Shown here one piece after another: positions 1-64,000 of a stretch of 64,000 bases of DNA. The translations under genes were made by a program, and so were the position numbers. Each line of letters starts with the position of its first letter. Positions within the stretch are counted from its first letter, which is position 1. The notes under the pieces were generated by a model. It worked only from the letters and a program-made list of their open reading frames with translations. It searched no databases and was not told the DNA's origin. Source of the stretch: an uncultured Kiritimatiellota bacterium (GTDB taxonomy: Bacteria > Verrucomicrobiota > Kiritimatiellia > RFP12 > UBA1067); the NCBI GenBank assembly GCA_934635045.1, contig CAKTZA010000003.1:13143-77142 (forward strand). Direction: 5' to 3'.

Positions 1-883
1 ATGGTTTTCGTTTGTTCTTAATTTTCTAATAAAGCCCTTTGTCATAGAGCAATGTCAACATCGGATTACGAGATTGGTTTTTGCTAAAGATTCAATTCCG
101 CGTTATTTAAAAGAGTTGTCTAGATTTATGCCAGAGGAAGATAGCGTTTATCATTCGAGGGCTTTCGAATTTGTTCAACAGTATATTGGGGGAAATCGAA
201 TACTCTCAAGGATCTGTAAGTTTTTTGATGAAGTACTAGTTGATGAAGTCCAAGATTATGCAGGTTATGATTTTGATTTCATAGAGTTGCTTGGGCAATC
301 GGATATTGATGTAACGATTGTAGGCGATTTCTTTCAACATACTTTCGATACGAGCCGTGATGGTGCAAAGGACAAAACATTGCATGATGACTTTTCTGTA
401 TACAAAAAAAGACTCGGTAAATATTATAAATTGGATGAGTGCACGCTGTCGAAAAGTTATCGGTGTACTGCAGAGGTTAGTTTGTTTATTAAGGAGAAGT
501 TAGGCATTGCAATCGAATCACACCATAGCCATAAGGATGAGAACGGGCCAGTGTTAATTGCCGACAAAACAGAGATCGAAACGATTATGCTCAATCCTTC
601 GTGCAAGAAACTTTTTTATCAAAAGTATTACGACTATCGTTGTGACGGAGGGAATTGGGGAGATTGCAAAGGACTGTCGTATGAGAATGTCTGCGTAGTG
701 TTGAATCCTACTACGCTAAAATGTTTCTTGACAGATAATTTGTCTGGTTTGTCGCCTAAAACTCGGAATAAATTTTATGTTGCATGCACAAGAACAAAGG
801 GGAATCTTTGTTTTATTAAAGAATCGGATATTGTATCGTACAAAAAAGGTAATGGCGCCGCACCTGATCGGAGGAATGCGTGA
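1..883 (+). CDS. UvrD/Rep-like superfamily-1 DNA helicase, C-terminal part (5' end lies outside the window)
   Basis: The frame of the 74..883 ORF has no stop in codons 2..73, so the gene runs off the left edge. SF1 motifs are visible: VLVDEVQDY (motif II), TIVGDFFQ (III), SKSYRC (IV), CKGLSYENVCVV (V), FYVACTRTKGNL (VI). The segment is very AT-rich (first 60 nt about one-third GC). Confidence 0.7.
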   Translation, partial: WFSFVLNFLIKPFVIEQCQHRITRLVFAKDSIPRYLKELSRFMPEEDSVYHSRAFEFVQQYIGGNRILSRICKFFDEVLVDEVQDYAGYDFDFIELLGQSDIDVTIVGDFFQHTFDTSRDGAKDKTLHDDFSVYKKRLGKYYKLDECTLSKSYRCTAEVSLFIKEKLGIAIESHHSHKDENGPVLIADKTEIETIMLNPSCKKLFYQKYYDYRCDGGNWGDCKGLSYENVCVVLNPTTLKCFLTDNLSGLSPKTRNKFYVACTRTKGNLCFIKESDIVSYKKGNGAAPDRRNA

Positions 884-987
884 TGCGTCTGCGAGGATTT
901 GACTACAAGCGGCCATTCTTTTATATGGTGACGCTGAAGCGGCTGCCGGAGCTGGCGGCCTTATCCCCACGATTTGCTATAATCTGA
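883..987 (+). pseudogene. 34-codon remnant resembling the N-terminus of an IS200/IS605-family Y1 (RAYT-like) transposase
   Basis: ATG 883 overlaps the helicase stop (TGATG). Translation is MRLRGFDYKRPFFYMVTLKRLPELAALSPRFAII*. The RL[KR]G[FY]DY..P..Y.VT opening matches my recollection of RAYT-type transposase N-termini. It stops after 34 codons, at the AT-rich/mid-GC junction. Confidence 0.3.
975..983 (+). promoter_or_regulatory. Extended -10 promoter (TGcTATAAT) upstream of the AlbA_2/DrmA-like/DrmB-like operon
   Basis: The string gatTTGCTATAAT is the same motif found upstream of ppdK, cpaB, valS and others. It lies 18 nt upstream of ATG 1002. Confidence 0.45.
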
Positions 988-1001
988 AATAAGAAGTTTC
1001 C

Positions 1002-2492
1002 ATGAAACGTGACGAATCGCAGAATGTCGAATACAAGGAAAGCTGGCACGACAAGTATCTTGCCTGGATATGCGGCTATGCCAATGCGCAGGGCGGCACA
1101 ATCTACTTCGGCATCGAGGACGGCACTAAGAAGCCGGTCGGCGTGAAAAACGCCAACAAGTTGATGGAGGACGTTCCCAACAAGATACGCGATACGATGG
1201 GCATTGTCGCGGATGTCGCCCTGCTGCGCAAAAGCGGCAAGGATGTCATTCGCGTAAAAGTAAAGAAGAGCATCTTCCCCGTCTGCTATCACGGCGAATA
1301 CCACTACCGCACTGGCGCGGTGAAGATGATTCTCACAGGTTCGTCTTTGACGCAGTTCCTTTTGGAGAAAAGCGGACTGGATTGGGACTCGGCCCCGACA
1401 TTCAGCGGATTCAAGAAGGATGAGCATGCGTTTACCACATTGGCCGCACGATACAAGAAAGAACGCAAGGTCAAGCTGCTGGACTCGGATTTCGAATCGT
1501 TCGGATTAGCATTGCCGGACGGCCGCTTGACGAATGCAGGAGCGCTTTTGGCTGACGATTGCCCGCTTCGCCACTCGCGGGTGTTCTGCACCCGTTGGAA
1601 TGGGTGCGACATGGCGGCGGGTGTGATGGATGCCAAGGACGATCAGGAGTATTCCGGCGGAATCCTCTCCATGCTCCAGTACGCCGAGGACTTCGTGCGC
1701 GTAAACTCACGGCGGGCTTGGCACAAGCTGGCGCGGACGCGCGTAGAGTTCGTGGAGTATCCAGAGAGGGCCGTTCACGAGGCGCTCGTCAACGCATTCA
1801 TACATCGAGACTACCTCGTGACTGGAAGTGAAGTCCATGTGGATATCTTTGACGACAGGCTTGAAATCACATCTCCTGGCGGGATGCCGGGCGAGCGCAG
1901 TTTGGAGGATTTCGATATCCGTAGCATGCCGTCCATTCGCCGCAATCCACTTCTTGCGGACATGTGCGAACGGCTGAAGATCATGGAACGACGCGGGAGC
2001 GGCGTCAAAAAGATATTCGAGGACTACACGAAGATCTTCAAGAATCCAGGTGCCCGGATGCCTAAACTGGAATCCTTCCCCACCTATTTCCGTACAACGC
2101 TGCCGAACTTGATCTATGGTTACAACGATGAGCAGCTGGTTAGTGTTATACATGCTGTGTCCCCAGTCATGACCCCAGTTGCGACCCCAGTCATGACCCC
2201 AGTTGTGCCCCCAGTCATGCCCCCAGTCGAAAAACCGAGTGAAACGCTGATAGACGCAGTGCAAAGGAAGGTGTTGGCGGTACTCAAAGCGGGTGGCGTC
2301 ATGTCCACATCCGAACTGGCGGGGAAAGTCGGCATCAGCCAATCGAAGAATATGCGGAGACGCTATCTCAGGCTTCTGCTCGACATGGGGCTTGTGGAAT
2401 ACACGATTCCGCATAAGCCCAATTCGCGCCTTCAGAAATACCGGCTTACAGAGAAAGGGTGCGCTTTGAGTGAGAGTGAGAATGGGGAGTGA
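1002..2492 (+). CDS. Schlafen-like AlbA_2 domain + HATPase_c_4-type ATPase + C-terminal winged-HTH protein (COG2865-type 'RecG-like' putative regulator)
   Basis: The N-terminus ESQNVEYKESW...GGTIYFGIEDG is typical of AlbA_2/Schlafen cores. The middle region AVHEALVNAFIHRDY...LEITSPGG...RRNPLLADM...ERRGSGVKKI is typical of the HATPase_c_4 module. The C-terminal segment VLKAGGVMSTSELAGKVGIS...YLRLLLDMGLVEY is wHTH-like. Confidence 0.8.
   Translation: MKRDESQNVEYKESWHDKYLAWICGYANAQGGTIYFGIEDGTKKPVGVKNANKLMEDVPNKIRDTMGIVADVALLRKSGKDVIRVKVKKSIFPVCYHGEYHYRTGAVKMILTGSSLTQFLLEKSGLDWDSAPTFSGFKKDEHAFTTLAARYKKERKVKLLDSDFESFGLALPDGRLTNAGALLADDCPLRHSRVFCTRWNGCDMAAGVMDAKDDQEYSGGILSMLQYAEDFVRVNSRRAWHKLARTRVEFVEYPERAVHEALVNAFIHRDYLVTGSEVHVDIFDDRLEITSPGGMPGERSLEDFDIRSMPSIRRNPLLADMCERLKIMERRGSGVKKIFEDYTKIFKNPGARMPKLESFPTYFRTTLPNLIYGYNDEQLVSVIHAVSPVMTPVATPVMTPVVPPVMPPVEKPSETLIDAVQRKVLAVLKAGGVMSTSELAGKVGISQSKNMRRRYLRLLLDMGLVEYTIPHKPNSRLQKYRLTEKGCALSESENGE
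2161..2231 (+). repeat. Six tandem 12-nt units (CCCCAGTyrykr) encoding (PVMT/PVAT)n in the linker before the wHTH
   Basis: Units read directly: ccccagtcatga / ccccagttgcga / ccccagtcatga / ccccagttgtgc / ccccagtcatgc / ccccagtcgaa. Protein: SPVMTPVATPVMTPVVPPVMPPVE. Confidence 0.9.
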
Positions 2493-2500
2493 GAGTGTGA
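2468..2500 (+). repeat. GAGTGA/GAGAGT microsatellite spanning the stop codon of the AlbA_2 gene
   Basis: Sequence gagtgagagtgagaatggggagtgagagtgtga encodes ...SESENGE*, with stop TGA at 2490..2492. Confidence 0.8.
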
Positions 2501-2521
2501 ATAATTTCAGGAGGATTTCCA

Positions 2522-5500
2522 ATGGCTAAAGAACACGAAAACGCAGAATCGCAACCGTTGCCGACAGCTTGGACGCTTCCGGCGGCAAAATCCTGCAGGT
2601 TCAAAGTCGCGTGCGAGGGCGAAGAGTCCGCGTATGAGGTGATTAATCCAGGCGACGCGATGTTGCTTCTCGACGAGTCTGGCGAAATTGCATGGGGTGT
2701 CAGGCGGGTGTTCTTCGTGAGGCGTGAGCGCGACAGGAGCATTATATACTTCGACAGGTTCCTGGATTTTGAAAGGACAATGCCTTTGCAGACGATCCGT
2801 GGTGGCGCGCAAACGCTTCGTAAAATCGATTTGGAGCAGATCGACGACGTTCTGGCTTCTTATCAGTCAGGACGACCCAAGGATCCGTCCATACCGGAAG
2901 ACGAGGAGTTGCTACCGCTCGACTTCTCTGAACTTTGCGAGATGGAGGTCGGTGACGATTCAAAGGGGCAGACGCGGGCTTATGTTCGAGAGCTTCTTGA
3001 AACCGTCGTAGCGGATGATTTGCTCGGCCCTGCGCTGGGACCGCACGAGGAGATCGTCGGCATGAGCGTCAGGGATAGGTACATCCTTGGCCGCCTTGGG
3101 CCTCGAAGGGTAGAGAGTGGGAGTGGGAGTGGGAGTGGGGAATGCAACTCCGCACTTCCCACTTCGCACGCGCACTTATTGAAGAGTGCGCAAGACGAGG
3201 GGGTGGAAATGACCGAGGACGGCGAGGCACAGACCGAGAACAAGGACGGAAACGCCGATCACATTGACCATGGCGACTCGAAAATGGGCGCCTCGGACAT
3301 CGCAGAAGAGGAGGTTGCCGAGGACGTTGTCGATGGAGATGATATCTTGCGCTCGAATTCGCTTGTGCCTTCTTCGATGGGGTTGACATTCTGCATTGAT
3401 GAAAGTCTCCCAGACATTGAGGTTGAAGCGAGGTGGGGCAGTTACTATCGCACCGACAGCGAAACGGCCTTCAGGGATAACGGAAAGCCGTTCAAGTGCT
3501 GGAAGCGCGTCCCGCTCGGCGGCAAGCAGGTCTTGAAGCTGGCGGAAGGCAAGATAGCCTCTTTCAACCCCGACAATTCGATAGGGCAAGTCTGCGTCGT
3601 CGGCTCTGTGTCGAAGCCGGTGGAGGGCTCAAGACTTGTCACACTCTTTCTCGTCAACAAGCAAGAGGAACGTAAAGAGCTTCGTGATGCGGCTTGGATT
3701 TTCCAGCCGGAGCTGATTGTGCGCTCGCCCGATGGGAAGGCGATATTCAGGAAGCGCCCGCTGCAGAACCTTTCCAAAGACGACGAGGAGATGAAATCGC
3801 TCGACATGCTCTATCGCCGAAAGGTCGAGTTCGCGGTCGGACACAACATTTCCGTCCATGCGGTTGCCTCCGAGGGCGATTACGAACTGGCGACCGAGGT
3901 GAGAACGGTGTCGATTCCGCATTTCGAGGTTCCTGCCACGGAAGTGCCAGGGGCTTTTGATGGCGACCGCCCCGTTCTGAAAGACATCGCGTCCAAGCAC
4001 CTCCTTGACATGTATGAAATCGCCAAGTGCGTTGAGGATGGAGACTCGGCAAAGATCGACGCGAGCGCAATAGGCCTCATCGTTGATGACTATGCGGCGT
4101 GGATCGAAGAACAGAAAGCCATTGCGCAAACAAAGGGATTCTCTTTTTTCAAGAAATCCGCAGAGATCAACCTTAAGAAGTGCGAGAGTATTCTCGCCCG
4201 TCTGCGCGAAGGCGTCAAGACGCTCAAGAACGACGCCAATGCGAGAAAGGCCTTTGCGTTCGCCAATACAGCGATGGCGGAACAGCGCATACACTCCATC
4301 TTTTCGCTGCTAAGGCGGCAGAAGCAAAATCCCGGCATTGAGGAAATCAGGAACGCCGTGAAGAACCACGAATGGCGTCCGTTCCAGCTGGCATTCATCT
4401 TGTTGGCGATTCCATCGCTCGCCGATCCTACGCACAAGGATCGGACGTGTTCGGCCGATGCGTTCGCCGACCTCCTGTGGTTCCCCACGGGCGGCGGCAA
4501 GACCGAGGCGTACCTCGGTGTAGCTGCGTTCGCAATGGCTGTCAGACGGCTTCAGGGGAATCTTGGTGGACTGGACTCCAGCCGTGGGCTTGCCGTAATT
4601 ATGCGTTATACCTTGCGTTTGCTGACGGTTCAGCAGTTCCAGCGCGCGGCCACGCTCATTTGCGCGATGGAGAAAGCCCGCAGCGAGCATCCAGAAACGT
4701 GGGGCAAAGAGCCGTTCTCGCTTGGGCTGTGGGTTGGCAACAAGACGACGCCCAATAGCTACAAGGATAGCCGTGACATCGTCCGTAAGGCGCATGAAGG
4801 CAATCCGTCCAGCGGTGCCACTCCTGCGCAGCTGACGACCTGCCCGTGGTGCGGTGCGGATATACGTGAAGGAACAGACGTTGTTTGTCACGATGAAGAC
4901 ATGACGACAAGGCTGTTCTGTAGCGATTTCGAGTGCGATTTTTCGCAGCACAAGCACGAGTCGGGAATACCGGTTAAGACTGTCGATGACGAAATGTATC
5001 ATCGCCCGCCGTCCATGATGATAGGCACCGTGGACAAGTTCGCGCAGATGGCTTGGCGCGGCTCGGTCAGGACACTTTTCGGCAAGGCTGAAAAGGAATG
5101 CGTCAGACATGGGATCATCTGTCCTGACGATGATTGCAACGGTTTCCATGTGAAGCCCGCCACGCATCCGAAGGCCATTCAGCAGATACGTCCGCCGGAT
5201 TTGATCATTCAAGACGAGTTCCACCTCATTAGCGGTCCGCTCGGAACGATGGTCGGGCTCTATGAATCCGCCGTCGACGAACTGTGTTCGTGGTCGTCGG
5301 ACGGTACCAACAAGATCCATCCAAAAATCGTGGCCTCCACCGCAACGGTGCGAATGGCCGACGAACAGATAAACCGCGTGTTTTACCGCAAGTGTTCCGT
5401 CTTCCCGCCGAGCGGCATCGACATCGAGGACAATTTCTTCTCGAAACAGCGGCCTACGGAAGACAAGTTCGGACGTGACTACATGGGCGTATGTGCCCTT

Positions 5501-6619
5501 GGAACGTCGAGACCAGCGGCGCTGATCCGCACCTACGTTGCGTTCCTCACGGCTGGGCAGACGCTATTCGACAGCTTCGGGAGGCTCGCAGACCCCTACA
5601 TGACGGTCATCGGATACTTCAATTCGCTGCGGGAACTCGGCGGCATGCGCCGCCTTTCCGAAGACGACGTGCAGACCCGTAGCTACCGCGTGGCGCTTGA
5701 CAGTCGTGTAAGGCGTCCTGGACTCTCGCAACGCCGTGTCACGATGATTGACGAGTTGACCTCCCGAGTCAGCAGCCGTAGCATCCCTGAAAAGCTGAAC
5801 CAACTGGAAGTCGAGTTCAAGGCTGGGTACGCCAAGGGAGAGGCGCGTCCAATGGACATTGTCCTTGCGACAAACATGCTCTCGGTCGGCGTTGACGTTG
5901 ACAGGCTTGGACTGATGATCGCGAACGGGCAGCCGAAAAACACGGCGGAATACATACAGGCGACAAGCCGCGTCGGGCGAAAGCATCCCGGTGTGGTCTG
6001 CACGGTCTTCGCATGGGCGCGACCGCGCGATTTCTCGCACTACGAGGCGTTCGAGCACTATCACGCGACGTTCTACAAGCAAGTTGAGGCGCAAAGCGTG
6101 ACGCCGTTCTCGAAGAGAGCGCTTGACAGGGGACTTACGGGGGCGTTGGTCAGCGATATACGCCTTGCGAATGCCGCGTTGAGTGCAAACAGAGGCGCTG
6201 CTGAACTCAAGACGGCCATAGACCCGCGAGCGAAACAGGCGACGGACGCATTTTCCGACCGCGCGGCGCATGTTATGGACAATGAAGCGGGGAACGCCGT
6301 TAGAGACGAGCTGAAGGACAGGATCGACAGGTGGGTCAAGGCCGCGACGCAGGCCGGAAGAACACTCGGCTACGAAACGGAGTCCAAGGCAGGTGAAGTC
6401 GTCGGGCATCTAAAGCGTCCAGGACTCGCCATGTGGGACAAGGAAACCGTGCCGACGTCCATGCGAGAGGTCGAGAGTAGTGTTCGTCTCATCATGAACA
6501 AGAGCACGATAGACGGGGACGGAGGGCCAAAGCAATGGGAGTTTCGTCCGGCCGATGACGAATCCGAGAGTTCCGAAGGAACGCAGGCCACCGAAAACGA
6601 CACAAGAGCAAAGGAGTAG
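2522..6619 (+). CDS. DrmA-like large SF2 DExH helicase (DISARM-type) with an extended N-terminal region
   Basis: AGGAGG RBS 8 nt upstream. Helicase motifs: LLWFPTGGGKTEAYLG (Walker A / motif I), LIIQDEFHLISGPLG (DExH), LATNMLSVGVDVDRLGLMI (V), QATSRVGRKHPG (VI). The pre-helicase region (SLVPSSMGLTFCI...LVTLFLVN...WIFQPELIVRS...LYRRKVEFAVGHNISV) matches my recollection of DrmA. The gene is followed by a translationally coupled DUF1998 gene. Confidence 0.75.
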   Translation: MAKEHENAESQPLPTAWTLPAAKSCRFKVACEGEESAYEVINPGDAMLLLDESGEIAWGVRRVFFVRRERDRSIIYFDRFLDFERTMPLQTIRGGAQTLRKIDLEQIDDVLASYQSGRPKDPSIPEDEELLPLDFSELCEMEVGDDSKGQTRAYVRELLETVVADDLLGPALGPHEEIVGMSVRDRYILGRLGPRRVESGSGSGSGECNSALPTSHAHLLKSAQDEGVEMTEDGEAQTENKDGNADHIDHGDSKMGASDIAEEEVAEDVVDGDDILRSNSLVPSSMGLTFCIDESLPDIEVEARWGSYYRTDSETAFRDNGKPFKCWKRVPLGGKQVLKLAEGKIASFNPDNSIGQVCVVGSVSKPVEGSRLVTLFLVNKQEERKELRDAAWIFQPELIVRSPDGKAIFRKRPLQNLSKDDEEMKSLDMLYRRKVEFAVGHNISVHAVASEGDYELATEVRTVSIPHFEVPATEVPGAFDGDRPVLKDIASKHLLDMYEIAKCVEDGDSAKIDASAIGLIVDDYAAWIEEQKAIAQTKGFSFFKKSAEINLKKCESILARLREGVKTLKNDANARKAFAFANTAMAEQRIHSIFSLLRRQKQNPGIEEIRNAVKNHEWRPFQLAFILLAIPSLADPTHKDRTCSADAFADLLWFPTGGGKTEAYLGVAAFAMAVRRLQGNLGGLDSSRGLAVIMRYTLRLLTVQQFQRAATLICAMEKARSEHPETWGKEPFSLGLWVGNKTTPNSYKDSRDIVRKAHEGNPSSGATPAQLTTCPWCGADIREGTDVVCHDEDMTTRLFCSDFECDFSQHKHESGIPVKTVDDEMYHRPPSMMIGTVDKFAQMAWRGSVRTLFGKAEKECVRHGIICPDDDCNGFHVKPATHPKAIQQIRPPDLIIQDEFHLISGPLGTMVGLYESAVDELCSWSSDGTNKIHPKIVASTATVRMADEQINRVFYRKCSVFPPSGIDIEDNFFSKQRPTEDKFGRDYMGVCALGTSRPAALIRTYVAFLTAGQTLFDSFGRLADPYMTVIGYFNSLRELGGMRRLSEDDVQTRSYRVALDSRVRRPGLSQRRVTMIDELTSRVSSRSIPEKLNQLEVEFKAGYAKGEARPMDIVLATNMLSVGVDVDRLGLMIANGQPKNTAEYIQATSRVGRKHPGVVCTVFAWARPRDFSHYEAFEHYHATFYKQVEAQSVTPFSKRALDRGLTGALVSDIRLANAALSANRGAAELKTAIDPRAKQATDAFSDRAAHVMDNEAGNAVRDELKDRIDRWVKAATQAGRTLGYETESKAGEVVGHLKRPGLAMWDKETVPTSMREVESSVRLIMNKSTIDGDGGPKQWEFRPADDESESSEGTQATENDTRAKE
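3113..3140 (+). repeat. (GTGGGA)n hexamer repeat with a canonical G-quadruplex motif GGGAGTGGGAGTGGGAGTGGGG
   Basis: Read directly at 3119..3140: four G3+ runs with 3-nt loops on the coding strand. It encodes ESGSGSGSGE at the start of an acidic low-complexity linker. Confidence 0.9.
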
Positions 6620-6622
6620 GAC

Positions 6623-8479
6623 ATGGCGAACGATTGCAGAGTGGGGAACATCCGTCCCAGCCAGCTCATCTGGACTTACGGTCCGGGGGCGATGATAGAC
6701 CTTCCGAACTTCTCCGTCATGACGATGGGACTTGATTACTGGAAACAGAGCGAGTGCAAGCCCATTGAGGAGCCGAGACTTCTTGAGCAGGTGCGCAAGA
6801 TGTGCGGCCCGCAGGTCAAGTTCCTGTTCCAGCCGCCCGCTTCGGAGGTGGACGACGATTCTCCGCACAATCCGAAATCTTACGTAGGTGTGCCGGTCCA
6901 GCCGTTTCCGCGCTGGTTCAGGTGCGTGAAGTGCGGACTTCTCGCAACATACGATTCAGGCCTCTTTGAAATCAAGGAAAACTTCTACAGGCCGGAGAGA
7001 ACGCGATTTGTCCATGCCAATTGTCCAAAGGGATTCAAAGGGAAGCCTGTCGATGCAGTCCCCGTGCGTTTCCTTGTCGCCTGCAAGAACGGCCACATTG
7101 ACGAATTCCCCTGGCGGTGGTTTGTCCACGATGGCCCGACAGACTGCACGGCCCCCCTCTACTTCTATGAAAAAGGTGCGTCACTCCAGACGGAGAACCT
7201 CTGGGTTGAATGTCGGCAATGCAACAAGAAGAAGTCGATGGCAATGGCCTTCGGCGCAATCGGCGAACAGACTCTGCCGGCATGCCGAGGGCATCATCCG
7301 CATCTTGGGCATGATACGGACAGCTTCAGCGAATGCAAGGAGAAGATTCGGCCGATTCTTCTTGGCGCGTCAAACAGCTGGTTTCCCGTGACAATGTCCG
7401 TCCTTGCAATCCCCACACGGGAAAACGAGCTTGCTCAACTCGTTGCGGACAATTGGAAGGCTTTAAGCACCGTAGCAAGCGAAGAAATACTCAAGGCGTT
7501 CTTTGCCATGTGGACCGCAACAGGCGACATGTCTGAATTGCGCGCATTTGACATACATGAGGTATGGCAGGCGATTCTGAAGGAGCGCGATCCGAGCAAA
7601 CAGGGCAAGGTGACGCAGGAGGATGTCAAGATTCCCGAATGGAGGGAGCTGACGAGCGAAAAACCCGTCGGGAAATTCCCGCATTTCCTTTGCAGCCAAG
7701 GCACCGTCCCGGAAGTGTTCTCGGGCGTGCTGAAGAAGGTGGTTCTTCTCGAGAGACTCCGCAAAGTAAACGCGCTGGTGGGTTTCACGCGCATTGAGGC
7801 GCGGGATGAATTTGCGGACAACGCCACCGCGCCATCCCGACTCGGTAAAGGCGCTCCGACATGGGTGCCGGCTTGCGAGGTGTTCGGCGAGGGGCTGTTC
7901 CTGCAGTTCGACGAACAGGCTGTAAAGGACTGGGAAGAACTACCTGCCGTAAAGGAAGAGCGCAAACGTCTTGAAATCGGCTACAGGAGTTGGCGTACCA
8001 ATCGGGGGCTTGATGCGTCAAAGGGTTTCCCCGGCGCAAGGTACTACATGCTTCATACGCTGGCTCATCTGTTCATACGAGAGTTGGCCCTTGAGTGCGG
8101 GTACAATGCAGCCAGCATCCAGGAGCGTATCTACGCCCAGGGCGGTGACAATCCTATGGCGGGAATTCTTGTCTATACGGCTGCTTCCGATTCTGACGGT
8201 ACGCTTGGGGGGCTGGTGGAACTTGGAACGCCGTCGAGACTTGAGCAGATCATGCGTCAGGCGATAAGCAGGGCTTCCACATGCTCATCAGATCCGCTTT
8301 GCAGCGAACACGATCCTAGCACCGACGGCACGCTTCACGCTTCGGCATGCCATGCTTGTTCGTTTGTTTCGGAGACCTCATGCGAAACAGGGAACCGCTA
8401 TCTAGACAGGGCATTTGTAGTCCCGACATATTCCATCAAGGATGCTGCATTCTTCAATGGGGTTGCACTCAATGAATGA
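6623..8479 (+). CDS. DrmB-like DUF1998 (MrfA Zn-binding domain) protein
   Basis: The AAGGAG RBS lies in the last codons of the upstream gene, with 3 nt between its stop and ATG 6623. The N-terminus VGNIRPSQLIWTYGPGAMIDL is DrmB-like. There is an internal Zn-ribbon, FRCVKCGLL...HANCPKG...ACKNGHIDEFPWRWFVH. The C-terminal DUF1998 signature is HTLAHLFIRE...SDSDGTLGGLVEL...CSSDPLC...ACHACSFVSETSCETGNRYLDR. Confidence 0.8.
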   Translation: MANDCRVGNIRPSQLIWTYGPGAMIDLPNFSVMTMGLDYWKQSECKPIEEPRLLEQVRKMCGPQVKFLFQPPASEVDDDSPHNPKSYVGVPVQPFPRWFRCVKCGLLATYDSGLFEIKENFYRPERTRFVHANCPKGFKGKPVDAVPVRFLVACKNGHIDEFPWRWFVHDGPTDCTAPLYFYEKGASLQTENLWVECRQCNKKKSMAMAFGAIGEQTLPACRGHHPHLGHDTDSFSECKEKIRPILLGASNSWFPVTMSVLAIPTRENELAQLVADNWKALSTVASEEILKAFFAMWTATGDMSELRAFDIHEVWQAILKERDPSKQGKVTQEDVKIPEWRELTSEKPVGKFPHFLCSQGTVPEVFSGVLKKVVLLERLRKVNALVGFTRIEARDEFADNATAPSRLGKGAPTWVPACEVFGEGLFLQFDEQAVKDWEELPAVKEERKRLEIGYRSWRTNRGLDASKGFPGARYYMLHTLAHLFIRELALECGYNAASIQERIYAQGGDNPMAGILVYTAASDSDGTLGGLVELGTPSRLEQIMRQAISRASTCSSDPLCSEHDPSTDGTLHASACHACSFVSETSCETGNRYLDRAFVVPTYSIKDAAFFNGVALNE

Positions 8480-8518
8480 CATCTATTCCATCGCAGCGAA
8501 AATTGCGGTGCTGTATCC

Positions 8519-9518
8519 ATGCGACACGATTCGGCACATAGCGAGGATTACTCTGTTTATTACTCATCAGCCATGACAAGTGTCATGGTGGCTAACGGGT
8601 CAATTACCAACAACCTCGTTTTTTACTATCCAGGATACGACACCGATCCCAGCAATCCCAACACGGACGCTGACGGGCTTACGGACTACGAGGAGCTCTT
8701 CGTCTACAATACCAATCCGCTTAATCCGCACTCCGTATGCGATACCTACTGCGACGGCATAGCGGTCAAGATAGGCGACATCAATCCGTTTTCATATCCC
8801 GAAGGCTCGACGAACACCGTTCTCGAACACGTGTTTTACTCAGGAACGACGAACGGTGCCTTCGCCTATCCGCAGTCATCCGACAGCATGGCTGTACTGG
8901 AGGTGTCCGTGTCCGGCTCTGGGTTGACTTGCACATGGCGAGGCAACGGCAACGTCGAGGTCGAGAACAATCCGCCGAGGGCGGCGACGATCATCACGTA
9001 CAAGTCATACCGCCTGCGGCTCATGGACGCCAACGGAGCCAGTTTCAGCCGGACGGAGAGATCCGGCGACGTCAATCTCGCGGGCGTCTGCCCGAGTTCA
9101 GCCGTCGGCGACGCAACTCTTGCCTTCTCCCGCAACGGCGAAATCTACTTATACACCTTGGAACCGCCCCGATTCTGAATGTGACAACCGCCATTTCGTG
9201 TTTGTTCACGGATACAATGTGAACGCTTCTCAGGCGCAGCAATGGGCCAATAACGTATTCAAGAGGCTGTGGTGGTCTGGGTTGCGTTCGCGTTTCACCG
9301 CAGTTGACTGGTATGGAGACGATTCGCAGTTGGCGAACGATGTGTCGCCAAATTACTACATCAATCAAAAGTACGATGGAGACATCCCCAGCATCGGCGG
9401 AGTAACGTTTTTGTACTACTTGAATCCCAGCTCGCTTGACAGGAATCTTGAGTACAAGACAGGCTCAAACCTCAATCCTGCGGAACCCAATCCTGCTGAT
9501 GGGCATTTTAAGCCATAA
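8519..9518 (+). pseudogene. Decayed fragment of a secreted TSP3-repeat / alpha-beta-hydrolase (DUF900-like) protein, frameshifted and truncated at both ends
   Basis: ORF 8519..9178 has calcium-binding thrombospondin-type-3-like repeats (DTDPSNPNTDADGLTDYEELFVYNTNPLNPHS) but no signal peptide. The hydrolase-like continuation RHFVFVHGYNVNASQAQQWANNVFKRLWWSG..AVDWYGDDSQ is in another frame (ORF 9120..9518) and ends prematurely. Confidence 0.5.
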
Positions 9519-9578
9519 CTGATATCGGCAAATTCCGGTTTCCGTGCATCGGCGGTCTCGACGGCGGGCATGCGATTT

Positions 9579-9587
9579 TGCTATAAT
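9579..9587 (+). promoter_or_regulatory. Extended -10 promoter (TGcTATAAT) of ppdK
   Basis: The string gcgatTTTGCTATAATtcg lies 46 nt upstream of ATG 9634. The leader is A-rich (three CTGAAA units). Confidence 0.5.
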
Positions 9588-9633
9588 TCGCACAACTGAA
9601 ACTGAAAAGAGCAAGAGACAAGACTGAAAAGAC

Positions 9634-12276
9634 ATGAAAAAGACTGACAAGAAGTACGTCTATTTCTTCGGCGCAGGGCAGACCGAAGGCAATGCGAACA
9701 TGCGCGAGCTCCTCGGCGGCAAGGGCGCCAACCTCGCGGAGATGGCGGGGCTCGGCCTCCCGGTGCCGCAGGGCTTCACGATCACGACCGAGGCGTGCAC
9801 GCGCTACTACGACGACGGCCGGAAGATCGCCGCCGACATCGAGCGGCAGGTCCTCGCCTACATCGAGAAGCTGGAGAAGTCCGCCGGCAAGAAGTTCGGC
9901 GACAGGAAGAACCCGCTGCTCGTCTCCGTCCGCTCCGGCGCGCGCGCGTCGATGCCGGGCATGATGGACACGATCCTCAACCTCGGCCTCAACGAGACGG
10001 TCGTCGAGTCGCTCGCGAAGCAGACGAAGAACCCGCGCTGGGCGTGGGACTGCTACCGCCGCTTCATCCAGATGTTCTCCGACGTCGTGATGGAGGTCGG
10101 CAAGAAGCACTTCGAGAAGCTCATCGACGAGATGAAGGCGAAGAAGCGCGTCAAGAACGACGTCGACCTCACGGCGAACGACCTCAAGGCCCTCGCCGGG
10201 CAGTTCAAGGCCGAGTACAGGGCGGCGATCGGGCGCGACTTCCCGACGGACGCGAAGGAGCAGCTCTTCGAGGCGATCAAGGCCGTGTTCCGCAGCTGGG
10301 ACAACCCGCGCGCGAACGTCTACCGCCGCGACAACGACATCCCGTACAGCTGGGGCACGGCGGTCAACGTGCAGATGATGGCGTTCGGCAACCTGAACGA
10401 CAACTCCGGCACGGGCGTCGCCTTCACGCGCGACCCGGCGACGGGCGAGAAGAAGCTCATGGGCGAGTTCCTCATGAACGCGCAGGGCGAGGACGTCGTC
10501 GCGGGCGTGCGCACGCCGATGCCGATCGCGAAGATGGCCGAGGTGATGCCGAAGGTCTTCAAGCAGTTCCAGAAGATCTGCGAGACGCTGGAGGCGCACT
10601 ACCGCGACATGCAGGACATGGAGTTCACGATCGAGAACCAGAAGCTCTTCATGCTCCAGACGCGCAACGGCAAGCGCACGGCGAAGGCGGCGCTGAAGAT
10701 CGCGTGCGACCTCGTCGACGAGGGCATGCGCACCGAGAAGGAGGCCGTGCTCATGATCGAGCCGCGCAACCTCGACACGCTCCTGCACCCGCAGTTCGAC
10801 GCGGTCGCGCTCAAGGGCGCGAAGCCGGTCGGGCGCGGCCTCGCGGCGTCGCCGGGCGCGGCGTGCGGCCAGATCGTCTTCACGGCGGCGGACGCGAAGG
10901 CGTGGAAGGCGAAGGGCAACAAGACCGTGCTCGTGCGCCTGGAGACCTCGCCGGAGGACATCGAGGGCATGAAGGCGGCGGAGGGCATCCTCACCGTGCG
11001 CGGCGGCATGACGAGCCACGCGGCCGTCGTCGCGCGCGGCATGGGCGAGTGCTGCGTCTCGGGCTGCCAGGAGATCGCGATGGACGAGGAGAACAGGAAG
11101 TTCGTCCTCGGCGGCAAGGTCTTCAAGGAGGGCGACTGGCTCTCCATCGACGGCTCGACGGGCTACATCTACGACGGCGTGATCCCGACGGTCGATGCGA
11201 CGATCGCCGGCGAGTTCGGCCGCATCATGCGCTGGGCCGACAAGTTCCGCCGCCTGCACGTCCGCACGAACGCCGACACGCCGCGCGACGCCCGCAAGGC
11301 GCGCGAGCTCGGCGCGGAGGGCATCGGCCTCTGCCGCACGGAGCACATGTTCTTCGAGGCCGACCGCATCGCGGCGTTCCGCGAGATGATCTGCGCCGAC
11401 ACGGTCGAGGAGCGCGAGCTCGCGCTCGCGAAGATCCTGCCGTACCAGCAGGACGACTTCGAGCAGCTCTTCGAGGCGCTGGAGGGCAAGCCGGTCACGA
11501 TTCGCTTCCTCGACCCGCCGCTGCACGAGTTCGTGCCGCATTCCGAGGACGAGATCAAGCTGCTCGCGAAGAGCCAGCACAAGACGGTCACGCAGATCGA
11601 GGAGCTGATCGAGTCCCTGCACGAGTTCAACCCGATGATGGGCCATCGCGGCTGCCGCCTCTGCGTCACGTACCCGGAGATCGCCCGCATGCAGACGACG
11701 GCGGTCATCCGCGCGGCCGTCAAGGTGCAGAAGGCGCATCCGACCTGGTCGGTCAAGCCGGAGATCATGATTCCGCTCACGTGCGACGCGAAGGAGCTGA
11801 AGTTCGTCAAGGAGATCGTCGTCAAGACGGCGAACGCCGAGATCGCGCACGCCGACGTCAACATCGCCTACAAGGTCGGCACGATGATCGAGATCCCGCG
11901 CGCGGCGCTGACGGCGGACGAGATCGCGAAAGAGGCGCAGTTCTTCTGCTTCGGCACGAACGACCTCACGCAGATGACCTACGGCTTCTCGCGCGACGAC
12001 GCGGGCAAGTTCCTCGCGGCGTACTACGACAAGAAGATCTTCGAGAACGACCCGTTCGCGAAGCTCGACCAGAACGGCGTCGGCAAGCTCATGGAGATGG
12101 CGCTCCGGCTCGGCAAGGGCGTCCGCCCGAACCTCCACTGCGGCATCTGCGGCGAGCACGGCGGCGACCCGACCTCGGTCGAGTTCTGCCACCACCTCGG
12201 CCTCGACTACGTCAGCTGCTCGCCGTACCGCGTGCCGATCGCGCGCCTCGCGGCGGCCCAGGCGGCCCTGCGGTAA
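9634..12276 (+). CDS. ppdK: Pyruvate, phosphate dikinase
   Basis: 880 aa. N-terminus KYVYFFGAGQTEGNANMRELLGGKGANLAEMAGLGLPVPQGFTITTEAC. Phospho-His region GGMTSHAAVVARGMG. PEP-utiliser C-terminus GICGEHGGDPTSVEF. Confidence 0.95.
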   Translation: MKKTDKKYVYFFGAGQTEGNANMRELLGGKGANLAEMAGLGLPVPQGFTITTEACTRYYDDGRKIAADIERQVLAYIEKLEKSAGKKFGDRKNPLLVSVRSGARASMPGMMDTILNLGLNETVVESLAKQTKNPRWAWDCYRRFIQMFSDVVMEVGKKHFEKLIDEMKAKKRVKNDVDLTANDLKALAGQFKAEYRAAIGRDFPTDAKEQLFEAIKAVFRSWDNPRANVYRRDNDIPYSWGTAVNVQMMAFGNLNDNSGTGVAFTRDPATGEKKLMGEFLMNAQGEDVVAGVRTPMPIAKMAEVMPKVFKQFQKICETLEAHYRDMQDMEFTIENQKLFMLQTRNGKRTAKAALKIACDLVDEGMRTEKEAVLMIEPRNLDTLLHPQFDAVALKGAKPVGRGLAASPGAACGQIVFTAADAKAWKAKGNKTVLVRLETSPEDIEGMKAAEGILTVRGGMTSHAAVVARGMGECCVSGCQEIAMDEENRKFVLGGKVFKEGDWLSIDGSTGYIYDGVIPTVDATIAGEFGRIMRWADKFRRLHVRTNADTPRDARKARELGAEGIGLCRTEHMFFEADRIAAFREMICADTVEERELALAKILPYQQDDFEQLFEALEGKPVTIRFLDPPLHEFVPHSEDEIKLLAKSQHKTVTQIEELIESLHEFNPMMGHRGCRLCVTYPEIARMQTTAVIRAAVKVQKAHPTWSVKPEIMIPLTCDAKELKFVKEIVVKTANAEIAHADVNIAYKVGTMIEIPRAALTADEIAKEAQFFCFGTNDLTQMTYGFSRDDAGKFLAAYYDKKIFENDPFAKLDQNGVGKLMEMALRLGKGVRPNLHCGICGEHGGDPTSVEFCHHLGLDYVSCSPYRVPIARLAAAQAALR

Positions 12277-12310
12277 GGGGACACACGCCAAGACGAAAGG
12301 AACAAGACGC

Positions 12311-13444
12311 ATGGAAACGAAGATTCTTCAGTTCGGGGAGGGCAACTTCCTCAGGTGCTTCATCGACTGGATGGTCCAGCGGATGAACGACAAGGCCGGC
12401 TTCGACGGCGCGGTCCAGATCATCCAGCCCATCGGCGTGGAGCTGTCGGCGCCGTCGAAGATCCTGAACGCGCGCGGCGGCAGGTACCACACCTGCCTCC
12501 GGGGCCTCGTCAACAGCCGCACGGTCGAGGAGATCGAGGAGATCACCTGCGTGAAGGGCGTGGACGTCTCGCAGAACCTGGAGAAGTACGCGACTGACCC
12601 GTCGATCCGCTTCGTCGTCTCCAACACGACCGAGGCCGGCATCCAGTACGTGAAGGGCGTCGACACGTTCCCGGCGAAGATTGCGCGTCTCGTCACGGCG
12701 CGCTGCCGGGCGAAGCTTCCCGGCTTCGTCTTCATCCCCTGCGAGCTCATCGAGCACAACGGCGACAAGCTCAAGGCCTGCACGAAGAGGTACATCGACG
12801 ACCCGGCGGTGCTGAAGTGGCTCGACGAGGAATGCGTCTTCTGCTCGACGCTCGTCGACCGCATCGTCGCGGGGCGTCCCGACCCCGCGTCGGCGGAGCG
12901 CTACGCCCAGCAGCTCGGTGAGAAGGACGAGGTGCTCGTCTGCGGCGAGCCGTTTCACTTCTTCGTCGTCGAGCATCCGGCGGGCTTCGACCTGGAGGCG
13001 GAGCTGCCGCTCAAGGCGGCCGGCGTCAACGTCGTCTACACGCAGGACATGCAGCCGTACCGCACGCGCAAGGTGCGCTTCCTCAACGCGGCGCACACGA
13101 CGCTCGTCTACCTCGGCCTGGAGCGCGGCTTCACCGAGGTCGCGCAGTGCATCGAGGACAAGGAGCTCAACCTCTTCCTCCGCAAGGTGATCTTCGACGA
13201 GATCTTCCCGACGGTCGACCTGCCGAACACGGAGAAGATCGACTACGCCGAGTCGGTGCTGGAGCGCTTCGCGAACCCGTTCGCGCACCACAAGCTCGAG
13301 TCCATCGCGCTCAACACGGCGGCGAAGTGGAAGGCGCGCTGCCTGCCCGTCGTCGCCGACTACTACCGGCTCTACGGCAAGCTGCCGGAGCGCATGATGC
13401 TCGGCTACGACGCCATCGCCCGCCATTTCGACGCCGCGAAGTAG
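12311..13444 (+). CDS. uxaB: Tagaturonate (altronate) reductase-like mannitol-dehydrogenase-family oxidoreductase, C-terminally shorter than E. coli UxaB
   Basis: ILQFGEGNFLRCFIDWMV, FVVSNTTEAGIQY, IPCELIEHNGDKL, FCSTLVDRIVAG and RKVRFLNAAHT are collinear with UxaB as I recall it. Confidence 0.65.
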   Translation: METKILQFGEGNFLRCFIDWMVQRMNDKAGFDGAVQIIQPIGVELSAPSKILNARGGRYHTCLRGLVNSRTVEEIEEITCVKGVDVSQNLEKYATDPSIRFVVSNTTEAGIQYVKGVDTFPAKIARLVTARCRAKLPGFVFIPCELIEHNGDKLKACTKRYIDDPAVLKWLDEECVFCSTLVDRIVAGRPDPASAERYAQQLGEKDEVLVCGEPFHFFVVEHPAGFDLEAELPLKAAGVNVVYTQDMQPYRTRKVRFLNAAHTTLVYLGLERGFTEVAQCIEDKELNLFLRKVIFDEIFPTVDLPNTEKIDYAESVLERFANPFAHHKLESIALNTAAKWKARCLPVVADYYRLYGKLPERMMLGYDAIARHFDAAK

Positions 13445-13454
13445 GCGCGCGAAC

Positions 13455-14195
13455 GTGCTGCGCATCGACATCATCAGCGTCCAGCCCCGCATGTTCGCGG
13501 GCTTCCTGGCGGAGTCCATCGTCGCGCGCGCCGTCCGCAAGGGCGCGTGCGCGGTGAACGTTGTCGACCTGCGCGACTTCGGCGAGGGCCGCTGGAAGAA
13601 GGTGGACGACAGGCCCTACGGCGGCGGGCCCGGCATGCTGATGAAGTGCGGCCCGTGGTTCGCCGCCGTCGAACGGTGCCTCGGCCCGGACGGCCCGGCG
13701 CCGGAGGCCGCGAGCCTGCGCGCGTCTGGCGTGCGGGTCGTGATGACCGACCCCAAGGGGCGGACGTTCGCCCAGCGTGACGCGGCGGCGTTCGCCGCGC
13801 AGGCGGTCGGAGATCCGCCGCCGCTGCGGCAGCTCGTCTTCCTCTGCGGACACTACGAGGGCTTCGACGCGCGCATCGGGACGCTGGCGACGGATCGCTA
13901 TTCGCTTGGCGACTTCGTGCTGACGGGCGGCGAACTTGCGGCGGCGGCGATGACGGACGCGATCGTGCGGCTTCTGCCGGGCGTCCTGGGCGGCGGCCCG
14001 GCGGCGACGGCGGCGGAGAGCTTTGGCGCGGACGGCCTTCTCGAATGTCCCCAGTACACCCATCCGACGGAATTCCGGGGGATGAAGGTGCCCGACGTCC
14101 TGCTGTCGGGCGACCACCGCAGGATCGAGGCGTGGCGCACGGCCGAGGCGCGGCGGCTCACCGAACGGGACAGGCCCGACCTCCTGCACGGATAG
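13455..14195 (+). CDS. trmD: tRNA (guanine37-N1)-methyltransferase
   Basis: GTG start. Motifs: DDRPYGGGPGMLMK, LCGHYEGFDARI, SLGDFVLTGGELAAAAMTDAIVRLLPGVLG, QYTHPTEFRGMKVPDVLLSGDHRRIEAWR. Confidence 0.9.
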   Translation: MLRIDIISVQPRMFAGFLAESIVARAVRKGACAVNVVDLRDFGEGRWKKVDDRPYGGGPGMLMKCGPWFAAVERCLGPDGPAPEAASLRASGVRVVMTDPKGRTFAQRDAAAFAAQAVGDPPPLRQLVFLCGHYEGFDARIGTLATDRYSLGDFVLTGGELAAAAMTDAIVRLLPGVLGGGPAATAAESFGADGLLECPQYTHPTEFRGMKVPDVLLSGDHRRIEAWRTAEARRLTERDRPDLLHG

Positions 14196-14213
14196 CGGGC
14201 GTCCCTGACGCGA

Positions 14214-14240
14214 GGGGGGGGGGGATACCCCCCTATTTCT
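14214..14240 (+). terminator. G11-ATA-C6 hairpin followed by a T-rich tract (putative trmD terminator)
   Basis: Sequence ggggggggggg ata cccccc tatttct lies 19 nt after the trmD stop. Confidence 0.35.
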
Positions 14241-14266
14241 ACGGGGTACCATTTGGCGCGCGGATT

Positions 14267-14275
14267 TGGTACACT
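14267..14275 (+). promoter_or_regulatory. Extended -10-like promoter (TGgTACACT), 7 nt upstream of ATG 14283 (leaderless configuration)
   Basis: cggatTTGGTACACT attgcgc ATG; same upstream context (ggattTG) as the atpB promoter. Confidence 0.4.
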
Positions 14276-14282
14276 ATTGCGC

Positions 14283-17200
14283 ATGAGCAAGGACAACAAC
14301 ATCTTTGGATGCTTTTTCGACGTCAACAGGACAGGCTTGAGGACGAGCCTTCGTCCGAGCCAGCGGGCAAGTCTTGGGCGGTTGTTGTCATGGGTCCTGG
14401 CGGTTGCCCTTGTGGGCCTTGGCGGTGTCGCGCCGCGTGTGGCACGGGCGGCGGGGCCGATTGCCGAGCTCTACCCCACGCACCTGACGGTGCTGTCGGA
14501 CTTCGATGACGGCACGGCCGCGTCGGCCATCCTCGGCCTGAAGGCCCCGACCGGCAAATACGTCGTCGGCGCCGCGTCCGGACTGTTCGGCTCGTCCGCC
14601 CTCCTCGGCGGCGGATTCTCCTTCCCGCTCGACAAGGCGTCCGCGAAACGTCACTTCGACACGGCGAAGCCCGGCACCGTCCTCTTCTGGATCAAGCTCA
14701 CCGAAGGCTTCCCCGCCGACATCAAGGCCGACCCCGGCTGCACGCACTTTCACGCGATGTGGACGCCGACCAAGCGGATGCTCGTCTTCCGCCAGGACGG
14801 CAAGAGCTGCGGCGCAAGCGGCCAGGCCCCGATGAGCGTCTACTTCCACTGTCCGGCGGCGGACGGCAAGAACTACGCGATCCGCTCCGACATCGGGCCG
14901 AGTTTCCGCAACTGGAAAGTGGGGGAGTGGCATCTCGTCGCGGCGACGTGGCGGCCCGACGGCTTTGCGCTCTCCTACGACGGCGGCCCGTTCAAGTCCG
15001 TCATCTCCACCGAGCCGCTGGGGCCGGGCATCTGCAACATCGGCTTTTCCGTGCCGACGGCGGCGGGGACAGGCCCGGGCTCCTGCGCGATGGACGACTG
15101 CGCGGTGCTGGACTTCGCCCTGTCGGACGATCAGGTCCGGGAACTCTGGGACGAGTACCAGGCGCGGTTCAAGGAGTCGCCGCGCGTGGCGGACGACGTG
15201 CGGGTCGAGCTTGTTTCCTGCGCGGCGAAGGACGAGTCGCACTACGAGATCGCCGTCAAGGCGACGAATCCGTCCGCCAAGCCGGCGGAGATCGTCTTCG
15301 CCGCGACGGCGAAGCCCACGCATTCGCAGCCGGCGACGACGCGCGAGGCGGTCACGCTCAAGCCGGGGCAGACGAAGACGTTCTCGCTCGTCGGCCCGTG
15401 CCTGAACGGCGAGACGGTCGTGGCGGACTTCGGCGTGCGGACGGTTGCGGATCGGCGCACGCTTTTCCGTCGGCACCGGACGTTCGCGCCGAACGCGCCG
15501 GAGCCCGAATGGATGCGTGCGCCGTCCGCCGTCAGCTTCAAGTTCGCCTACTATCCCTACGCGAACACGATCCATGCGGCGGCCGACATCACGGGCTGCG
15601 AGGATTTCGCGAAGGCGAAGACGCTTCGGCTGTCGGTTTTCGCGAAGGGCGCGCAGAAGCCGCTCGCCACGAAGGACTTCGCGCCGTCCGCGAACGGCAA
15701 GAGCGAGTTCTTCTGGCGAGACCTGCCTGAACTCGACGGCGCCTACGTCTGCCGTTTCGAGGCGGTCGGCCTCGCGAACGCGACGGCGGAGCAGGCGTTC
15801 CTGCGCACGCGGTTCGACTGGGAACACAACGCGCTCGGCCTGTCGGACGCGATTCCGGAGCCTTTCAGGAAGGTGGAAAGGTGGAAGAGTGGAAAGGTGG
15901 AAAAGTGCGAGGGTGGAAGGGTGGAAGAGTGGAAGGGTGGAAGGGTGGAAGGGTGCGAGGGTGAGACGGTGCGCGTCGTCTTGCGCGATCATTTCGTCGA
16001 TCCGCAGACGGGCCTGTGGAAGCAGGTCGAGGCGGCCGGCAAGCCCGTCCTCGCCCGCCCCATGCGCCTCGCCCATCCCTCGTCCCCCGCAACCGATTCC
16101 CAAGCCCTCGCCGCGCAGACGACCTGGGACGTCGACGGCCTGATGGAATGGACGCTGACGCTGAAGCCGGGCCGCTGCGAGCCGCTGACGCTGGAGATCC
16201 CGCTCCGCGCGGAGCGCGCGCCGCTGATGCACACCTGCGTGGACGGGCTGCGGTCGAACTACGCGGGCAAGGTCCCGGCGGGCACGGGGCGCGTGTGGGC
16301 GAGTTCCGAGGCGCCGGGCCGTCAGCAGATCGTCGGCGACTACGTGCCGTACCTCTGGGTCGGCGGGCCGCTGCGCGGCCTCGCCGTCTTCGGCGAGAAC
16401 GACCGCGGCTGGGTGCTGGACGGGAAGCCCTGCCAGGAGATCGTCCGCGAGGCGGACGGCACGACGGTCATCCGTCTCAACCTCGTGCAGAAGCCCTGCG
16501 AGATCCGCTCGCCGCGCACGATCCGCCTCGGGTTCATGGCCACGCCGGTGAAGCCGATGGCGGCGGACTGGCGGTCGCGCGATCACGGCACCCTGCTCGG
16601 CGCGTGCTGGTACTGGGGCGGCGAGACGGCGTGCAACTCGATAGAGCCGTTCGACGGCACGGACGAGTATTTCCGCGTGATGAGCGAAGAGCGCCGCACG
16701 GGCCGGATGGACAAGGCCTACCTCGAACGCGCGGTCGCCGCGTTCCCCTACGCGGCGAAGCCGGGCACGGTCGCGTGGTCCAACGAGGTGAAGACGATCC
16801 GGGCGCACTTCAACAACGGGCTCAGCAACGCGGCGCGCGCGGGCTTGGCGGGGCGGCTCACGTTCTACACGAACGCGCGCGGCGTCCACTACGGCGACCC
16901 GAAGGGGCAGGGCGCGACGTTCTGCAACGAATGGAACCGCTTCGAGTACATGAGCCGCGACATCGCGCGCAAGACGCAGAAGGCGTACGACCTGCATCCG
17001 AATCCGAGCTACCGCGACTATGCGGCGTGGTGGTACGCGAAGATGCTCGCGACGGGCGCGTGCGACTACCTCTACTGGGACGACGTCTTCCTGAGCGGCA
17101 ACTTCAACCTGGTCCAGAGCGACGCCTACCGCCTGCCGGACGGGAGCATCCAGCCGGCGACCGGCGTCTTCGACCTGCGCGCGATGATCCGCCGCGCGGC

Positions 17201-17873
17201 CGTCCTGCAGACCGAGCTCGGCCGTGACGCGACGGGCAACTGGGTGCACATGACGAACACGGCGATCGCCCCGATCTGCTCGTTCGCCGGCGTCAACTAC
17301 GACTGGGAGGACATGACGGGAGACCGTCCGCATCAGGAGAAGTACCCGAAGGACTACATCCTCGCGTGCACGATCGGGCGGCAGTTCGGCAACCGCGTCG
17401 GCATCATGGGCTACTTCGTGCACGGGATGGACAACAGGAGCGAACGCGGCCAGTGGCTGCAGCGCACGGGCGCGGGCGTCATGCTGACGCACGAGCTTCG
17501 GTGGAACCGCTGGTCGGGGCACGACCTCTACGAGAAGGCGCACGGCTTCCTCTGCGACTGGGGCTACCGTACGCCGTCCGTCGACGTCTGGAACTACTGG
17601 GACGAGGACGTGCCGTTCCCCGTCGCCGTCTCGGGCGTGGACGCCGCGTCGATTGCGATGGCCAAGCGGGACGCGGGCGAGGCGATGGTCTGCGTGTCGT
17701 CCTTCGAGGGCCGCGACGGCGTCGTCACGCTTGTGCCGGACGCGCGGACGCTCGGCCTGAAGGACGGCTGGACGGCCGCGCACGCGCTCACGGGCGAGGC
17801 GGTCGCCGTCACGGACGGGCGGATCTCGCTCGACCTTCCGAAGTACGACTGGATCCTTCTGAAGCTCAAGTGA
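14283..17873 (+). CDS. Large secreted protein, paralog 1: LamG/concanavalin-like N-terminal region plus a conserved ~650-aa C-terminal module (possible DUF6067 / glycoside-hydrolase-like)
   Basis: The ORF track starts at 14253; ATG 14283 is preferred because of the promoter position. A hydrophobic signal-like segment LLSWVLAVALVGLGGVAP is present. The C-terminal two-thirds aligns by eye with ORF 24731..28060 (for example TTWDVDGLMEWTLTLKPG / TTWDVDGLMTWELTLPPG and GDYVPYLWVGGPLRGLAVFGENDRGWV / GDYLPYIWIGGPLRGIAVFGESDKGWV). The functional call is tentative. Confidence 0.7.
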   Translation: MSKDNNIFGCFFDVNRTGLRTSLRPSQRASLGRLLSWVLAVALVGLGGVAPRVARAAGPIAELYPTHLTVLSDFDDGTAASAILGLKAPTGKYVVGAASGLFGSSALLGGGFSFPLDKASAKRHFDTAKPGTVLFWIKLTEGFPADIKADPGCTHFHAMWTPTKRMLVFRQDGKSCGASGQAPMSVYFHCPAADGKNYAIRSDIGPSFRNWKVGEWHLVAATWRPDGFALSYDGGPFKSVISTEPLGPGICNIGFSVPTAAGTGPGSCAMDDCAVLDFALSDDQVRELWDEYQARFKESPRVADDVRVELVSCAAKDESHYEIAVKATNPSAKPAEIVFAATAKPTHSQPATTREAVTLKPGQTKTFSLVGPCLNGETVVADFGVRTVADRRTLFRRHRTFAPNAPEPEWMRAPSAVSFKFAYYPYANTIHAAADITGCEDFAKAKTLRLSVFAKGAQKPLATKDFAPSANGKSEFFWRDLPELDGAYVCRFEAVGLANATAEQAFLRTRFDWEHNALGLSDAIPEPFRKVERWKSGKVEKCEGGRVEEWKGGRVEGCEGETVRVVLRDHFVDPQTGLWKQVEAAGKPVLARPMRLAHPSSPATDSQALAAQTTWDVDGLMEWTLTLKPGRCEPLTLEIPLRAERAPLMHTCVDGLRSNYAGKVPAGTGRVWASSEAPGRQQIVGDYVPYLWVGGPLRGLAVFGENDRGWVLDGKPCQEIVREADGTTVIRLNLVQKPCEIRSPRTIRLGFMATPVKPMAADWRSRDHGTLLGACWYWGGETACNSIEPFDGTDEYFRVMSEERRTGRMDKAYLERAVAAFPYAAKPGTVAWSNEVKTIRAHFNNGLSNAARAGLAGRLTFYTNARGVHYGDPKGQGATFCNEWNRFEYMSRDIARKTQKAYDLHPNPSYRDYAAWWYAKMLATGACDYLYWDDVFLSGNFNLVQSDAYRLPDGSIQPATGVFDLRAMIRRAAVLQTELGRDATGNWVHMTNTAIAPICSFAGVNYDWEDMTGDRPHQEKYPKDYILACTIGRQFGNRVGIMGYFVHGMDNRSERGQWLQRTGAGVMLTHELRWNRWSGHDLYEKAHGFLCDWGYRTPSVDVWNYWDEDVPFPVAVSGVDAASIAMAKRDAGEAMVCVSSFEGRDGVVTLVPDARTLGLKDGWTAAHALTGEAVAVTDGRISLDLPKYDWILLKLK
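15868..15966 (+). repeat. Degenerate 9-nt tandem repeat (GGTGGAAGR)n, G3-tract rich, in frame
   Basis: ggaaggtggaaaggtggaagagtggaaaggtggaaaagtgcgagggtggaagggtggaagagtggaagggtggaagggtggaagggtgcgagggtgag encodes KVERWKSGKVEKCEGGRVEEWKGGRVEGCEGE. This segment is absent from the paralog at the same position. Confidence 0.85.
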
Positions 17874-17905
17874 AAGGCAAACTGGAAATCAAGGAGAAGC
17901 GCACC

Positions 17906-20900
17906 ATGAAAAGACACCTCATCGCGTTCCTGTCGGCGGCCCTTGCGGGCTTGCCGTCCATCGCCGCCGACTATGACGAGCGGCTCGAGTTCGTCGAATC
18001 GACGGGCACGCAGTGGATCGACACCGGCGTGAAGCTGAACTGGCGGCGATCCGAAATGCGGCTCGACTTCCGGGTGCTGGAGGCGCTGCCGGTCGTGGTC
18101 GGCCGGGGCGTGGCCATTGCGGGCGTGACGGGCGTCAAGGGCGCGTCCGACGGCTATGGGGCCAACGGCTCGCGCCGGAGTTTCGTCATGGGCCTCGGCC
18201 ATCCGTCCAACGGCGCGGGCAAGTACCAGATGTGGCCATACTTCACGGGCGGCACCGGCGGCGGCTACCGCTGGCCGGACAATGACGTCGGCACGGATGA
18301 CTACCAGATGACGTGGAACGTCTGCTCGGACTGGCACGTCAACCTCAGCGGCAACTATTACGGGCAGACCAACCGCTTCGCCCTTGTCAATGGGCGGTCG
18401 CGGGCGGGATTCTTCCATGGCTACCCGGATGAGGCGAGCGCGTACAGCTTCTACATCGGCGCGGCGAACAACGCGGGCGAAGGCCTCCTCACGCCAGAAG
18501 GGTCGCTTGCGAAGATCCACTGGTACGGCGTCCAGCTGTTCACGGACGGCGAACTCGTCGGCGACTTCATCCCCGTGAAGAAAGACGGCGTCGCGGGCTT
18601 CTTCGACAACGTCTCCCGCCGCTTCTTCGCGTCGCAGGGCGCGGACGCCTGGGTCGCGCCAACGGCGGTGACATGGACGGGCGGCGGCGCGACAGGCGAC
18701 TTCGCGGACGCGGCCAACTGGGGTGGGAGCGCGCCCACGACGTGTCACGAGGTGGCGGTCATTCCCGATGGCACGGAACTTGAAGGCACGGCCGAAAGTC
18801 TCGCGGCGGCGTTCAACGGCCTTGGCGGGGTGCGGCTGGACGGCGCGGACGCCCGCCTTTGCCTGAACGGCGTCTCGACGGCGACCTCGCTCTATTTCCC
18901 CGTCAGCGGCACGGGCGTCTATCGGCTGGAAAACGTGTCGTCCAGCACGGTTGCCCTCCATACGTACCAGTCGCTCTGGAACTTCTACGGCACGACGCAG
19001 GTCTCCAACGTCTACGTCTACGTCCGCCAGCCGTCGGCGCTGGGCCTTCGGGGGCGCAGCGCGGCCGACGTCTCTCTCGGCGGCGGCGAGCAGCGGCTCT
19101 CCCTGTATGGCGGCGGCACGTACGCGGCGATCGCCTTCCGCAGGCACGGGCAGTTCGGCTACATCGCCGACGAGTTCGAGAACTTCGACCTTTCCGCCTG
19201 GTCGTTCCCCGAAAGCAGCGTCAATTTCCACGGCAACGGACGTGCCACGTGGCACGTCTGCGGCCCGCTCGTCGGCCGGTCGGACGCGCCGAACGCCTTC
19301 TACCCGTATTCCATGTCAACGTGCATCCTGGAGGGCGAGGCGAAGAGCCTGAACCTCACGCAGCTGCAGGCCGACTGCGGGACGCTCGCCGTCAATGGCC
19401 CCGTCCGCGCGACGGCGCGGGCGAAAGACGGGGCGGGCGCCGGGCAGGAGCAGGCGAACATCCGCGTCGGCGCCGGGCGAAACCTGTCCTTCGGATACGC
19501 GAATGCGCTCGACATGAACTGCTTCGTGCAGGTCGGCTACCCGAAGGGGCCCGCCGACCTGGAGGCGAACGTCATCGACCTCGGCGGCACGGACCAGCGG
19601 CTCGGCACGCTCGGCGTCTGGGCGGGGTCGTTCGATGGCACGACGACCTGGAACCCCAACCTCGTGCTGAAGTCGGACGCGCCCGCGACGCTGACCGTGT
19701 ACGGACAGCTGCGCACGGCGACGGACGACACGAGCCGCCACGTCTTCCCCGGCGTCGTCTCGGGCGCGGCGTCCGTCGCGCTTGACTCGCGCCCGGAGGT
19801 GATGGCCGAGGCGTGGGGCTGGCCGGACGCGAACGTGCCGGGCGGCATCCGCTTCAACTGTCCCGGCAGCGACACGTCGGGGACGCTCTCGTCCGCGCGC
19901 GGCACGCTGGAGGTCATGGCGACGGCCAGCTTTCCGAACCTCTCCGGCGTCGTCGCGTCGGGCACGGGGGTCGTCCGGCTCTCGACGGCGGAGGTCGGCA
20001 GCGCGAACGCGAACTTCACGGTGGCGATCCGGGACGCGACGGCGCGGCTGGCGCTCGCCGACGGCGTCACGCTCGCCTGCAACACGTGCGAGCTGCCGGG
20101 CGGCGCGGCGCTCTCGCCAGGGCGCTACAGCGCGACGGGCGCGGACGGCACGACGGCGTGCTCCTTCCTTTCGGGCGGCGGCGTCCTGGAGGTGAAGAAC
20201 GCGCACTGGACGGGCTGGCCGGCGGCGGGCGCCGCCAGCCGGGTCGAGATTCCGCAGGGCACGGCGGTGACGATCACGGACGCGGACATCGCGAACGTCG
20301 AGGCGCTGGACGAGATCGCCTGCCAGGACGGCGTGACGATCTCGATCGAGACGACGGCCGCGCTCGACCTGAAGGCGAAGCTCTCCGGCCCGGTCACGGT
20401 GACGGCGGCCGGCGCGGGGCCGCTCACGCTCGCGGGCGACAATGCGGGAATCGTCGCGCCCGGCCATTTCGAGCTGACGGATCTCGCGGGCGGCCTCACC
20501 GTCGCGCATTTCAACGCCCTTGGCGGCGCGGACACGGCGACGGCCGTCCTGACGCAGACGCGCGGCGCGCTCGACTGGCTCACGTTCGCGGCGACGGACG
20601 GCGTCTTCACGAACAGGGCGCCCTTGAGGCTCGTCCATCCCGGCGGCAGCGCGAACGCGGTCACGCTGGGCGCAGCGAACGAGGGGGAGACGCTCGTCTT
20701 CGCGAACGGCCTTGAGATTGCCGTGGCGGGGAGCGGCGAGAACTACTGGAAGGCCCGCAACGGCGTGCAGGTCATCCACGGCACGTTCAAGATGAGCGGC
20801 CACGTGCGCATCGCGAACGCGGACGGCGGGAAAGCGCGCATTGCCCTTCTCGGCGACGCGGAGGCGGATCTCGGCCGCGGGGGCGCCGCCATCATCTACG

Positions 20901-22984
20901 TCTCGAAGGGCTTTACCTTCGGCGGAAAGGGCGTCTGGGCGGCGAACGGGGTCTCGACCGACGCGGCGCGCGAGGTCATGTTCGCGAAGGCGAACTGCCT
21001 GGGGCCGGACTGCGTCCTCTCCTCCTACGTCAACGGAAGCGGCGTGCATTACGACTTCTGCGGCTTCAGCCAGGAAATCGGTCGCCTGCGCCACGCGAAC
21101 GCGGGCACGGACAGGCCGCAGCTGACGTCGGCGGCGCCGGCGACGCTGAAGGCGGTCGGGACGGTGGCGGCGACGGAGAGCGTGCGCTACGCCTTCACGG
21201 GCGCGCTCGGCTACTGGCACGACACGGTTCAGGACCTGACGCTGACGGCTCCTTCCGCCTCGACCGGGGCGCTCACGGTCTCGAAGGGCTCGGTCACGCT
21301 GGCCGACGCGGCGAGCTGGGCGGGCGAGGCGGTGACGGTCATGGCCGGCGGCGCGCTCGCCTGCGCGTCGCCCGATTCGCTCGCGACCGGGCATCATGCC
21401 CTCACGGTCGAGCGTGGCGGCGCGCTGACGATCGCCTCGGGCGTCACGCTCAAGGTCAAGACGGCGACCCTGGGCGGCGTCACGCTTGAGCCGAGCACGG
21501 TCTACGCGGTCGAGCAGCTGCAGGCGCTCGGTACGGGCGTGACGCTCGCGGGCGGCGGCGCGATCCAGACGGGCGCGAAGTCCGTCACGGGCGACTGGAC
21601 GGGCTGGCCGGACGCCGGGACGGCGACGGAGGCGCAGGTCCCGGACGGCGTCACGGCGGAAGTGACGGACGCGGACCTTGACAGGCTCGCGGCCCTGGAG
21701 ACGGTGACGTGCGGCGCGGACTCGAAGGTCGTCTTCCGGACGACGCGCAAGGACATTCGCCTGGCGGCGAAGTTCACGGGCGGCGCGTCCGTCGAGGTGT
21801 TCACGGACGGGGCGACGGTCGTCCTCGACGGCGACAATTCGGGTCTCGTCAGCCCCGGCGGCTTCGTCTTCTCGAACACGACGGTCATCGTCTCGAACCG
21901 CTACGGCCTCGGCTCCGTCCGCACGGCGCCGGCGACGTTTACGCCGGCACAGCCGTTTGCCGCCAACCAGAGCCGCCTGTTCTTCGACGGGCCGGCGGCG
22001 GTGACGAACGACTGCGCGCTCCTGTTCGATTACGGCTGCCGGGTCGGGCACCGCGACCCGTCCGTCCGCTTCGTGCAGGCGAACGACGTCACCCAGCGGC
22101 ACGGGCTGTCGGCCTCCTCTCGGCGGTTCGCGGTCACGAACGACCTGACGCTCGCCGCCGGCTCTCGCATGGACCTTGGGCAGGGCGGCACGGACCTCCT
22201 GGACGGCGCGCGGTTCCGCATCGAGGACGGCGCGACCTTCCGGGCCGAGGGCAGCTATGGCGCGGGCACCTGCTACATCGCCGGCGACTGCGCGGGGCGC
22301 TTCGTCGTCGAGCAGTCGATGAAAGCCTTCGTGTTCGAGCGGGCGAACGTCTGCGACGGCATCGCCGAGCTGCGCTACCTGGACGCGAGCTACGGCCGCT
22401 TCGCCGTCGACCTCAACGGCCACGACCAGGCACTGCCCTGCCTCGTCGGGAATTTCTACTGGAACGCGAACCAGCAGACGCTGACGGTGACGAGCGCCGT
22501 GCCGGCGACGCTGACGCTCTCGGGCGCCGGGACGTCGGGAGGCCGCGGCGTGGCGGCCCGCTTCCTCGGACAGGTCTCGCTCGCGAAGCACGGGGCCTAC
22601 ACGCAGACGGTCGGGTGCGCGGTCTCGACGGCGACGGGCACGCTGACGGTGGACGGCGGCACGCTCGCGTTCGCGCGCGGCGCGGCCTGGACAGGCGGCG
22701 ACATCACGGTCAACGGCGGCGAGATCCTCGTGCGGGCGGATTCGGTCGACGGCGCATTCGGCAGCGGACGCAAGGGCTCGCCCAGCCTCTTCCTCAATGG
22801 CGCCGGGCGCCTGAACCTGCCGGAGGCGGGCGACGCGCCGCTGAAGGTGCGGATGGTCTCGCGCGACGGCGTGCTGCAGGAGCGCGGCGACTATTCGGCG
22901 GCGAACTGTGACTGGATCGTCGGCGCGGGCACGGTGCGCGTCGTGCGCGGCGTGCCGAAGGGGCTTATCTACCTGATTCGGTAA
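17906..22984 (+). CDS. Giant (1692 aa) secreted beta-helix-type protein with a lectin-like N-domain and autotransporter-associated beta-strand (PATR)-type repeats; no beta-barrel seen
   Basis: AAGGAG lies 9 nt upstream of ATG 17906. The ORF-track start 17366 overlaps the previous gene and was rejected. Signal peptide MKRHLIAFLSAALAGLPSIAA. N-domain LEFVESTGTQWIDTG...FIPVKKDGVAGFFDNV. PATR-like motifs include VTWTGGGATGDFADAANWGG and HWTGWPAAG / DWTGWPDAG. Confidence 0.8.
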   Translation: MKRHLIAFLSAALAGLPSIAADYDERLEFVESTGTQWIDTGVKLNWRRSEMRLDFRVLEALPVVVGRGVAIAGVTGVKGASDGYGANGSRRSFVMGLGHPSNGAGKYQMWPYFTGGTGGGYRWPDNDVGTDDYQMTWNVCSDWHVNLSGNYYGQTNRFALVNGRSRAGFFHGYPDEASAYSFYIGAANNAGEGLLTPEGSLAKIHWYGVQLFTDGELVGDFIPVKKDGVAGFFDNVSRRFFASQGADAWVAPTAVTWTGGGATGDFADAANWGGSAPTTCHEVAVIPDGTELEGTAESLAAAFNGLGGVRLDGADARLCLNGVSTATSLYFPVSGTGVYRLENVSSSTVALHTYQSLWNFYGTTQVSNVYVYVRQPSALGLRGRSAADVSLGGGEQRLSLYGGGTYAAIAFRRHGQFGYIADEFENFDLSAWSFPESSVNFHGNGRATWHVCGPLVGRSDAPNAFYPYSMSTCILEGEAKSLNLTQLQADCGTLAVNGPVRATARAKDGAGAGQEQANIRVGAGRNLSFGYANALDMNCFVQVGYPKGPADLEANVIDLGGTDQRLGTLGVWAGSFDGTTTWNPNLVLKSDAPATLTVYGQLRTATDDTSRHVFPGVVSGAASVALDSRPEVMAEAWGWPDANVPGGIRFNCPGSDTSGTLSSARGTLEVMATASFPNLSGVVASGTGVVRLSTAEVGSANANFTVAIRDATARLALADGVTLACNTCELPGGAALSPGRYSATGADGTTACSFLSGGGVLEVKNAHWTGWPAAGAASRVEIPQGTAVTITDADIANVEALDEIACQDGVTISIETTAALDLKAKLSGPVTVTAAGAGPLTLAGDNAGIVAPGHFELTDLAGGLTVAHFNALGGADTATAVLTQTRGALDWLTFAATDGVFTNRAPLRLVHPGGSANAVTLGAANEGETLVFANGLEIAVAGSGENYWKARNGVQVIHGTFKMSGHVRIANADGGKARIALLGDAEADLGRGGAAIIYVSKGFTFGGKGVWAANGVSTDAAREVMFAKANCLGPDCVLSSYVNGSGVHYDFCGFSQEIGRLRHANAGTDRPQLTSAAPATLKAVGTVAATESVRYAFTGALGYWHDTVQDLTLTAPSASTGALTVSKGSVTLADAASWAGEAVTVMAGGALACASPDSLATGHHALTVERGGALTIASGVTLKVKTATLGGVTLEPSTVYAVEQLQALGTGVTLAGGGAIQTGAKSVTGDWTGWPDAGTATEAQVPDGVTAEVTDADLDRLAALETVTCGADSKVVFRTTRKDIRLAAKFTGGASVEVFTDGATVVLDGDNSGLVSPGGFVFSNTTVIVSNRYGLGSVRTAPATFTPAQPFAANQSRLFFDGPAAVTNDCALLFDYGCRVGHRDPSVRFVQANDVTQRHGLSASSRRFAVTNDLTLAAGSRMDLGQGGTDLLDGARFRIEDGATFRAEGSYGAGTCYIAGDCAGRFVVEQSMKAFVFERANVCDGIAELRYLDASYGRFAVDLNGHDQALPCLVGNFYWNANQQTLTVTSAVPATLTLSGAGTSGGRGVAARFLGQVSLAKHGAYTQTVGCAVSTATGTLTVDGGTLAFARGAAWTGGDITVNGGEILVRADSVDGAFGSGRKGSPSLFLNGAGRLNLPEAGDAPLKVRMVSRDGVLQERGDYSAANCDWIVGAGTVRVVRGVPKGLIYLIR

Positions 22985-23007
22985 ACGAGGAGAAAGGAGT
23001 TCATCCG

Positions 23008-24690
23008 ATGTCTGTACGCAACATCCTGTGCCGTGTCCTGCTGGCGGTGAGCGCGGCGGCGGTTTCTGCCGCCGACGCCGACGAGGCGCGGTCGTTCTTC
23101 CGTCCGGGCGACATCTGGGTGCTGTCGGGCGACTCGATCACCTTCATCGACCTCTACCGCCAGACGGTCGAGGATGCGCTTGACCACTTTCATCCCGGTC
23201 ATGGCATTCGGGTCGTCAACACGGGGGTCTGGGGACAGCTCGCGAAGGAGGCGGCCGGCAAGGGCCTTGCGCTCAAGCCGTCGGTCGTCACGATCCTCCT
23301 CGGCATGAACAACGTCATTCACGCGGACTACGACGCGGCGAGCGACTTCACGCGCGGGGCGGAGGCCTACGTCGCGCAGCTGCGGCGGCAGGTGCGCCAG
23401 TACCGGTCGGTCGGCGCGGCGGTCGTCCTGCTGGAGCCGACGCTCACGGACGAGCGCGAGAACTCCTATTTCGGGCCGTCGCCCGAGACGCGGCGCGGCC
23501 TCGCCGCCTATGGCGCGGCGCTGCGGCGGCTCGCGGACGAGGAGCAGTGCTTCTTCGTCCCGCTCGCCGCCGAGTTCGAGCGCGCGAAGCGCCGGCTCAG
23601 GCCGCTGCAGAACTTCATCACGGACGGCGTGCATCCCTACGGCTGGGGGCAGTACGAGATCGCCCGCTCGCTCATTCACCACCTGAACGTGTCCGCCCCG
23701 TTTCCGGCGGACGGCGAGCCGCGCGGGTTCAGCGCGGCGGACTTGCCGGAACGCGACTTCGCCTTTTCCGCCGCGCGGCGCTTCGCGGCGGCGAAGGACG
23801 AGCCGCCCGCGCTGACGGTCGCCGCGCCGAAGCCGTGTCGGGCGACGCTCGTGTGGAGCGTGGAAGGCTCGGCGCTGCGCGGCGAGCAGGAGGTCGTCTT
23901 TGCGGACGCGCCGCTCACGGTGACGCTGCCCGTTCCGGCGGCGGGCCTGCCCGCGCGTCCCGGCTGCATTTCGCGCCTCCTCGTCTCGGTGACGCCGGAG
24001 GGGGAGCGTCCGCGCCTCGCGGTCGTCGATTGCGCGCGCGTGGTCGTCCACGACCTGACGAAAGGGGTGGCGCGCGGCGAGGTGCGCACGGCGGCGGCGC
24101 GTCCCGAGGGACCGCTCGTCAGCACGTGGGAAGTGCGCGAGGACGGCCCGGATCTCTGGTTCGAGGGCCGGATGTTCGCGTCGAGCTTTCCGGCGCGCCC
24201 GAAGCCGCCGGCTGACACGTGGATGAACTCGTCCGGCATGAACGGCGTCATGATGATGCTCGACCTGCGGCCGGCGGACCGGTTTGCGGACAACAACTTC
24301 GACCGCGACATGCACATGGTCTGCTTCTCGGTCCTGGAGCGGCCGTGGGCGGTGCTGCCGCTCGCGTGGGAGGGGCGGCGGCTCGCGAACTGCCTCTACG
24401 GCGGGGCGGAGCGGACGCCGGACGGCTACGTCTGGCGAATCGGCGTGCGCGGGTCGCTGGTCGACTATCGGCGGTTCGACGTGCGGAAGCTTGACCACTT
24501 CGGCGCGAACCTCATCTTCAACGATGCGGACGAGAAGGGCGTGATCGGGCGGTTCCCGGCGATGCCGTACCCGGATCTCGACGTCCTGACGCCGGAGCGC
24601 CGCCTGAACCAGACGATGATCTTCGACCGTACGGGCGACGTGCCGCAGGTCGGCGGCGAGACGACGAACGTGGGCGCGTATGCGCTGTGA
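23008..24690 (+). CDS. Secreted SGNH/GDSL-family hydrolase (esterase) with a C-terminal carbohydrate-binding-like domain
   Basis: AAAGGAG RBS and a signal peptide. Block I VLSGDSIT, block III ILLGMNN, block V DGVHPYGWGQ. Confidence 0.75.
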   Translation: MSVRNILCRVLLAVSAAAVSAADADEARSFFRPGDIWVLSGDSITFIDLYRQTVEDALDHFHPGHGIRVVNTGVWGQLAKEAAGKGLALKPSVVTILLGMNNVIHADYDAASDFTRGAEAYVAQLRRQVRQYRSVGAAVVLLEPTLTDERENSYFGPSPETRRGLAAYGAALRRLADEEQCFFVPLAAEFERAKRRLRPLQNFITDGVHPYGWGQYEIARSLIHHLNVSAPFPADGEPRGFSAADLPERDFAFSAARRFAAAKDEPPALTVAAPKPCRATLVWSVEGSALRGEQEVVFADAPLTVTLPVPAAGLPARPGCISRLLVSVTPEGERPRLAVVDCARVVVHDLTKGVARGEVRTAAARPEGPLVSTWEVREDGPDLWFEGRMFASSFPARPKPPADTWMNSSGMNGVMMMLDLRPADRFADNNFDRDMHMVCFSVLERPWAVLPLAWEGRRLANCLYGGAERTPDGYVWRIGVRGSLVDYRRFDVRKLDHFGANLIFNDADEKGVIGRFPAMPYPDLDVLTPERRLNQTMIFDRTGDVPQVGGETTNVGAYAL

Positions 24691-24730
24691 GCCCAAAATG
24701 AACGATGTCAACAAAGGAAAGAAAGCGAAC

Positions 24731-27700
24731 ATGAAAAGACTGCTGATGACGATGGGGGCGGCGCTGGGCGTCGCGTGGACGGGGTGCGCGGAGATGAAGG
24801 AGATGACCTGGCGCATTCCGCTGATGGAGAAGGCGCCGGTCATCGACGGCACGGTCGATCCCGCCGAATGGGCGGGGGCGCACGGCTCCTTCGGGTTCGT
24901 GCGGTATCCGACCGACACGGTCGCGCCGATCCGGAGCGCGTTCTTCGTCGGGCGCACGAAAGACCGGCTCTACCTTGCCGGGCTCGGGAAGGTCGGTCCG
25001 ACGGGCCTCGCGCGCGCCGTCAAGGCGCGCAAGGGCAACGTCGACTGCTTCAGCGACGACACGTACGAGATCGTGCTGGTGCCCGATGCGGCGAAAGGCG
25101 TGCCGGACATCCGTCACGTCATCGTCAACTACAACGGCGCGTACCGCACGCAGGCCCTTCTCGACAACAAGATGGCGGCGTTCCTGCCCGAGACGATGGT
25201 GACCAAGAGCGCCGAACGGGACGGCTGGTGGCATTTCGAGTGGTCGATTGCGCTGGACGAGATCGGCTTCGCGCCGGAGGCGGCCGAGCGGCACGCGATC
25301 CGCTTCTGCCGCAACTTCAAGCGCGTCGAGAACCAGTGGGGCTTCCAGAGCTCGATGCGTCCCGACGAGCGCGGCTTCTTCGCCGCCGGGCGCGCGGTGC
25401 CGTCCGCCTTCGACGACGCGGCGGTCGCCGTGCAGCTCGTCACGGGCGACGAGACGGACGCCTCCCGCTGGAACCTGACGCTGCGCCTGCACAACCCGAC
25501 GGCGGCGGCCGCGACGGTCGAGGCCAAGGTCGAGGGGCGCCCCGTCAACTCGCAGCCCGGCGTCACGCTGAAGACCGTGACGCTCCAGCCCGGCGAGACG
25601 GTCGAGCTGCCGGTCTCGGGCCCGGTCCTCGGCGACGAGAAGGTCACGCTCGTCACGGACGTGAAGCAGGACGGGAAGACGGTCTTCTTCCGCGAGATCG
25701 GCTGGCGTCCGAACGGCCCCGCGCCGCAGTGGCTCAAGGCCGGCGAGGACGGCAGCGGCGTCAAGTTCGACTTCGCGTTCTATCCGAGCCACAACCGCAT
25801 GCGCCTGCGGGCCGACCTCACCACGATCGAGAAGCGTCCGAAGACCGTCAAGGTCGAACTGCGCAACGACGAGAACCGGGGGCGGAACGTTCTCGCCGAG
25901 ACGACGCTGACGCTGGATGCGGAAGGCGTGGCGGACGTCCTCTGGGACATTCCCGACCTCAAGGCCGTGACGCAGAAGACGGGCGTCGGCGGCTACACGC
26001 TCACGCTCGTGGCCGAGGGCGTCAAGAAGGGCACGCTCACGCGCGCGTTCCGCCGCGACGTCTTCGACTGGGAAGGCTTCACGGGCGGCACGTCCGACAC
26101 GGTCCCCTCGATGTTCGAGCCGGTGAAGCGGTGGACGGATGCGTCGGGCGCGGCGCATGTGGGCGTCGTGCTGCGCGACCACACGATCGGCGAGCATGGC
26201 CTCTGGCGGCAGGTTCTCGCGGACGGCAAGCCGCTCCTCGCCCGCCCCATGCGCCTCACCCACCCCACGTCCCCATCCCCCGCTCCCCGTTCCCCGTTCC
26301 CTGTTCCCAGTTCCCTGTCCGCGAAGACGACCTGGGACGTCGACGGCCTGATGACGTGGGAGCTGACGCTGCCGCCGGGGCATTACGAGCCGCTGACGCT
26401 GGAGATCCCGATTCGGGCGGAGCGCGCGAAGCTGTTTCATCCGTGTGCGGACGGCATGCGCTTCAACTACGCGGGCGTCGTGCCGGCGGGCACGGGGCGC
26501 GTCTGGAACTCGTCCGAGGCGCCGCGCACGTCGATCATCGGCGACTACCTGCCGTACATCTGGATCGGCGGGCCGCTGCGCGGCATCGCCGTCTTCGGCG
26601 AGTCGGACAAGGGCTGGGTGCTGGCGGAGAAGGCCCATTGCCAGGAAGTCTTCCGCGAAGACGACGGCACGGTCGTCCTGCGGCTGAACCTCATCCAGAA
26701 GCCGGTTGACCTCGCGGCGGCGCGCACGATCCGGATGGGCTTCATGGCGACGCCCGTCAAGCGCATGGAGAAGGACTTCCGCGCGAAGCCGATCGGCGAG
26801 CTCGTCGGCAGCTGCTACTACTGGGGCGGCTATTCGGCGTCCGACGACATCCACCCCTACGACGGGACGGACACGTTCTGGCGCAAGATGGCGGAGGCGC
26901 GCCGCACGGGAAAGATCGACCGGGACTACATCGAGCGCGCGATTGCCGAGCGCGTCTGCCACTGTCCGACGAACTCGCCGCGCTATGCGGAGACCTACCG
27001 CTGCTTCAAGGCGCACTTCTACAGCGGCATGAACGTGATGGCGAACCTGTGCGGCCGCGAGGCGAAGGCCGTCTGGTACACGAACGGGCGCGGCGTGCGG
27101 CTCGGCAACCCGGAGGGCGCGACCTTCGCGGACGAGTGGACGGTCGAGCCGTTCGCAAAGCGTCCGTTCGCCTGGGGCGACACGAAGAGCTATTCGCTCG
27201 ACCCGAACCGGGCGTACCTCGACTTCGCCGCATACTGGTGGGAGAAGGCCCTCGCGCTCGGCGTCGTCGACTACTTCTACTGGGACGACATCTTCTGCCA
27301 GTCGAACTTCGACCTCGTCGGCACGGAGTCGTACCGCACGGAATCGGGCGACATCCAGCCGGCGTCGGGCATCTTCAACCAGCGCGCGCAGGTGAAGCGG
27401 TGCGCCGTCCTCCAGGCGGAGCACGGCTGGACCGACCACAAGAACTGGGTCCACATGACGAACACGGCGCTCGCGCCCGTCCTCTCGTTCGCCGGCACGA
27501 ACTACGACTGGGAGGACGTCGCGGGCGACACGACGATCCAGGAGCGGTATCCGCGCGAATGCATCCAGGCCCAGAGCCTCGGTCGCCAGTTCGGCAACCA
27601 GGTCGCCGTCATGGGGTACTTCGCGACGAAGGACCCGAAGAGCGAGAAGCTCATGTGGCTGCACCGCACGGGCGTGGGCGCGGTGCTGACGCACGAGCTG

Positions 27701-28060
27701 TGGTGGCCGCGCGTGAAGGAGTGGCGCGCGGCGGACGCGCGGCTCACGGACTGGGGCTACCGCCAGCCGACGACGCGGGTCTGGAACTACTGGGACGAGG
27801 ACGTGCCGTTCCCGGTCGCGGTGACGGGCGGCGAAAGCGCGGCGCTCGCGATGCGGCGAGCGGACGGCGAGGCCGTGGTCGTCGTGAGCGACTGGAAGGA
27901 TGGCGGAGACTATTCGATCCGTCCCGCCTGCGCGGCGATGGGCATTCGGTCGGACTTCACGGCCTATGACATGGAGACGGGCAAGGCGCTACCCGTCGCG
28001 GACGGCGCGGTGAAGGTGTCGCTCGCGCGCTTCGACTACGTGATGATCGGCATTCGGTGA
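24731..28060 (+). CDS. Large secreted protein, paralog 2 of 14283..17873 (CBM9/DOMON-like N-terminus plus the shared C-terminal module)
   Basis: ATG 24731 gives the signal peptide MKRLLMTMGAALGVAWTGCA; the ORF track starts at 24680. There is extensive collinear identity with paralog 1 over the C-terminal ~650 aa. Confidence 0.75.
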   Translation: MKRLLMTMGAALGVAWTGCAEMKEMTWRIPLMEKAPVIDGTVDPAEWAGAHGSFGFVRYPTDTVAPIRSAFFVGRTKDRLYLAGLGKVGPTGLARAVKARKGNVDCFSDDTYEIVLVPDAAKGVPDIRHVIVNYNGAYRTQALLDNKMAAFLPETMVTKSAERDGWWHFEWSIALDEIGFAPEAAERHAIRFCRNFKRVENQWGFQSSMRPDERGFFAAGRAVPSAFDDAAVAVQLVTGDETDASRWNLTLRLHNPTAAAATVEAKVEGRPVNSQPGVTLKTVTLQPGETVELPVSGPVLGDEKVTLVTDVKQDGKTVFFREIGWRPNGPAPQWLKAGEDGSGVKFDFAFYPSHNRMRLRADLTTIEKRPKTVKVELRNDENRGRNVLAETTLTLDAEGVADVLWDIPDLKAVTQKTGVGGYTLTLVAEGVKKGTLTRAFRRDVFDWEGFTGGTSDTVPSMFEPVKRWTDASGAAHVGVVLRDHTIGEHGLWRQVLADGKPLLARPMRLTHPTSPSPAPRSPFPVPSSLSAKTTWDVDGLMTWELTLPPGHYEPLTLEIPIRAERAKLFHPCADGMRFNYAGVVPAGTGRVWNSSEAPRTSIIGDYLPYIWIGGPLRGIAVFGESDKGWVLAEKAHCQEVFREDDGTVVLRLNLIQKPVDLAAARTIRMGFMATPVKRMEKDFRAKPIGELVGSCYYWGGYSASDDIHPYDGTDTFWRKMAEARRTGKIDRDYIERAIAERVCHCPTNSPRYAETYRCFKAHFYSGMNVMANLCGREAKAVWYTNGRGVRLGNPEGATFADEWTVEPFAKRPFAWGDTKSYSLDPNRAYLDFAAYWWEKALALGVVDYFYWDDIFCQSNFDLVGTESYRTESGDIQPASGIFNQRAQVKRCAVLQAEHGWTDHKNWVHMTNTALAPVLSFAGTNYDWEDVAGDTTIQERYPRECIQAQSLGRQFGNQVAVMGYFATKDPKSEKLMWLHRTGVGAVLTHELWWPRVKEWRAADARLTDWGYRQPTTRVWNYWDEDVPFPVAVTGGESAALAMRRADGEAVVVVSDWKDGGDYSIRPACAAMGIRSDFTAYDMETGKALPVADGAVKVSLARFDYVMIGIR
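26259..26320 (+). repeat. C-tract region containing five 7-nt units (CCCNGTY); G-tracts on the - strand
   Basis: cccaccccacgtccccatcccccgct then ccccgtt ccccgtt ccctgtt cccagtt ccctgtc (26285..26319). It encodes HPTSPSPAPRSPFPVPSSLS. Confidence 0.85.
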
Positions 28061-28998
28061 AGGGCGTGCGGACATTCGTCTGGAGCCTGTTGGCGTGTTC
28101 GGTGACGGCGCACGCGGCGTCTGGCGGCGCGTTGCCGCCGGAGGCCGGATCGTGCAAGCCGGTTCCCGCCGCCTATGTCCGCGAGGCGCGGGCCGCCTAT
28201 CGCACGGCGGCCTATGCCGCCGGCACGAACAGCGTGATCGGCAAGTATTCGCGCGAGGATCCGTTCGGGCCCGACGCGCGCCTGGACGAGCCGGGCGGCG
28301 GCGCGCGGCCGGATCAGCCGATCGTCTGGCGGGTGAACGGCTTGCGGAACGTCCGTGACATCGGCGGCTGGACGGGGCTCAGGACCGGCCGGATCTATCG
28401 CGGTTCCGAGTTGTCGCGCGTGCCGGGCTTTTCCGACGGCATCGACCCGGAAACGCGGCGCATTGTCCGGGATGTCTGGAATCTGGCGACGGACTTTGAC
28501 CTGCGGGGCAATTCGGCGTGGGGCATCCGCGACTACGGCAACACGAACCTCGTGGAGCTGCAGGCTTTCGGCGTCCCGAAGCTGTCGTTCGCGTTCCCCT
28601 CCTATTTGGGCCTCTTCAAGTATCCGCAGATCGTCTCTGCCGCGCTGAAGGCGCTCGCGAAACCGGAGACGTACCCGACCTACATCCACTGCGCGGGCGG
28701 CGCCGACCGCACGGGTTCGCTGATTTTCATCTTGGAGGCGCTGTGCGGCGTCCCGGAGGCGGACATTGACGTTGACTACGAACTGACGTCCTTCGCGCAG
28801 GTTTTCGGACTTCGCAACCGCTTCCGTCACCTGACGCTGGACTTTCTCGCTTTCAAGGACGCATTCCGGGCCTATCGCGGGGCGACGCTTCAGGAGCAGG
28901 TCGCCACCGCCTGCCGGGAGACGTTCGGCCTGGCGCAGGCGGAAATCGACTCGATTCGTCGTTTGCTGAAAGAAGAAGACCATCACATCCAACCATGA
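28057..28998 (+). CDS. Secreted Cys-based (CX5R) tyrosine-phosphatase-family protein (Y_phosphatase3-like)
   Basis: The GTG start overlaps the upstream stop (GTGA). Signal peptide present. Active-site motif IHCAGGADRTGS. Confidence 0.7.
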   Translation: MKGVRTFVWSLLACSVTAHAASGGALPPEAGSCKPVPAAYVREARAAYRTAAYAAGTNSVIGKYSREDPFGPDARLDEPGGGARPDQPIVWRVNGLRNVRDIGGWTGLRTGRIYRGSELSRVPGFSDGIDPETRRIVRDVWNLATDFDLRGNSAWGIRDYGNTNLVELQAFGVPKLSFAFPSYLGLFKYPQIVSAALKALAKPETYPTYIHCAGGADRTGSLIFILEALCGVPEADIDVDYELTSFAQVFGLRNRFRHLTLDFLAFKDAFRAYRGATLQEQVATACRETFGLAQAEIDSIRRLLKEEDHHIQP

Positions 28999-30986
28999 CC
29001 ATGAAAACAAACAAGACAATCGGATGCGGCCTTGTCGCCGCATGGACGGCGTTCGGGGCGGCTTTCGCCGCGTCGGGGGCCGAGGGATTCCGCTTCGAGC
29101 TGGACGGGCTCGTCACGCCGCGCGGCAAGATCGCGTGGGGCGACATGCTGGAGGTGCGCAGCTACGAGCGGCCGACCCAGAAGTATAGGACCTACGGCGT
29201 GACGGCCAAGGTCCGCGTCTTCACGGCGACGCGCGTCGAGCTCGACTTCACCGAGAAGGAGTCCGGCGCCTACGTGCCGCTGCGCCTCGACCTCGACGAC
29301 ACGTACCTGCGGGCGCGCGTGGAGGCGGGCGACATCGTCGAGCCGCTCGGCTGCTCGTACCGCGTGATGGAGCTCGCGATCCTGCCGACGGCGTTGGACG
29401 CGAAGGTTGGCGAGGAGGGCCGCTACCTGCTGCCGATCTACGGCGGGTGCATCGCGCCGTTCCGGGCCGACCGCCGCCTCTTCACGCGCGACCGCATCTA
29501 CGTGCAGCAGAACACGTGGGAGAAGATGGGCATGATCAACGCCTTCGGCGCGAGCCGGAGCGGCGACTCGACGCTCGGCATCGTCCACGGCGGCGACTTC
29601 TCCGCGTGGGTCGAGACGACGGTCGACCCCGGCACGGGCGTGTGCCGCCAGAGCCCGGTCGTGCGCGTGCGCGAGGATCCGGCCGACGTGCAGAGCTTCG
29701 AGCGGAAGGAGATCCTCTTCCGCAACCTGAAGGGCGCGAAGGACTGGACGGGCCTCGCGCTCGCGTACGGCGAGTACCTGCGCACGGAGCGCGAGCTGCT
29801 GCCGATCGAGGTGCGCGCGGCGGGCAACGAGCGTCTCCAGTACATCCTCGGCGCGGTGCGCGTCAACATCTTCATGGGGCTGAAGAAGCCCTTCGTGCCG
29901 GACGGCTCCTCGCCGTACTTCTCGGCGACGACCTTCGCCGAGGCGGAGGAGATCGTCGACGAGGTGCGGGCGCGCGGCATCGACAAGGCCTGGTTCTGCC
30001 TTGTCGGCTGGATCAAGGACGGCCACGACGGAGCCTATCCGTCGCACTTCCCCGTCAACGCGCAGGCGGGCGGCGAGGAGGGCCTGAAGCGGCTCATCGC
30101 GAAGATCCGCGGCTACGGCTACGCCGTCACGCCGCATGACAACATCCACTCCTGCTACGCGGCTTCGCCCGACTACGACAGCCAGATCCCGTGCCGGACG
30201 CGCGCGGGCGAGGAGCTGCCGATGGGCATCTGGTCCGGCGGCATGATCCGCATCGGCTGTCCGCACCTCTACGTGCAGCGGTACGGCGGCGACTTCGCGC
30301 GCATCAAGGGGCTCGGCTTCGCCGGCGTCTACTACATCGACGCGCTGATGCCGGTGCTGTTCCAGTGCCACGATCCGCGCCATCCGGCGGACGAGCGGCA
30401 GTTCATCGAGGGTCAGCTGCGCGTGCTGCAGTGGATGAAGTCGGAGTACGGCGTCGCGGCGACCGAGACGCAGGCGATGCCGGCCCTGAAGTACATCGAC
30501 TACGGGTCGAACGGCGGCAGCGGCGACCGGGTCTACTTCTCGCGGCTCCTGGATCCCGACACGAAGGCGATGTTCGAGCGCTACGTGCCGTTCTACAACG
30601 TCGCGATGCACGGCCTCATCGTCTACCAGTCGGGCTGGGTGCACGCCTTCCGCAAGAAGGGCAAGTGGCTTTCGGCGATCGTCGACGGCGGCGTGCCGGC
30701 GGTCGAGACGGCGATGCGCAACGGCGCAAACGGCGACTATTACAGGGACTCGCTCGACGACATGATGGCGTGGTGGGAGATCTGCTTCAAGGTCGCGCCC
30801 GAGTTCTCGCGCGGCGTCACGACGGCCTTCGAGGAGTTCGCGCCCGACGCCGTGCACTGGACGTTCCACAACGGGCTGGAGATGTGGGTCAACGCGACGG
30901 ACGAGGCGGCGGGCGGCCTGAAGCCGCGCACGATCCGCCTCACGCGCCACGGGCAGGAGATCTACACGGGCAGCTGCGCGCGGTGA
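28995..30986 (+). CDS. Secreted hypothetical protein, possibly a TIM-barrel glycosidase-like enzyme
   Basis: The ATG overlaps the upstream stop (ATGA). Signal peptide LVAAWTAFGAAFAASGA. Codon usage is consistent with a real gene. Function is only guessed, from context and from GWIKDGHDGAYPSHFP...GYGYAVTPHDN. Confidence 0.55.
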   Translation: MTMKTNKTIGCGLVAAWTAFGAAFAASGAEGFRFELDGLVTPRGKIAWGDMLEVRSYERPTQKYRTYGVTAKVRVFTATRVELDFTEKESGAYVPLRLDLDDTYLRARVEAGDIVEPLGCSYRVMELAILPTALDAKVGEEGRYLLPIYGGCIAPFRADRRLFTRDRIYVQQNTWEKMGMINAFGASRSGDSTLGIVHGGDFSAWVETTVDPGTGVCRQSPVVRVREDPADVQSFERKEILFRNLKGAKDWTGLALAYGEYLRTERELLPIEVRAAGNERLQYILGAVRVNIFMGLKKPFVPDGSSPYFSATTFAEAEEIVDEVRARGIDKAWFCLVGWIKDGHDGAYPSHFPVNAQAGGEEGLKRLIAKIRGYGYAVTPHDNIHSCYAASPDYDSQIPCRTRAGEELPMGIWSGGMIRIGCPHLYVQRYGGDFARIKGLGFAGVYYIDALMPVLFQCHDPRHPADERQFIEGQLRVLQWMKSEYGVAATETQAMPALKYIDYGSNGGSGDRVYFSRLLDPDTKAMFERYVPFYNVAMHGLIVYQSGWVHAFRKKGKWLSAIVDGGVPAVETAMRNGANGDYYRDSLDDMMAWWEICFKVAPEFSRGVTTAFEEFAPDAVHWTFHNGLEMWVNATDEAAGGLKPRTIRLTRHGQEIYTGSCAR

Positions 30987-30996
30987 GGGCGGAATT

Positions 30997-31005
30997 TGCT
31001 ATAAT
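30997..31005 (+). promoter_or_regulatory. Extended -10 promoter (TGcTATAAT), 6 nt upstream of ATG 31012 (leaderless cpaB)
   Basis: ggaatTTGCTATAAT acgggc ATG. Confidence 0.5.
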
Positions 31006-31011
31006 ACGGGC

Positions 31012-31818
31012 ATGAAACGTGAAATCGTACTCGTCATCAGCCTCGTCGCCGGCGTCCTGGCCGCCGTGCTGACGCGCATCTACCTGTCGGCGAAGGACGC
31101 CGAGGTGCGGGATCTCAAGAACGCGATCAACAGCAAGTACGGCACGCTGGACGTCCTGTGCTTCAAGAAGGAGGTGCCGTCCGGCACGGTGCTCGCGAAA
31201 AGCGACCTCGGCCTCAAGACCGTGCCGGCGATCGGCATGCGCGGGCAGGCGCTGGAGCTCGAAAGCCTCGGCGAGGTGCTGGGGCGCAAGACGCTCCTCG
31301 GCCACAAGGCGGGCGACGTCCTCTTCTGGGCCGACATCGAGGGCGGCAACCCGACGGCGACGGGGCTTTCGGCGGACATCAAGCGGACGATGCGCGCGGT
31401 GTCGATCAACTGCACGGGCGCGGCGAGCGTCTCGTCGATGGTGAAGCCGAACGACCACGTGGACGTCATTGGCACGTTCGACTTCGACCGGGGCGATGCG
31501 CGCAAGAAGAACTTCGTCACCTGCACGATCCTCCAGAACGTGCTCGTGCTCGCGACCGGCTCGCGGACGGCGAAGACGCGCGCGAAGGACCTCGGCCTGT
31601 CGTCCGGCTACTCGACCGTCACGCTGGAGGTCACGCCGCGCGAGGCCGAGATGCTCGCGTTCGCCGAGCAGATGAAGGGGCGGCTCGTCCTCTCGCTGCG
31701 CAACCGCAACGACACGTCGTTCGAGAAGGAGCTGCCGAAGGTCGACTTCGAGAAGATCCAGGGCGAGATCGAGGAGCTGAACCTCAAGCGCCAGAGCCAG
31801 AAGCTGACCAACCGCTGA
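31012..31818 (+). CDS. cpaB: Flp/Tad pilus assembly protein CpaB (SAF + RcpC domains)
   Basis: N-terminal TM segment VLVISLVAGVLAAVLT, then a SAF-like segment (VLCFKKEVPSGTVLAKSDL) and a CpaB-like C-terminus (VTLEVTPREAEMLAFAEQMKGRLVLSLRN). Confidence 0.75.
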   Translation: MKREIVLVISLVAGVLAAVLTRIYLSAKDAEVRDLKNAINSKYGTLDVLCFKKEVPSGTVLAKSDLGLKTVPAIGMRGQALELESLGEVLGRKTLLGHKAGDVLFWADIEGGNPTATGLSADIKRTMRAVSINCTGAASVSSMVKPNDHVDVIGTFDFDRGDARKKNFVTCTILQNVLVLATGSRTAKTRAKDLGLSSGYSTVTLEVTPREAEMLAFAEQMKGRLVLSLRNRNDTSFEKELPKVDFEKIQGEIEELNLKRQSQKLTNR

Positions 31819-31834
31819 CGAGGAGGACGACGAC

Positions 31835-33598
31835 ATGGTTCTGACGACGCTCATCGACGGCGTGCGCGAGACGCGGGAACTGACGGACGGCGCCTATCTC
31901 ATCGGGCGCGGCGAGAGCTGCCGCATCCGCTTCGCCTCGCCTGACGTGAGCGAGCGGCACGCGATCCTGACCGTGCGCGGCGCACGCGTGCTGATCGAAG
32001 ACCTGCACAGCGCGAACGGCACGTTCGTGAACGGCGTCGCGATTGACCGCGCCGAGGCGCTCGACGGTGGCAAGGTCGTGCAGGTCGGCAGCGGCATGCT
32101 GCGCGTGAGCGAAGAGCCGGCGGCTGAAGCCGCCGGTCCCGATAAAGACGCGCGTGACGCGGCGACTGAAGCCGCTGATGGCGAGGGGGGCGGTCGAAGC
32201 GAATCAGACGCCGTTGGTTTCGATGACGCGGCGCGCGAGCCGTCGGCTGATCGTCCTGAATTTGCTTCGGGCGCGAGCCCCGAAGCCGCCGAGCCGCCGT
32301 CCGCACCGGTCGACGACCCGATGCGCGCGCTGCGGCGCAGCGTGCAGAAGCAGATCCAGCACGAGCTGCTGAAGCGCATGGACATGAAGAAGCTCACCGT
32401 CCAGGGCGTGGATCGCGAGGGGCTGGAGGAGAACGCGCGCGCGAAGATCCGCGCCATCATCGACGAGGTCGTCGCGAACGGGCGCCTCCCGGAGGGCATC
32501 GACCCCGTGCGGCTGGAGGACGACGTCTTCAACGAGGCGATGCGCCTCGGCCCGCTGGAGGACCTGCTCGCGGATGACTCGGTTTCGGAGATCATGGTCA
32601 ACGGCCCCGCGCACGTCTACGTCGAGCGCCACGGCAAGCTGGCGCTCTCGGACTGCCAGTTCTCGGACGACGCGAGCGTCATGGCCGTCATCGAGCGCAT
32701 CATTGCGCCGCTCGGTCGTCGCTGCGACGAGTCCCAGCCGTATGTGGACGCGCGCCTGCCGGACGGCAGCCGCGTCAACGCGATCATCGCGCCGCTCGCG
32801 CTCTCCGGCCCGACGATCACGATCCGCAAGTTCGCGAAGAAGGCCCTGACGCCGGAGGACTTCATCCGCTTCGGCACGTGGACGCACGACGCGGCGGAGT
32901 TCATGCGGCTCTGCGTCACGCTGCGGAAGAACATCATCGTCGCGGGCGGCACGGGCTCGGGCAAGACGACGCTCCTTAACCTGCTGTCGGGCTTCATTCC
33001 GGCGACCGAGCGCATCATCACCGTCGAGGACGCGGCGGAGCTGCGGCTTCAGCAGCCGCACGTCGTGCGGCTGGAGGCGCGCCCCGCGAACATCGAGGGG
33101 AAGGGCGCCGTGCCGATCCGCGACCTCGTGAAGAACTGCCTGCGCATGCGACCCGACCGCATCATCGTCGGCGAATGTCGTGGCGGCGAGGCACTCGACA
33201 TGCTGCAGGCGATGAACACGGGCCACGACGGGTCGCTGACGACCGTGCACGCGAACTCGCCGCGCGACGTCATCTCGCGCCTGGAGACGATGGTGCTCAT
33301 GAGCGGGATGGAGCTGCCGAGCCGGGCGATCCGCGAGCAGATCGCGAGCGCGGTCGACATCATCATCCACGAGTCGCGGATGAGCGACGGCTCGCGCAAG
33401 GTGACGGCGATCACGGAGGTGACGGGGCTCGAAGGCAACCAGATCGTCATGCAGGACATCTTCGCGTTCCGCCAGACGGGCGTCGACGCGCACGGGAAGA
33501 TTCTCGGCGAGATGAAGCCGACGGGGGCGATTCCGACGTGGATCGACCAGCTCAAGAGCCGGGGCATCCACATTGACATGAGGATGTTCCAGGAATGA
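31835..33598 (+). CDS. cpaF: FHA-domain-fused CpaF/TadA-type secretion ATPase
   Basis: N-terminal FHA: YLIGRGESCRIRFASPDVSERHAILTVRGARVLIEDLHSANGTFVNG. An Ala/Glu/Asp-rich linker follows. T2SSE core: VAGGTGSGKTTLLN (Walker A), RPDRIIVGECRGGEA, GHDGSLTTVHAN. Confidence 0.85.
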   Translation: MVLTTLIDGVRETRELTDGAYLIGRGESCRIRFASPDVSERHAILTVRGARVLIEDLHSANGTFVNGVAIDRAEALDGGKVVQVGSGMLRVSEEPAAEAAGPDKDARDAATEAADGEGGGRSESDAVGFDDAAREPSADRPEFASGASPEAAEPPSAPVDDPMRALRRSVQKQIQHELLKRMDMKKLTVQGVDREGLEENARAKIRAIIDEVVANGRLPEGIDPVRLEDDVFNEAMRLGPLEDLLADDSVSEIMVNGPAHVYVERHGKLALSDCQFSDDASVMAVIERIIAPLGRRCDESQPYVDARLPDGSRVNAIIAPLALSGPTITIRKFAKKALTPEDFIRFGTWTHDAAEFMRLCVTLRKNIIVAGGTGSGKTTLLNLLSGFIPATERIITVEDAAELRLQQPHVVRLEARPANIEGKGAVPIRDLVKNCLRMRPDRIIVGECRGGEALDMLQAMNTGHDGSLTTVHANSPRDVISRLETMVLMSGMELPSRAIREQIASAVDIIIHESRMSDGSRKVTAITEVTGLEGNQIVMQDIFAFRQTGVDAHGKILGEMKPTGAIPTWIDQLKSRGIHIDMRMFQE

Positions 33599-34272
33599 CC
33601 GTTTGGCTGATTGTCGTGCTGTTCGCGGGGGCCTTTGCCGGGCTCGCGTGGTATTTCGCCTCTGGCGTGAAGATCAAGGCCGGGTGGCAGAACGGCGAGT
33701 CGCCGCTTGCTCGCTACCTGGACAACAAGCGGCGCGCGGCGTTCAACCGGCAGCTGCCCGAGACGCTGGCGACGATGTCGAACGCACTGCGGGCGGGCTT
33801 CTCGCTCTCGCAGGCGTTCGAGTCCGTCGTCGAGCAGGGCGAGCCGCCGGTGAGCGAGGAGTTCGCGATTCTCCAGCAGCAGCTGAAGATCGGCATGGGC
33901 TTCGAGGAGGCGCTGGAGTCGCTGTCGGCGCGCGTCGGCTCTGACGACCTGACGCTCGTGACGACGGCGATCCTCATCTCCCGCAAGACGGGCGGCAACG
34001 TGACGGAGATCTTCGACAAGATCTCGGAGACGATTCGCGGGCGGCAGAAGATCGAGCGCAAGGTGAAGTCGCTGACGGCGCAAGGGCGGCTTCAGGGGCT
34101 CATCGTCTCGGCGATGCCGGTCTTCCTCGGCGTCGTGATGACGCTGATCAAGCCGAAGCTGATGATCCCGTTCCTGACGAGCCCGACGGGCGTCCTCGCC
34201 ATCTTGGGGATGTGCGCGCTCATCGCCATCGGCTGGCTCATGATCCGGAAGATCATCCGCATCGACGTCTGA
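33595..34272 (+). CDS. tadB: TadB-like type II secretion system F-family inner-membrane protein
   Basis: ATGA start/stop overlap with cpaF. T2SSF-like core: LPETLATMSNALRAGFSLSQAF...LKIGMGFEEALESL...ILISRKTGGNVTEIF. C-terminal TM helices are present. Confidence 0.7.
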   Translation: MTVWLIVVLFAGAFAGLAWYFASGVKIKAGWQNGESPLARYLDNKRRAAFNRQLPETLATMSNALRAGFSLSQAFESVVEQGEPPVSEEFAILQQQLKIGMGFEEALESLSARVGSDDLTLVTTAILISRKTGGNVTEIFDKISETIRGRQKIERKVKSLTAQGRLQGLIVSAMPVFLGVVMTLIKPKLMIPFLTSPTGVLAILGMCALIAIGWLMIRKIIRIDV

Positions 34273-34292
34273 CCCCGATTTCCCTCATTTTA

Positions 34293-34301
34293 TGGTATAA
34301 T
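34293..34301 (+). promoter_or_regulatory. Extended -10 promoter (TGgTATAAT), 7 nt upstream of in-frame GTG 34309
   Basis: tttTATGGTATAAT gtgggcc GTG. The ORF-track ATG 34300 lies inside the -10 hexamer. Confidence 0.4.
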
Positions 34302-35352
34302 GTGGGCCGTGAACAGAAAGACAATTTCCCTTGCGGCCATTGCCGCGATTGTGGCGTGCGGTTCGGTTCGCGCGCAGGATCTCCCGACGCCGGGCGCCGG
34401 TTCGGGGGCTCAGACGGCCATCCGCTATGCGACGGACGCCTACCCCGGCTTCGACAACGAGAAGACGATCGTCAGCCCCGAACGCAAGAGCCCGCGCTGG
34501 TTCGCGTTCATCTTCGGGCCGAACCGGGAGGACGCGAAGAGCCAGCTCGCCTATTGCGTCGAGCTGATTCGCGCGGGCGACTTCTCGAAGGCGCGCCGCC
34601 AGCTCGACGCGCTCGTGCGCGAGTGGCCGACGGCCCCCGAAGCCCCGAAGGCCCAGCAGGCGCTCGCCGAGCTCTGCCTGACGCGGCTGGGCGAGACGGA
34701 GGAGGCGTTCGCGGAATACCGCTACCTGCTCGACTTCTATTCGCTTCAGGCCGACTACGACCGGATCGCCGACAAACTCTACCGGGTCGCGTGGCAGATG
34801 AAGGCCGAGGGCAAGGAGGTGATGTTCATCCACTTCGAGAACGTCGTGGACGTCCGCCGCGCGTTCGAGGCGTGCGTCCTGCACGCGCCGGGCGCGAAGT
34901 GGGTGCCGGAGGCGATGCTGACGATTGGCGCGCTGCGCGAGAAGGAGGGCGCGTACGAAAAGGCCGTGCAGGTCTACGAGAACCTGCGCAACATCTACCC
35001 GGATGCGGACGAGGCCAAGGCCGCGCTCCTGCACGAGGCGAAGGCGCGCATGGTGCTGCTGGACGACCACGCCTACAACCGTTCGCGCGCCCGCGACACG
35101 CAGGGCTTCCTCCAACTGGCGCGCGAGTCGTGCCGCGCGGAGGACCGCGAGGCGATTGGCGAGATGCTCTCGCGCGTCGAGACGCTGCTGGCGGACGAGG
35201 CGTACCGCAGCGCGCAGTTCTACGACTCGAAGACGCGCACGAAGCGCAGCGCGATCAGCGCCTACGAGAAGTTCCTCGCGCAATATCCCGAAGGCGAGCA
35301 CGCCGACGAGGCCCGTGCGCGCCTGGCAGAGCTGAAAGGTTCGGAGAAATGA
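34300..35352 (+). CDS. TPR-repeat lipoprotein, BamD-like (the true start may be GTG 34309)
   Basis: Signal plus lipobox-like AIAAIVACGS. TPR-like helices throughout (for example AYCVELIRAGDFSKARRQLDALVREWP). It is followed by an LptE-like lipoprotein. Confidence 0.55.
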   Translation: MWAVNRKTISLAAIAAIVACGSVRAQDLPTPGAGSGAQTAIRYATDAYPGFDNEKTIVSPERKSPRWFAFIFGPNREDAKSQLAYCVELIRAGDFSKARRQLDALVREWPTAPEAPKAQQALAELCLTRLGETEEAFAEYRYLLDFYSLQADYDRIADKLYRVAWQMKAEGKEVMFIHFENVVDVRRAFEACVLHAPGAKWVPEAMLTIGALREKEGAYEKAVQVYENLRNIYPDADEAKAALLHEAKARMVLLDDHAYNRSRARDTQGFLQLARESCRAEDREAIGEMLSRVETLLADEAYRSAQFYDSKTRTKRSAISAYEKFLAQYPEGEHADEARARLAELKGSEK

Positions 35353-35867
35353 AGGCATTCCGCATACTGTTGTCCCTTTCCCTCGTTGCCGCCTGCTGCG
35401 GCTGCGGCGCGAACTACCGGTGGCGTCCGTCCGTGCCGGCGGCGATGCGGACGGTGGCCGTGCCGACGTTCCGCAACGACTCCGAACTTCAGGAGATCGG
35501 GGCAATCGCCGCGCGTCAGGTGCTGCGCGAGTTCCAGCGCGAGGGCACGTTCAAGATCCGCCCGGCGGGCGACGCGGCGCTGGAGATTCAGGGCGTTGCG
35601 CGCGCGGTGTCGTCCGGGACGGCCGCCTACGACCGTCGTTCGGGGCTGCGGATTTCCGGCTACGAGCTTGTGGGGACGTTCGAGGTGTCCGTCATCGACA
35701 AGCGCGCGGGCAAGGTTCTGGTCGACAACCGCGAGTACACGGCACGGGCCGCGTATGCGACGGGGCAGGACCAGACGACGGCCCAGCGCGACGCCTCCGG
35801 GCGGCTGGCCGAGGACCTGGCGCGCCAGGTCGTGGACGATGTCCTCAATCTCAAATGGGAGAACTGA
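35349..35867 (+). CDS. LptE-like outer-membrane lipoprotein
   Basis: Only the last 173 codons of ORF 34212..35867 are used. ATGA overlap with the upstream stop. Lipoprotein signal MKAFRILLSLSLVAACCGC. The beta-rich pattern VAVPTFRNDSE...ALEIQG...YELVGTFEVSVID resembles LptE/RlpB. Confidence 0.5.
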   Translation: MKAFRILLSLSLVAACCGCGANYRWRPSVPAAMRTVAVPTFRNDSELQEIGAIAARQVLREFQREGTFKIRPAGDAALEIQGVARAVSSGTAAYDRRSGLRISGYELVGTFEVSVIDKRAGKVLVDNREYTARAAYATGQDQTTAQRDASGRLAEDLARQVVDDVLNLKWEN

Positions 35868-35869
35868 AC

Positions 35870-36178
35870 ATGGAAACGAATGAAGTTCATGCCGTGATCG
35901 AGCTGAAGATCACGCCGCAGCGGGACTGCGGGTTCGGCAAGCTCGCCGAACGGATCTCAAAGTTCGAGCAGGTCGAGGCGTGCTTCCTGATGAGCGGCGC
36001 CTATGACCTTTTGGTGTTCGTGAAGGGCGAGAGCCTGCAGGACGTCGCGCAGTTCGTCGCGCAGGACCTGTCGACGATCGACGGCGTCCTCTCGACGGCG
36101 ACGCACTTCATGCTGAAGACCTACAAGGCCGGCGGCGTGCTCGGCAAGCTGGACGATTCGCGACTGGAGGTGTCGTGA
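35870..36178 (+). CDS. Stand-alone Lrp/AsnC-type ligand-binding (RAM) domain protein
   Basis: Last 102 codons of ORF 35420..36178: HAVIELKI...FEQVEACFLMSGAYDLLVFVKGESLQDVAQFV...IDGVLSTATHFMLKTYK. Confidence 0.6.
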   Translation: METNEVHAVIELKITPQRDCGFGKLAERISKFEQVEACFLMSGAYDLLVFVKGESLQDVAQFVAQDLSTIDGVLSTATHFMLKTYKAGGVLGKLDDSRLEVS

Positions 36179-37566
36179 TGGCGGTCGATCTTGCCCAGAA
36201 GGCCCAGAACTTCACGAACCGCGGGCGGCAGGCGCTGGAGACGGGCCGCTACGAGCTCGCGGTGGACATGCTGATGGAGGCGGTCGCGGCCGCGCCGGAC
36301 GTGCTGGAGACGCGCAAGCTCCTGCGCGCGGCGCAGATCGCGAACTTCCGCAAGAACGGCAAGGCCGGCTTCGGCGCGAAGCTCGGCTACATGATGGCGC
36401 GGCAGAAGATCGCCGGCCTCATCAAGAAGGGGAAGGCCGCCGAGGCGATGGCCGAGGCGGAGAAGCTCCTCTCGCAGAATCCGCTCGACGCGGACAACAT
36501 CGAGGCGGCCGTCAAGGCGGCGGAGGCGGCCGGCAAGGCCGACCACGCGGCGATCACGGTCGAGGCGGCGTACGAGTGCTCGAACAGGGACCCGGCCCTC
36601 CTGGAGCGCGTGGCGACGTACTACACGATGGCGAAGCGCTGGGACAAGGCGCGCGACGCCTACCAGAAGCTTTCCGAACTGAAGCCCGGCGACCAGCGCA
36701 TCCTGCAGCTGCTGAAGAACACCGAGGCGCGCGCGACGATGAACGAGGGCTGGGAGCAGTCCGTCGGCAAGAAGGGCGGCTTCCAGAACCTGATCGCGAA
36801 CAAGGAGCAGGCCGCGAAGCTCGACGCCGCGAACAAGGCGGTCGTCACGGGCGACGACGCCGAGATCCTGATCCAGGAGAAGCTCAAGCAGATCGAGGCG
36901 GAGCCGAAGAACATGAACGCCCGCCGCGCGCTCGCCCGCATCTACATCCAGGGCAAGCGCTACTACGAGGCGATCGACGTCCTCCAGCAGGCGATCGCGG
37001 CGTCCGGCACGATGGATCCGGAGCTCGACCGCATGCTCTCGCAGACGAAGGTTCAGTACTACGACCAGCAGATCGAGGCCCTGCGCGCGGAAGGCCGCGA
37101 GGAGGAGGCCGTCAACATGGAGGGCGAGAAGAACCAGTTCGTCTTCGATGACCTCGCCCAGCGCGTCGAGCGCTACCCGAACGACCTGCACCTCCGCTTC
37201 GAGCTCGGCAAGCAGTACTACACCTACGGCTATTACGAGGAGGCCCTGACGCACTTGCAGCTCGCGCAGAAGTCGCCGAAGGACCGTCTCTGGGCGCTCT
37301 ACTACCTCGCGATGTGCTTCCTCGCGCAGGGGCAGACCGACATGGGCGTCATGCAGCTCGAGACGGCGCGCGACGCGATTCCGACGATGGACGAGCTCAA
37401 GAAGAACGTCGTCTACCAGCTCGGCCTCTGCGCCGAGGCTGCGGGCGACCTCGAGAAGGCCTACCAGTACTACAAGGACGTCTATTCGAGCGACGTGGGC
37501 TTCCAGGACCTCTCCGAGCGCATGCTCGCGGTGAGCCAGGCCCTGAAGCAACAGCAGCAGGGGTGA
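36175..37566 (+). CDS. TPR-repeat protein
   Basis: The GTG/ATG start overlaps the upstream stop. Repeated TPR-like helices (YYTMAKRWDKARDAYQKLSELKP, YIQGKRYYEAIDVLQQAI, YYTYGYYEEALTHLQLA, LGLCAEAAGDLEKAYQYYKDVY). Confidence 0.7.
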   Translation: MMAVDLAQKAQNFTNRGRQALETGRYELAVDMLMEAVAAAPDVLETRKLLRAAQIANFRKNGKAGFGAKLGYMMARQKIAGLIKKGKAAEAMAEAEKLLSQNPLDADNIEAAVKAAEAAGKADHAAITVEAAYECSNRDPALLERVATYYTMAKRWDKARDAYQKLSELKPGDQRILQLLKNTEARATMNEGWEQSVGKKGGFQNLIANKEQAAKLDAANKAVVTGDDAEILIQEKLKQIEAEPKNMNARRALARIYIQGKRYYEAIDVLQQAIAASGTMDPELDRMLSQTKVQYYDQQIEALRAEGREEEAVNMEGEKNQFVFDDLAQRVERYPNDLHLRFELGKQYYTYGYYEEALTHLQLAQKSPKDRLWALYYLAMCFLAQGQTDMGVMQLETARDAIPTMDELKKNVVYQLGLCAEAAGDLEKAYQYYKDVYSSDVGFQDLSERMLAVSQALKQQQQG

Positions 37567-37604
37567 GCCGTTTCGGTTCGCACTTGCGCGAAGCGCGGCG
37601 AATA

Positions 37605-37613
37605 TGATATACT
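37605..37613 (+). promoter_or_regulatory. Extended -10 promoter (TGaTATACT) of tRNA-Glu
   Basis: gaataTGATATACT lies 17 nt upstream of the tRNA 5' end. Confidence 0.45.
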
Positions 37614-37630
37614 ACGCCCCCGTTGAACAC

Positions 37631-37705
37631 GGCCCCATCGTCTATCGGCTAGGACACGAGCTTTTCATGCTTGGTAGAGGAGTTCGACTCTCCTTGGGGC
37701 TGCCA
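37631..37705 (+). tRNA. tRNA-Glu (anticodon UUC)
   Basis: Folded by hand. Acceptor GGCCCCA/TGGGGCT (G1-U72 wobble). D-arm GTCT-ATCGGCTA-GGAC. Anticodon arm CGAGC-TTTTCAT-GCTTG (U33, TTC, A37). Variable loop GTAG. T-arm AGGAG-TTCGACT-CTCCT. Discriminator G plus encoded CCA. Confidence 0.85.
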
Positions 37706-37730
37706 CTTCCGCGTGGCGCGCACATCTCCC

Positions 37731-38801
37731 ATGACCGACCGTGAGGCCTACATCGCCTTCAACCTGACGGAACACGTCGGGTTCGCGACCGCCGAGGAAC
37801 TGTCGAAGACGGCGGGTTCGGTCGTTGCGGCGTGGGAGGCGTATCCGAAGAAGATTTCCCGTGCGGGCGGCGTGGTCGATTGGCAAGGCGAGCTTCGGCA
37901 GGCGAAGAAGTTCGGCGTGACGGTTCTCACGCCGGCGGATGCGGACTATCCGAAGCAGCTGTGGACTGCGCCGGGGCGTCCGCTCGCGCTTTACGTGAAG
38001 GGCGACGTGTCCGTGCTCGCGAAGCCGTCGCTTGCGCTCATCGGCACGCGCCGCGCGACGACGTACGGACGGGATCTCGCGAACCGTTTGGCCTTTGACC
38101 TCGCGCAGGCCGGGTGGTCGGTCGTCTCGGGGCTTGCGCTCGGCATCGACGCCGAGGCGCATCGCGGCGCGCTCGCGGCGGATGGCGTGACGGTCGGCGT
38201 ACTGGGCTCCGGCCTCGACCGCTTCTATCCGGAGGGGAACCGCGAACTCGCGCGCGAAATCGTCCAGAAGGGCGGCGCGGTCGTGAGCGAGTTCCCGTTT
38301 GGGCGTCCGCCGGACCGCGAGACGTTCCCGATCCGCAACCATGTCGTCGCGGCGCTTGTGCGCGGCGTCGTCGCCGTTGAGGCGCCGGCGCGGTCGGGCA
38401 CGCTCATCACGACGTCGATTGCCGCCGACCTCGGCCGCACGGTGATGGCCGTGCCCGCGCGTGTCGACAGCCGGATGTCCGCCGGGTGCCTGCAGCTGAT
38501 TCGCGACGGGGCGATTCTCGTGCGCAATGCGGACGATGTGCTGGAGGCGATGAGCGAGCTGCTGCCGAAGGGCGCGGCGAAGAAGCCGGCGGACGCGGCG
38601 GCGGAGAAGGATTCCGACCAGCCGCCCTATTCCGTCGAGGAGGCGCTTGTCATGCTGCACGTGACCGAGGAGGGCGTGTCGTTGGACGAGCTGGTGCGCG
38701 AGACGAAGCTGTCGGTCGCGCGCGTGAATTCGTTGGCGATGCAGCTGCGGCTGAAGGGATTCATCAGGTTTTTGCCGGGAAATCGAGTGGCTCGCCTTTG
38801 A
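37731..38801 (+). CDS. dprA: DNA-processing protein DprA (Smf)
   Basis: The start is moved to ATG 37731 because the ORF-track start 37671 overlaps the tRNA. Core motifs: LIGTRRATTYG, VVSGLALGIDAEAHRGAL, GVLGSGLDRFYPEGN, ETFPIRNHVVAAL, SGTLITTSIAADLGRTVMAVP. Confidence 0.85.
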   Translation: MTDREAYIAFNLTEHVGFATAEELSKTAGSVVAAWEAYPKKISRAGGVVDWQGELRQAKKFGVTVLTPADADYPKQLWTAPGRPLALYVKGDVSVLAKPSLALIGTRRATTYGRDLANRLAFDLAQAGWSVVSGLALGIDAEAHRGALAADGVTVGVLGSGLDRFYPEGNRELAREIVQKGGAVVSEFPFGRPPDRETFPIRNHVVAALVRGVVAVEAPARSGTLITTSIAADLGRTVMAVPARVDSRMSAGCLQLIRDGAILVRNADDVLEAMSELLPKGAAKKPADAAAEKDSDQPPYSVEEALVMLHVTEEGVSLDELVRETKLSVARVNSLAMQLRLKGFIRFLPGNRVARL

Positions 38802-38814
38802 ACGGGCCAGATTA

Positions 38815-38823
38815 TGCTATAAT
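38815..38823 (+). promoter_or_regulatory. Extended -10 promoter (TGcTATAAT) of valS
   Basis: cagattaTGCTATAAT lies 35 nt upstream of ATG 38859. Confidence 0.5.
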
Positions 38824-38858
38824 ATCACCCTTAAAGGGCAAACAGACGAAAAAACGAA

Positions 38859-41711
<2,853 letters not shown>

Positions 41712-41754
41712 GTGGCTCCGCCGGGGCTGGGTTGCCGTGAAAAACGAAAAAGAG

Positions 41755-41760
41755 TATAAT
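41755..41760 (+). promoter_or_regulatory. -10 hexamer TATAAT in the AT-rich region upstream of infA
   Basis: aaaaagagTATAATacgtaaaattattt lies 34 nt upstream of ATG 41795. There is no TG extension. Confidence 0.3.
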
Positions 41761-41794
41761 ACGTAAAATTATTTAGTCCAAATAAGGCACACGC

Positions 41795-42022
41795 ATGGCG
41801 AAAGAAGAAGATCAGGCGATCGAAGTCACGGGGACCGTCACGAAGGTTCTGCCGGCGACGATGTACAAGGTGCAGCTCGAAAACGGGCATGAGGTTCTCG
41901 CGCACATTTCCGGCAAGATGCGGAAGTTCTTCATCAAGATCGCGATCGGCGACAAGGTCACGGTCGAGATTTCGCCGTACGATCTCGGCAAGGGCCGCAT
42001 CACCTATCGTCACAAGGCGTAG
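41795..42022 (+). CDS. infA: Translation initiation factor IF-1
   Basis: 75 aa. [64 protein letters not shown]. Confidence 0.95.
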
Positions 42023-42156
42023 GTTGCGCGGCGAGAGCCGGTTCTTGGGCTTGGTAATCTTGGGTTCAGGTCTTATTGGGCAGATTAAGTCAGATTTGAA
42101 AATTCAGGTGTGGGGCGAAACGGCCCTGTGCCGCAACAACTAAGGAGAGACAACAC

Positions 42157-42921
42157 ATGTCAGGTCACAGCCACTGGGCGACAATCAAGCGCGCGAAAGG
42201 CGCGGCGGACGCGAAGAAGGGCAAAATCTTCTCGAAACTCGGCAAGGAAATCACGATCGTCGTGAAGGCGAAGGGCGGCAACCCCGACAACAACCCGACG
42301 CTCCGCACGCTCATCGCGAAGGCGAAGGCGGCGCAGATGCCGAACGACAACATCGACCGCGCGATCAAGAAGGGCACGGGCGAGCTTGAGTCCGCCGAAA
42401 TGGTCGACGCCCAGTACGAGGGCATCAAGAACGGCACGGCGATTGTCGTGCGCGTGCTGACGGACAACAAGAACCGCGCGGCGGCGGAAGTCTCGAACGT
42501 CTTCAAGAAGAACGGCATCGAGCTCGCGAAGCCGGGCAGCGCGTCGCGTCTCTTCGACAAGCTCGGCCAGATCATGATCCCGGCGGCGGACGGCGTGACC
42601 GAAGACAAGGTCATGGAAGTCGCGCTGGAGGCGGGCGCCGAGGACGTCATCGCCGAAGACGGCGGTTTCACGGTCAAGTGCCAGCCGAACGACTTCATTG
42701 CGGTCTGCGACGCGATCAAGGCGGCCGGCATCGCGATCGACGAGGAGAACTCGAACGTCGGGCTCGTCCCGAACATGACGAACCCGGTCTCCGACGTCGC
42801 GGTCGCGAAGGCGATCAACAAGTTCATCGAGATGCTGGAAGACCTTGAGGACACGCAGGACGTCTACCACAACATGGAGACGACCGACGAGGTCGACGCG
42901 GCGCTCGAAGCCGAGGGCTGA
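42157..42921 (+). CDS. yebC: YebC/PmpR-family DNA-binding transcriptional regulator
   Basis: AAGGAG RBS. MSGHSHWATIKRAKGAADAKKGKIFSKLGKEI...NPTLRTLIAKAKAAQMPNDNIDRAIKKG. Confidence 0.9.
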   Translation: MSGHSHWATIKRAKGAADAKKGKIFSKLGKEITIVVKAKGGNPDNNPTLRTLIAKAKAAQMPNDNIDRAIKKGTGELESAEMVDAQYEGIKNGTAIVVRVLTDNKNRAAAEVSNVFKKNGIELAKPGSASRLFDKLGQIMIPAADGVTEDKVMEVALEAGAEDVIAEDGGFTVKCQPNDFIAVCDAIKAAGIAIDEENSNVGLVPNMTNPVSDVAVAKAINKFIEMLEDLEDTQDVYHNMETTDEVDAALEAEG

Positions 42922-42958
42922 GCCGTTGGCGACTCGTGAAAGGGCGCGGTTCGCGTCG

Positions 42959-44191
42959 ATGTTCGGTTTCCTCAAGCGCAAAAGCAAGGGCCCTGTCGTC
43001 TACAAGCGACAGGAGCACTGCATTTCGCGCAAGAACATCGACCCGGACGCGCTGAAAGTCCTCTATCGCCTCTCCGACGCGGGCTACACGGCGTATCTCG
43101 TGGGCGGCGGCGTGCGCGACCTCCTGCTGGGGCGCGAGCCGAAGGACTTTGACGTCGGGACGTCCGCCAAGCCGAACCAGGTGCGGCGGGTGTTCAGCAA
43201 CTGCTTCCTGATTGGCCGCCGCTTCCGCCTCGCGCACATCCGCTTCGGCACGAAGGTGATCGAGACGGCGACGTTCCGCCAGAACTCCCAGACGGTCGGC
43301 GAGATCATCGAGCACGCGGCGGAGGGCCCGCAGGAGGACAACACCTTCGGTACGCCGGAGACGGACGCCTACCGCCGCGACTTCACGGTGAACGGCCTCT
43401 TTTACGACATCCGCGACTACTCGGTCATCGACTGGGTCGGCGGCATGAAGGACCTGGAGAAGAAGGTCATCCGCGCCATCGGCGACCCCGCGATCCGCTT
43501 CCAGGAAGACCCCGTGCGCATGATGCGCGCGATCAAGTTCTCGTCGCGCCTCGGCTTCACGATCGAGCGGAAGACGGCGGCGGCGATGCGGAAGCATCAC
43601 CGCTGCATCTTGACGGCGGCCGTGCCGCGCGTCTGCGAGGAGGTGTTCCGCCTCTTCCCCTACGGGCACAGCGAGGAGGCGTTCCGCCAGATGTACGAAT
43701 ACGGCCTCCTCGGCGACCTCGTGCCGGAGCTTGCGGCGTTCATCGACCGCGACGGCGGCGCGAAGTCGAAGACGTTCCAGTACCTGAAGGGGCTGGACGC
43801 CTACGAGCGGATGATGGCGAAGAAGGGCTTTGAGGTCTCGAACGCCCTGCGCGCCGCCGTGCTGATGACGGCGTTTTTCCGGGCGGAGAGGAAGGACGGC
43901 GCGAGCCGCCGCATCATGGAGTACCTGACGAAGCCGCTCGCGACGCCGAAGGCCACGTTCTTCACGGGCGTCGTGCTGATGGAGTCGCTGCGCCGCCTGT
44001 CCCAGCCGCCGTCGCGCGGCAAGCAGCGGTTCATCTACAACCGCGACTTCCTGGACGCGCTCGACTACGCGCGCATCGTCGCCCGCGTCGAGGGGCGGAG
44101 CGAAAAGGTCTTGAACGAATGGGCCGATCTCTACGAGGAGAAACGCCCGTACGAAGAGGAATCAGAAGAAGAGAAAGGAACGAACGCATGA
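42959..44191 (+). CDS. pcnB: Poly(A) polymerase I / tRNA nucleotidyltransferase-family enzyme
   Basis: The start is moved to ATG 42959 because the ORF-track start 42845 overlaps yebC. AYLVGGGVRDLLLGREPKDFDVGTSAKP, FRLAHIRF, RRDFTVNGLFYD, DPVRMMRAIKFSSRLGF. Confidence 0.8.
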   Translation: MFGFLKRKSKGPVVYKRQEHCISRKNIDPDALKVLYRLSDAGYTAYLVGGGVRDLLLGREPKDFDVGTSAKPNQVRRVFSNCFLIGRRFRLAHIRFGTKVIETATFRQNSQTVGEIIEHAAEGPQEDNTFGTPETDAYRRDFTVNGLFYDIRDYSVIDWVGGMKDLEKKVIRAIGDPAIRFQEDPVRMMRAIKFSSRLGFTIERKTAAAMRKHHRCILTAAVPRVCEEVFRLFPYGHSEEAFRQMYEYGLLGDLVPELAAFIDRDGGAKSKTFQYLKGLDAYERMMAKKGFEVSNALRAAVLMTAFFRAERKDGASRRIMEYLTKPLATPKATFFTGVVLMESLRRLSQPPSRGKQRFIYNRDFLDALDYARIVARVEGRSEKVLNEWADLYEEKRPYEEESEEEKGTNA

Positions 44192-44817
44192 ATCTCAAGA
44201 AGAACCCCGAACTCATTCCGCTGGTCGAATGGTGGGAGAAGGACGGCAAGCAGACCGTCATCTGGCTGCTCGTCGCGGCGATTGCCGTGGGCGGCTGGTA
44301 CGGCTGGAAGAACCACCGCGCGGCGATGAAGGCGGCGGCGTCCGACGCGGCCGTGAACGCCTACACGACCGAGGAGATCGAGGAGGCCGTCTCGAAGTTC
44401 TCCGGCACGGCGACGGCGGGCGCGCTGAAGCTGCGCCTCGCGAAGAACTACTTCGACAACGGCCGCTACGAGGAGGCGCTGGCGCAGTACGAGGCGCTGG
44501 ACGGCAAGGCCCCCGACGGCTTTGCGGACGTGCCGGCCGTCGGCAAGGCGCAGTGCCTCGAAGCCCTGAAGAAGTTCCCGGAGGCGTTGGCCGCGTTTGA
44601 TGCGTTCGTGCAGGCGAGCCCGAACGGCTACCTGACGCTTACGGCCCAGCTCGGCGCCGTGCGGTGCCTTGCGCAGGAAGGCCAGAAGGACGAGGCCCTG
44701 AAGCGTCTCGCGGCTCTGAAGGACGCGAACAAGGACGACGAGATCGCCACGGCGCGCATCGACGCGACCGAGGCGCTCGTCCAGCGTTACGAGGCGCCGA
44801 AGGCGGCGGACAAGTAA
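44188..44817 (+). CDS. Membrane-anchored TPR protein (YfgM-like)
   Basis: ATGA overlap with the pcnB stop. TM segment VIWLLVAAIAVGGWYGW, then TPR-like helices (LAKNYFDNGRYEEALAQYEAL). Confidence 0.5.
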   Translation: MNLKKNPELIPLVEWWEKDGKQTVIWLLVAAIAVGGWYGWKNHRAAMKAAASDAAVNAYTTEEIEEAVSKFSGTATAGALKLRLAKNYFDNGRYEEALAQYEALDGKAPDGFADVPAVGKAQCLEALKKFPEALAAFDAFVQASPNGYLTLTAQLGAVRCLAQEGQKDEALKRLAALKDANKDDEIATARIDATEALVQRYEAPKAADK

Positions 44818-44832
44818 GGCGGCGCGGGCCCT

Positions 44833-46272
44833 ATGGAATTCGAGAACACGATCGGGCTGGAGACGCACGTCCAGCTCAAGACGAAGACGAAGATGTTCTG
44901 CGGCTGTCTGCTGAAGACGGGCTGCGAGCCGAACACGAACGTCTGCCCCGTCTGCCTCGGCTATCCGGGGGCCCTGCCGGTCATGAACAAGGAGGCCGTG
45001 AAGCTCACGGTGATGAGCGGCCTTATGCTCGGCAGCGAGATCAACGCGCACGCGACCTTCGACCGGAAGAACTACTTCTACCCGGACATGGCGAAGGACT
45101 ACCAGATCTCCGAGAACGGCAACCCCCTCTGCCTCGGCGGCGGCGTGGAGATCACGCGGGCGGACGGCTCGAAGAAGCTCATCCGCATCAACCACATCCA
45201 TTTGGAAGAGGACGCCGCGAAGATCAACCACTACGCGACGACGTCGGGCGTGGACTTCAACCGTGGCGGCACGCCGCTCATGGAGATCGTCTCCGAGCCG
45301 GATTTGGCGTCCGCTGACGAGGCCATCGCCTACCTGACGGCCCTGAAGGAGATTCTCGTCTACGCGGGCGTGTCGGACTGCAACCTCGAAGAGGGGAACA
45401 TGCGTTCCGACGTCAACATCTCGATCCGTCCGAAGGGCGAGACGACGCTCGGCACGAAGGTCGAGATCAAGAACATGAACTCGTTCTCCGGCATCCACGC
45501 CGCGCTCGTCTACGAGGCGAAGCGCCAGCGCGCGTGCGTCGCGCAGGGCGTGCCGATCGTGCAGGAGACGCGCCGGTGGGACCCGGAGGCGCTGGAGACG
45601 GCGTCCATGCGCACGAAGGAGAACGCGCACGACTACCGCTATTTCCCGGAGCCGGACCTCGTGCCGGTCGAGCTGTCCGAGGCGCAGGTCGCCGCCTGGC
45701 GCGCGCTGCTGCCGGAGAAGCCGGAGGCGCGCCGCGTCCGCATGATCGAGCAGTACGGCCTCGCCGAGTACGACGCCGAGGTGCTGTCGCAGCACAAGGC
45801 GAACGCCGACTATTTTGAGTTGTCGGCAAAGGGGTTGCGGAATTCTTGCCATGCAAAAGGATTGTGCAATCTTATAATGGGGGATGTCTTTGCTTATTAC
45901 AACGCAAAAAACATTGAATCTCCAGATTTAAATACGGCGCCATCTCTAAGTTGTTTGTATGAGATGAGTTGCGATAATGAGATTAATGGCCCTACGATGA
46001 AGCAACTCTTGCCAGATGTGCTTTCGGGACAAATCCTTGATGTCCGAGCCACGGTGAAGGCGCGCGGCCTCGGCGCCGTGAGCGACACGGCCGCGCTGGA
46101 GGCGTTCGTCGACCAGGCGATCGCGGCGAATCCGGGGCCGGTCGCGGACTTCAAGGCCGGCAAGAAGGCGGCGGCGGGGTTCTTCGTCGGGCAGGTCATG
46201 AAGCTCTCGAAGGGCAAGGCCGACCCGAAGCTCGTCGGCCCGCTCGTCGCGAAGAAGCTCGCCGCGCTCTAA
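44833..46272 (+). CDS. gatB: Asp/Glu-tRNA(Asn/Gln) amidotransferase subunit B
   Basis: FENTIGLETHVQLKTKTKMFCGC, VCPVCLGYPGALP, FDRKNYFYPD, HLEEDAAK, EIKNMNSF and the C-terminal GatB/YqeY tail FFVGQVMKLSKGKADP. Confidence 0.95.
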   Translation: MEFENTIGLETHVQLKTKTKMFCGCLLKTGCEPNTNVCPVCLGYPGALPVMNKEAVKLTVMSGLMLGSEINAHATFDRKNYFYPDMAKDYQISENGNPLCLGGGVEITRADGSKKLIRINHIHLEEDAAKINHYATTSGVDFNRGGTPLMEIVSEPDLASADEAIAYLTALKEILVYAGVSDCNLEEGNMRSDVNISIRPKGETTLGTKVEIKNMNSFSGIHAALVYEAKRQRACVAQGVPIVQETRRWDPEALETASMRTKENAHDYRYFPEPDLVPVELSEAQVAAWRALLPEKPEARRVRMIEQYGLAEYDAEVLSQHKANADYFELSAKGLRNSCHAKGLCNLIMGDVFAYYNAKNIESPDLNTAPSLSCLYEMSCDNEINGPTMKQLLPDVLSGQILDVRATVKARGLGAVSDTAALEAFVDQAIAANPGPVADFKAGKKAAAGFFVGQVMKLSKGKADPKLVGPLVAKKLAAL

Positions 46273-46289
46273 GCGGCCCCGCAACGCGC

Positions 46290-46314
46290 GGCGATTTCGC
46301 CCATCGCCGATTTA
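46290..46314 (+). terminator. Weak hairpin GGCGAT-ttcgccc-ATCGCC followed by GATTTA, downstream of gatB
   Basis: Read directly. The stem is short and the T-tract is poor. Confidence 0.25.
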
Positions 46315-46323
46315 TGCTATAAT
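46315..46323 (+). promoter_or_regulatory. Extended -10 promoter (TGcTATAAT) of the acyl-CoA synthetase operon
   Basis: cgatttaTGCTATAAT lies 30 nt upstream of ATG 46354, with AGGAAAGGA in the leader. Confidence 0.5.
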
Positions 46324-46353
46324 ACGCGCCCATTTTAGGAAAGGATCCTGAAA

Positions 46354-48612
46354 ATGAACGCAGAAGCAAAGCAAAAGCTGATGGAAATGGCCGCGCGTAT
46401 CCGCGAGATGCGCGAGATCATCGGCTATACGGTCGAACAGATGGCGGAGAAGACCGAGGTTTCGGTCGAGGACTACAAGGCGGTTGAGGCGGGGCTCGTC
46501 GATCCGACGTTCAACTTCCTTCACCAGTGCGCGATCGTTTTCGGCATCGACATCAATGCGCTTCTGAAGGGCCACAGCGCCCATCTCTCCGGCTATGAGG
46601 TGACGCGCGCGGGGCAGGGCCCGCTCACGGCCCACGAGTCGCACATGGACATCCGCAACCAGGCGGCGATGTTCCGCGACCGCCTCGGCACGCCCTACTG
46701 GGTCACGTATCGGTATGACCCGACGCTCCTCGAACAGCCGATCGCGACGACGACCCACGGCGGGCAGGAGTTCGACCTCGTGCTGAAGGGCTCGATGAAG
46801 ATTCGCGTCGGCGAGCACGTCGAGGAGCTCAGGGAGGGCGACTCGATCTACTACCGCTCCTCGACGCCGCACGGCATGGTCGCGACCGACCCGAACGGCG
46901 TCACGTTCCTCGCGATGGTGATGGCGGGCGAGGGCGGCGACACGCACCTCGGCCTGGAGACGGTGCGCCCGCAGTCGCAGAAGGTTCCGCTCGTCGTGGA
47001 CAAGTTCGTGGAGACCGACGAGGATCTCGCCGGGCGTCTCCTGCACGTGCGCTTCAAGAACACGGAGCGGTTCAACTTCGCGTTCGACATCGTGGACGCG
47101 ATTGCCGCGAAGTACCCGGAGAAGCTGGCGATGCTGCACGTCTCCGACCACCTGACGGAGCGGCGGTTCACGTTCAGGGACATCTCCGAGACGTCGAACC
47201 AGATCGCGAACTACTTCCTCTCGCTCGGCATCGGCAGGGGCGACAAGGTGATGCTCGTGCTGAAGCGCCACTACCAGTACTGGCCGACGATCCTCGCGCT
47301 GCACAAGATCGGCGCGGTCGTGATTCCCGCCGTGAGCCAGCTCCTCGTGCACGACTTCGAGTACCGCTTCAAGGCGGCGGACGTGAAGGCGCTCGTCTGC
47401 ACGGCGGACGGCGACGTGGCCGCCGAGGCCGAGAAGGCCGAGACGCAGCCGGCGATCCGGATGATCGTCAACGGGGACAGGCCCGGCTGGCGGTCGTTCG
47501 ACCGGGAGTACGTCGGCTTCTCGCGCGTGTACGGGCGGCGTCCCGACGCGCCGGGCGGCAAGGACCCGATGCTCATGTTCTTCACGAGCGGCACGACGGG
47601 CTATCCGAAGATGGCGCTGCACAGCCACCTCTACGGCCTCGGCCACTACGTGACGGCGAAGTACTGGCACCAGGTCGAGCGCGACGGGCTTCACTTCACG
47701 ATTTCCGAGACGGGCTGGGCGAAGGCGAGCTGGGGCAAGCTCTATGGGCAGTGGATGTGCGAGGGCGCGCTCTTCGTCTACGACTTCTCGCGCTTCCACG
47801 CCGAGAGGATCCTGCCGATGTTCGCGCAGTACAGGATCACGACGTTCTGCGCGCCGCCGACGATGTACCGCATGCTCATCAAGGAGGACATCTCGAAGTA
47901 CGACTTCAGCTCCGTCCACCACGCGACGACGGCGGGCGAGGCGCTGAACCCGGAGGTCTTCACGCAGTTCAAGCGGGCGACGGGCCTCTCGATCTACGAG
48001 GGCTTCGGCCAGACCGAGACGACCTGCGCGCTCGCGACGCTCTTCGGCGACGAGATCAAGCCCGGCGCGATGGGCAAGCCCGTGCCGGACTACGACATCG
48101 ACCTCGTGGACGCGGACGGCAAGAGCGTGCCGCCCGGCGAGCACGGCGAGATCGTCGTGCGGACGCCGCGCGACAACCCGCACCCCGGCATCTTCCTCGG
48201 CTACTACAAGGACGAGGAGAAGACGGCGGACGCCTGGCGGCAGGGGATGTACCACACGGGCGACCTCGCGTGGAAGGACGAGGACAACTACTACCACTAC
48301 GTCGGCCGCGCCGACGACGTGATCAAGTCGTCCGGCTACCGCATCGGCCCGTTCGAGATCGAGAACGTCATCATGGAACTCCCCTACGTCGTCGAGTGCG
48401 GCGTGTCGGCGGCGCCTGACCCCGTGCGCGGGCAGGTCGTCAAGGCGACGATCAAGCTCGTGAAGGGCAAGGAGCCGACCGAGGAGCTCAAGAAGGAGAT
48501 CCAGTCCTACGTGAAGACGCACACCGCGCCGTACAAGTACCCGCGCATCGTCGTCTTCAAGGACGAGCTCCCGAAGACCGTCTCGGGCAAGATCCAGAGG
48601 AACCTGCTGTAA
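46354..48612 (+). CDS. Fusion protein: XRE-type HTH + cupin domain + AMP-forming acyl-CoA synthetase/ligase
   Basis: HTH-like IREMREIIGYTVEQMAEKTEVSVEDYKAVEAG. Cupin HGGQEFDLVLKGSMKIRVGEHVEELREGDSIYY. AMP-binding motifs MFFTSGTTGYPK, YHTGDLAWKDEDNYYHYVGRADDVIKSSGYRIGPFEIE, PKTVSGKIQR. Confidence 0.8.
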   Translation: MNAEAKQKLMEMAARIREMREIIGYTVEQMAEKTEVSVEDYKAVEAGLVDPTFNFLHQCAIVFGIDINALLKGHSAHLSGYEVTRAGQGPLTAHESHMDIRNQAAMFRDRLGTPYWVTYRYDPTLLEQPIATTTHGGQEFDLVLKGSMKIRVGEHVEELREGDSIYYRSSTPHGMVATDPNGVTFLAMVMAGEGGDTHLGLETVRPQSQKVPLVVDKFVETDEDLAGRLLHVRFKNTERFNFAFDIVDAIAAKYPEKLAMLHVSDHLTERRFTFRDISETSNQIANYFLSLGIGRGDKVMLVLKRHYQYWPTILALHKIGAVVIPAVSQLLVHDFEYRFKAADVKALVCTADGDVAAEAEKAETQPAIRMIVNGDRPGWRSFDREYVGFSRVYGRRPDAPGGKDPMLMFFTSGTTGYPKMALHSHLYGLGHYVTAKYWHQVERDGLHFTISETGWAKASWGKLYGQWMCEGALFVYDFSRFHAERILPMFAQYRITTFCAPPTMYRMLIKEDISKYDFSSVHHATTAGEALNPEVFTQFKRATGLSIYEGFGQTETTCALATLFGDEIKPGAMGKPVPDYDIDLVDADGKSVPPGEHGEIVVRTPRDNPHPGIFLGYYKDEEKTADAWRQGMYHTGDLAWKDEDNYYHYVGRADDVIKSSGYRIGPFEIENVIMELPYVVECGVSAAPDPVRGQVVKATIKLVKGKEPTEELKKEIQSYVKTHTAPYKYPRIVVFKDELPKTVSGKIQRNLL

Positions 48613-50693
48613 TGAAAACGTATCTCGGCATCGACATCGGCTCGACGACCTTCAAGGCCGTCCTTCTCTCGGAAGACGGCAAGGTCTTGCGCTCCGTCTA
48701 CAAGCGCACGCAGCCCGTCGAGGCCGGCAAGGTCGCCTGCACGGGCCGCTGCAGCGCGTGCGGCTGCTGTTCGGGCGGCGCGGTGAAGCGCCTCGCGCTG
48801 GAGTTCCTGAAGGTCGCCGGCACGAGCTTCGACAAGATTTCCGCGATCGTCGTCACGGGCAGCCAGATCGTCGAGGACACGAAGCGGTTCATCCCCTACG
48901 ACTTCCAGGTCAGCGAGGTGACGGCGCACGTCGCGGGCGCGAAGTTCCTGCACCCCGACGTCGACGCGATCATCGACTGCGGCGGGCAAGACTCGAAGTG
49001 CATGGTCTACAACCCGCCGATGAACCTCTGGACGAGCATGATGAGCGGCGTCTGCGCGGCGGGCACGGGCAGTTTCCTCGACTCCGTCGCCCAGAAGCTC
49101 GGCGTGAAGATCGAGGACGTCGCCGACCGCGTGAACTACGACTCGAAGACCGAGTTCAGCTCCGTCTGCGCCGTCCTCTCGGCGACGTCGATCAACAAGT
49201 TCAAGAATCGCGTGCCGATCGGCGACCTGCTCGCCGGCGCGTGCAAGGCCCAGGCGCGGACGATCCTCAACTCGGTCGGCCAGCTGCTCCTGAACGCCCC
49301 CGGCCGCAAGATCCTCTTCCAGGGCGGCGTCGCGTTCAACAAGGCCGTCGCCTACTTCCTCGGCAAGCTCACCGGCAGCGAGATCATCATCCCGCAGTAC
49401 CACGAGGTCATGGGCGCCCTCGGCGCGGCCGTCATCGCCAAGCAGCTCGACGGCCTGAAGGACACCGGCAAGCTCGACCTCGCGAAGGTCGAGTACGAGC
49501 CGACGCGCGGCAAGTCCGTCCTCCTGCGCATCAAGTCGACGAAGCACGACTTCTTCTCGAAGGACGCGTCGAAGCCGCTCGTCTGGCGCAACCTCTTCTT
49601 CCCGACGGAGATCCTGAACGCGATGGACTGCCGCGTGCGGACGCTGGAGACGTACGCCGCACTCTTCGGCCGCCGGGCGGACAAGGTGAAGGAGGCCCTC
49701 GGCCGCGCCGCGCAGAAGGGCTTCGACGGCCAGACCTGCTCGTTCCTCCGCATGCTGGAGGGCATGGATCTCGACCGGCCCGACTTCATCGTCTCGACCG
49801 TCCAGCCGTGCCAGCAGGCCGAGCGCGTCTTCGCCGACCTCGCGCGCGAATACAAGATCTCCGATCGGCTCTACTCGCTGCAGACGCCGATCAACGCGCA
49901 CTCGCGCAACGCGATCGAGATGATGGCGGACGGGCTTGCCGAGGCCGTCTCGGAGATGGAGAAGGCGTTCGGGCGCAAGCTCGATCCGGCGCGGCTCGAG
50001 GAGGCGTGCGTCCTCTCGAACGAGGCGGCCGCGCTCGCGAAGAAGTGCCAGGAGCTCCGCTTCACGTCGCCGCCGCTCGTGCGCGGCAGCGAGGCGGTCT
50101 ACAACGCGATCGTCTTCTCGCAGCTCTGGGGTCGGCAGGAGCTCGTCGACATCCAGAAGGCGTATCTCGAAGAGCTGCTGATGAAGAAGGAATGGGCCGA
50201 GAAGCGCTACGCGATCGACGACACGCACCGCCTCCTCTGGCTGCACCTGCCGCCGTTCTACGACACGCGGCACCTCGACTACATCGAGACGACCTGCAAC
50301 GCGCCGATCGTCTTCGAGGAGACGAACTTCGTCGGCTGGGATCCGCTCGACCCGAAGGACCCGTACCGCTCGCTCGCGAAGAAGCTGCTGCAGTCGGGCT
50401 TCCTCGACCCGGAGTTGCGCGTCTCGTACGTCAAGCGCGCCGTGCCGGCGGGCCAGTTCAACGGCGTCATCCTCTACACGCACGGGTTCGGGCGCTGCTC
50501 GCTCGCCGACCGTGCGCTCTCGAAGCACCTGCGCGAGGAGCTGGACTCGATCAACGTGCCGCTCCTGACGCTGGAGGGCGACTGCATGGACGCCTCCATC
50601 GACCCGTGCTCGACGGTGACGAAGATCGCCTCGTTCGTCGAGGCGCTGAACGTCAACCGCTACGGCAACATCTTCGGCAAGGTCAAGGCCTGA
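48612..50693 (+). CDS. Fusion of a BcrAD/BadFG-type ATPase (2-hydroxyacyl-CoA dehydratase activase-like) with a dehydratase (HgdB/D-component-like) domain
   Basis: TAATG overlap with the upstream stop. LGIDIGSTTFKAV, DCGGQDSKC, GVCAAGTGSFLD, FQGGVAFNKAV. The C-terminal ~400 aa is dehydratase-like. An extra Cys cluster CTGRCSACGCCSG is present. Confidence 0.7.
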   Translation: MKTYLGIDIGSTTFKAVLLSEDGKVLRSVYKRTQPVEAGKVACTGRCSACGCCSGGAVKRLALEFLKVAGTSFDKISAIVVTGSQIVEDTKRFIPYDFQVSEVTAHVAGAKFLHPDVDAIIDCGGQDSKCMVYNPPMNLWTSMMSGVCAAGTGSFLDSVAQKLGVKIEDVADRVNYDSKTEFSSVCAVLSATSINKFKNRVPIGDLLAGACKAQARTILNSVGQLLLNAPGRKILFQGGVAFNKAVAYFLGKLTGSEIIIPQYHEVMGALGAAVIAKQLDGLKDTGKLDLAKVEYEPTRGKSVLLRIKSTKHDFFSKDASKPLVWRNLFFPTEILNAMDCRVRTLETYAALFGRRADKVKEALGRAAQKGFDGQTCSFLRMLEGMDLDRPDFIVSTVQPCQQAERVFADLAREYKISDRLYSLQTPINAHSRNAIEMMADGLAEAVSEMEKAFGRKLDPARLEEACVLSNEAAALAKKCQELRFTSPPLVRGSEAVYNAIVFSQLWGRQELVDIQKAYLEELLMKKEWAEKRYAIDDTHRLLWLHLPPFYDTRHLDYIETTCNAPIVFEETNFVGWDPLDPKDPYRSLAKKLLQSGFLDPELRVSYVKRAVPAGQFNGVILYTHGFGRCSLADRALSKHLREELDSINVPLLTLEGDCMDASIDPCSTVTKIASFVEALNVNRYGNIFGKVKA

Positions 50694-50700
50694 ACGTCGC

Positions 50701-53148
50701 ATGGCCGCCGAACTGACACCGATGATGCGGCAGTACCTCGCGATCAAGCGCGAGGTGCCGCCGGGCGCGATCGTCATGTTCCGCCTCGGCGACTTCTACG
50801 AGATGTTCGGCGAGGACGCGATCGTCGCCTCGCCGATCCTCGGCGCGACGCTCACGCACCGCAACGGCCAGCCGATGTGCGGCGTGCCGCACCATGCGCT
50901 CAACGCCTACCTCGCGAAGCTCATCCGCGCGGGGAAGACCGCCGCCCTCTGCGACCAGGTGGAGGATCCGAAGACCGCGAAGGGGCTTGTGCGTCGCGAG
51001 GTGACGCGCATCGTCACGCCCGGCACCGTCACGGAGGACGGGCTGCTCGACGAGACGACGAACAACTACGTCGCGGCCGTCTCGGGCCTGGGGCTCGCGC
51101 TCCTCGACCTCTCGACGGGCGAGTTCGTCGTGGAGCCGTTCGCGTCGCAGGAAAAGCTCGACGAGGCGCTTGCGCGCGACTGCCCCGCCGAACTGCTGAA
51201 GCCGACGGACGCGAACAGCTGGACGTTCTCGCTGGACGCGGCGTGGGACTGCCTGACGCGCCACTTCAAGGTTCTCGCGCTCGACGGCTTCGGCCTCACG
51301 GGGCGGCCCGACCTCATCTGCGCCGCCGGCGCGCTGCTCTACTACGTCGGGACGACCCTGCACCACTCGCTCGGCCATGTTCGCAAGGTGCGCATCCGCC
51401 AGTCCGACGACGGGCTCGTGCTCGATTCGGGGACGCTGCGCCACCTGCAGCTCCTGCCGGGCGGGGACGTCGCGAAAGACGCCTCGCTGCTCGGCGTCCT
51501 CGACGTCACGAAGACGCCGATGGGCGCGCGGACACTGCGCAACTGGATCGCGCGGCCCTTGGCGCGCGCGGCGGACGTGAACGCGCGGCTCGACGCCGTG
51601 CAGGCGTTCGTGGACGACCGCGCCGCGCTTGCGCACCTGCGCAGCCAGCTGACGGGCGTCCGGGATTTGGAGCGGCTGGTCGCCAAGGTCGATTCCGGCC
51701 GCGCGAACCCGCGCGATTTGAAGGGCCTCGCCGCGTCGCTCCGCCCGATCCCGGAAATCTTGACGCGGCTGGGTGACATGAGAGACGAGAGCGACGCGCG
51801 GCCTCAGGTCTCTCACGCCCCTCTTGCCGCTCACGTCAAGAATCTTTCTCCCCAGCCCGACATCGTTTCGCTCATTGACCGCGCGATTGCCGAAGACCCG
51901 CCGGTGATGCTGTCCGACGGCGGCTTCATCGCGTCCGGCCATTCGGCGGAGCTGGACGAGCTGCGGCAGACCGCGACGGAGGGCCGCCAGTGGATCGCCG
52001 AGTTCCAGGCGCGCGAACAGCAGCGCACGGGCATCGCGAAGCTGAAGGTGAAGCACGTGCCCGCCTTCGGGTTCCTGATCGAGATCCCGAAGGCGTCTGT
52101 CGCGCAGGCCCCGGCGGACTACATCCGGCGGCAGACGCTGACGACGGGCGAGCGGTACGTGACGCCCGAGCTGAAGGAATACGAGCAGAAGGTGCTTGGC
52201 GCGCACGACCGGGCCGTCGCGCTGGAGCAGAAGCTCTACAAGGAGATCCTGGCGACGATCGCGGCGAAGACGGTCGAGATCCAGGAGACGTCCCTCGCGC
52301 TCGGCGCGCTCGACGCGACGCTCGCCCTCGCCGACCGCGCGCTCGCGGCGGGCTACGTGCGCCCCGACGTGGACGACTCGGACGTGCTGGAGATCGTCGA
52401 CGGGCGGCATCCGATCGTCGAGCAGCTGCCGGACGCGGAGCCGTTCGTGCCGAACGGCGCGTTCCTCAACACGACGACCGACCAGATCATGCTCATCACC
52501 GGGCCGAACATGGCCGGCAAGTCGACGTACATCCGCCAGGTCGCGACGCTCGCCGTGATGGCGCAGATGGGCTCGTTCGTGCCGGCGGCGAAGATGCGCC
52601 TCGGCGTCCTCGACCGCGTCTTCACGCGCATCGGCGCGGGCGACGACCTCGCGCGCGGGCGCTCGACGTTCCTCGTCGAGATGCAGGAGACGGCGAACAT
52701 CCTCAACAACGCGACGCCGAAGTCGCTCATCGTCCTTGACGAGATCGGGCGCGGCACGTCGACGTTCGACGGCATCTCGATCGCGTGGTCGGTCGCGGAG
52801 TATCTCTACGGCAAGGCGCAGGCGAAGGCGAAGACGCTCTTCGCGACGCACTACCACGAGCTCACCGACCTTGCGGACACGTTCCCCGGCATCAAGAACT
52901 ACACGGTGAAGGTGAAGGAAGAGGGCGGGCGCGTCGTCTTCCTGCGGCGGATCGCCCCCGGCGTCGCCGAGAAGAGCTTCGGCATCCACGTCGGCGCGAT
53001 GGCGGGGCTGCCGGCGGAAGTCGTCGCGCGCGCGGGCGAGATCCTGAAGAACCTGGAGGCGAATGAGCTTGACGTGAACGCGCCGAAGGCCGTGCGCAAG
53101 CCGCGCCGCCGCCTCTCGGACATGCCGGGGCAGATGACGTTCTTCTGA
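50701..53148 (+). CDS. mutS: DNA mismatch repair protein MutS
   Basis: TPMMRQYLAIKRE...MFRLGDFYEMFGEDA, ITGPNMAGKSTYIRQ (Walker A), LIVLDEIGRGTSTFDGISIA, FATHYHELT. Confidence 0.95.
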   Translation: MAAELTPMMRQYLAIKREVPPGAIVMFRLGDFYEMFGEDAIVASPILGATLTHRNGQPMCGVPHHALNAYLAKLIRAGKTAALCDQVEDPKTAKGLVRREVTRIVTPGTVTEDGLLDETTNNYVAAVSGLGLALLDLSTGEFVVEPFASQEKLDEALARDCPAELLKPTDANSWTFSLDAAWDCLTRHFKVLALDGFGLTGRPDLICAAGALLYYVGTTLHHSLGHVRKVRIRQSDDGLVLDSGTLRHLQLLPGGDVAKDASLLGVLDVTKTPMGARTLRNWIARPLARAADVNARLDAVQAFVDDRAALAHLRSQLTGVRDLERLVAKVDSGRANPRDLKGLAASLRPIPEILTRLGDMRDESDARPQVSHAPLAAHVKNLSPQPDIVSLIDRAIAEDPPVMLSDGGFIASGHSAELDELRQTATEGRQWIAEFQAREQQRTGIAKLKVKHVPAFGFLIEIPKASVAQAPADYIRRQTLTTGERYVTPELKEYEQKVLGAHDRAVALEQKLYKEILATIAAKTVEIQETSLALGALDATLALADRALAAGYVRPDVDDSDVLEIVDGRHPIVEQLPDAEPFVPNGAFLNTTTDQIMLITGPNMAGKSTYIRQVATLAVMAQMGSFVPAAKMRLGVLDRVFTRIGAGDDLARGRSTFLVEMQETANILNNATPKSLIVLDEIGRGTSTFDGISIAWSVAEYLYGKAQAKAKTLFATHYHELTDLADTFPGIKNYTVKVKEEGGRVVFLRRIAPGVAEKSFGIHVGAMAGLPAEVVARAGEILKNLEANELDVNAPKAVRKPRRRLSDMPGQMTFF

Positions 53149-53178
53149 CGCGGCCGTTTGAATTCGGCGGCGGATTTG

Positions 53179-53187
53179 TGGTATAAT
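53179..53187 (+). promoter_or_regulatory. Extended -10 promoter (TGgTATAAT), 7 nt upstream of ATG 53195 (leaderless)
   Basis: cggattTGTGGTATAAT tcgaccc ATG. Confidence 0.5.
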
Positions 53188-53194
53188 TCGACCC

Positions 53195-54496
53195 ATGTTC
53201 AACAACAAGGTGTACCATAAGATCGACGCCCTCTCGGGGTCGGTCGCCACGCTTCGCGCCGAGGGCGTGAAGTACAACGAGATCGCCGAAGTCGAGTCGC
53301 GCGCGGGCACGTCCCTCGCGCAGGTCATCAAGCTCGACGGGCCGAACGTGACGCTCCAGGTCTTCGCCGGGGCGCGCGGCGTCGACACGGCCGCGCGCGT
53401 GCGCTTCCTCGGCGAGACGATGAAGGTTCCCTTTTCGCACGACCTCCTCGGCCGCGCGTTCACCGGCGCGGGCGTGCCGCGCGACGGCGGCCCGACGATC
53501 GAGGGCGAGATGTCGCCGATCGGCCAGCCGTCGGTGAACCCGGCGAAGCGCATCATGCCGCACGAGATGGTGCGCACGAACATCCCGATGATCGACCTCT
53601 TCAACTCGCTCGTGAAGTCGCAGAAGCTGCCGATCTTCGCGCGGGCGGGCGAGCCGTACAACGAGCTTCTTGCGCGCATCGCGCTGCAGGCCGACTCGGA
53701 CGTGATCGTCATCGGCGGGATGGGGCTGAAGTACGACGAGTACCTGAAGTTCCGCGCGACGCTCGACCAGTCCGGCGCGCTCGCGAAGACGGTCATGTTC
53801 GTCCACACGGCGGCGGACCCGACGGTCGAGTGCATGCTCGTGCCGGACGTCTCGCTCGCCGTCGCCGAGAAGTTCGCGCTGGAGGGGAAGAACGTGCTCG
53901 TCCTCCTGACCGACATGACGTCGTTTGCGGACGCGATGAAGGAAATCGCGATCACGATGGAGCAGATCCCCTCGAACCGCGGCTATCCGGGCGACCTCTA
54001 CTCGCAGCTCGCCGCGCGCTACGAGAAGGCGGTGGATTTCGACGGCGCGGGCTCGATCACGATTCTCGCCGTGACGACGATGCCGGGCGACGACGTCACG
54101 CATCCGGTGCCGGACAACACGGGCTACATCACCGAGGGCCAGTTCTACCTGAAGAACGGGCGCATCGAGCCGTTCGGCTCGCTCTCGCGCCTGAAGCAGC
54201 AGGTCAACAAGGCGACGCGCGAAGACCACCGCACGGTGATGGACGCGATGATCAAGCTCTATGCGCAGTACAAGGAGACGGTCGAGAAGCAGTCGATGGG
54301 CTTCAAGATGAGCGCGTGGGACCAGAAGCTCCTCAAGTACGGGGCGGACTTCGAGCGCGAGATGATGGATCTCTCCGTCAACATTCCGCTGGAGCAGGCG
54401 CTCGACCTCGGCTGGAAGATCCTCGCCGACAACTTCGAGAAGGGCGAGGTCGGCATCCCGTCCAAGCTCGCCGACAAGTTCTGGCCGACCAAGTGA
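53195..54496 (+). CDS. atpB: V/A-type ATP synthase subunit B (non-catalytic), not flanked by other V-ATPase genes
   Basis: Collinear with V-type B subunits as I recall them: [102 protein letters not shown]. Confidence 0.8.
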
Positions 54497-54505
54497 AAGG
54501 AACTC

Positions 54506-56269
54506 ATGAAACTTGACCCGACGAAGATGAAGGACTGGCAGATTGCCGAAGCGGCCGAGGCGAACCTGATGCCCGCCGCCGACCTCGTGCAGGAGCTCGG
54601 CATCCAGGACGGCGAATGGGACGCCTACGGAAAGTTCCTCGCGAAAGTGGACGTGACGAAGGTCCTGAAGCGCGTGGGCGCGGGCCGTCGCGGCAAGTAC
54701 ATCGACGTGACGGCGATCACGCCGACGGCGCTCGGCGAGGGCAAGACGACGACGACCTTGGGGCTCGTCGAAGGGCTCGGCCGCCTCGGCAAGAAGGTGA
54801 TCGGCTGCGTGCGCCAGCCGTCGGGCGGACCGACCTTCAACATCAAGGGCTCCGCCGCCGGCGGCGGGCTTGCGCAGGTCGTGCCGCTCACGTCGCTCTC
54901 GCTCGGCCTTACGGGCGACATCGACGCGGTGACGAACGCGAACAACCTCGCGATGGTCGCCCTCAACGCGCGCATGCAGCACGAGCGCAACCACGACGAC
55001 GCCTGGCTCGCCGAACGCGGCCTGAAGCGCCTCGACGTCGATGAGAACCGCATTCCGTTCCGCTGGGCGATGGACTTCTGCGCGCAGGGGCTCCGCAACA
55101 TCGAGATCGGCAAGGGCGGCAAGCTCGACGGCTACACATGCGCGTCCGGCTTCTACATCACCGTCGCCTCGGAGGTGATGGCGATCCTCGCGATGGCCTC
55201 GGATCTGAAGGACCTGCGCGAACGCCTCTCGAAGATCATCGTCGCCTACTCGAAATCGGGCGCGCCCGTCACGACGCGGGATCTGGAGGTCGACGGCGCG
55301 ATGTGCGCGCTGCTCGTGAACGCGATCAAGCCGACGCTGATGCAGTCGCTCGAGGGCCAGCCGATGTTCGTCCATGCGGGGCCGTTCGCGAACATCGCGA
55401 TCGGGCAGAACTCGGTCGTCGCCGACCGCCTCGCGTGTGCGCTCGGCGACTACGTCGTCACGGAGTCCGGCTTCGCGTCCGACATGGGCTTCGAGAAGTT
55501 CTGGAACATCAAGTGCCGCTGCTCGGGGCTGAAGCCCGACGCGGTCGTGCTCGTCGCGACGGTGCGCGCGCTGAAGGCGCACGGCGGCGCGCCGAAGGTC
55601 AAGGCGGGGCTGCCGCTTGACCCGGCCTACACGACGGAGAACCTGGAACTGCTTGAAAAGGGCTGCGACAACCTGCTCGCGCACATCGACATCATCCGCC
55701 GCGCGGGCGTCCAGCCGGTCGTCTGCCTCAACGCCTTCTACACCGACACGCCGGCCGAGCGCGAACTCGTCCGCAAGGTCGCGGAGCGCGCGGGCGCGGC
55801 GTTCGCCGTCTCCGACCACTGGCTCAAGGGCGGGGAGGGCGCGCTCGACCTCGCCCAGGCCGTCATCGCGGCGTGCGACGCGCCGAACGACTTTGCGTAC
55901 CTCTGCGACCTCGCCGAGCCGCTGAAGGACCGCATCGAGAGGCAGGTCAAGGAGATCTACGGCGGCGACGGCGTCGACTACGAGCCGCTGGCGGCGGAGA
56001 AGCTCGCGGCGTTCCAGGCGAACCCCGAGACGGCGCATCTGCCGGTCTGCATGGCGAAGACGCAGTATTCGCTCTCGCACGACCCGAACCTGCTGGGGCG
56101 GCCGAAGGGCTGGCGCCTGCCGGTGCGGGACGTCCTCCTCTATCAGGGCGCGGGGCTGGTCGTCCCGGTCGCGGGCGAGATCAAGCTCATGCCGGGCACG
56201 TCCGCCTCGCCGGCCTTCCGCCGCGTCGACGTCGACGTCGAGACGGGCAAGGTGCGCGGCCTGTTCTGA
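54506..56269 (+). CDS. fhs: Formate--tetrahydrofolate ligase
   Basis: ITPTALGEGKTTTTLGL, PSGGPTFNIKGSAAGGG, FVHAGPFANIAIGQNS, ESGFASDMGFEKF. Confidence 0.95.
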   Translation: MKLDPTKMKDWQIAEAAEANLMPAADLVQELGIQDGEWDAYGKFLAKVDVTKVLKRVGAGRRGKYIDVTAITPTALGEGKTTTTLGLVEGLGRLGKKVIGCVRQPSGGPTFNIKGSAAGGGLAQVVPLTSLSLGLTGDIDAVTNANNLAMVALNARMQHERNHDDAWLAERGLKRLDVDENRIPFRWAMDFCAQGLRNIEIGKGGKLDGYTCASGFYITVASEVMAILAMASDLKDLRERLSKIIVAYSKSGAPVTTRDLEVDGAMCALLVNAIKPTLMQSLEGQPMFVHAGPFANIAIGQNSVVADRLACALGDYVVTESGFASDMGFEKFWNIKCRCSGLKPDAVVLVATVRALKAHGGAPKVKAGLPLDPAYTTENLELLEKGCDNLLAHIDIIRRAGVQPVVCLNAFYTDTPAERELVRKVAERAGAAFAVSDHWLKGGEGALDLAQAVIAACDAPNDFAYLCDLAEPLKDRIERQVKEIYGGDGVDYEPLAAEKLAAFQANPETAHLPVCMAKTQYSLSHDPNLLGRPKGWRLPVRDVLLYQGAGLVVPVAGEIKLMPGTSASPAFRRVDVDVETGKVRGLF

Positions 56270-56293
56270 CGCGGGGCGCGAGAGGCGGACGGG

Positions 56294-56995
56294 ATGGCGG
56301 GCGAGACGGTGAAGTCCGAGGCGATCTGCCTCGCGATCCATCCGTGGTCGCAGACGAGCCACATCGTCACGTGGCTGACGCCGCAGGGGAAGGTCGGCAC
56401 GGTCGTGCGGGGGGCCGTCCGCCCGAAGAGCTTCTTCCTTGGGCAGTACGACCTCAACTACACCTGCGAGATCCTCTACTACGGGCGTGCGCGCGGCGAC
56501 CTGCACGCGCTGCGCGACTGCGTGCCGCTGAACCGCCGCGACGCGCTGCGCGACGACTACCGCGCGCTCGCGCTGGCGGGATACTTCCGGCGGCTCGTGT
56601 CGGACTACGCGCCGTTCGGGCCGGACGGCGCCGACTGGTATGCGCTCCTGTCGGACGCGCTGGATGCGCTGGCGGCGCGCGCGCCGGACGTGCCGCTCGT
56701 GCACCGGCTCCTGCGCTTCGAGCTTGACGTCCTGCACCTTCAGGGGCTTTCGCCTGAGATCGAGGCGGAGGCCGGCGCCTTTCGCCTGCGGGGCGAGCGG
56801 ACGATTCCCGTGTCGCCCGAAGTCGCCGCCTATCTGAGGAATCCGGCGCCAACTGAAAAAAAATCGCGTATCCCCCTTGACGCGGCACGGGTGATTGGTG
56901 TATTCTATCAGTTCCACTTGGACTGTGCCTCCGATGTGCGGCGGACGGTCCTTGCGTTGATTTCGACAAACCAAGAAAGACAAACGAGACAATGA
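56294..56995 (+). CDS. recO: DNA repair protein RecO
   Basis: OB-fold N-terminus [39 protein letters not shown], then the helical region [14 protein letters not shown]...[16 protein letters not shown]. Confidence 0.75.
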
Positions 56996-58065
56996 TGAAC
57001 ATGAAGATGATGGGCGCCGCGCTTCTCGCCGGTGCGATGGTGGCTGGGTGCGCGCAGAAGTCCGAAGACGGCGACGTGGCGCTGAAGGTGAACGGCAAGA
57101 CGCTGACGAAAGCCGAGATCGCGGCGGAGGTCGAGACGCTCGTTGCCGCGCAGGGCGACAAGATCGCCTCGAACCGGCTCGCGTACGTGCGGCAGCTGTA
57201 TGCCAACCAGATTGCGCAGGGCTTCATCGAGGATAACGTGTTCGTCGCCAAGGCCAAGGCCGAGGGCTTTGCCGTGACGGACGAGGATCGGAAGGCGCGC
57301 GAGGCCGAGTTCCTGAAGTCGGTGGCGAACATGCCTGACGCGCCGAAGACGATGGAGGAGGTCTTCGCGAAGTACCCGTTCGGCGCGGAGCGCGCCCGCA
57401 AGCGGTTCGAGGGCGGCATTCTGATCGAGAAGATGGTCCGGAGCTACCAGGCCAAGCAGGGGAAGAAGGACCGTTCGGCCGAGGCGCAGAAGCGGATTGA
57501 CGAGATCGTCGAGAAGAACAAGAAGGCCGCGACGGCCGAGGCGGACGCGCTCGCGAAGATCAAGGGCTTCAAGGCCGAGCTCGACAAGACGCCCGCGAAG
57601 GACGTGCCGGCGAAGTTCGCCGAGCTCGCGAAGGCGAATTCGGCGTGCCCGTCGTCTGCGAGAGGCGGCGACCTCGGCGAGTTCACGCATGGGCAGATGG
57701 TCAAGGAGTTCGACGAGGTCGCGTTCAAGCTGCCCGTCGGGAAGGTCTCCGACCCCGTCAAGACGCAGTTCGGCCAGCACCTCATCCTCGTGACGAAGAA
57801 GACGCCGGCCGTCGAGGCGAAGGGCGAGGCGCCGGCGACGCCCGAAAAGGTCCAGGCGAGCCACATCCTCGTCAAGTATGAGGGCGTCCAGCCCGTCCCT
57901 GAGAAGGAGCAGGTCTTGAAGGCGCTCGAGCGCCAGGACGACTTTGCCTTCCAGCAGCAGTTCGTGCTCGAGCAGCTTCGGGCGGCGAAGATCGAGGCTT
58001 CCGAGGAGTATCGGCAGCTTTTGCCGCCGTCGGACGAGCCGGTTGAAAAGCCCGCCGAGAAATGA
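56992..58065 (+). CDS. Parvulin (PpiC)-type peptidyl-prolyl isomerase lipoprotein (SurA/PrsA-like)
   Basis: Lipobox [11 protein letters not shown]. Rotamase core [46 protein letters not shown]. Confidence 0.8.
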
Positions 58066-58071
58066 TATACT
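58063..58071 (+). promoter_or_regulatory. Extended -10 promoter (TGaTATACT) overlapping the PPIase stop codon, upstream of the small basic protein gene
   Basis: gagaaaTGATATACT lies 34 nt upstream of ATG 58106, with GGAAGAAAAG in the leader. Confidence 0.45.
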
Positions 58072-58105
58072 ACACACCCATTGAATTTGAAAGGAAGAAA
58101 AGAAA

Positions 58106-58261
58106 ATGAGCCAGCATGCATCTCTTAAGGGTTCCGGCAAGATCACCTCGAAGCGCAACGTCCTGAAGCGGTTCGAGCGCGTCAACCTCCTCCAGAAGCG
58201 CGGGGAGTGGAAGGAAGGCTGCCGTGGCCTTGGCCTCAAGAAGACCAAGCCCGAAGCCTAA
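58106..58261 (+). CDS. 51-aa small basic protein (PVC-group 'small basic protein' family as I recall it); absent from the ORF track because it is under 60 aa
   Basis: Hand translation: MSQHASLKGSGKITSKRNVLKRFERVNLLQKRGEWKEGCRGLGLKKTKPEA*. It has its own promoter and a strong terminator. Confidence 0.6.
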   Translation: MSQHASLKGSGKITSKRNVLKRFERVNLLQKRGEWKEGCRGLGLKKTKPEA

Positions 58262-58287
58262 GGCAAGTTCCTGCGTCGGGTCAACAG

Positions 58288-58325
58288 GCGCCTGGGGGGC
58301 AAACCTCCGGGCGCTTTCCTTTTTC
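58288..58325 (+). terminator. Rho-independent terminator
   Basis: GCGCCTGGGGG-gcaaa-CCTCCGGGCGC (11-bp stem with two G-U pairs) followed by TTTCCTTTTTC. Confidence 0.6.
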
Positions 58326-58397
58326 GCCAGACGGCGACATCTATATTATTTTGTTATGGGAACTGACTTCCCATAATTGACAGTTCTATGTCACGTG

Positions 58398-58406
58398 TGC
58401 TATACT
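58398..58406 (+). promoter_or_regulatory. Extended -10 promoter (TGcTATACT), 7 nt upstream of ATG 58414 (leaderless LysR gene)
   Basis: cacgtgTGCTATACT acgcggc ATG. Confidence 0.5.
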
Positions 58407-58413
58407 ACGCGGC

Positions 58414-59325
58414 ATGGAACTTAGGCATATCAGGTCTTTCGCAATGATCGCCCGCGAGGGGAACATCTCGCGCGCGGCGAAGAAGCTCGGCATCAGCCAG
58501 CCCGCGCTCTCGAAGCAGCTGGGCGAGCTTGAGGCCTGCCTCCGGCAGACGCTGTTCGAGCGTGGCGCGCGCGCCGTGAAGCTCACGGCGAAGGGCGAAG
58601 TCTTCCGCAAGCGGGCGGACGAGATCCTCTCGCTCGTCGACTGCACGGTGCGTGAGGTCTCGTGCGCGGCCTCGAAGCTGTCGGGGCGCATCACGATCGG
58701 CGCGGCCGAGACGTTCGGCTTCGCGCTCGTCGCCTCGGCCCTGCGCGACCTCAACCGCAAGAACCCCGCCGTCTCGTTCCAGCTCGTCTCGGGCAACGGC
58801 GAGGATCTCGCCACGCGCGTTCAGCGCGGCACGCTCGACCTCGCCGTGCTGATCGGGCCGGGGCGGCTTGACGGCTGCGACTCGCTGTCCCTCGGCGTCT
58901 ACCACTCGCTCGGCCTCGTGCTGACGAAGGACGACCCGCTCGCGAAGAAGAAGGCGATCGTGCCCGCCGACCTCCTGGGGCGTCCGCTCCTCATGCCGCG
59001 CCGGATGCGCATGGCGTCCGAAATCGCGGGCTGGGCGGGCTACGACTACGCGCAGCTGAACGTCGTCGGCACGTTCAACCTGCTGTATAACGCCGCGCAC
59101 GCCGTGGCGGAGGGCGTCGGGGCGGCCGTCTCGATTGACGGGCTCGTGCCGGAGATGCTCGCGAAGCGGCTCGTGTTCCGTCCGTTCGAGCCGGAGCTCT
59201 TCAGCGAGGTCTACGTCGCGTGGAAGGAGGGCGCCGCACTCGCCCCGGCTGCCGCCGAGCTCGTGCGTCTCCTGCGCGGCCGCGTCAGGGAATGTGCGGG
59301 CCTCGAAGACTTCAAGGAGAGTTAA
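58414..59325 (+). CDS. LysR-family transcriptional regulator
   Basis: MELRHIRSFAMIAREGNISRAAKKLGISQPALSKQLGELEACLRQTLFERGARAVKLTAKG plus a substrate-binding domain. Confidence 0.9.
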   Translation: MELRHIRSFAMIAREGNISRAAKKLGISQPALSKQLGELEACLRQTLFERGARAVKLTAKGEVFRKRADEILSLVDCTVREVSCAASKLSGRITIGAAETFGFALVASALRDLNRKNPAVSFQLVSGNGEDLATRVQRGTLDLAVLIGPGRLDGCDSLSLGVYHSLGLVLTKDDPLAKKKAIVPADLLGRPLLMPRRMRMASEIAGWAGYDYAQLNVVGTFNLLYNAAHAVAEGVGAAVSIDGLVPEMLAKRLVFRPFEPELFSEVYVAWKEGAALAPAAAELVRLLRGRVRECAGLEDFKES

Positions 59326-59351
59326 GGTAAGTGTCTTATGAGAAGAGATCA

Positions 59352-59513
59352 AACTCCGATCCGTGTGGCTCTCGCTACCGCTCCGCAGAATAGGTCGCCG
59401 AAAGGCAACCAATTCCCTGAAAACGGTCTGAAAAACGATTGTTTTTGGGGGTGGCTTCTGCGAAGCCAATGTCATCCTGCGGAGCGGTAGCGAGAGCCAT
59501 AATCATCGGAGTT
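59352..59513. repeat. 162-nt element bounded by 37-nt imperfect inverted repeats (a 22-nt perfect core); the interior holds further hairpins
   Basis: Left arm AACTCCGAT-ccgtgt-GGCTCTCGCTACCGCTCCGCAG (59352..59388). Right arm CTGCGGAGCGGTAGCGAGAGCC-ataatc-ATCGGAGTT (59477..59513). Internal hairpins are GGCTTC-tgc-GAAGCC and AAAAC-gatt-GTTTT. Confidence 0.85.
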
Positions 59514-59567
59514 GATTACATTTTGCGAAAACATCTTGGTTACAAACAAGAAAGGAACACTCATCAT

Positions 59568-60185
59568 ATGAACCGTAAGGAATTCATTCGTCAGTCAACC
59601 GCGTTCGCGGCGGCCAGCGTGTTCTTGCCGGCCTGTGCGGAGGCGAAATCAAAACAGGAAGGAAGGGCTCCGATGCCCATGAAAGTGAAGAAGGACAAGG
59701 TTCTCGTCGTCTACTTCTCGCGCAGCGGCAACACGCGCTACGCGGCGGAGACGTTCGCGAAGACGTGCGGCGGCGCGAAGATCGTCGAGATCAAGGCCGC
59801 GAAGCCGTATGCGCCGGACTACGGCGACTGCTGCGACGAGGCGAAGCCGGAGTGCCGCGCGGGGACGCTGCGTCCAATCCAGAAGATCGAGGGGCTGGAC
59901 GTCGCGTCCTACGACGTCGTGCTCGTCGGCACGCCGAACTGGTGGGGCACGATGGCGCCGCCGGTGCGCACGTGGGTGAGCGAGAACGCGGCGACGCTGA
60001 AGACGAAGGCGGTCTGCCTCTTCCAGACGCATGGCGGCGGCGGGATGCAGAACTGCGCGCGAGACTTCGCCGTGCTCGTCGAGGGCGCGAACGTGCTGCC
60101 GCCGAAGGCGTTTCTCGGCGCGACCATCAAGGCGGGCTTCGGCCTCAAGGCGTTCGTCACCGACCGCCTCTCTGTCGAGGGATGA
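59568..60185 (+). CDS. Exported flavodoxin-family protein (Flavodoxin_4-like)
   Basis: The start is moved to ATG 59568 (AAAGGAA RBS). Signal/lipobox AAASVFLPACA. VLVVYFSRSGNTRYAAE, VLVGTPNWWGTMAPPV. Confidence 0.7.
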   Translation: MNRKEFIRQSTAFAAASVFLPACAEAKSKQEGRAPMPMKVKKDKVLVVYFSRSGNTRYAAETFAKTCGGAKIVEIKAAKPYAPDYGDCCDEAKPECRAGTLRPIQKIEGLDVASYDVVLVGTPNWWGTMAPPVRTWVSENAATLKTKAVCLFQTHGGGGMQNCARDFAVLVEGANVLPPKAFLGATIKAGFGLKAFVTDRLSVEG

Positions 60186-60192
60186 GTTTTCT

Positions 60193-60388
60193 GACAGGAT
60201 TAACAGGATTGACAGGATTTGAAGGAGAAACACCGATGGAAATGAGTCCGCTGGTGCATACCGTCATTGGGTTGGCGATGAAGGTTCATCGCCACTTCGG
60301 TGCGGGGTGTCTGGAAGAGGTCTAATCAGACACAAGTATCGTTGTTATCACAAGCCCGAAAATCCTGTGAATCTTGTGAATCCTGTCT
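60193..60388. mobile_element. Cassette-like unit: a truncated GxxExxY (PD-(D/E)XK_3) gene fragment flanked by inverted arrays of three 9-nt units
   Basis: Left array GACAGGATT AACAGGATT GACAGGATT (60193..60219). The reverse complement of the right array (60359..60388) reads GACAGGATT CACAAGATT CACAGGATT. The two arrays enclose the fragment at 60236..60325. Confidence 0.5.
60236..60325 (+). pseudogene. 29-codon N-terminal fragment of a GxxExxY-family PD-(D/E)XK protein
   Basis: MEMSPLVHTVIGLAMKVHRHFGAGCLEEV* matches the conserved opening (..IIG.A..VH..LG.G.LE.VY) and stops exactly at the family's GxxExxY motif. Confidence 0.55.
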
Positions 60389-60410
60389 AAAAAACGACGA
60401 AAGGCATAAA

Positions 60411-60704
60411 ATGAAGAAAGTTCTGTTATCACTCACGCTGCTCATCGGAGGAACGGTCATGGCACTGACGGAAAAGGAAAAGGCCCTCTGTGACGTCGCC
60501 GCCTGCACGGCGCGCGGCGAAAAGGCCGTGAAGATGGTGCCGGGTTCGGTCGTCGAGATTCCGGCGAACGTCGAGCACTGGCACGGCGCGGGGCCGAAGA
60601 CGTGGTTCAGCCACCTCGCCATCGAATGCCATTCCGACACGAACAGGAACACATGGCTCGAACCCGTCTCCGACGCGGACTACGCCACAGCGACGAAGGA
60701 GTAA
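60411..60704 (+). CDS. Short cupin-type protein, probably a deletion-fusion remnant (signal-like N-terminus + CMD-like start + cupin C-terminal half)
   Basis: ATG 60411. LTEKEKALCDVAACTARGE resembles the start of a carboxymuconolactone-decarboxylase-family domain and runs straight into the cupin C-terminus PGSVVEIPANVEHWHGAGPKTWFSHLAIE...WLEPVSDADY. Confidence 0.45.
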   Translation: MKKVLLSLTLLIGGTVMALTEKEKALCDVAACTARGEKAVKMVPGSVVEIPANVEHWHGAGPKTWFSHLAIECHSDTNRNTWLEPVSDADYATATKE

Positions 60705-60745
60705 GGCGAAAAGCGTCTGAAACTTACAGGAAACAGTGGACATCA

Positions 60746-60822
60746 CACGGAGTTACGGAGCCACGGAGGAAAGTGCGAGCCGTGCAATCTCTCAAAACTC
60801 CGTGTCTCCGTGCCTCCGTGTG
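60746..60822. repeat. 'Empty' hairpin built from three CACGGAG-type units and their three inverted copies
   Basis: CACGGAGTT ACGGAGCC ACGGAGG, a 27-nt loop, then AACTCCGTG TCTCCGTG CCTCCGTG. It has the same triple-unit inverted architecture as the flanks of the GxxExxY fragment. Confidence 0.8.
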
Positions 60823-60864
60823 AGATTTAGTCGAATACGGACAGACGTGCGTTCGGCGAAAGTA

Positions 60865-60873
60865 TGGTATAAT
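60865..60873 (+). promoter_or_regulatory. Extended -10 promoter (TGgTATAAT) of the nucleosidase operon
   Basis: aaagtaTGGTATAAT lies 33 nt upstream of ATG 60907, with GAGGAAAA in the leader. Confidence 0.45.
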
Positions 60874-60906
60874 TCGCCGGTAACAAGACGTAGAGGAAAA
60901 ACGAAA

Positions 60907-61518
60907 ATGAATTCTATGGAAACGTCCGTGCGCGCGTTTGTCATCGCCATGAAATCGGAAGCGGCGGCGGTGCAGCCGCATCTGAAGCCGACGGATCGGC
61001 TGTACGTCTGCGGCGTCGGCAAGGTGAACGCGGCGGCCGCGACGCAGAAAGCGATTGACGCGGGGGCGACCGAAATCTGGAACGTCGGCGTCGCGGGCGG
61101 ACTGGATCCGTCGATGTCCGTCGGCGCGTGCTACGTGATTGACCAGGCCGTCGAATACGACTTCGACCTTGCACAGGTCAACGGTACGCGCATCGGCGTC
61201 CACAACGAGCGCACGACGCCGTATTTCGCGTGTGCGGCGGACTTTGCGCCGCGCCTGCCGCGCGCGACGCTGGCGACGGGCGACCGCTTCAACGACAGCG
61301 CGGTCGACGACGCGACGCTCGCCGACCTCGAGGCGACCGTGCGCGACATGGAGGGCGCGGCGATCGCGCACGTCTGCGAGACGAACGACGTCCCGTGCCG
61401 GATGGTGAAGTGTTTGAGCGATGTCCGAGGGAAGGGGGCGATGACGGGCCAGTACAAGGACAATCTGGCGAAGGCCCTTTCCGCGCTGTCGGAAACGCTG
61501 AAGGAGATGCTCGGCTGA
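60907..61518 (+). CDS. mtnN: 5'-methylthioadenosine/S-adenosylhomocysteine nucleosidase-family (PNP_UDP_1) protein
   Basis: The start is moved to ATG 60907. FVIAMKSEA, CGVGKVNAAAATQ, ATGDRF, VRDMEGAAIAHVC. Confidence 0.7.
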   Translation: MNSMETSVRAFVIAMKSEAAAVQPHLKPTDRLYVCGVGKVNAAAATQKAIDAGATEIWNVGVAGGLDPSMSVGACYVIDQAVEYDFDLAQVNGTRIGVHNERTTPYFACAADFAPRLPRATLATGDRFNDSAVDDATLADLEATVRDMEGAAIAHVCETNDVPCRMVKCLSDVRGKGAMTGQYKDNLAKALSALSETLKEMLG

Positions 61519-62378
61519 TGGTTGAGCGCCGTGCCTATCTGCTGGACGTGACGGATCGCCGTCCGAACGACGTGCTCGTGCAGGAGCTTGTCGACGTGCT
61601 GGCGCGCTATTCCTACAACGAGTTCTACTGGTACGGCGGTGCGGACGCGCCGTCGCCGCGTCTCTGCGCCTACTGCGAGATGCAGGGACTCGACCTTCGT
61701 GCGCTTGATGCGGACGGCTATGAGAGGCTCTTGCTTGACCCGAAGAACGTGACCGTGCCGACCTTTGCGGCGAAGTCGCTTTGCGGACGCATCGAGGAGA
61801 TGCGCCTCGCGATGGAGGCGGGCGAACGCGCCCTGTGCGCGCGGCGGGCGACGCGCTTTCTCGTGGCCGACTTCTCGGACGGCTACATGTGGCATCCGCT
61901 CTGCGTCTCCCTGCCGGCGATCATTCTCGCGGGCAACCTCATGACGAGCGGCGCGTCCGCCGCGAAGATGGATCTCGAAAAGGAGCTCTGCTCGGTCATG
62001 AACCTGCCGGTCGCGGGGCTTCTCCAGAAGCTCGGTACGCTCTACCTGCGCGGCGGCGCGCGGCGGGCGGACGCCTCCGAGTTCTTCAACATCCTCGCCG
62101 GCGACTGCGGCTATTCGCGGCATCCGGGCCTCACGCAGGCGGTGCTGGACGAGGTTTCCGGCATCTGCCACGGCGTGCGGCTCGCGCTGGAGCGCTGGAC
62201 GGAGCGAAACGACTGGGCGAAGGAGATTTCCTACGCGGCGAACCTCCTCGACTGCGCCTGTCACCGCCGCAACGAGGCGATGCTTCGTGTGCTGCGTGAC
62301 GAGCATGGCCGCCTCTGGCGGCTGCGCTGCGCGCCGGAGGGCCGCGTCGAATCGCTCGCGAAACTGCCGCGCTTCTGA
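61518..62378 (+). CDS. Hypothetical protein (weak GH20-like opening RAYLLDVTDRRP...YNEFYWY)
   Basis: The ATG overlaps the upstream stop (TGATG). It corresponds to the last 286 codons of ORF 61230..62378. Codon usage is typical of the host. Confidence 0.45.
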   Translation: MVERRAYLLDVTDRRPNDVLVQELVDVLARYSYNEFYWYGGADAPSPRLCAYCEMQGLDLRALDADGYERLLLDPKNVTVPTFAAKSLCGRIEEMRLAMEAGERALCARRATRFLVADFSDGYMWHPLCVSLPAIILAGNLMTSGASAAKMDLEKELCSVMNLPVAGLLQKLGTLYLRGGARRADASEFFNILAGDCGYSRHPGLTQAVLDEVSGICHGVRLALERWTERNDWAKEISYAANLLDCACHRRNEAMLRVLRDEHGRLWRLRCAPEGRVESLAKLPRF

Positions 62379-62409
62379 ACGGACGGGCGACGCGCTCGGA
62401 CTTGCGGCC

Positions 62410-63039
62410 TTAGGACAGCAGGCCCTTCTTCTGCGCACGCGCGGCGGCTTCGGTGCGCGAGGCCGCGCCGAGCTTCTCCAGAATGATCTTGATGTGCGAC
62501 TTCACGCTTTCGAGGCTGATGTCGAACTGGACGGCAATGTCCTTGTTGGTGAGGCCGCGCGCGATGGATTCGAGGATTTCGCGTTGGCGCGGCGAGAGTT
62601 CGGGCAGCGGCGGATCGTCCGCCAGGAGCCGCTTGACTTCGGGGGTGATGACCGCCTGACCCTCGGCGACGGACTGGAGAACCTTGAGAAACGCATCGTT
62701 GCCGATGCTCTTGAGCGTCGCGCCCGTCGCTCCTGCGCGAAGCCCCTGCGAGATGTTCTCGGACGAGTTGAATGTCGTCAGCAGCAGGATCTTGGCGTCG
62801 GGGAGCCGCTCCTTCAGCTCCGCCGTCGCCGCAACGCCGTTCTTGCGCGGCATCGAGATGTCCATGACGATGACGTCGGGACGAAGGGCGAGGGCCTTCG
62901 AGACGGTGTCTGCGCCGTCGAACGCCTCGCCGACGACCTCGAAGGTCGGCGTCGAGTTGAGCAGGGAGACAAGCCCCATGCGGACGATGGCGTGGTCGTC
63001 GGCCACGAGAACCCTGATTTTCTTCTTCATGTCAGTCAT
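62410..63039 (-). CDS. NarL/LuxR-family response regulator
   Basis: IRVLVADDHAIVRMGL...PDVIVMDISMP (receiver) and LSPRQREILESIARGLTNKDIAVQFDISLESVKSHI (LuxR HTH). Confidence 0.9.
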   Translation of the reverse strand: MTDMKKKIRVLVADDHAIVRMGLVSLLNSTPTFEVVGEAFDGADTVSKALALRPDVIVMDISMPRKNGVAATAELKERLPDAKILLLTTFNSSENISQGLRAGATGATLKSIGNDAFLKVLQSVAEGQAVITPEVKRLLADDPPLPELSPRQREILESIARGLTNKDIAVQFDISLESVKSHIKIILEKLGAASRTEAAARAQKKGLLS

Positions 63040-64000
63040 GTTCCTTGTCCTTGTCCGTTTCGGCGATGAGCGAGACGGCGGCCCGCATGCCGCTCTGCGC
63101 GCGGCGGGCGAACGTCAGTTCGCCTTCGAGGCTGGCCACGCGCTCGCGGATGCCCTGAAGGCCGAAGTGCCCCTGCGAGACGCCCGGCGCGCACGCGGGG
63201 TCGAAGCCGCAGCCGTTGTCCCGGACGGAGACGCGGATGACGCCTTTCGTCTCCTCGCCCCTGTCGAGGCAGCCGGCGATGCGGAGCGCGGAGGCGTGTC
63301 CGTGGCGGATGGCGTTCGCGGCGAGCTCGCGGATGATGCTCAGGAGGCTGTGTGCGGTGTTGTCCGAGAAGTGGTCGCGCGACACGTTGAACCTCACCTT
63401 CAGGTCGACGTCGTTGAGAATCGGGCTGAGCGTCAGGCGGATGGCCCTGTTCAGGTCGCGCTCCTCCAGCGCCTGGCTGCGCAAGTCCCACAGGCAGTTC
63501 CGCAGTTCCGTGCGGCACGAGTCGAGCGTCTTGACGGCGCGCGTGAAGTGGTGCGCGGCATCGGGCGGCAGGGTGGTGCAGTTCCTCAGGCCCGCGTCGA
63601 TCTCCATTGACACGCCCGTCAGGTTCTGGGCGACGGAATCGTGCAGCTCGACGGCGAGGCGCGTGCGTTCGAGGAACTTGAGGTCGGCCGCCAGGCGCTC
63701 CAGTTCCTCCTTGGCCAGCGCCTTGCCCTGCTTGCGGGCAAGCGTCTGGAGCGACCGGTTCCAGCCGAGGATCGCGCCAAGGCTCAGCACGAGCGAGGCG
63801 ATGACGAGCAGCAGCTTCTGCGGCGTCCACCACGGCAGCTCCTTCACGACGACGATGTCGGCGGGCGTGCGCGCGACGAGCAGGGCTTCCTTGATGTGCG
63901 GAAAGACGTGGTTCGGGCGCCCGTTCTCGCAGTCCATGACGCACGTCGCGGTCAGCTCGATTTCGCAGCCGATCTGCAGTGCGGGCGTGACCGACGCAAG
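63032..64000 (-). CDS. Sensor histidine kinase (HisKA_3 + HATPase_c), N-terminal part outside the window
   Basis: The reading frame stays open upstream of Met 63937 to the window edge. TM segment LLLVIASLVLSLGAILGW. H-box RLAVELHDSVAQNLTG. ATPase motifs LSIIRELAANAIRHG, VRDNGCGFD, HFGLQGIRERV. It overlaps the response-regulator start by 8 nt. Confidence 0.85.
   Translation of the reverse strand, partial: LASVTPALQIGCEIELTATCVMDCENGRPNHVFPHIKEALLVARTPADIVVVKELPWWTPQKLLLVIASLVLSLGAILGWNRSLQTLARKQGKALAKEELERLAADLKFLERTRLAVELHDSVAQNLTGVSMEIDAGLRNCTTLPPDAAHHFTRAVKTLDSCRTELRNCLWDLRSQALEERDLNRAIRLTLSPILNDVDLKVRFNVSRDHFSDNTAHSLLSIIRELAANAIRHGHASALRIAGCLDRGEETKGVIRVSVRDNGCGFDPACAPGVSQGHFGLQGIRERVASLEGELTFARRAQSGMRAAVSLIAETDKDKEHD

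Follow-up and report, generated by a model that had tools for sequence, protein, structure and literature searches.

Do the Schlafen-type ATPase, DrmA and DrmB genes found at positions 975-8479 of the window (the whole 64,000-nt stretch of DNA analysed here, from an uncultured Kiritimatiellota bacterium) make up a defence system of their own, or do they belong to a known one? The preliminary description had favoured the former, i.e. a DrmAB system with neither methyltransferase nor SNF2 gene, in which the Schlafen protein might stand in for the missing effector or sensor. This region is almost certainly the right half of a phage-defence locus, class 1 DISARM, and our verdict on the locus is that of a DISARM variant of this class which harbours a defence mini-island. 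The whole explanation, which joins this identity to a Schlafen gene autonomous in its slot, is considered reasonably probable.

Identity and layout of the locus

Three same-strand ORFs were confirmed at 1002-2492, 2522-6619 and 6623-8479 (+ strand), and Pfam, NCBIfam and PADLOC agreed with their earlier assignment to a Schlafen-ATPase, DrmA and DrmB. The class 1 DISARM SF2 helicase gene drmA (2522-6619; 1365 aa) scores 1347 bits against the NCBIfam equivalog NF038325 'DISARM system helicase DrmA' (cut-off 950) and 1360 bits against the PADLOC DrmA model. The SF2 DExH motifs that had been announced in it, namely I, II, III and VI, were seen as PTGGGKT (~656), DEFH (898), STAT (~939) and QATSRVGR (~1146). 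Its DUF1998/MZB partner, drmB (6623-8479; 618 aa), reaches 734 bits against NF038324 DrmB_fam (cut-off 240), is also matched by Pfam MZB/DUF1998 (PF09369) and PADLOC DrmB, and carries the expected four-Cys DUF1998 signature at C554, C560, C576 and C579.

Leftward extension of the contig, named beforehand as the check able to overturn the absence of a methyltransferase, brought into view both drmD (SNF2) and drmMI (Eco57I/MmeI-type MTase), which lie a short way beyond the left edge of the window and share contig and strand with the three genes. The contig holding the window, with identity to it over 12,492 nt, presents there SNF2, Eco57I/MmeI-type MTase, ankyrin, AAA_15+OLD-TOPRIM and UvrD-like genes. 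In gene order, drmD comes first, followed by a small 23S_rRNA_IVP gene and drmMI; next come an ankyrin gene, gajA, gajB, a HUH-transposase-like stump and the Schlafen-GHKL-wHTH gene, and finally drmA, drmB and what is left of drmC, a stump. From the end of drmMI it is 4.3 kb to the Schlafen gene and 5.8 kb to drmA. PADLOC scores were 298 bits for DrmD, 1638 for DrmMI, 298 for GajA and 184 for GajB. GC content falls from 58-61% in drmD/drmMI to 38-47% across the ankyrin/gajAB insert and is back at 53-59% in the Schlafen gene, drmA and drmB. This upstream arrangement recurs in three separately reported assemblies. The apparent lack of a methyltransferase is thus an artefact of the window edge, which cuts the locus.

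As for the transcription unit, an extended -10 box, TGCTATAAT (TGnTATAAT type; 975-983, + strand), lies 18 nt from the Schlafen ATG, so that the leader would measure about 11 nt. This box is as previously described; its reading as a promoter was not upheld to the same degree, since it is a consensus match with no good -35 and is for this reason absent from the -35/-10 promoter scan list. It is kept as a candidate promoter of the Schlafen-drmA-drmB unit: the closest relative, L083, keeps the -10 box, and in L086/L087, where the context is unrelated, homologous genes have a TGATATAAT equally far from their start. The Schlafen-drmA gap measures 29 nt, with AGGAGG at 2509-2514, 7 nt 5' of the ATG; drmA and drmB are 3 nt apart, and the AAGGAG (6611-6616) falls within drmA. 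This is the operon-like packing reported earlier.

On the right-hand side, drmB is followed by a drmC stump (8472-8576, + strand), whose first 24 codons are identical to those of the intact sibling drmC and which then runs through 10 unrelated codons to a stop. The match for this stump is the intact 253-aa drmC of L160, and the L001-L160 homology stops at window position 8542. At the same position in the relative L007, an intact gene is matched by PADLOC DrmC with 239 bits. Sibling loci 99% identical to the window locus have an intact drmC, and its loss is confined to the window strain. Two fragments of a giant TSP3/LamG-type surface-protein gene come next, at 8618-8776 and 9150-9413 (8618..9413, + strand); when the L087 and L086 proteins (2255 and 2345 aa) served as tblastn queries, these two short pieces were the only matches, corresponding to residues ~461-546 and ~1982-2097. 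The 219-aa ORF at 8519-9178, which spans the surface-protein fragments and gave no Pfam match above the cut-off, is probably not a gene. The downstream decay into a pseudogene noted beforehand therefore consists of the drmC stump and these fragments.

Could the Schlafen, DrmA and DrmB proteins nonetheless work as a three-gene system without methylation, the Schlafen protein replacing nuclease or methyltransferase? The unit has its own candidate promoter, drmC is truncated in the window strain, the unit moves between contexts as a 7.66-kb block (see below), and in Serratia, DrmABC gives protection against M13 even in the absence of methylases (10.1101/2021.12.28.474362). Against this stand drmD and drmMI, found not only on this contig, in the same orientation, but also in every relative with enough upstream sequence, and the coexistence of the Schlafen gene with an intact drmC in sibling and other loci (L004, L007, L009, L020, L160, L162 and others), which also removes the ground for seeing it as a stand-in. 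Such a system is regarded as extremely improbable.

The cargo slot between drmMI and drmA

Class 1 DISARM loci differ in what they carry between drmMI and drmA: this junction is a polymorphic cargo slot. Among the 42 DrmA clusters with both drmMI and drmA in view, taken from a survey seeded from the window DrmA and hence over-representing the PVC clade, 24 have an empty slot, six a Schlafen-ATPase gene directly 5' of drmA, and 12 other defence-type genes. These other occupants include AspBHI/Mrr, GmrSD, HTH+M78, UvrD, short pAgo, AbiJ, SieB and HATPase_c_3 genes, and they adjoin drmA with equally tight packing.

In the window locus, the slot contains a low-GC insert made of the ankyrin gene and the Gabija genes gajA-gajB. 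The last gene of this cargo, gajB, codes for a short UvrD-like Gabija helicase and enters the window with its 3' part (1-883, + strand). PADLOC GajB matches this fragment with E 9e-34 and the full 352-aa L001 protein with E 1e-54. The gene corresponds to the compositionally distinct upstream helicase of the preliminary description, the GC content of this part being 38-40% vs. 53-59% in the DISARM genes.

Between gajB and the Schlafen gene lies a HUH/Y1-transposase-like remnant of 34 codons, 'x391' (883-987, + strand), whose ATG overlaps the gajB stop (TGATG) and whose translation, MRLRGFDYKRPFFYMVTLKRLPELAA..., matches the N-terminus of 391-404 aa genes in L006 and L009. The first 80 nt of the remnant (886-965) are the conserved right border of the slot, with a nucleotide identity of 92-97% to loci in which the Drm genes themselves reach only ~70%. 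In L083, the cargo has been exchanged precisely from the drmMI stop to window position 886; L160 is 98.96% identical over window positions 886-8542, with drmC kept and a different cargo. Contexts that differ on both sides share, at 99% identity, a block of 7.66 kb that starts with the Schlafen gene and includes drmAB.

The Schlafen-ATPase gene and its ties to drmA

The first gene of the unit (1002-2492, + strand; 496 aa) is of the Schlafen(AlbA_2)-GHKL ATPase-wHTH type, with Pfam matches to SLFN_AlbA_2 (residues 5-107, E 5e-14) and HATPase_c_4 (275-367, E 1e-24), and a C-terminal wHTH matched by Fic-like_C (424-483) as well as by AsnC/HTH_24. Conserved positions include E5-x4-E10-x-K12, N28, G31/G32 and D40, the N-box E260/N264 and G332xG334. 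The Ex4ExK triad and the ATP-binding boxes are kept at 87-100% across the Schlafen-ATPase family, and the window protein has intact nuclease and ATP-binding motifs. The profile of the N-terminal domain matches SLFN14/13/11/12/5 structures (E 1e-12 to 1e-6), and the full-length protein matches PDB 3LMM.

The gene belongs to a known and abundant family, the pSlfn 'HisKinase-HTH' or 'Schlatpase' family (PF13749 GHKL ATPase). HisKinase-HTH proteins represent 19% of the pSlfns, which work as single-gene defences; two HisKinase-type pSlfns gave no protection in E. coli against the phage panel used (PMC13056530), and autonomous defence by this architecture therefore remains a proposal. The Schlatpase module acts as an ATP-driven tetrameric tRNase in SLFN-pAgo (10.64898/2026.05.29.728809), and the Schlafen-HisK-wHTH architecture is present inside the BREX core loci of at least 1017 taxa, where it is read as a backup effector (PMC12839542).

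Of the loci fetched, 17 have a Schlafen-ATPase gene immediately 5' of drmA; they come from at least six separate branches and span PVC, Planctomycetota and Acidobacteriota-type loci. Their Schlafen-ATPase genes are polyphyletic in an NJ tree, and their gaps to drmA range from -4 to +42 nt, with ATGA overlaps in several independent lineages. In multi-gene cargoes that include a Schlafen-ATPase gene, it is the one touching drmA, except in L029. Within the Kiritimatiellia-type clade, two Schlafen subfamilies, only ~29% identical, share this same position.

Homologues of the window protein at 57-80% identity occur without DrmAB and adjoin Eco57I-type MTase/TIR/RelA-SpoT or Z1/DUF4420/AIPR sets; those of the second, long subfamily, at 72-79% identity, likewise occur without DrmAB. 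No fixed partner was found among the 82 immediate neighbours of Schlafen homologues. The proposed co-occurrence with DrmAB is hence recurrent yet not exclusive to DISARM; concerning the supposed novelty of the combination, the Schlafen-drmA adjacency is undescribed for DISARM, whereas the Schlafen architecture is not new, being that of a known family also found inside BREX. On balance, the gene is taken to be a widespread stand-alone defence gene, its autonomy in the slot being rated somewhat more likely than not.

The Schlafen-ATPase might instead be a true DISARM accessory, either an RNase effector triggered by DrmAB or a guard against phage inhibition (PrrC/EcoprrI logic), and the lineages that carry it would then have a two-tier DISARM. 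Besides the repeated, closely spaced position 5' of drmA, this would account for its being the commonest slot occupant (6 of the 18 filled slots), for the displacement in place of one subfamily by another, for the nuclease motif kept in every drmA-adjacent copy with a scanned N-terminus (11 of 15; in the remaining four the N-terminus is missing or mis-started) and lost in the non-adjacent L029 copy, and for the co-transfer of the Schlafen-drmAB block at 99% identity. However, contact with drmA, sharing of the position by subfamilies and block mobility fit a hotspot equally well. The gene is absent from 36 of the 42 class 1 clusters, its presence varies inside a single 90% DrmA cluster (L041 vs. 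L213), the nearest homologues of both subfamilies lack DrmAB, and neither the packing, shared with other slot genes, nor the PVC-biased survey is in its favour. An accessory role is accordingly unlikely, though worth bearing in mind.

COG2865 proteins have traditionally been annotated as regulators, and the Schlafen protein might mainly control transcription of the drmAB operon via its wHTH (BrxR/CapH-type logic), the Schlafen and GHKL domains serving for signal sensing and not as effector. Consistent with this are the C-terminal AsnC/HTH_24/Fic-like_C wHTH, the place of the gene as first of the unit, directly behind the candidate promoter, the HTH_3+Peptidase_M78 fusion held by the same slot in other class 1 loci, and the CapH-CapP-like regulators reported with DISARM (10.1101/2022.04.27.489752). 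A pure sensor would not be expected to conserve the triad and ATP-binding boxes to this extent, the characterised relatives are tRNases, and the gene also closes unrelated operons at their 3' end, a place from which upstream regulation is impossible, all of which makes a mainly regulatory role quite doubtful.

Under the preferred explanation, a DISARM locus with an autonomous Schlafen gene, and following published work on these families, DrmMI would methylate host DNA at a non-palindromic motif, and the DrmAB helicase-DUF1998 complex would load on invading DNA and block its replication, with DrmD helping. DISARM is probably still active in the window strain, since drmC is dispensable (10.1101/2021.12.28.474362). 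The Schlafen protein would be a self-contained ATP-gated tRNase providing a second, abortive-infection layer, with infection sensed by its wHTH or another cue. Co-transcription of its gene with drmAB, from a promoter of its own, may simply reflect that the gene settled in the slot, and not any need of DrmAB for it. The Schlafen gene would replace neither methyltransferase nor DrmC.

Comparison with known systems

With class 1 DISARM (drmD-drmMI-drmA-drmB-drmC; Serratia sp. SCBI, 10.1101/2021.12.28.474362; DrmAB structure, PMC9142583), the window locus shares the same five families, order and strand, DrmA and DrmB above the NCBIfam cut-offs, DrmD and DrmMI matches to the PADLOC models, the SF2 motifs of DrmA and the zinc cysteines of DrmB. 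It differs by its 24-codon drmC stump, by 5.8 kb of foreign genes (ankyrin, Gabija, Schlafen-ATPase-wHTH) between drmMI and drmA, and by the 23S_rRNA_IVP gene between drmD and drmMI. No drmMII was in view at the window locus.

Like pSlfn HisKinase-HTH (PMC13056530) and Schlatpase (10.64898/2026.05.29.728809) genes, the Schlafen gene combines SLFN AlbA_2, the PF13749 GHKL ATPase and a C-terminal HTH, with Ex4ExK, a SAFAN-like box, N-box and G-box, and it sits in a defence island. In the members characterised so far, there are sensor parts of the Ig-like, DUF262 or pAgo kind, and the window gene also differs by being operonic with drmAB.

BREX and BREX-related loci (PMC12839542) are likewise methylation-based, non-canonical restriction-like systems, with a Schlafen-HisK-wHTH RNase and an OLD/TOPRIM ATPase-nuclease (GajA type) nested between core genes and read as backup suicidal effectors; that study does not mention DISARM, which is the host system here. 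Furthermore, the guests of the window locus fill one defined junction, between drmMI and drmA, with a conserved right border.

Finally, the EcoprrI operon, of the type Ic restriction-modification kind, houses the PrrC anticodon nuclease, a tRNA cutter inside an RM-type operon; this offers a possible logic for the guard of a DNA-level defence. PrrC is an anticodon nuclease of the ABC-ATPase type, unrelated to Schlafen, and a physical masking interaction is a known feature of PrrC that sets it apart from the window Schlafen protein.

Upstream genes and class of the locus

The locus is a class 1 DISARM system with the gene order drmD-drmMI-...-drmA-drmB, since the genes upstream of the window genes are called DrmD and DrmMI by PADLOC. 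Both lie left of the window on the same contig and on the + strand: DrmD is a 1076-aa SNF2 protein (SNF2-rel_dom; PADLOC DrmD, 298 bits) and DrmMI a 1410-aa N6-adenine methyltransferase (Eco57I/MmeI_Mtase; PADLOC DrmMI, 1638 bits). The contig locus holding the window (L001) is identical to the latter over 12,492 nt, and its upstream gene arrangement was also found in two further assemblies. As in other class 1 loci, DrmA is present, drmB directly follows drmA, and DrmD and DrmMI are encoded upstream on the same strand; the class 1 feature missing here is an intact DrmC (PLD nuclease) after drmB.

The preliminary description had proposed a methylation-free, three-gene Schlafen-DrmA-DrmB system, lacking methyltransferase and SNF2 genes, and had named a PLD nuclease and a DNA methyltransferase immediately to the left of the window as grounds for giving it up. 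The methyltransferase and SNF2 genes had been hidden by the window edge, and with drmD and drmMI on the same contig that proposal is, as regards the methyltransferase, refuted on its own terms and retains almost no probability. The candidate for a new system thus fails and reduces to class 1 DISARM. The rest of the window holds no further Drm gene; housekeeping genes (ValRS, MutS, a type II secretion ATPase and others) were found instead.

Between drmD and drmMI, a + strand gene (L001 1147-1488) codes for a 113-aa 23S_rRNA_IVP (four-helix-bundle) protein. This gene is missing in the closest relative, the otherwise 92% identical L083, where the drmD-drmMI gap is 28 nt. The C-terminal third of drmMI (L001 4200-5400) has a GC content of 47%, vs. 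about 60% in the remaining gene, and in the metagenome contig L162 DrmA is 99% identical to that of the window, while DrmMI (L162 3-2210) is only 73% identical (aa). The locus is a mosaic, in which the specificity region of the methylase may be exchanged separately.

Downstream of drmMI, still on the + strand and left of the window, come an ankyrin-repeat protein gene and gajA (504 aa; AAA_15 and OLD-like_TOPRIM; PADLOC GajA, 298 bits, full length), followed by gajB, which codes for a short UvrD-like helicase (352 aa, + strand; 184 bits over the full length of the short-type PADLOC GajB model) and whose 3' part is window 1-883. An ATPase with an OLD-type TOPRIM nuclease (GajA) is thus followed by a UvrD-like helicase (GajB), as in Gabija. 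The GC content is layered, with 58-61% for drmD and drmMI, 38-47% for the ankyrin gene and gajAB, and 53-59% for the Schlafen gene, drmA and drmB; the chromosome right of the locus has 63-71%.

The three window genes and the Schlafen-drmA adjacency

The three + strand window genes code for a Schlafen protein (1002-2492, 496 aa), DrmA (2522-6619, 1365 aa) and DrmB (6623-8479, 618 aa). DrmA scores 1347 bits against the NCBIfam equivalog NF038325 (DISARM helicase DrmA; cut-off 950) and 1360 bits against the PADLOC DrmA model, and carries the SF2 motifs I, II, III and VI (PTGGGKT, DEFH, STAT and QATSRVGR). DrmB reaches 734 bits against NF038324 (DrmB_fam; cut-off 240), in agreement with PADLOC, and contains DUF1998/MZB (PF09369, E 6e-11) with the four MZB-domain cysteines. 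The Schlafen gene and drmA are separated by 29 nt, with AGGAGG 7 nt ahead of the ATG, and drmA and drmB by 3 nt, with AAGGAG within drmA. An extended -10 box, TGCTATAAT, is located at 975-983, 18 nt from the Schlafen start codon, as a consensus match only. On all these points (reading frames, DrmA/DrmB identity, gaps, ribosome-binding sites and box) the preliminary description holds. The box is kept in the closest relative, and TGATATAAT stands at the same distance ahead of homologous genes in an unrelated locus. No -35 element was found for it. Since the promoter/terminator scan omits this box and, on the + strand, detects no convincing terminator in the intergenic gaps or downstream of drmB, we can only infer the transcript structure of the three genes.

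The Schlafen protein is composed of an SLFN_AlbA_2 domain (PF04326, residues 5-107, E 5e-14), a GHKL ATPase domain (HATPase_c_4, PF13749, residues 275-367, E 1e-24) and a C-terminal winged HTH (Fic-like_C, E 5e-14; sub-cut-off HTH_AsnC-type and HTH_24 matches at residues 413-484), residues 416-487 aligning to the C-terminal domain of the Fic protein 4RGL. Among 55 aligned homologues, E5, E10 and K12 of the Ex4(E/D)xK motif are each 93% conserved, N28 95% and D40 87%; a SAFAN-like box (CGYAN) and the GG...G...D40 stretch are also conserved, and the GHKL boxes E260/N264 (N-box), H268 and G332xG334 are invariant. In an N-terminal alignment of 46 sequences, neither E5 nor K12 varies, and E10 is almost invariant. 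In the PDB, an N-terminal domain profile matched the structures of SLFN14, Slfn13 (5YD0), SLFN11, SLFN12 and SLFN5 at E values from 1e-12 to 1e-6, the catalytic motifs being in register; the full-length protein matched only the uncharacterised 3LMM and the Fic C-terminal domain.

Schlafen genes in other loci were detected with an HMM built from the 55 homologues, ORF calling in the fetched loci being mechanical. Such a gene lies directly upstream of drmA in 17 loci, with gaps of -4 to +42 nt, and these copies fall into at least six separate branches of an NJ tree, interleaved with non-DISARM copies. Within the Kiritimatiellia-type clade, two subfamilies of 496-504 and 625-647 aa, about 29% identical, share one position, the short type having replaced the long one together with most of an HUH-like gene. 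The closest homologues of the window protein (57-80% identity, L084-L090) have neither DrmA nor DrmB in the surrounding 10 kb and sit behind either an Eco57I-type methylase/TIR/RelA-SpoT set or a Z1/DUF4420/AIPR set; the closest long-type homologues (72-79% identity, L149, L151 and L154) are likewise without DrmAB. No family is common to the 82 immediate neighbours of the homologues, which include restriction subunits, AIPR, HEPN, McrBC and housekeeping genes. Because the copies are polyphyletic, the closest homologues lack DrmAB and no neighbour is fixed, the Schlafen-drmA association is recurrent but neither exclusive nor ancestral. The AlbA_2-DrmAB adjacency that the preliminary description proposed to survey is borne out as to its recurrence.

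Positional recurrence 5' of drmA and in-place replacement by a distant homologue are the reasons for giving some weight to a true partnership with DrmAB, unlikely as we consider it. Schlafen-GHKL ATPase genes would then be a position-specific partner of class 1 DrmAB at a codon-overlapping site 5' of drmA, recruited at least six times independently, replaced in place and wired as a tRNA-cutting effector or guard of DISARM; on this somewhat improbable reading, DISARM would gain an abortive-infection arm, which could explain why the PLD nuclease is dispensable. A role of the Schlafen protein as wHTH regulator of drmAB, consistent with the regulators occupying the same position in other loci, is more doubtful still.

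A Schlafen module fused to a long DrmA was also considered and rejected, as the N-terminus of the 1750-aa DrmA of L010 (8642-13894), probably the form that PADLOC covers with its long DrmA model, consists of HATPase_c_2 and a STAS-like DUF4325, not AlbA_2; none of the long DrmA forms considered showed a Rosetta-stone Schlafen-DrmA fusion. L016 has a separate HATPase_c gene where the L010 DrmA carries its fused extension, and various GHKL-type ATPases are found repeatedly either immediately upstream of DrmA or fused to it. In a Planctomycetota MAG (L020 1552-7050), drmA and drmB appear as one 1832-aa frame, either a fusion or a sequencing error, with a 500-aa Schlafen-ATPase gene 5 nt upstream.

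A cargo slot between drmMI and drmA

The survey covered loci encoding a DrmA relative, 79 from genomes and 78 from metagenomes, and was seeded by the present DrmA, whose clade is consequently over-represented. The canonical gene order in these loci is drmD-drmMI-drmA-drmB-drmC. Counted by DrmA clusters (90% identity, single linkage) with both drmMI and drmA in view, the drmMI-drmA junction is empty in 24 of 42, holds a Schlafen-ATPase gene directly 5' of drmA in six and other genes in the remaining 12. These other genes include modification-dependent restriction enzymes of the AspBHI/Mrr and GmrSD types, an HTH_3+Peptidase_M78 fusion, a UvrD helicase, a short pAgo with SIR2, AbiJ and SieB, an AAA_15+HNH pair, and paired DUF5677 genes with an HATPase_c_3 protein. 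The most frequent guests are Schlafen-HisK-wHTH genes, which abut drmA in all cases but that of L029. The content varies even inside one 90% DrmA cluster, and in comparison with L083 the cargo is swapped exactly from the drmMI stop to window 886, 3 nt past the gajB stop.

In sibling and cousin loci (L160/L166 1-7344 and L004 3148-7691), the same junction holds short pAgo+SIR2, the AAA_15+HNH pair, AbiJ and SieB, as well as an HATPase_c_3 protein matching PADLOC type II REase models. These contents amount to a defence mini-island inside the operon.

The right border of the cargo is an 80-nt segment (window 886-965; L001 9885-9964) corresponding to the 5' end of a gene of 391-404 aa with HUH-like motifs (HUH/Y1-transposase-like), intact in L006 and L009 and reduced to 34 codons in the window. 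Its identity is 92-97% in pairs of loci that share only about 70% in drmA, drmB and drmMI, and it forms the right edge of the variable cargo in every locus compared. Judging from sequence, it may serve as a right-hand homology arm or recombination site for cargo exchange. Folded as ssDNA, it gave no sign of a hairpin site (z-score -0.9).

The drmMI-drmA junction thus behaves as a defined, strain-variable cargo slot for Gabija, short pAgo/SIR2, type IV restriction enzymes, regulators and Schlafen RNases. Given this behaviour and the conserved right border, DISARM loci are a practical hunting ground for new defence genes.

In the most likely reading, this is a class 1 DISARM locus in which guest genes have accumulated at an internal junction, all function in the locus being predicted. 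Gabija and the ankyrin gene would be a recent arrival from a low-GC donor, and the prokaryotic Schlafen (pSlfn) gene would have become fixed beside drmA in this lineage. By analogy with DISARM of Serratia and Bacillus, the system would act at the DNA level, where DrmMI would mark self and DrmAB with DrmD would block unmarked invaders; pSlfn, as its family suggests, might add an ATP-gated, tRNA-cutting layer.

Loss of drmC and comparison with known systems

The drmC frame of the window opens at 8472, and 24 codons (8472-8542) are identical to intact drmC before divergence and a stop. By tblastn, no PLD-type sequence was found past this stump, at the drmC position or elsewhere; the DrmC queries gave a single weak chance match (E 0.002) inside drmA. 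A PLD gene follows drmB in 43 of the DrmA loci taken from genomes, among them that of the closest relative, L007 (PADLOC DrmC, 239 bits), and likewise in the metagenome contigs L160, L162, L166 and L231, whose DrmA is 99-100% identical; drmC is intact in L160, L162 and L007. L001 and L160 share 98.96% identity over 7,657 nt (window 886-8542), with unrelated flanks on both sides. Since siblings 99% identical keep drmC and a 24-codon stump is left here, the loss is recent and occurred in this strain. According to published deletions, neither class 1 nor class 2 DISARM requires drmC in order to protect (10.1101/2021.12.28.474362), so by analogy the remaining DISARM genes may well be active; a natural loss beside such close siblings agrees with this experimental dispensability.

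The stump is followed by two short pieces of a gene for a giant surface protein of the TSP3/LamG type, and the 219-aa ORF across them (8519-9178) is probably not a gene; as a diverged DrmC it was rejected, having neither a PLD match nor similarity to the DrmC queries. Within the first 9.7 kb, the best-matching promoter-like sequence on the + strand (TCGACG-18-TATAAT, with a TG upstream; 9558-9587) marks the right edge of the island and immediately precedes the PPDK gene (9634-12276). A contig scan with this neighbouring PPDK for an empty insertion site returned only Firmicutes PPDKs (75-80% identity). Going by relatives of the Drm, Schlafen and surface-protein genes, the host may be loosely placed as a high-GC gut bacterium of PVC type. 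Further right, the + strand ORFs 14253-17873 (1206 aa), 17366-22984 (1872 aa) and 24680-28060 (1126 aa) have no Pfam match at E 1e-5; they are putative genes, long spurious ORFs being common on both strands of this high-GC chromosome.

As for the guest, its AlbA_2 domain with the SLFN motif, GHKL ATPase (PF13749) and C-terminal wHTH are those of the "HisKinase-HTH" pSlfns, an architecture accounting for 19% of the prokaryotic Schlafens; defence genes are found near some 70% of all pSlfn genes, and two other architectures (Ig-like and DUF262) protect E. coli via tRNA cutting, while the HisKinase type gave no protection in the same panel (PMC13056530). The same domains occur in the Schlafen+GHKL unit ("Schlatpase") of SLFN-pAgo, which tetramerises on ATP and cleaves tRNA, and a near-identical copy of which moves between pAgo and a type I restriction-modification operon (10.64898/2026.05.29.728809). 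Only for SLFN-pAgo and for the Ig-like and DUF262 pSlfns does the literature show ATP-dependent oligomerisation and tRNA cleavage upon infection.

Both the kind of system (class 1 DISARM) and the guest gene family were already known. In the literature searched, no paper was found to connect DISARM with genes of the Schlafen type or with a cargo slot inside the locus; as far as these papers show, the defined slot with its conserved border is new for DISARM, and so is the recurrence of Schlafen genes beside drmA. A parallel is BREX, like the present DISARM a methylation-based locus hosting Schlafen-HisK-wHTH guests: in a survey which does not mention DISARM, Schlafen-HisK-wHTH RNases and OLD/TOPRIM nucleases were found nested in the core loci of at least 1017 taxa and read as backup suicidal effectors (PMC12839542). 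This parallel suggests a general pairing of methylation-based DNA defence with a tRNA-cutting backup.
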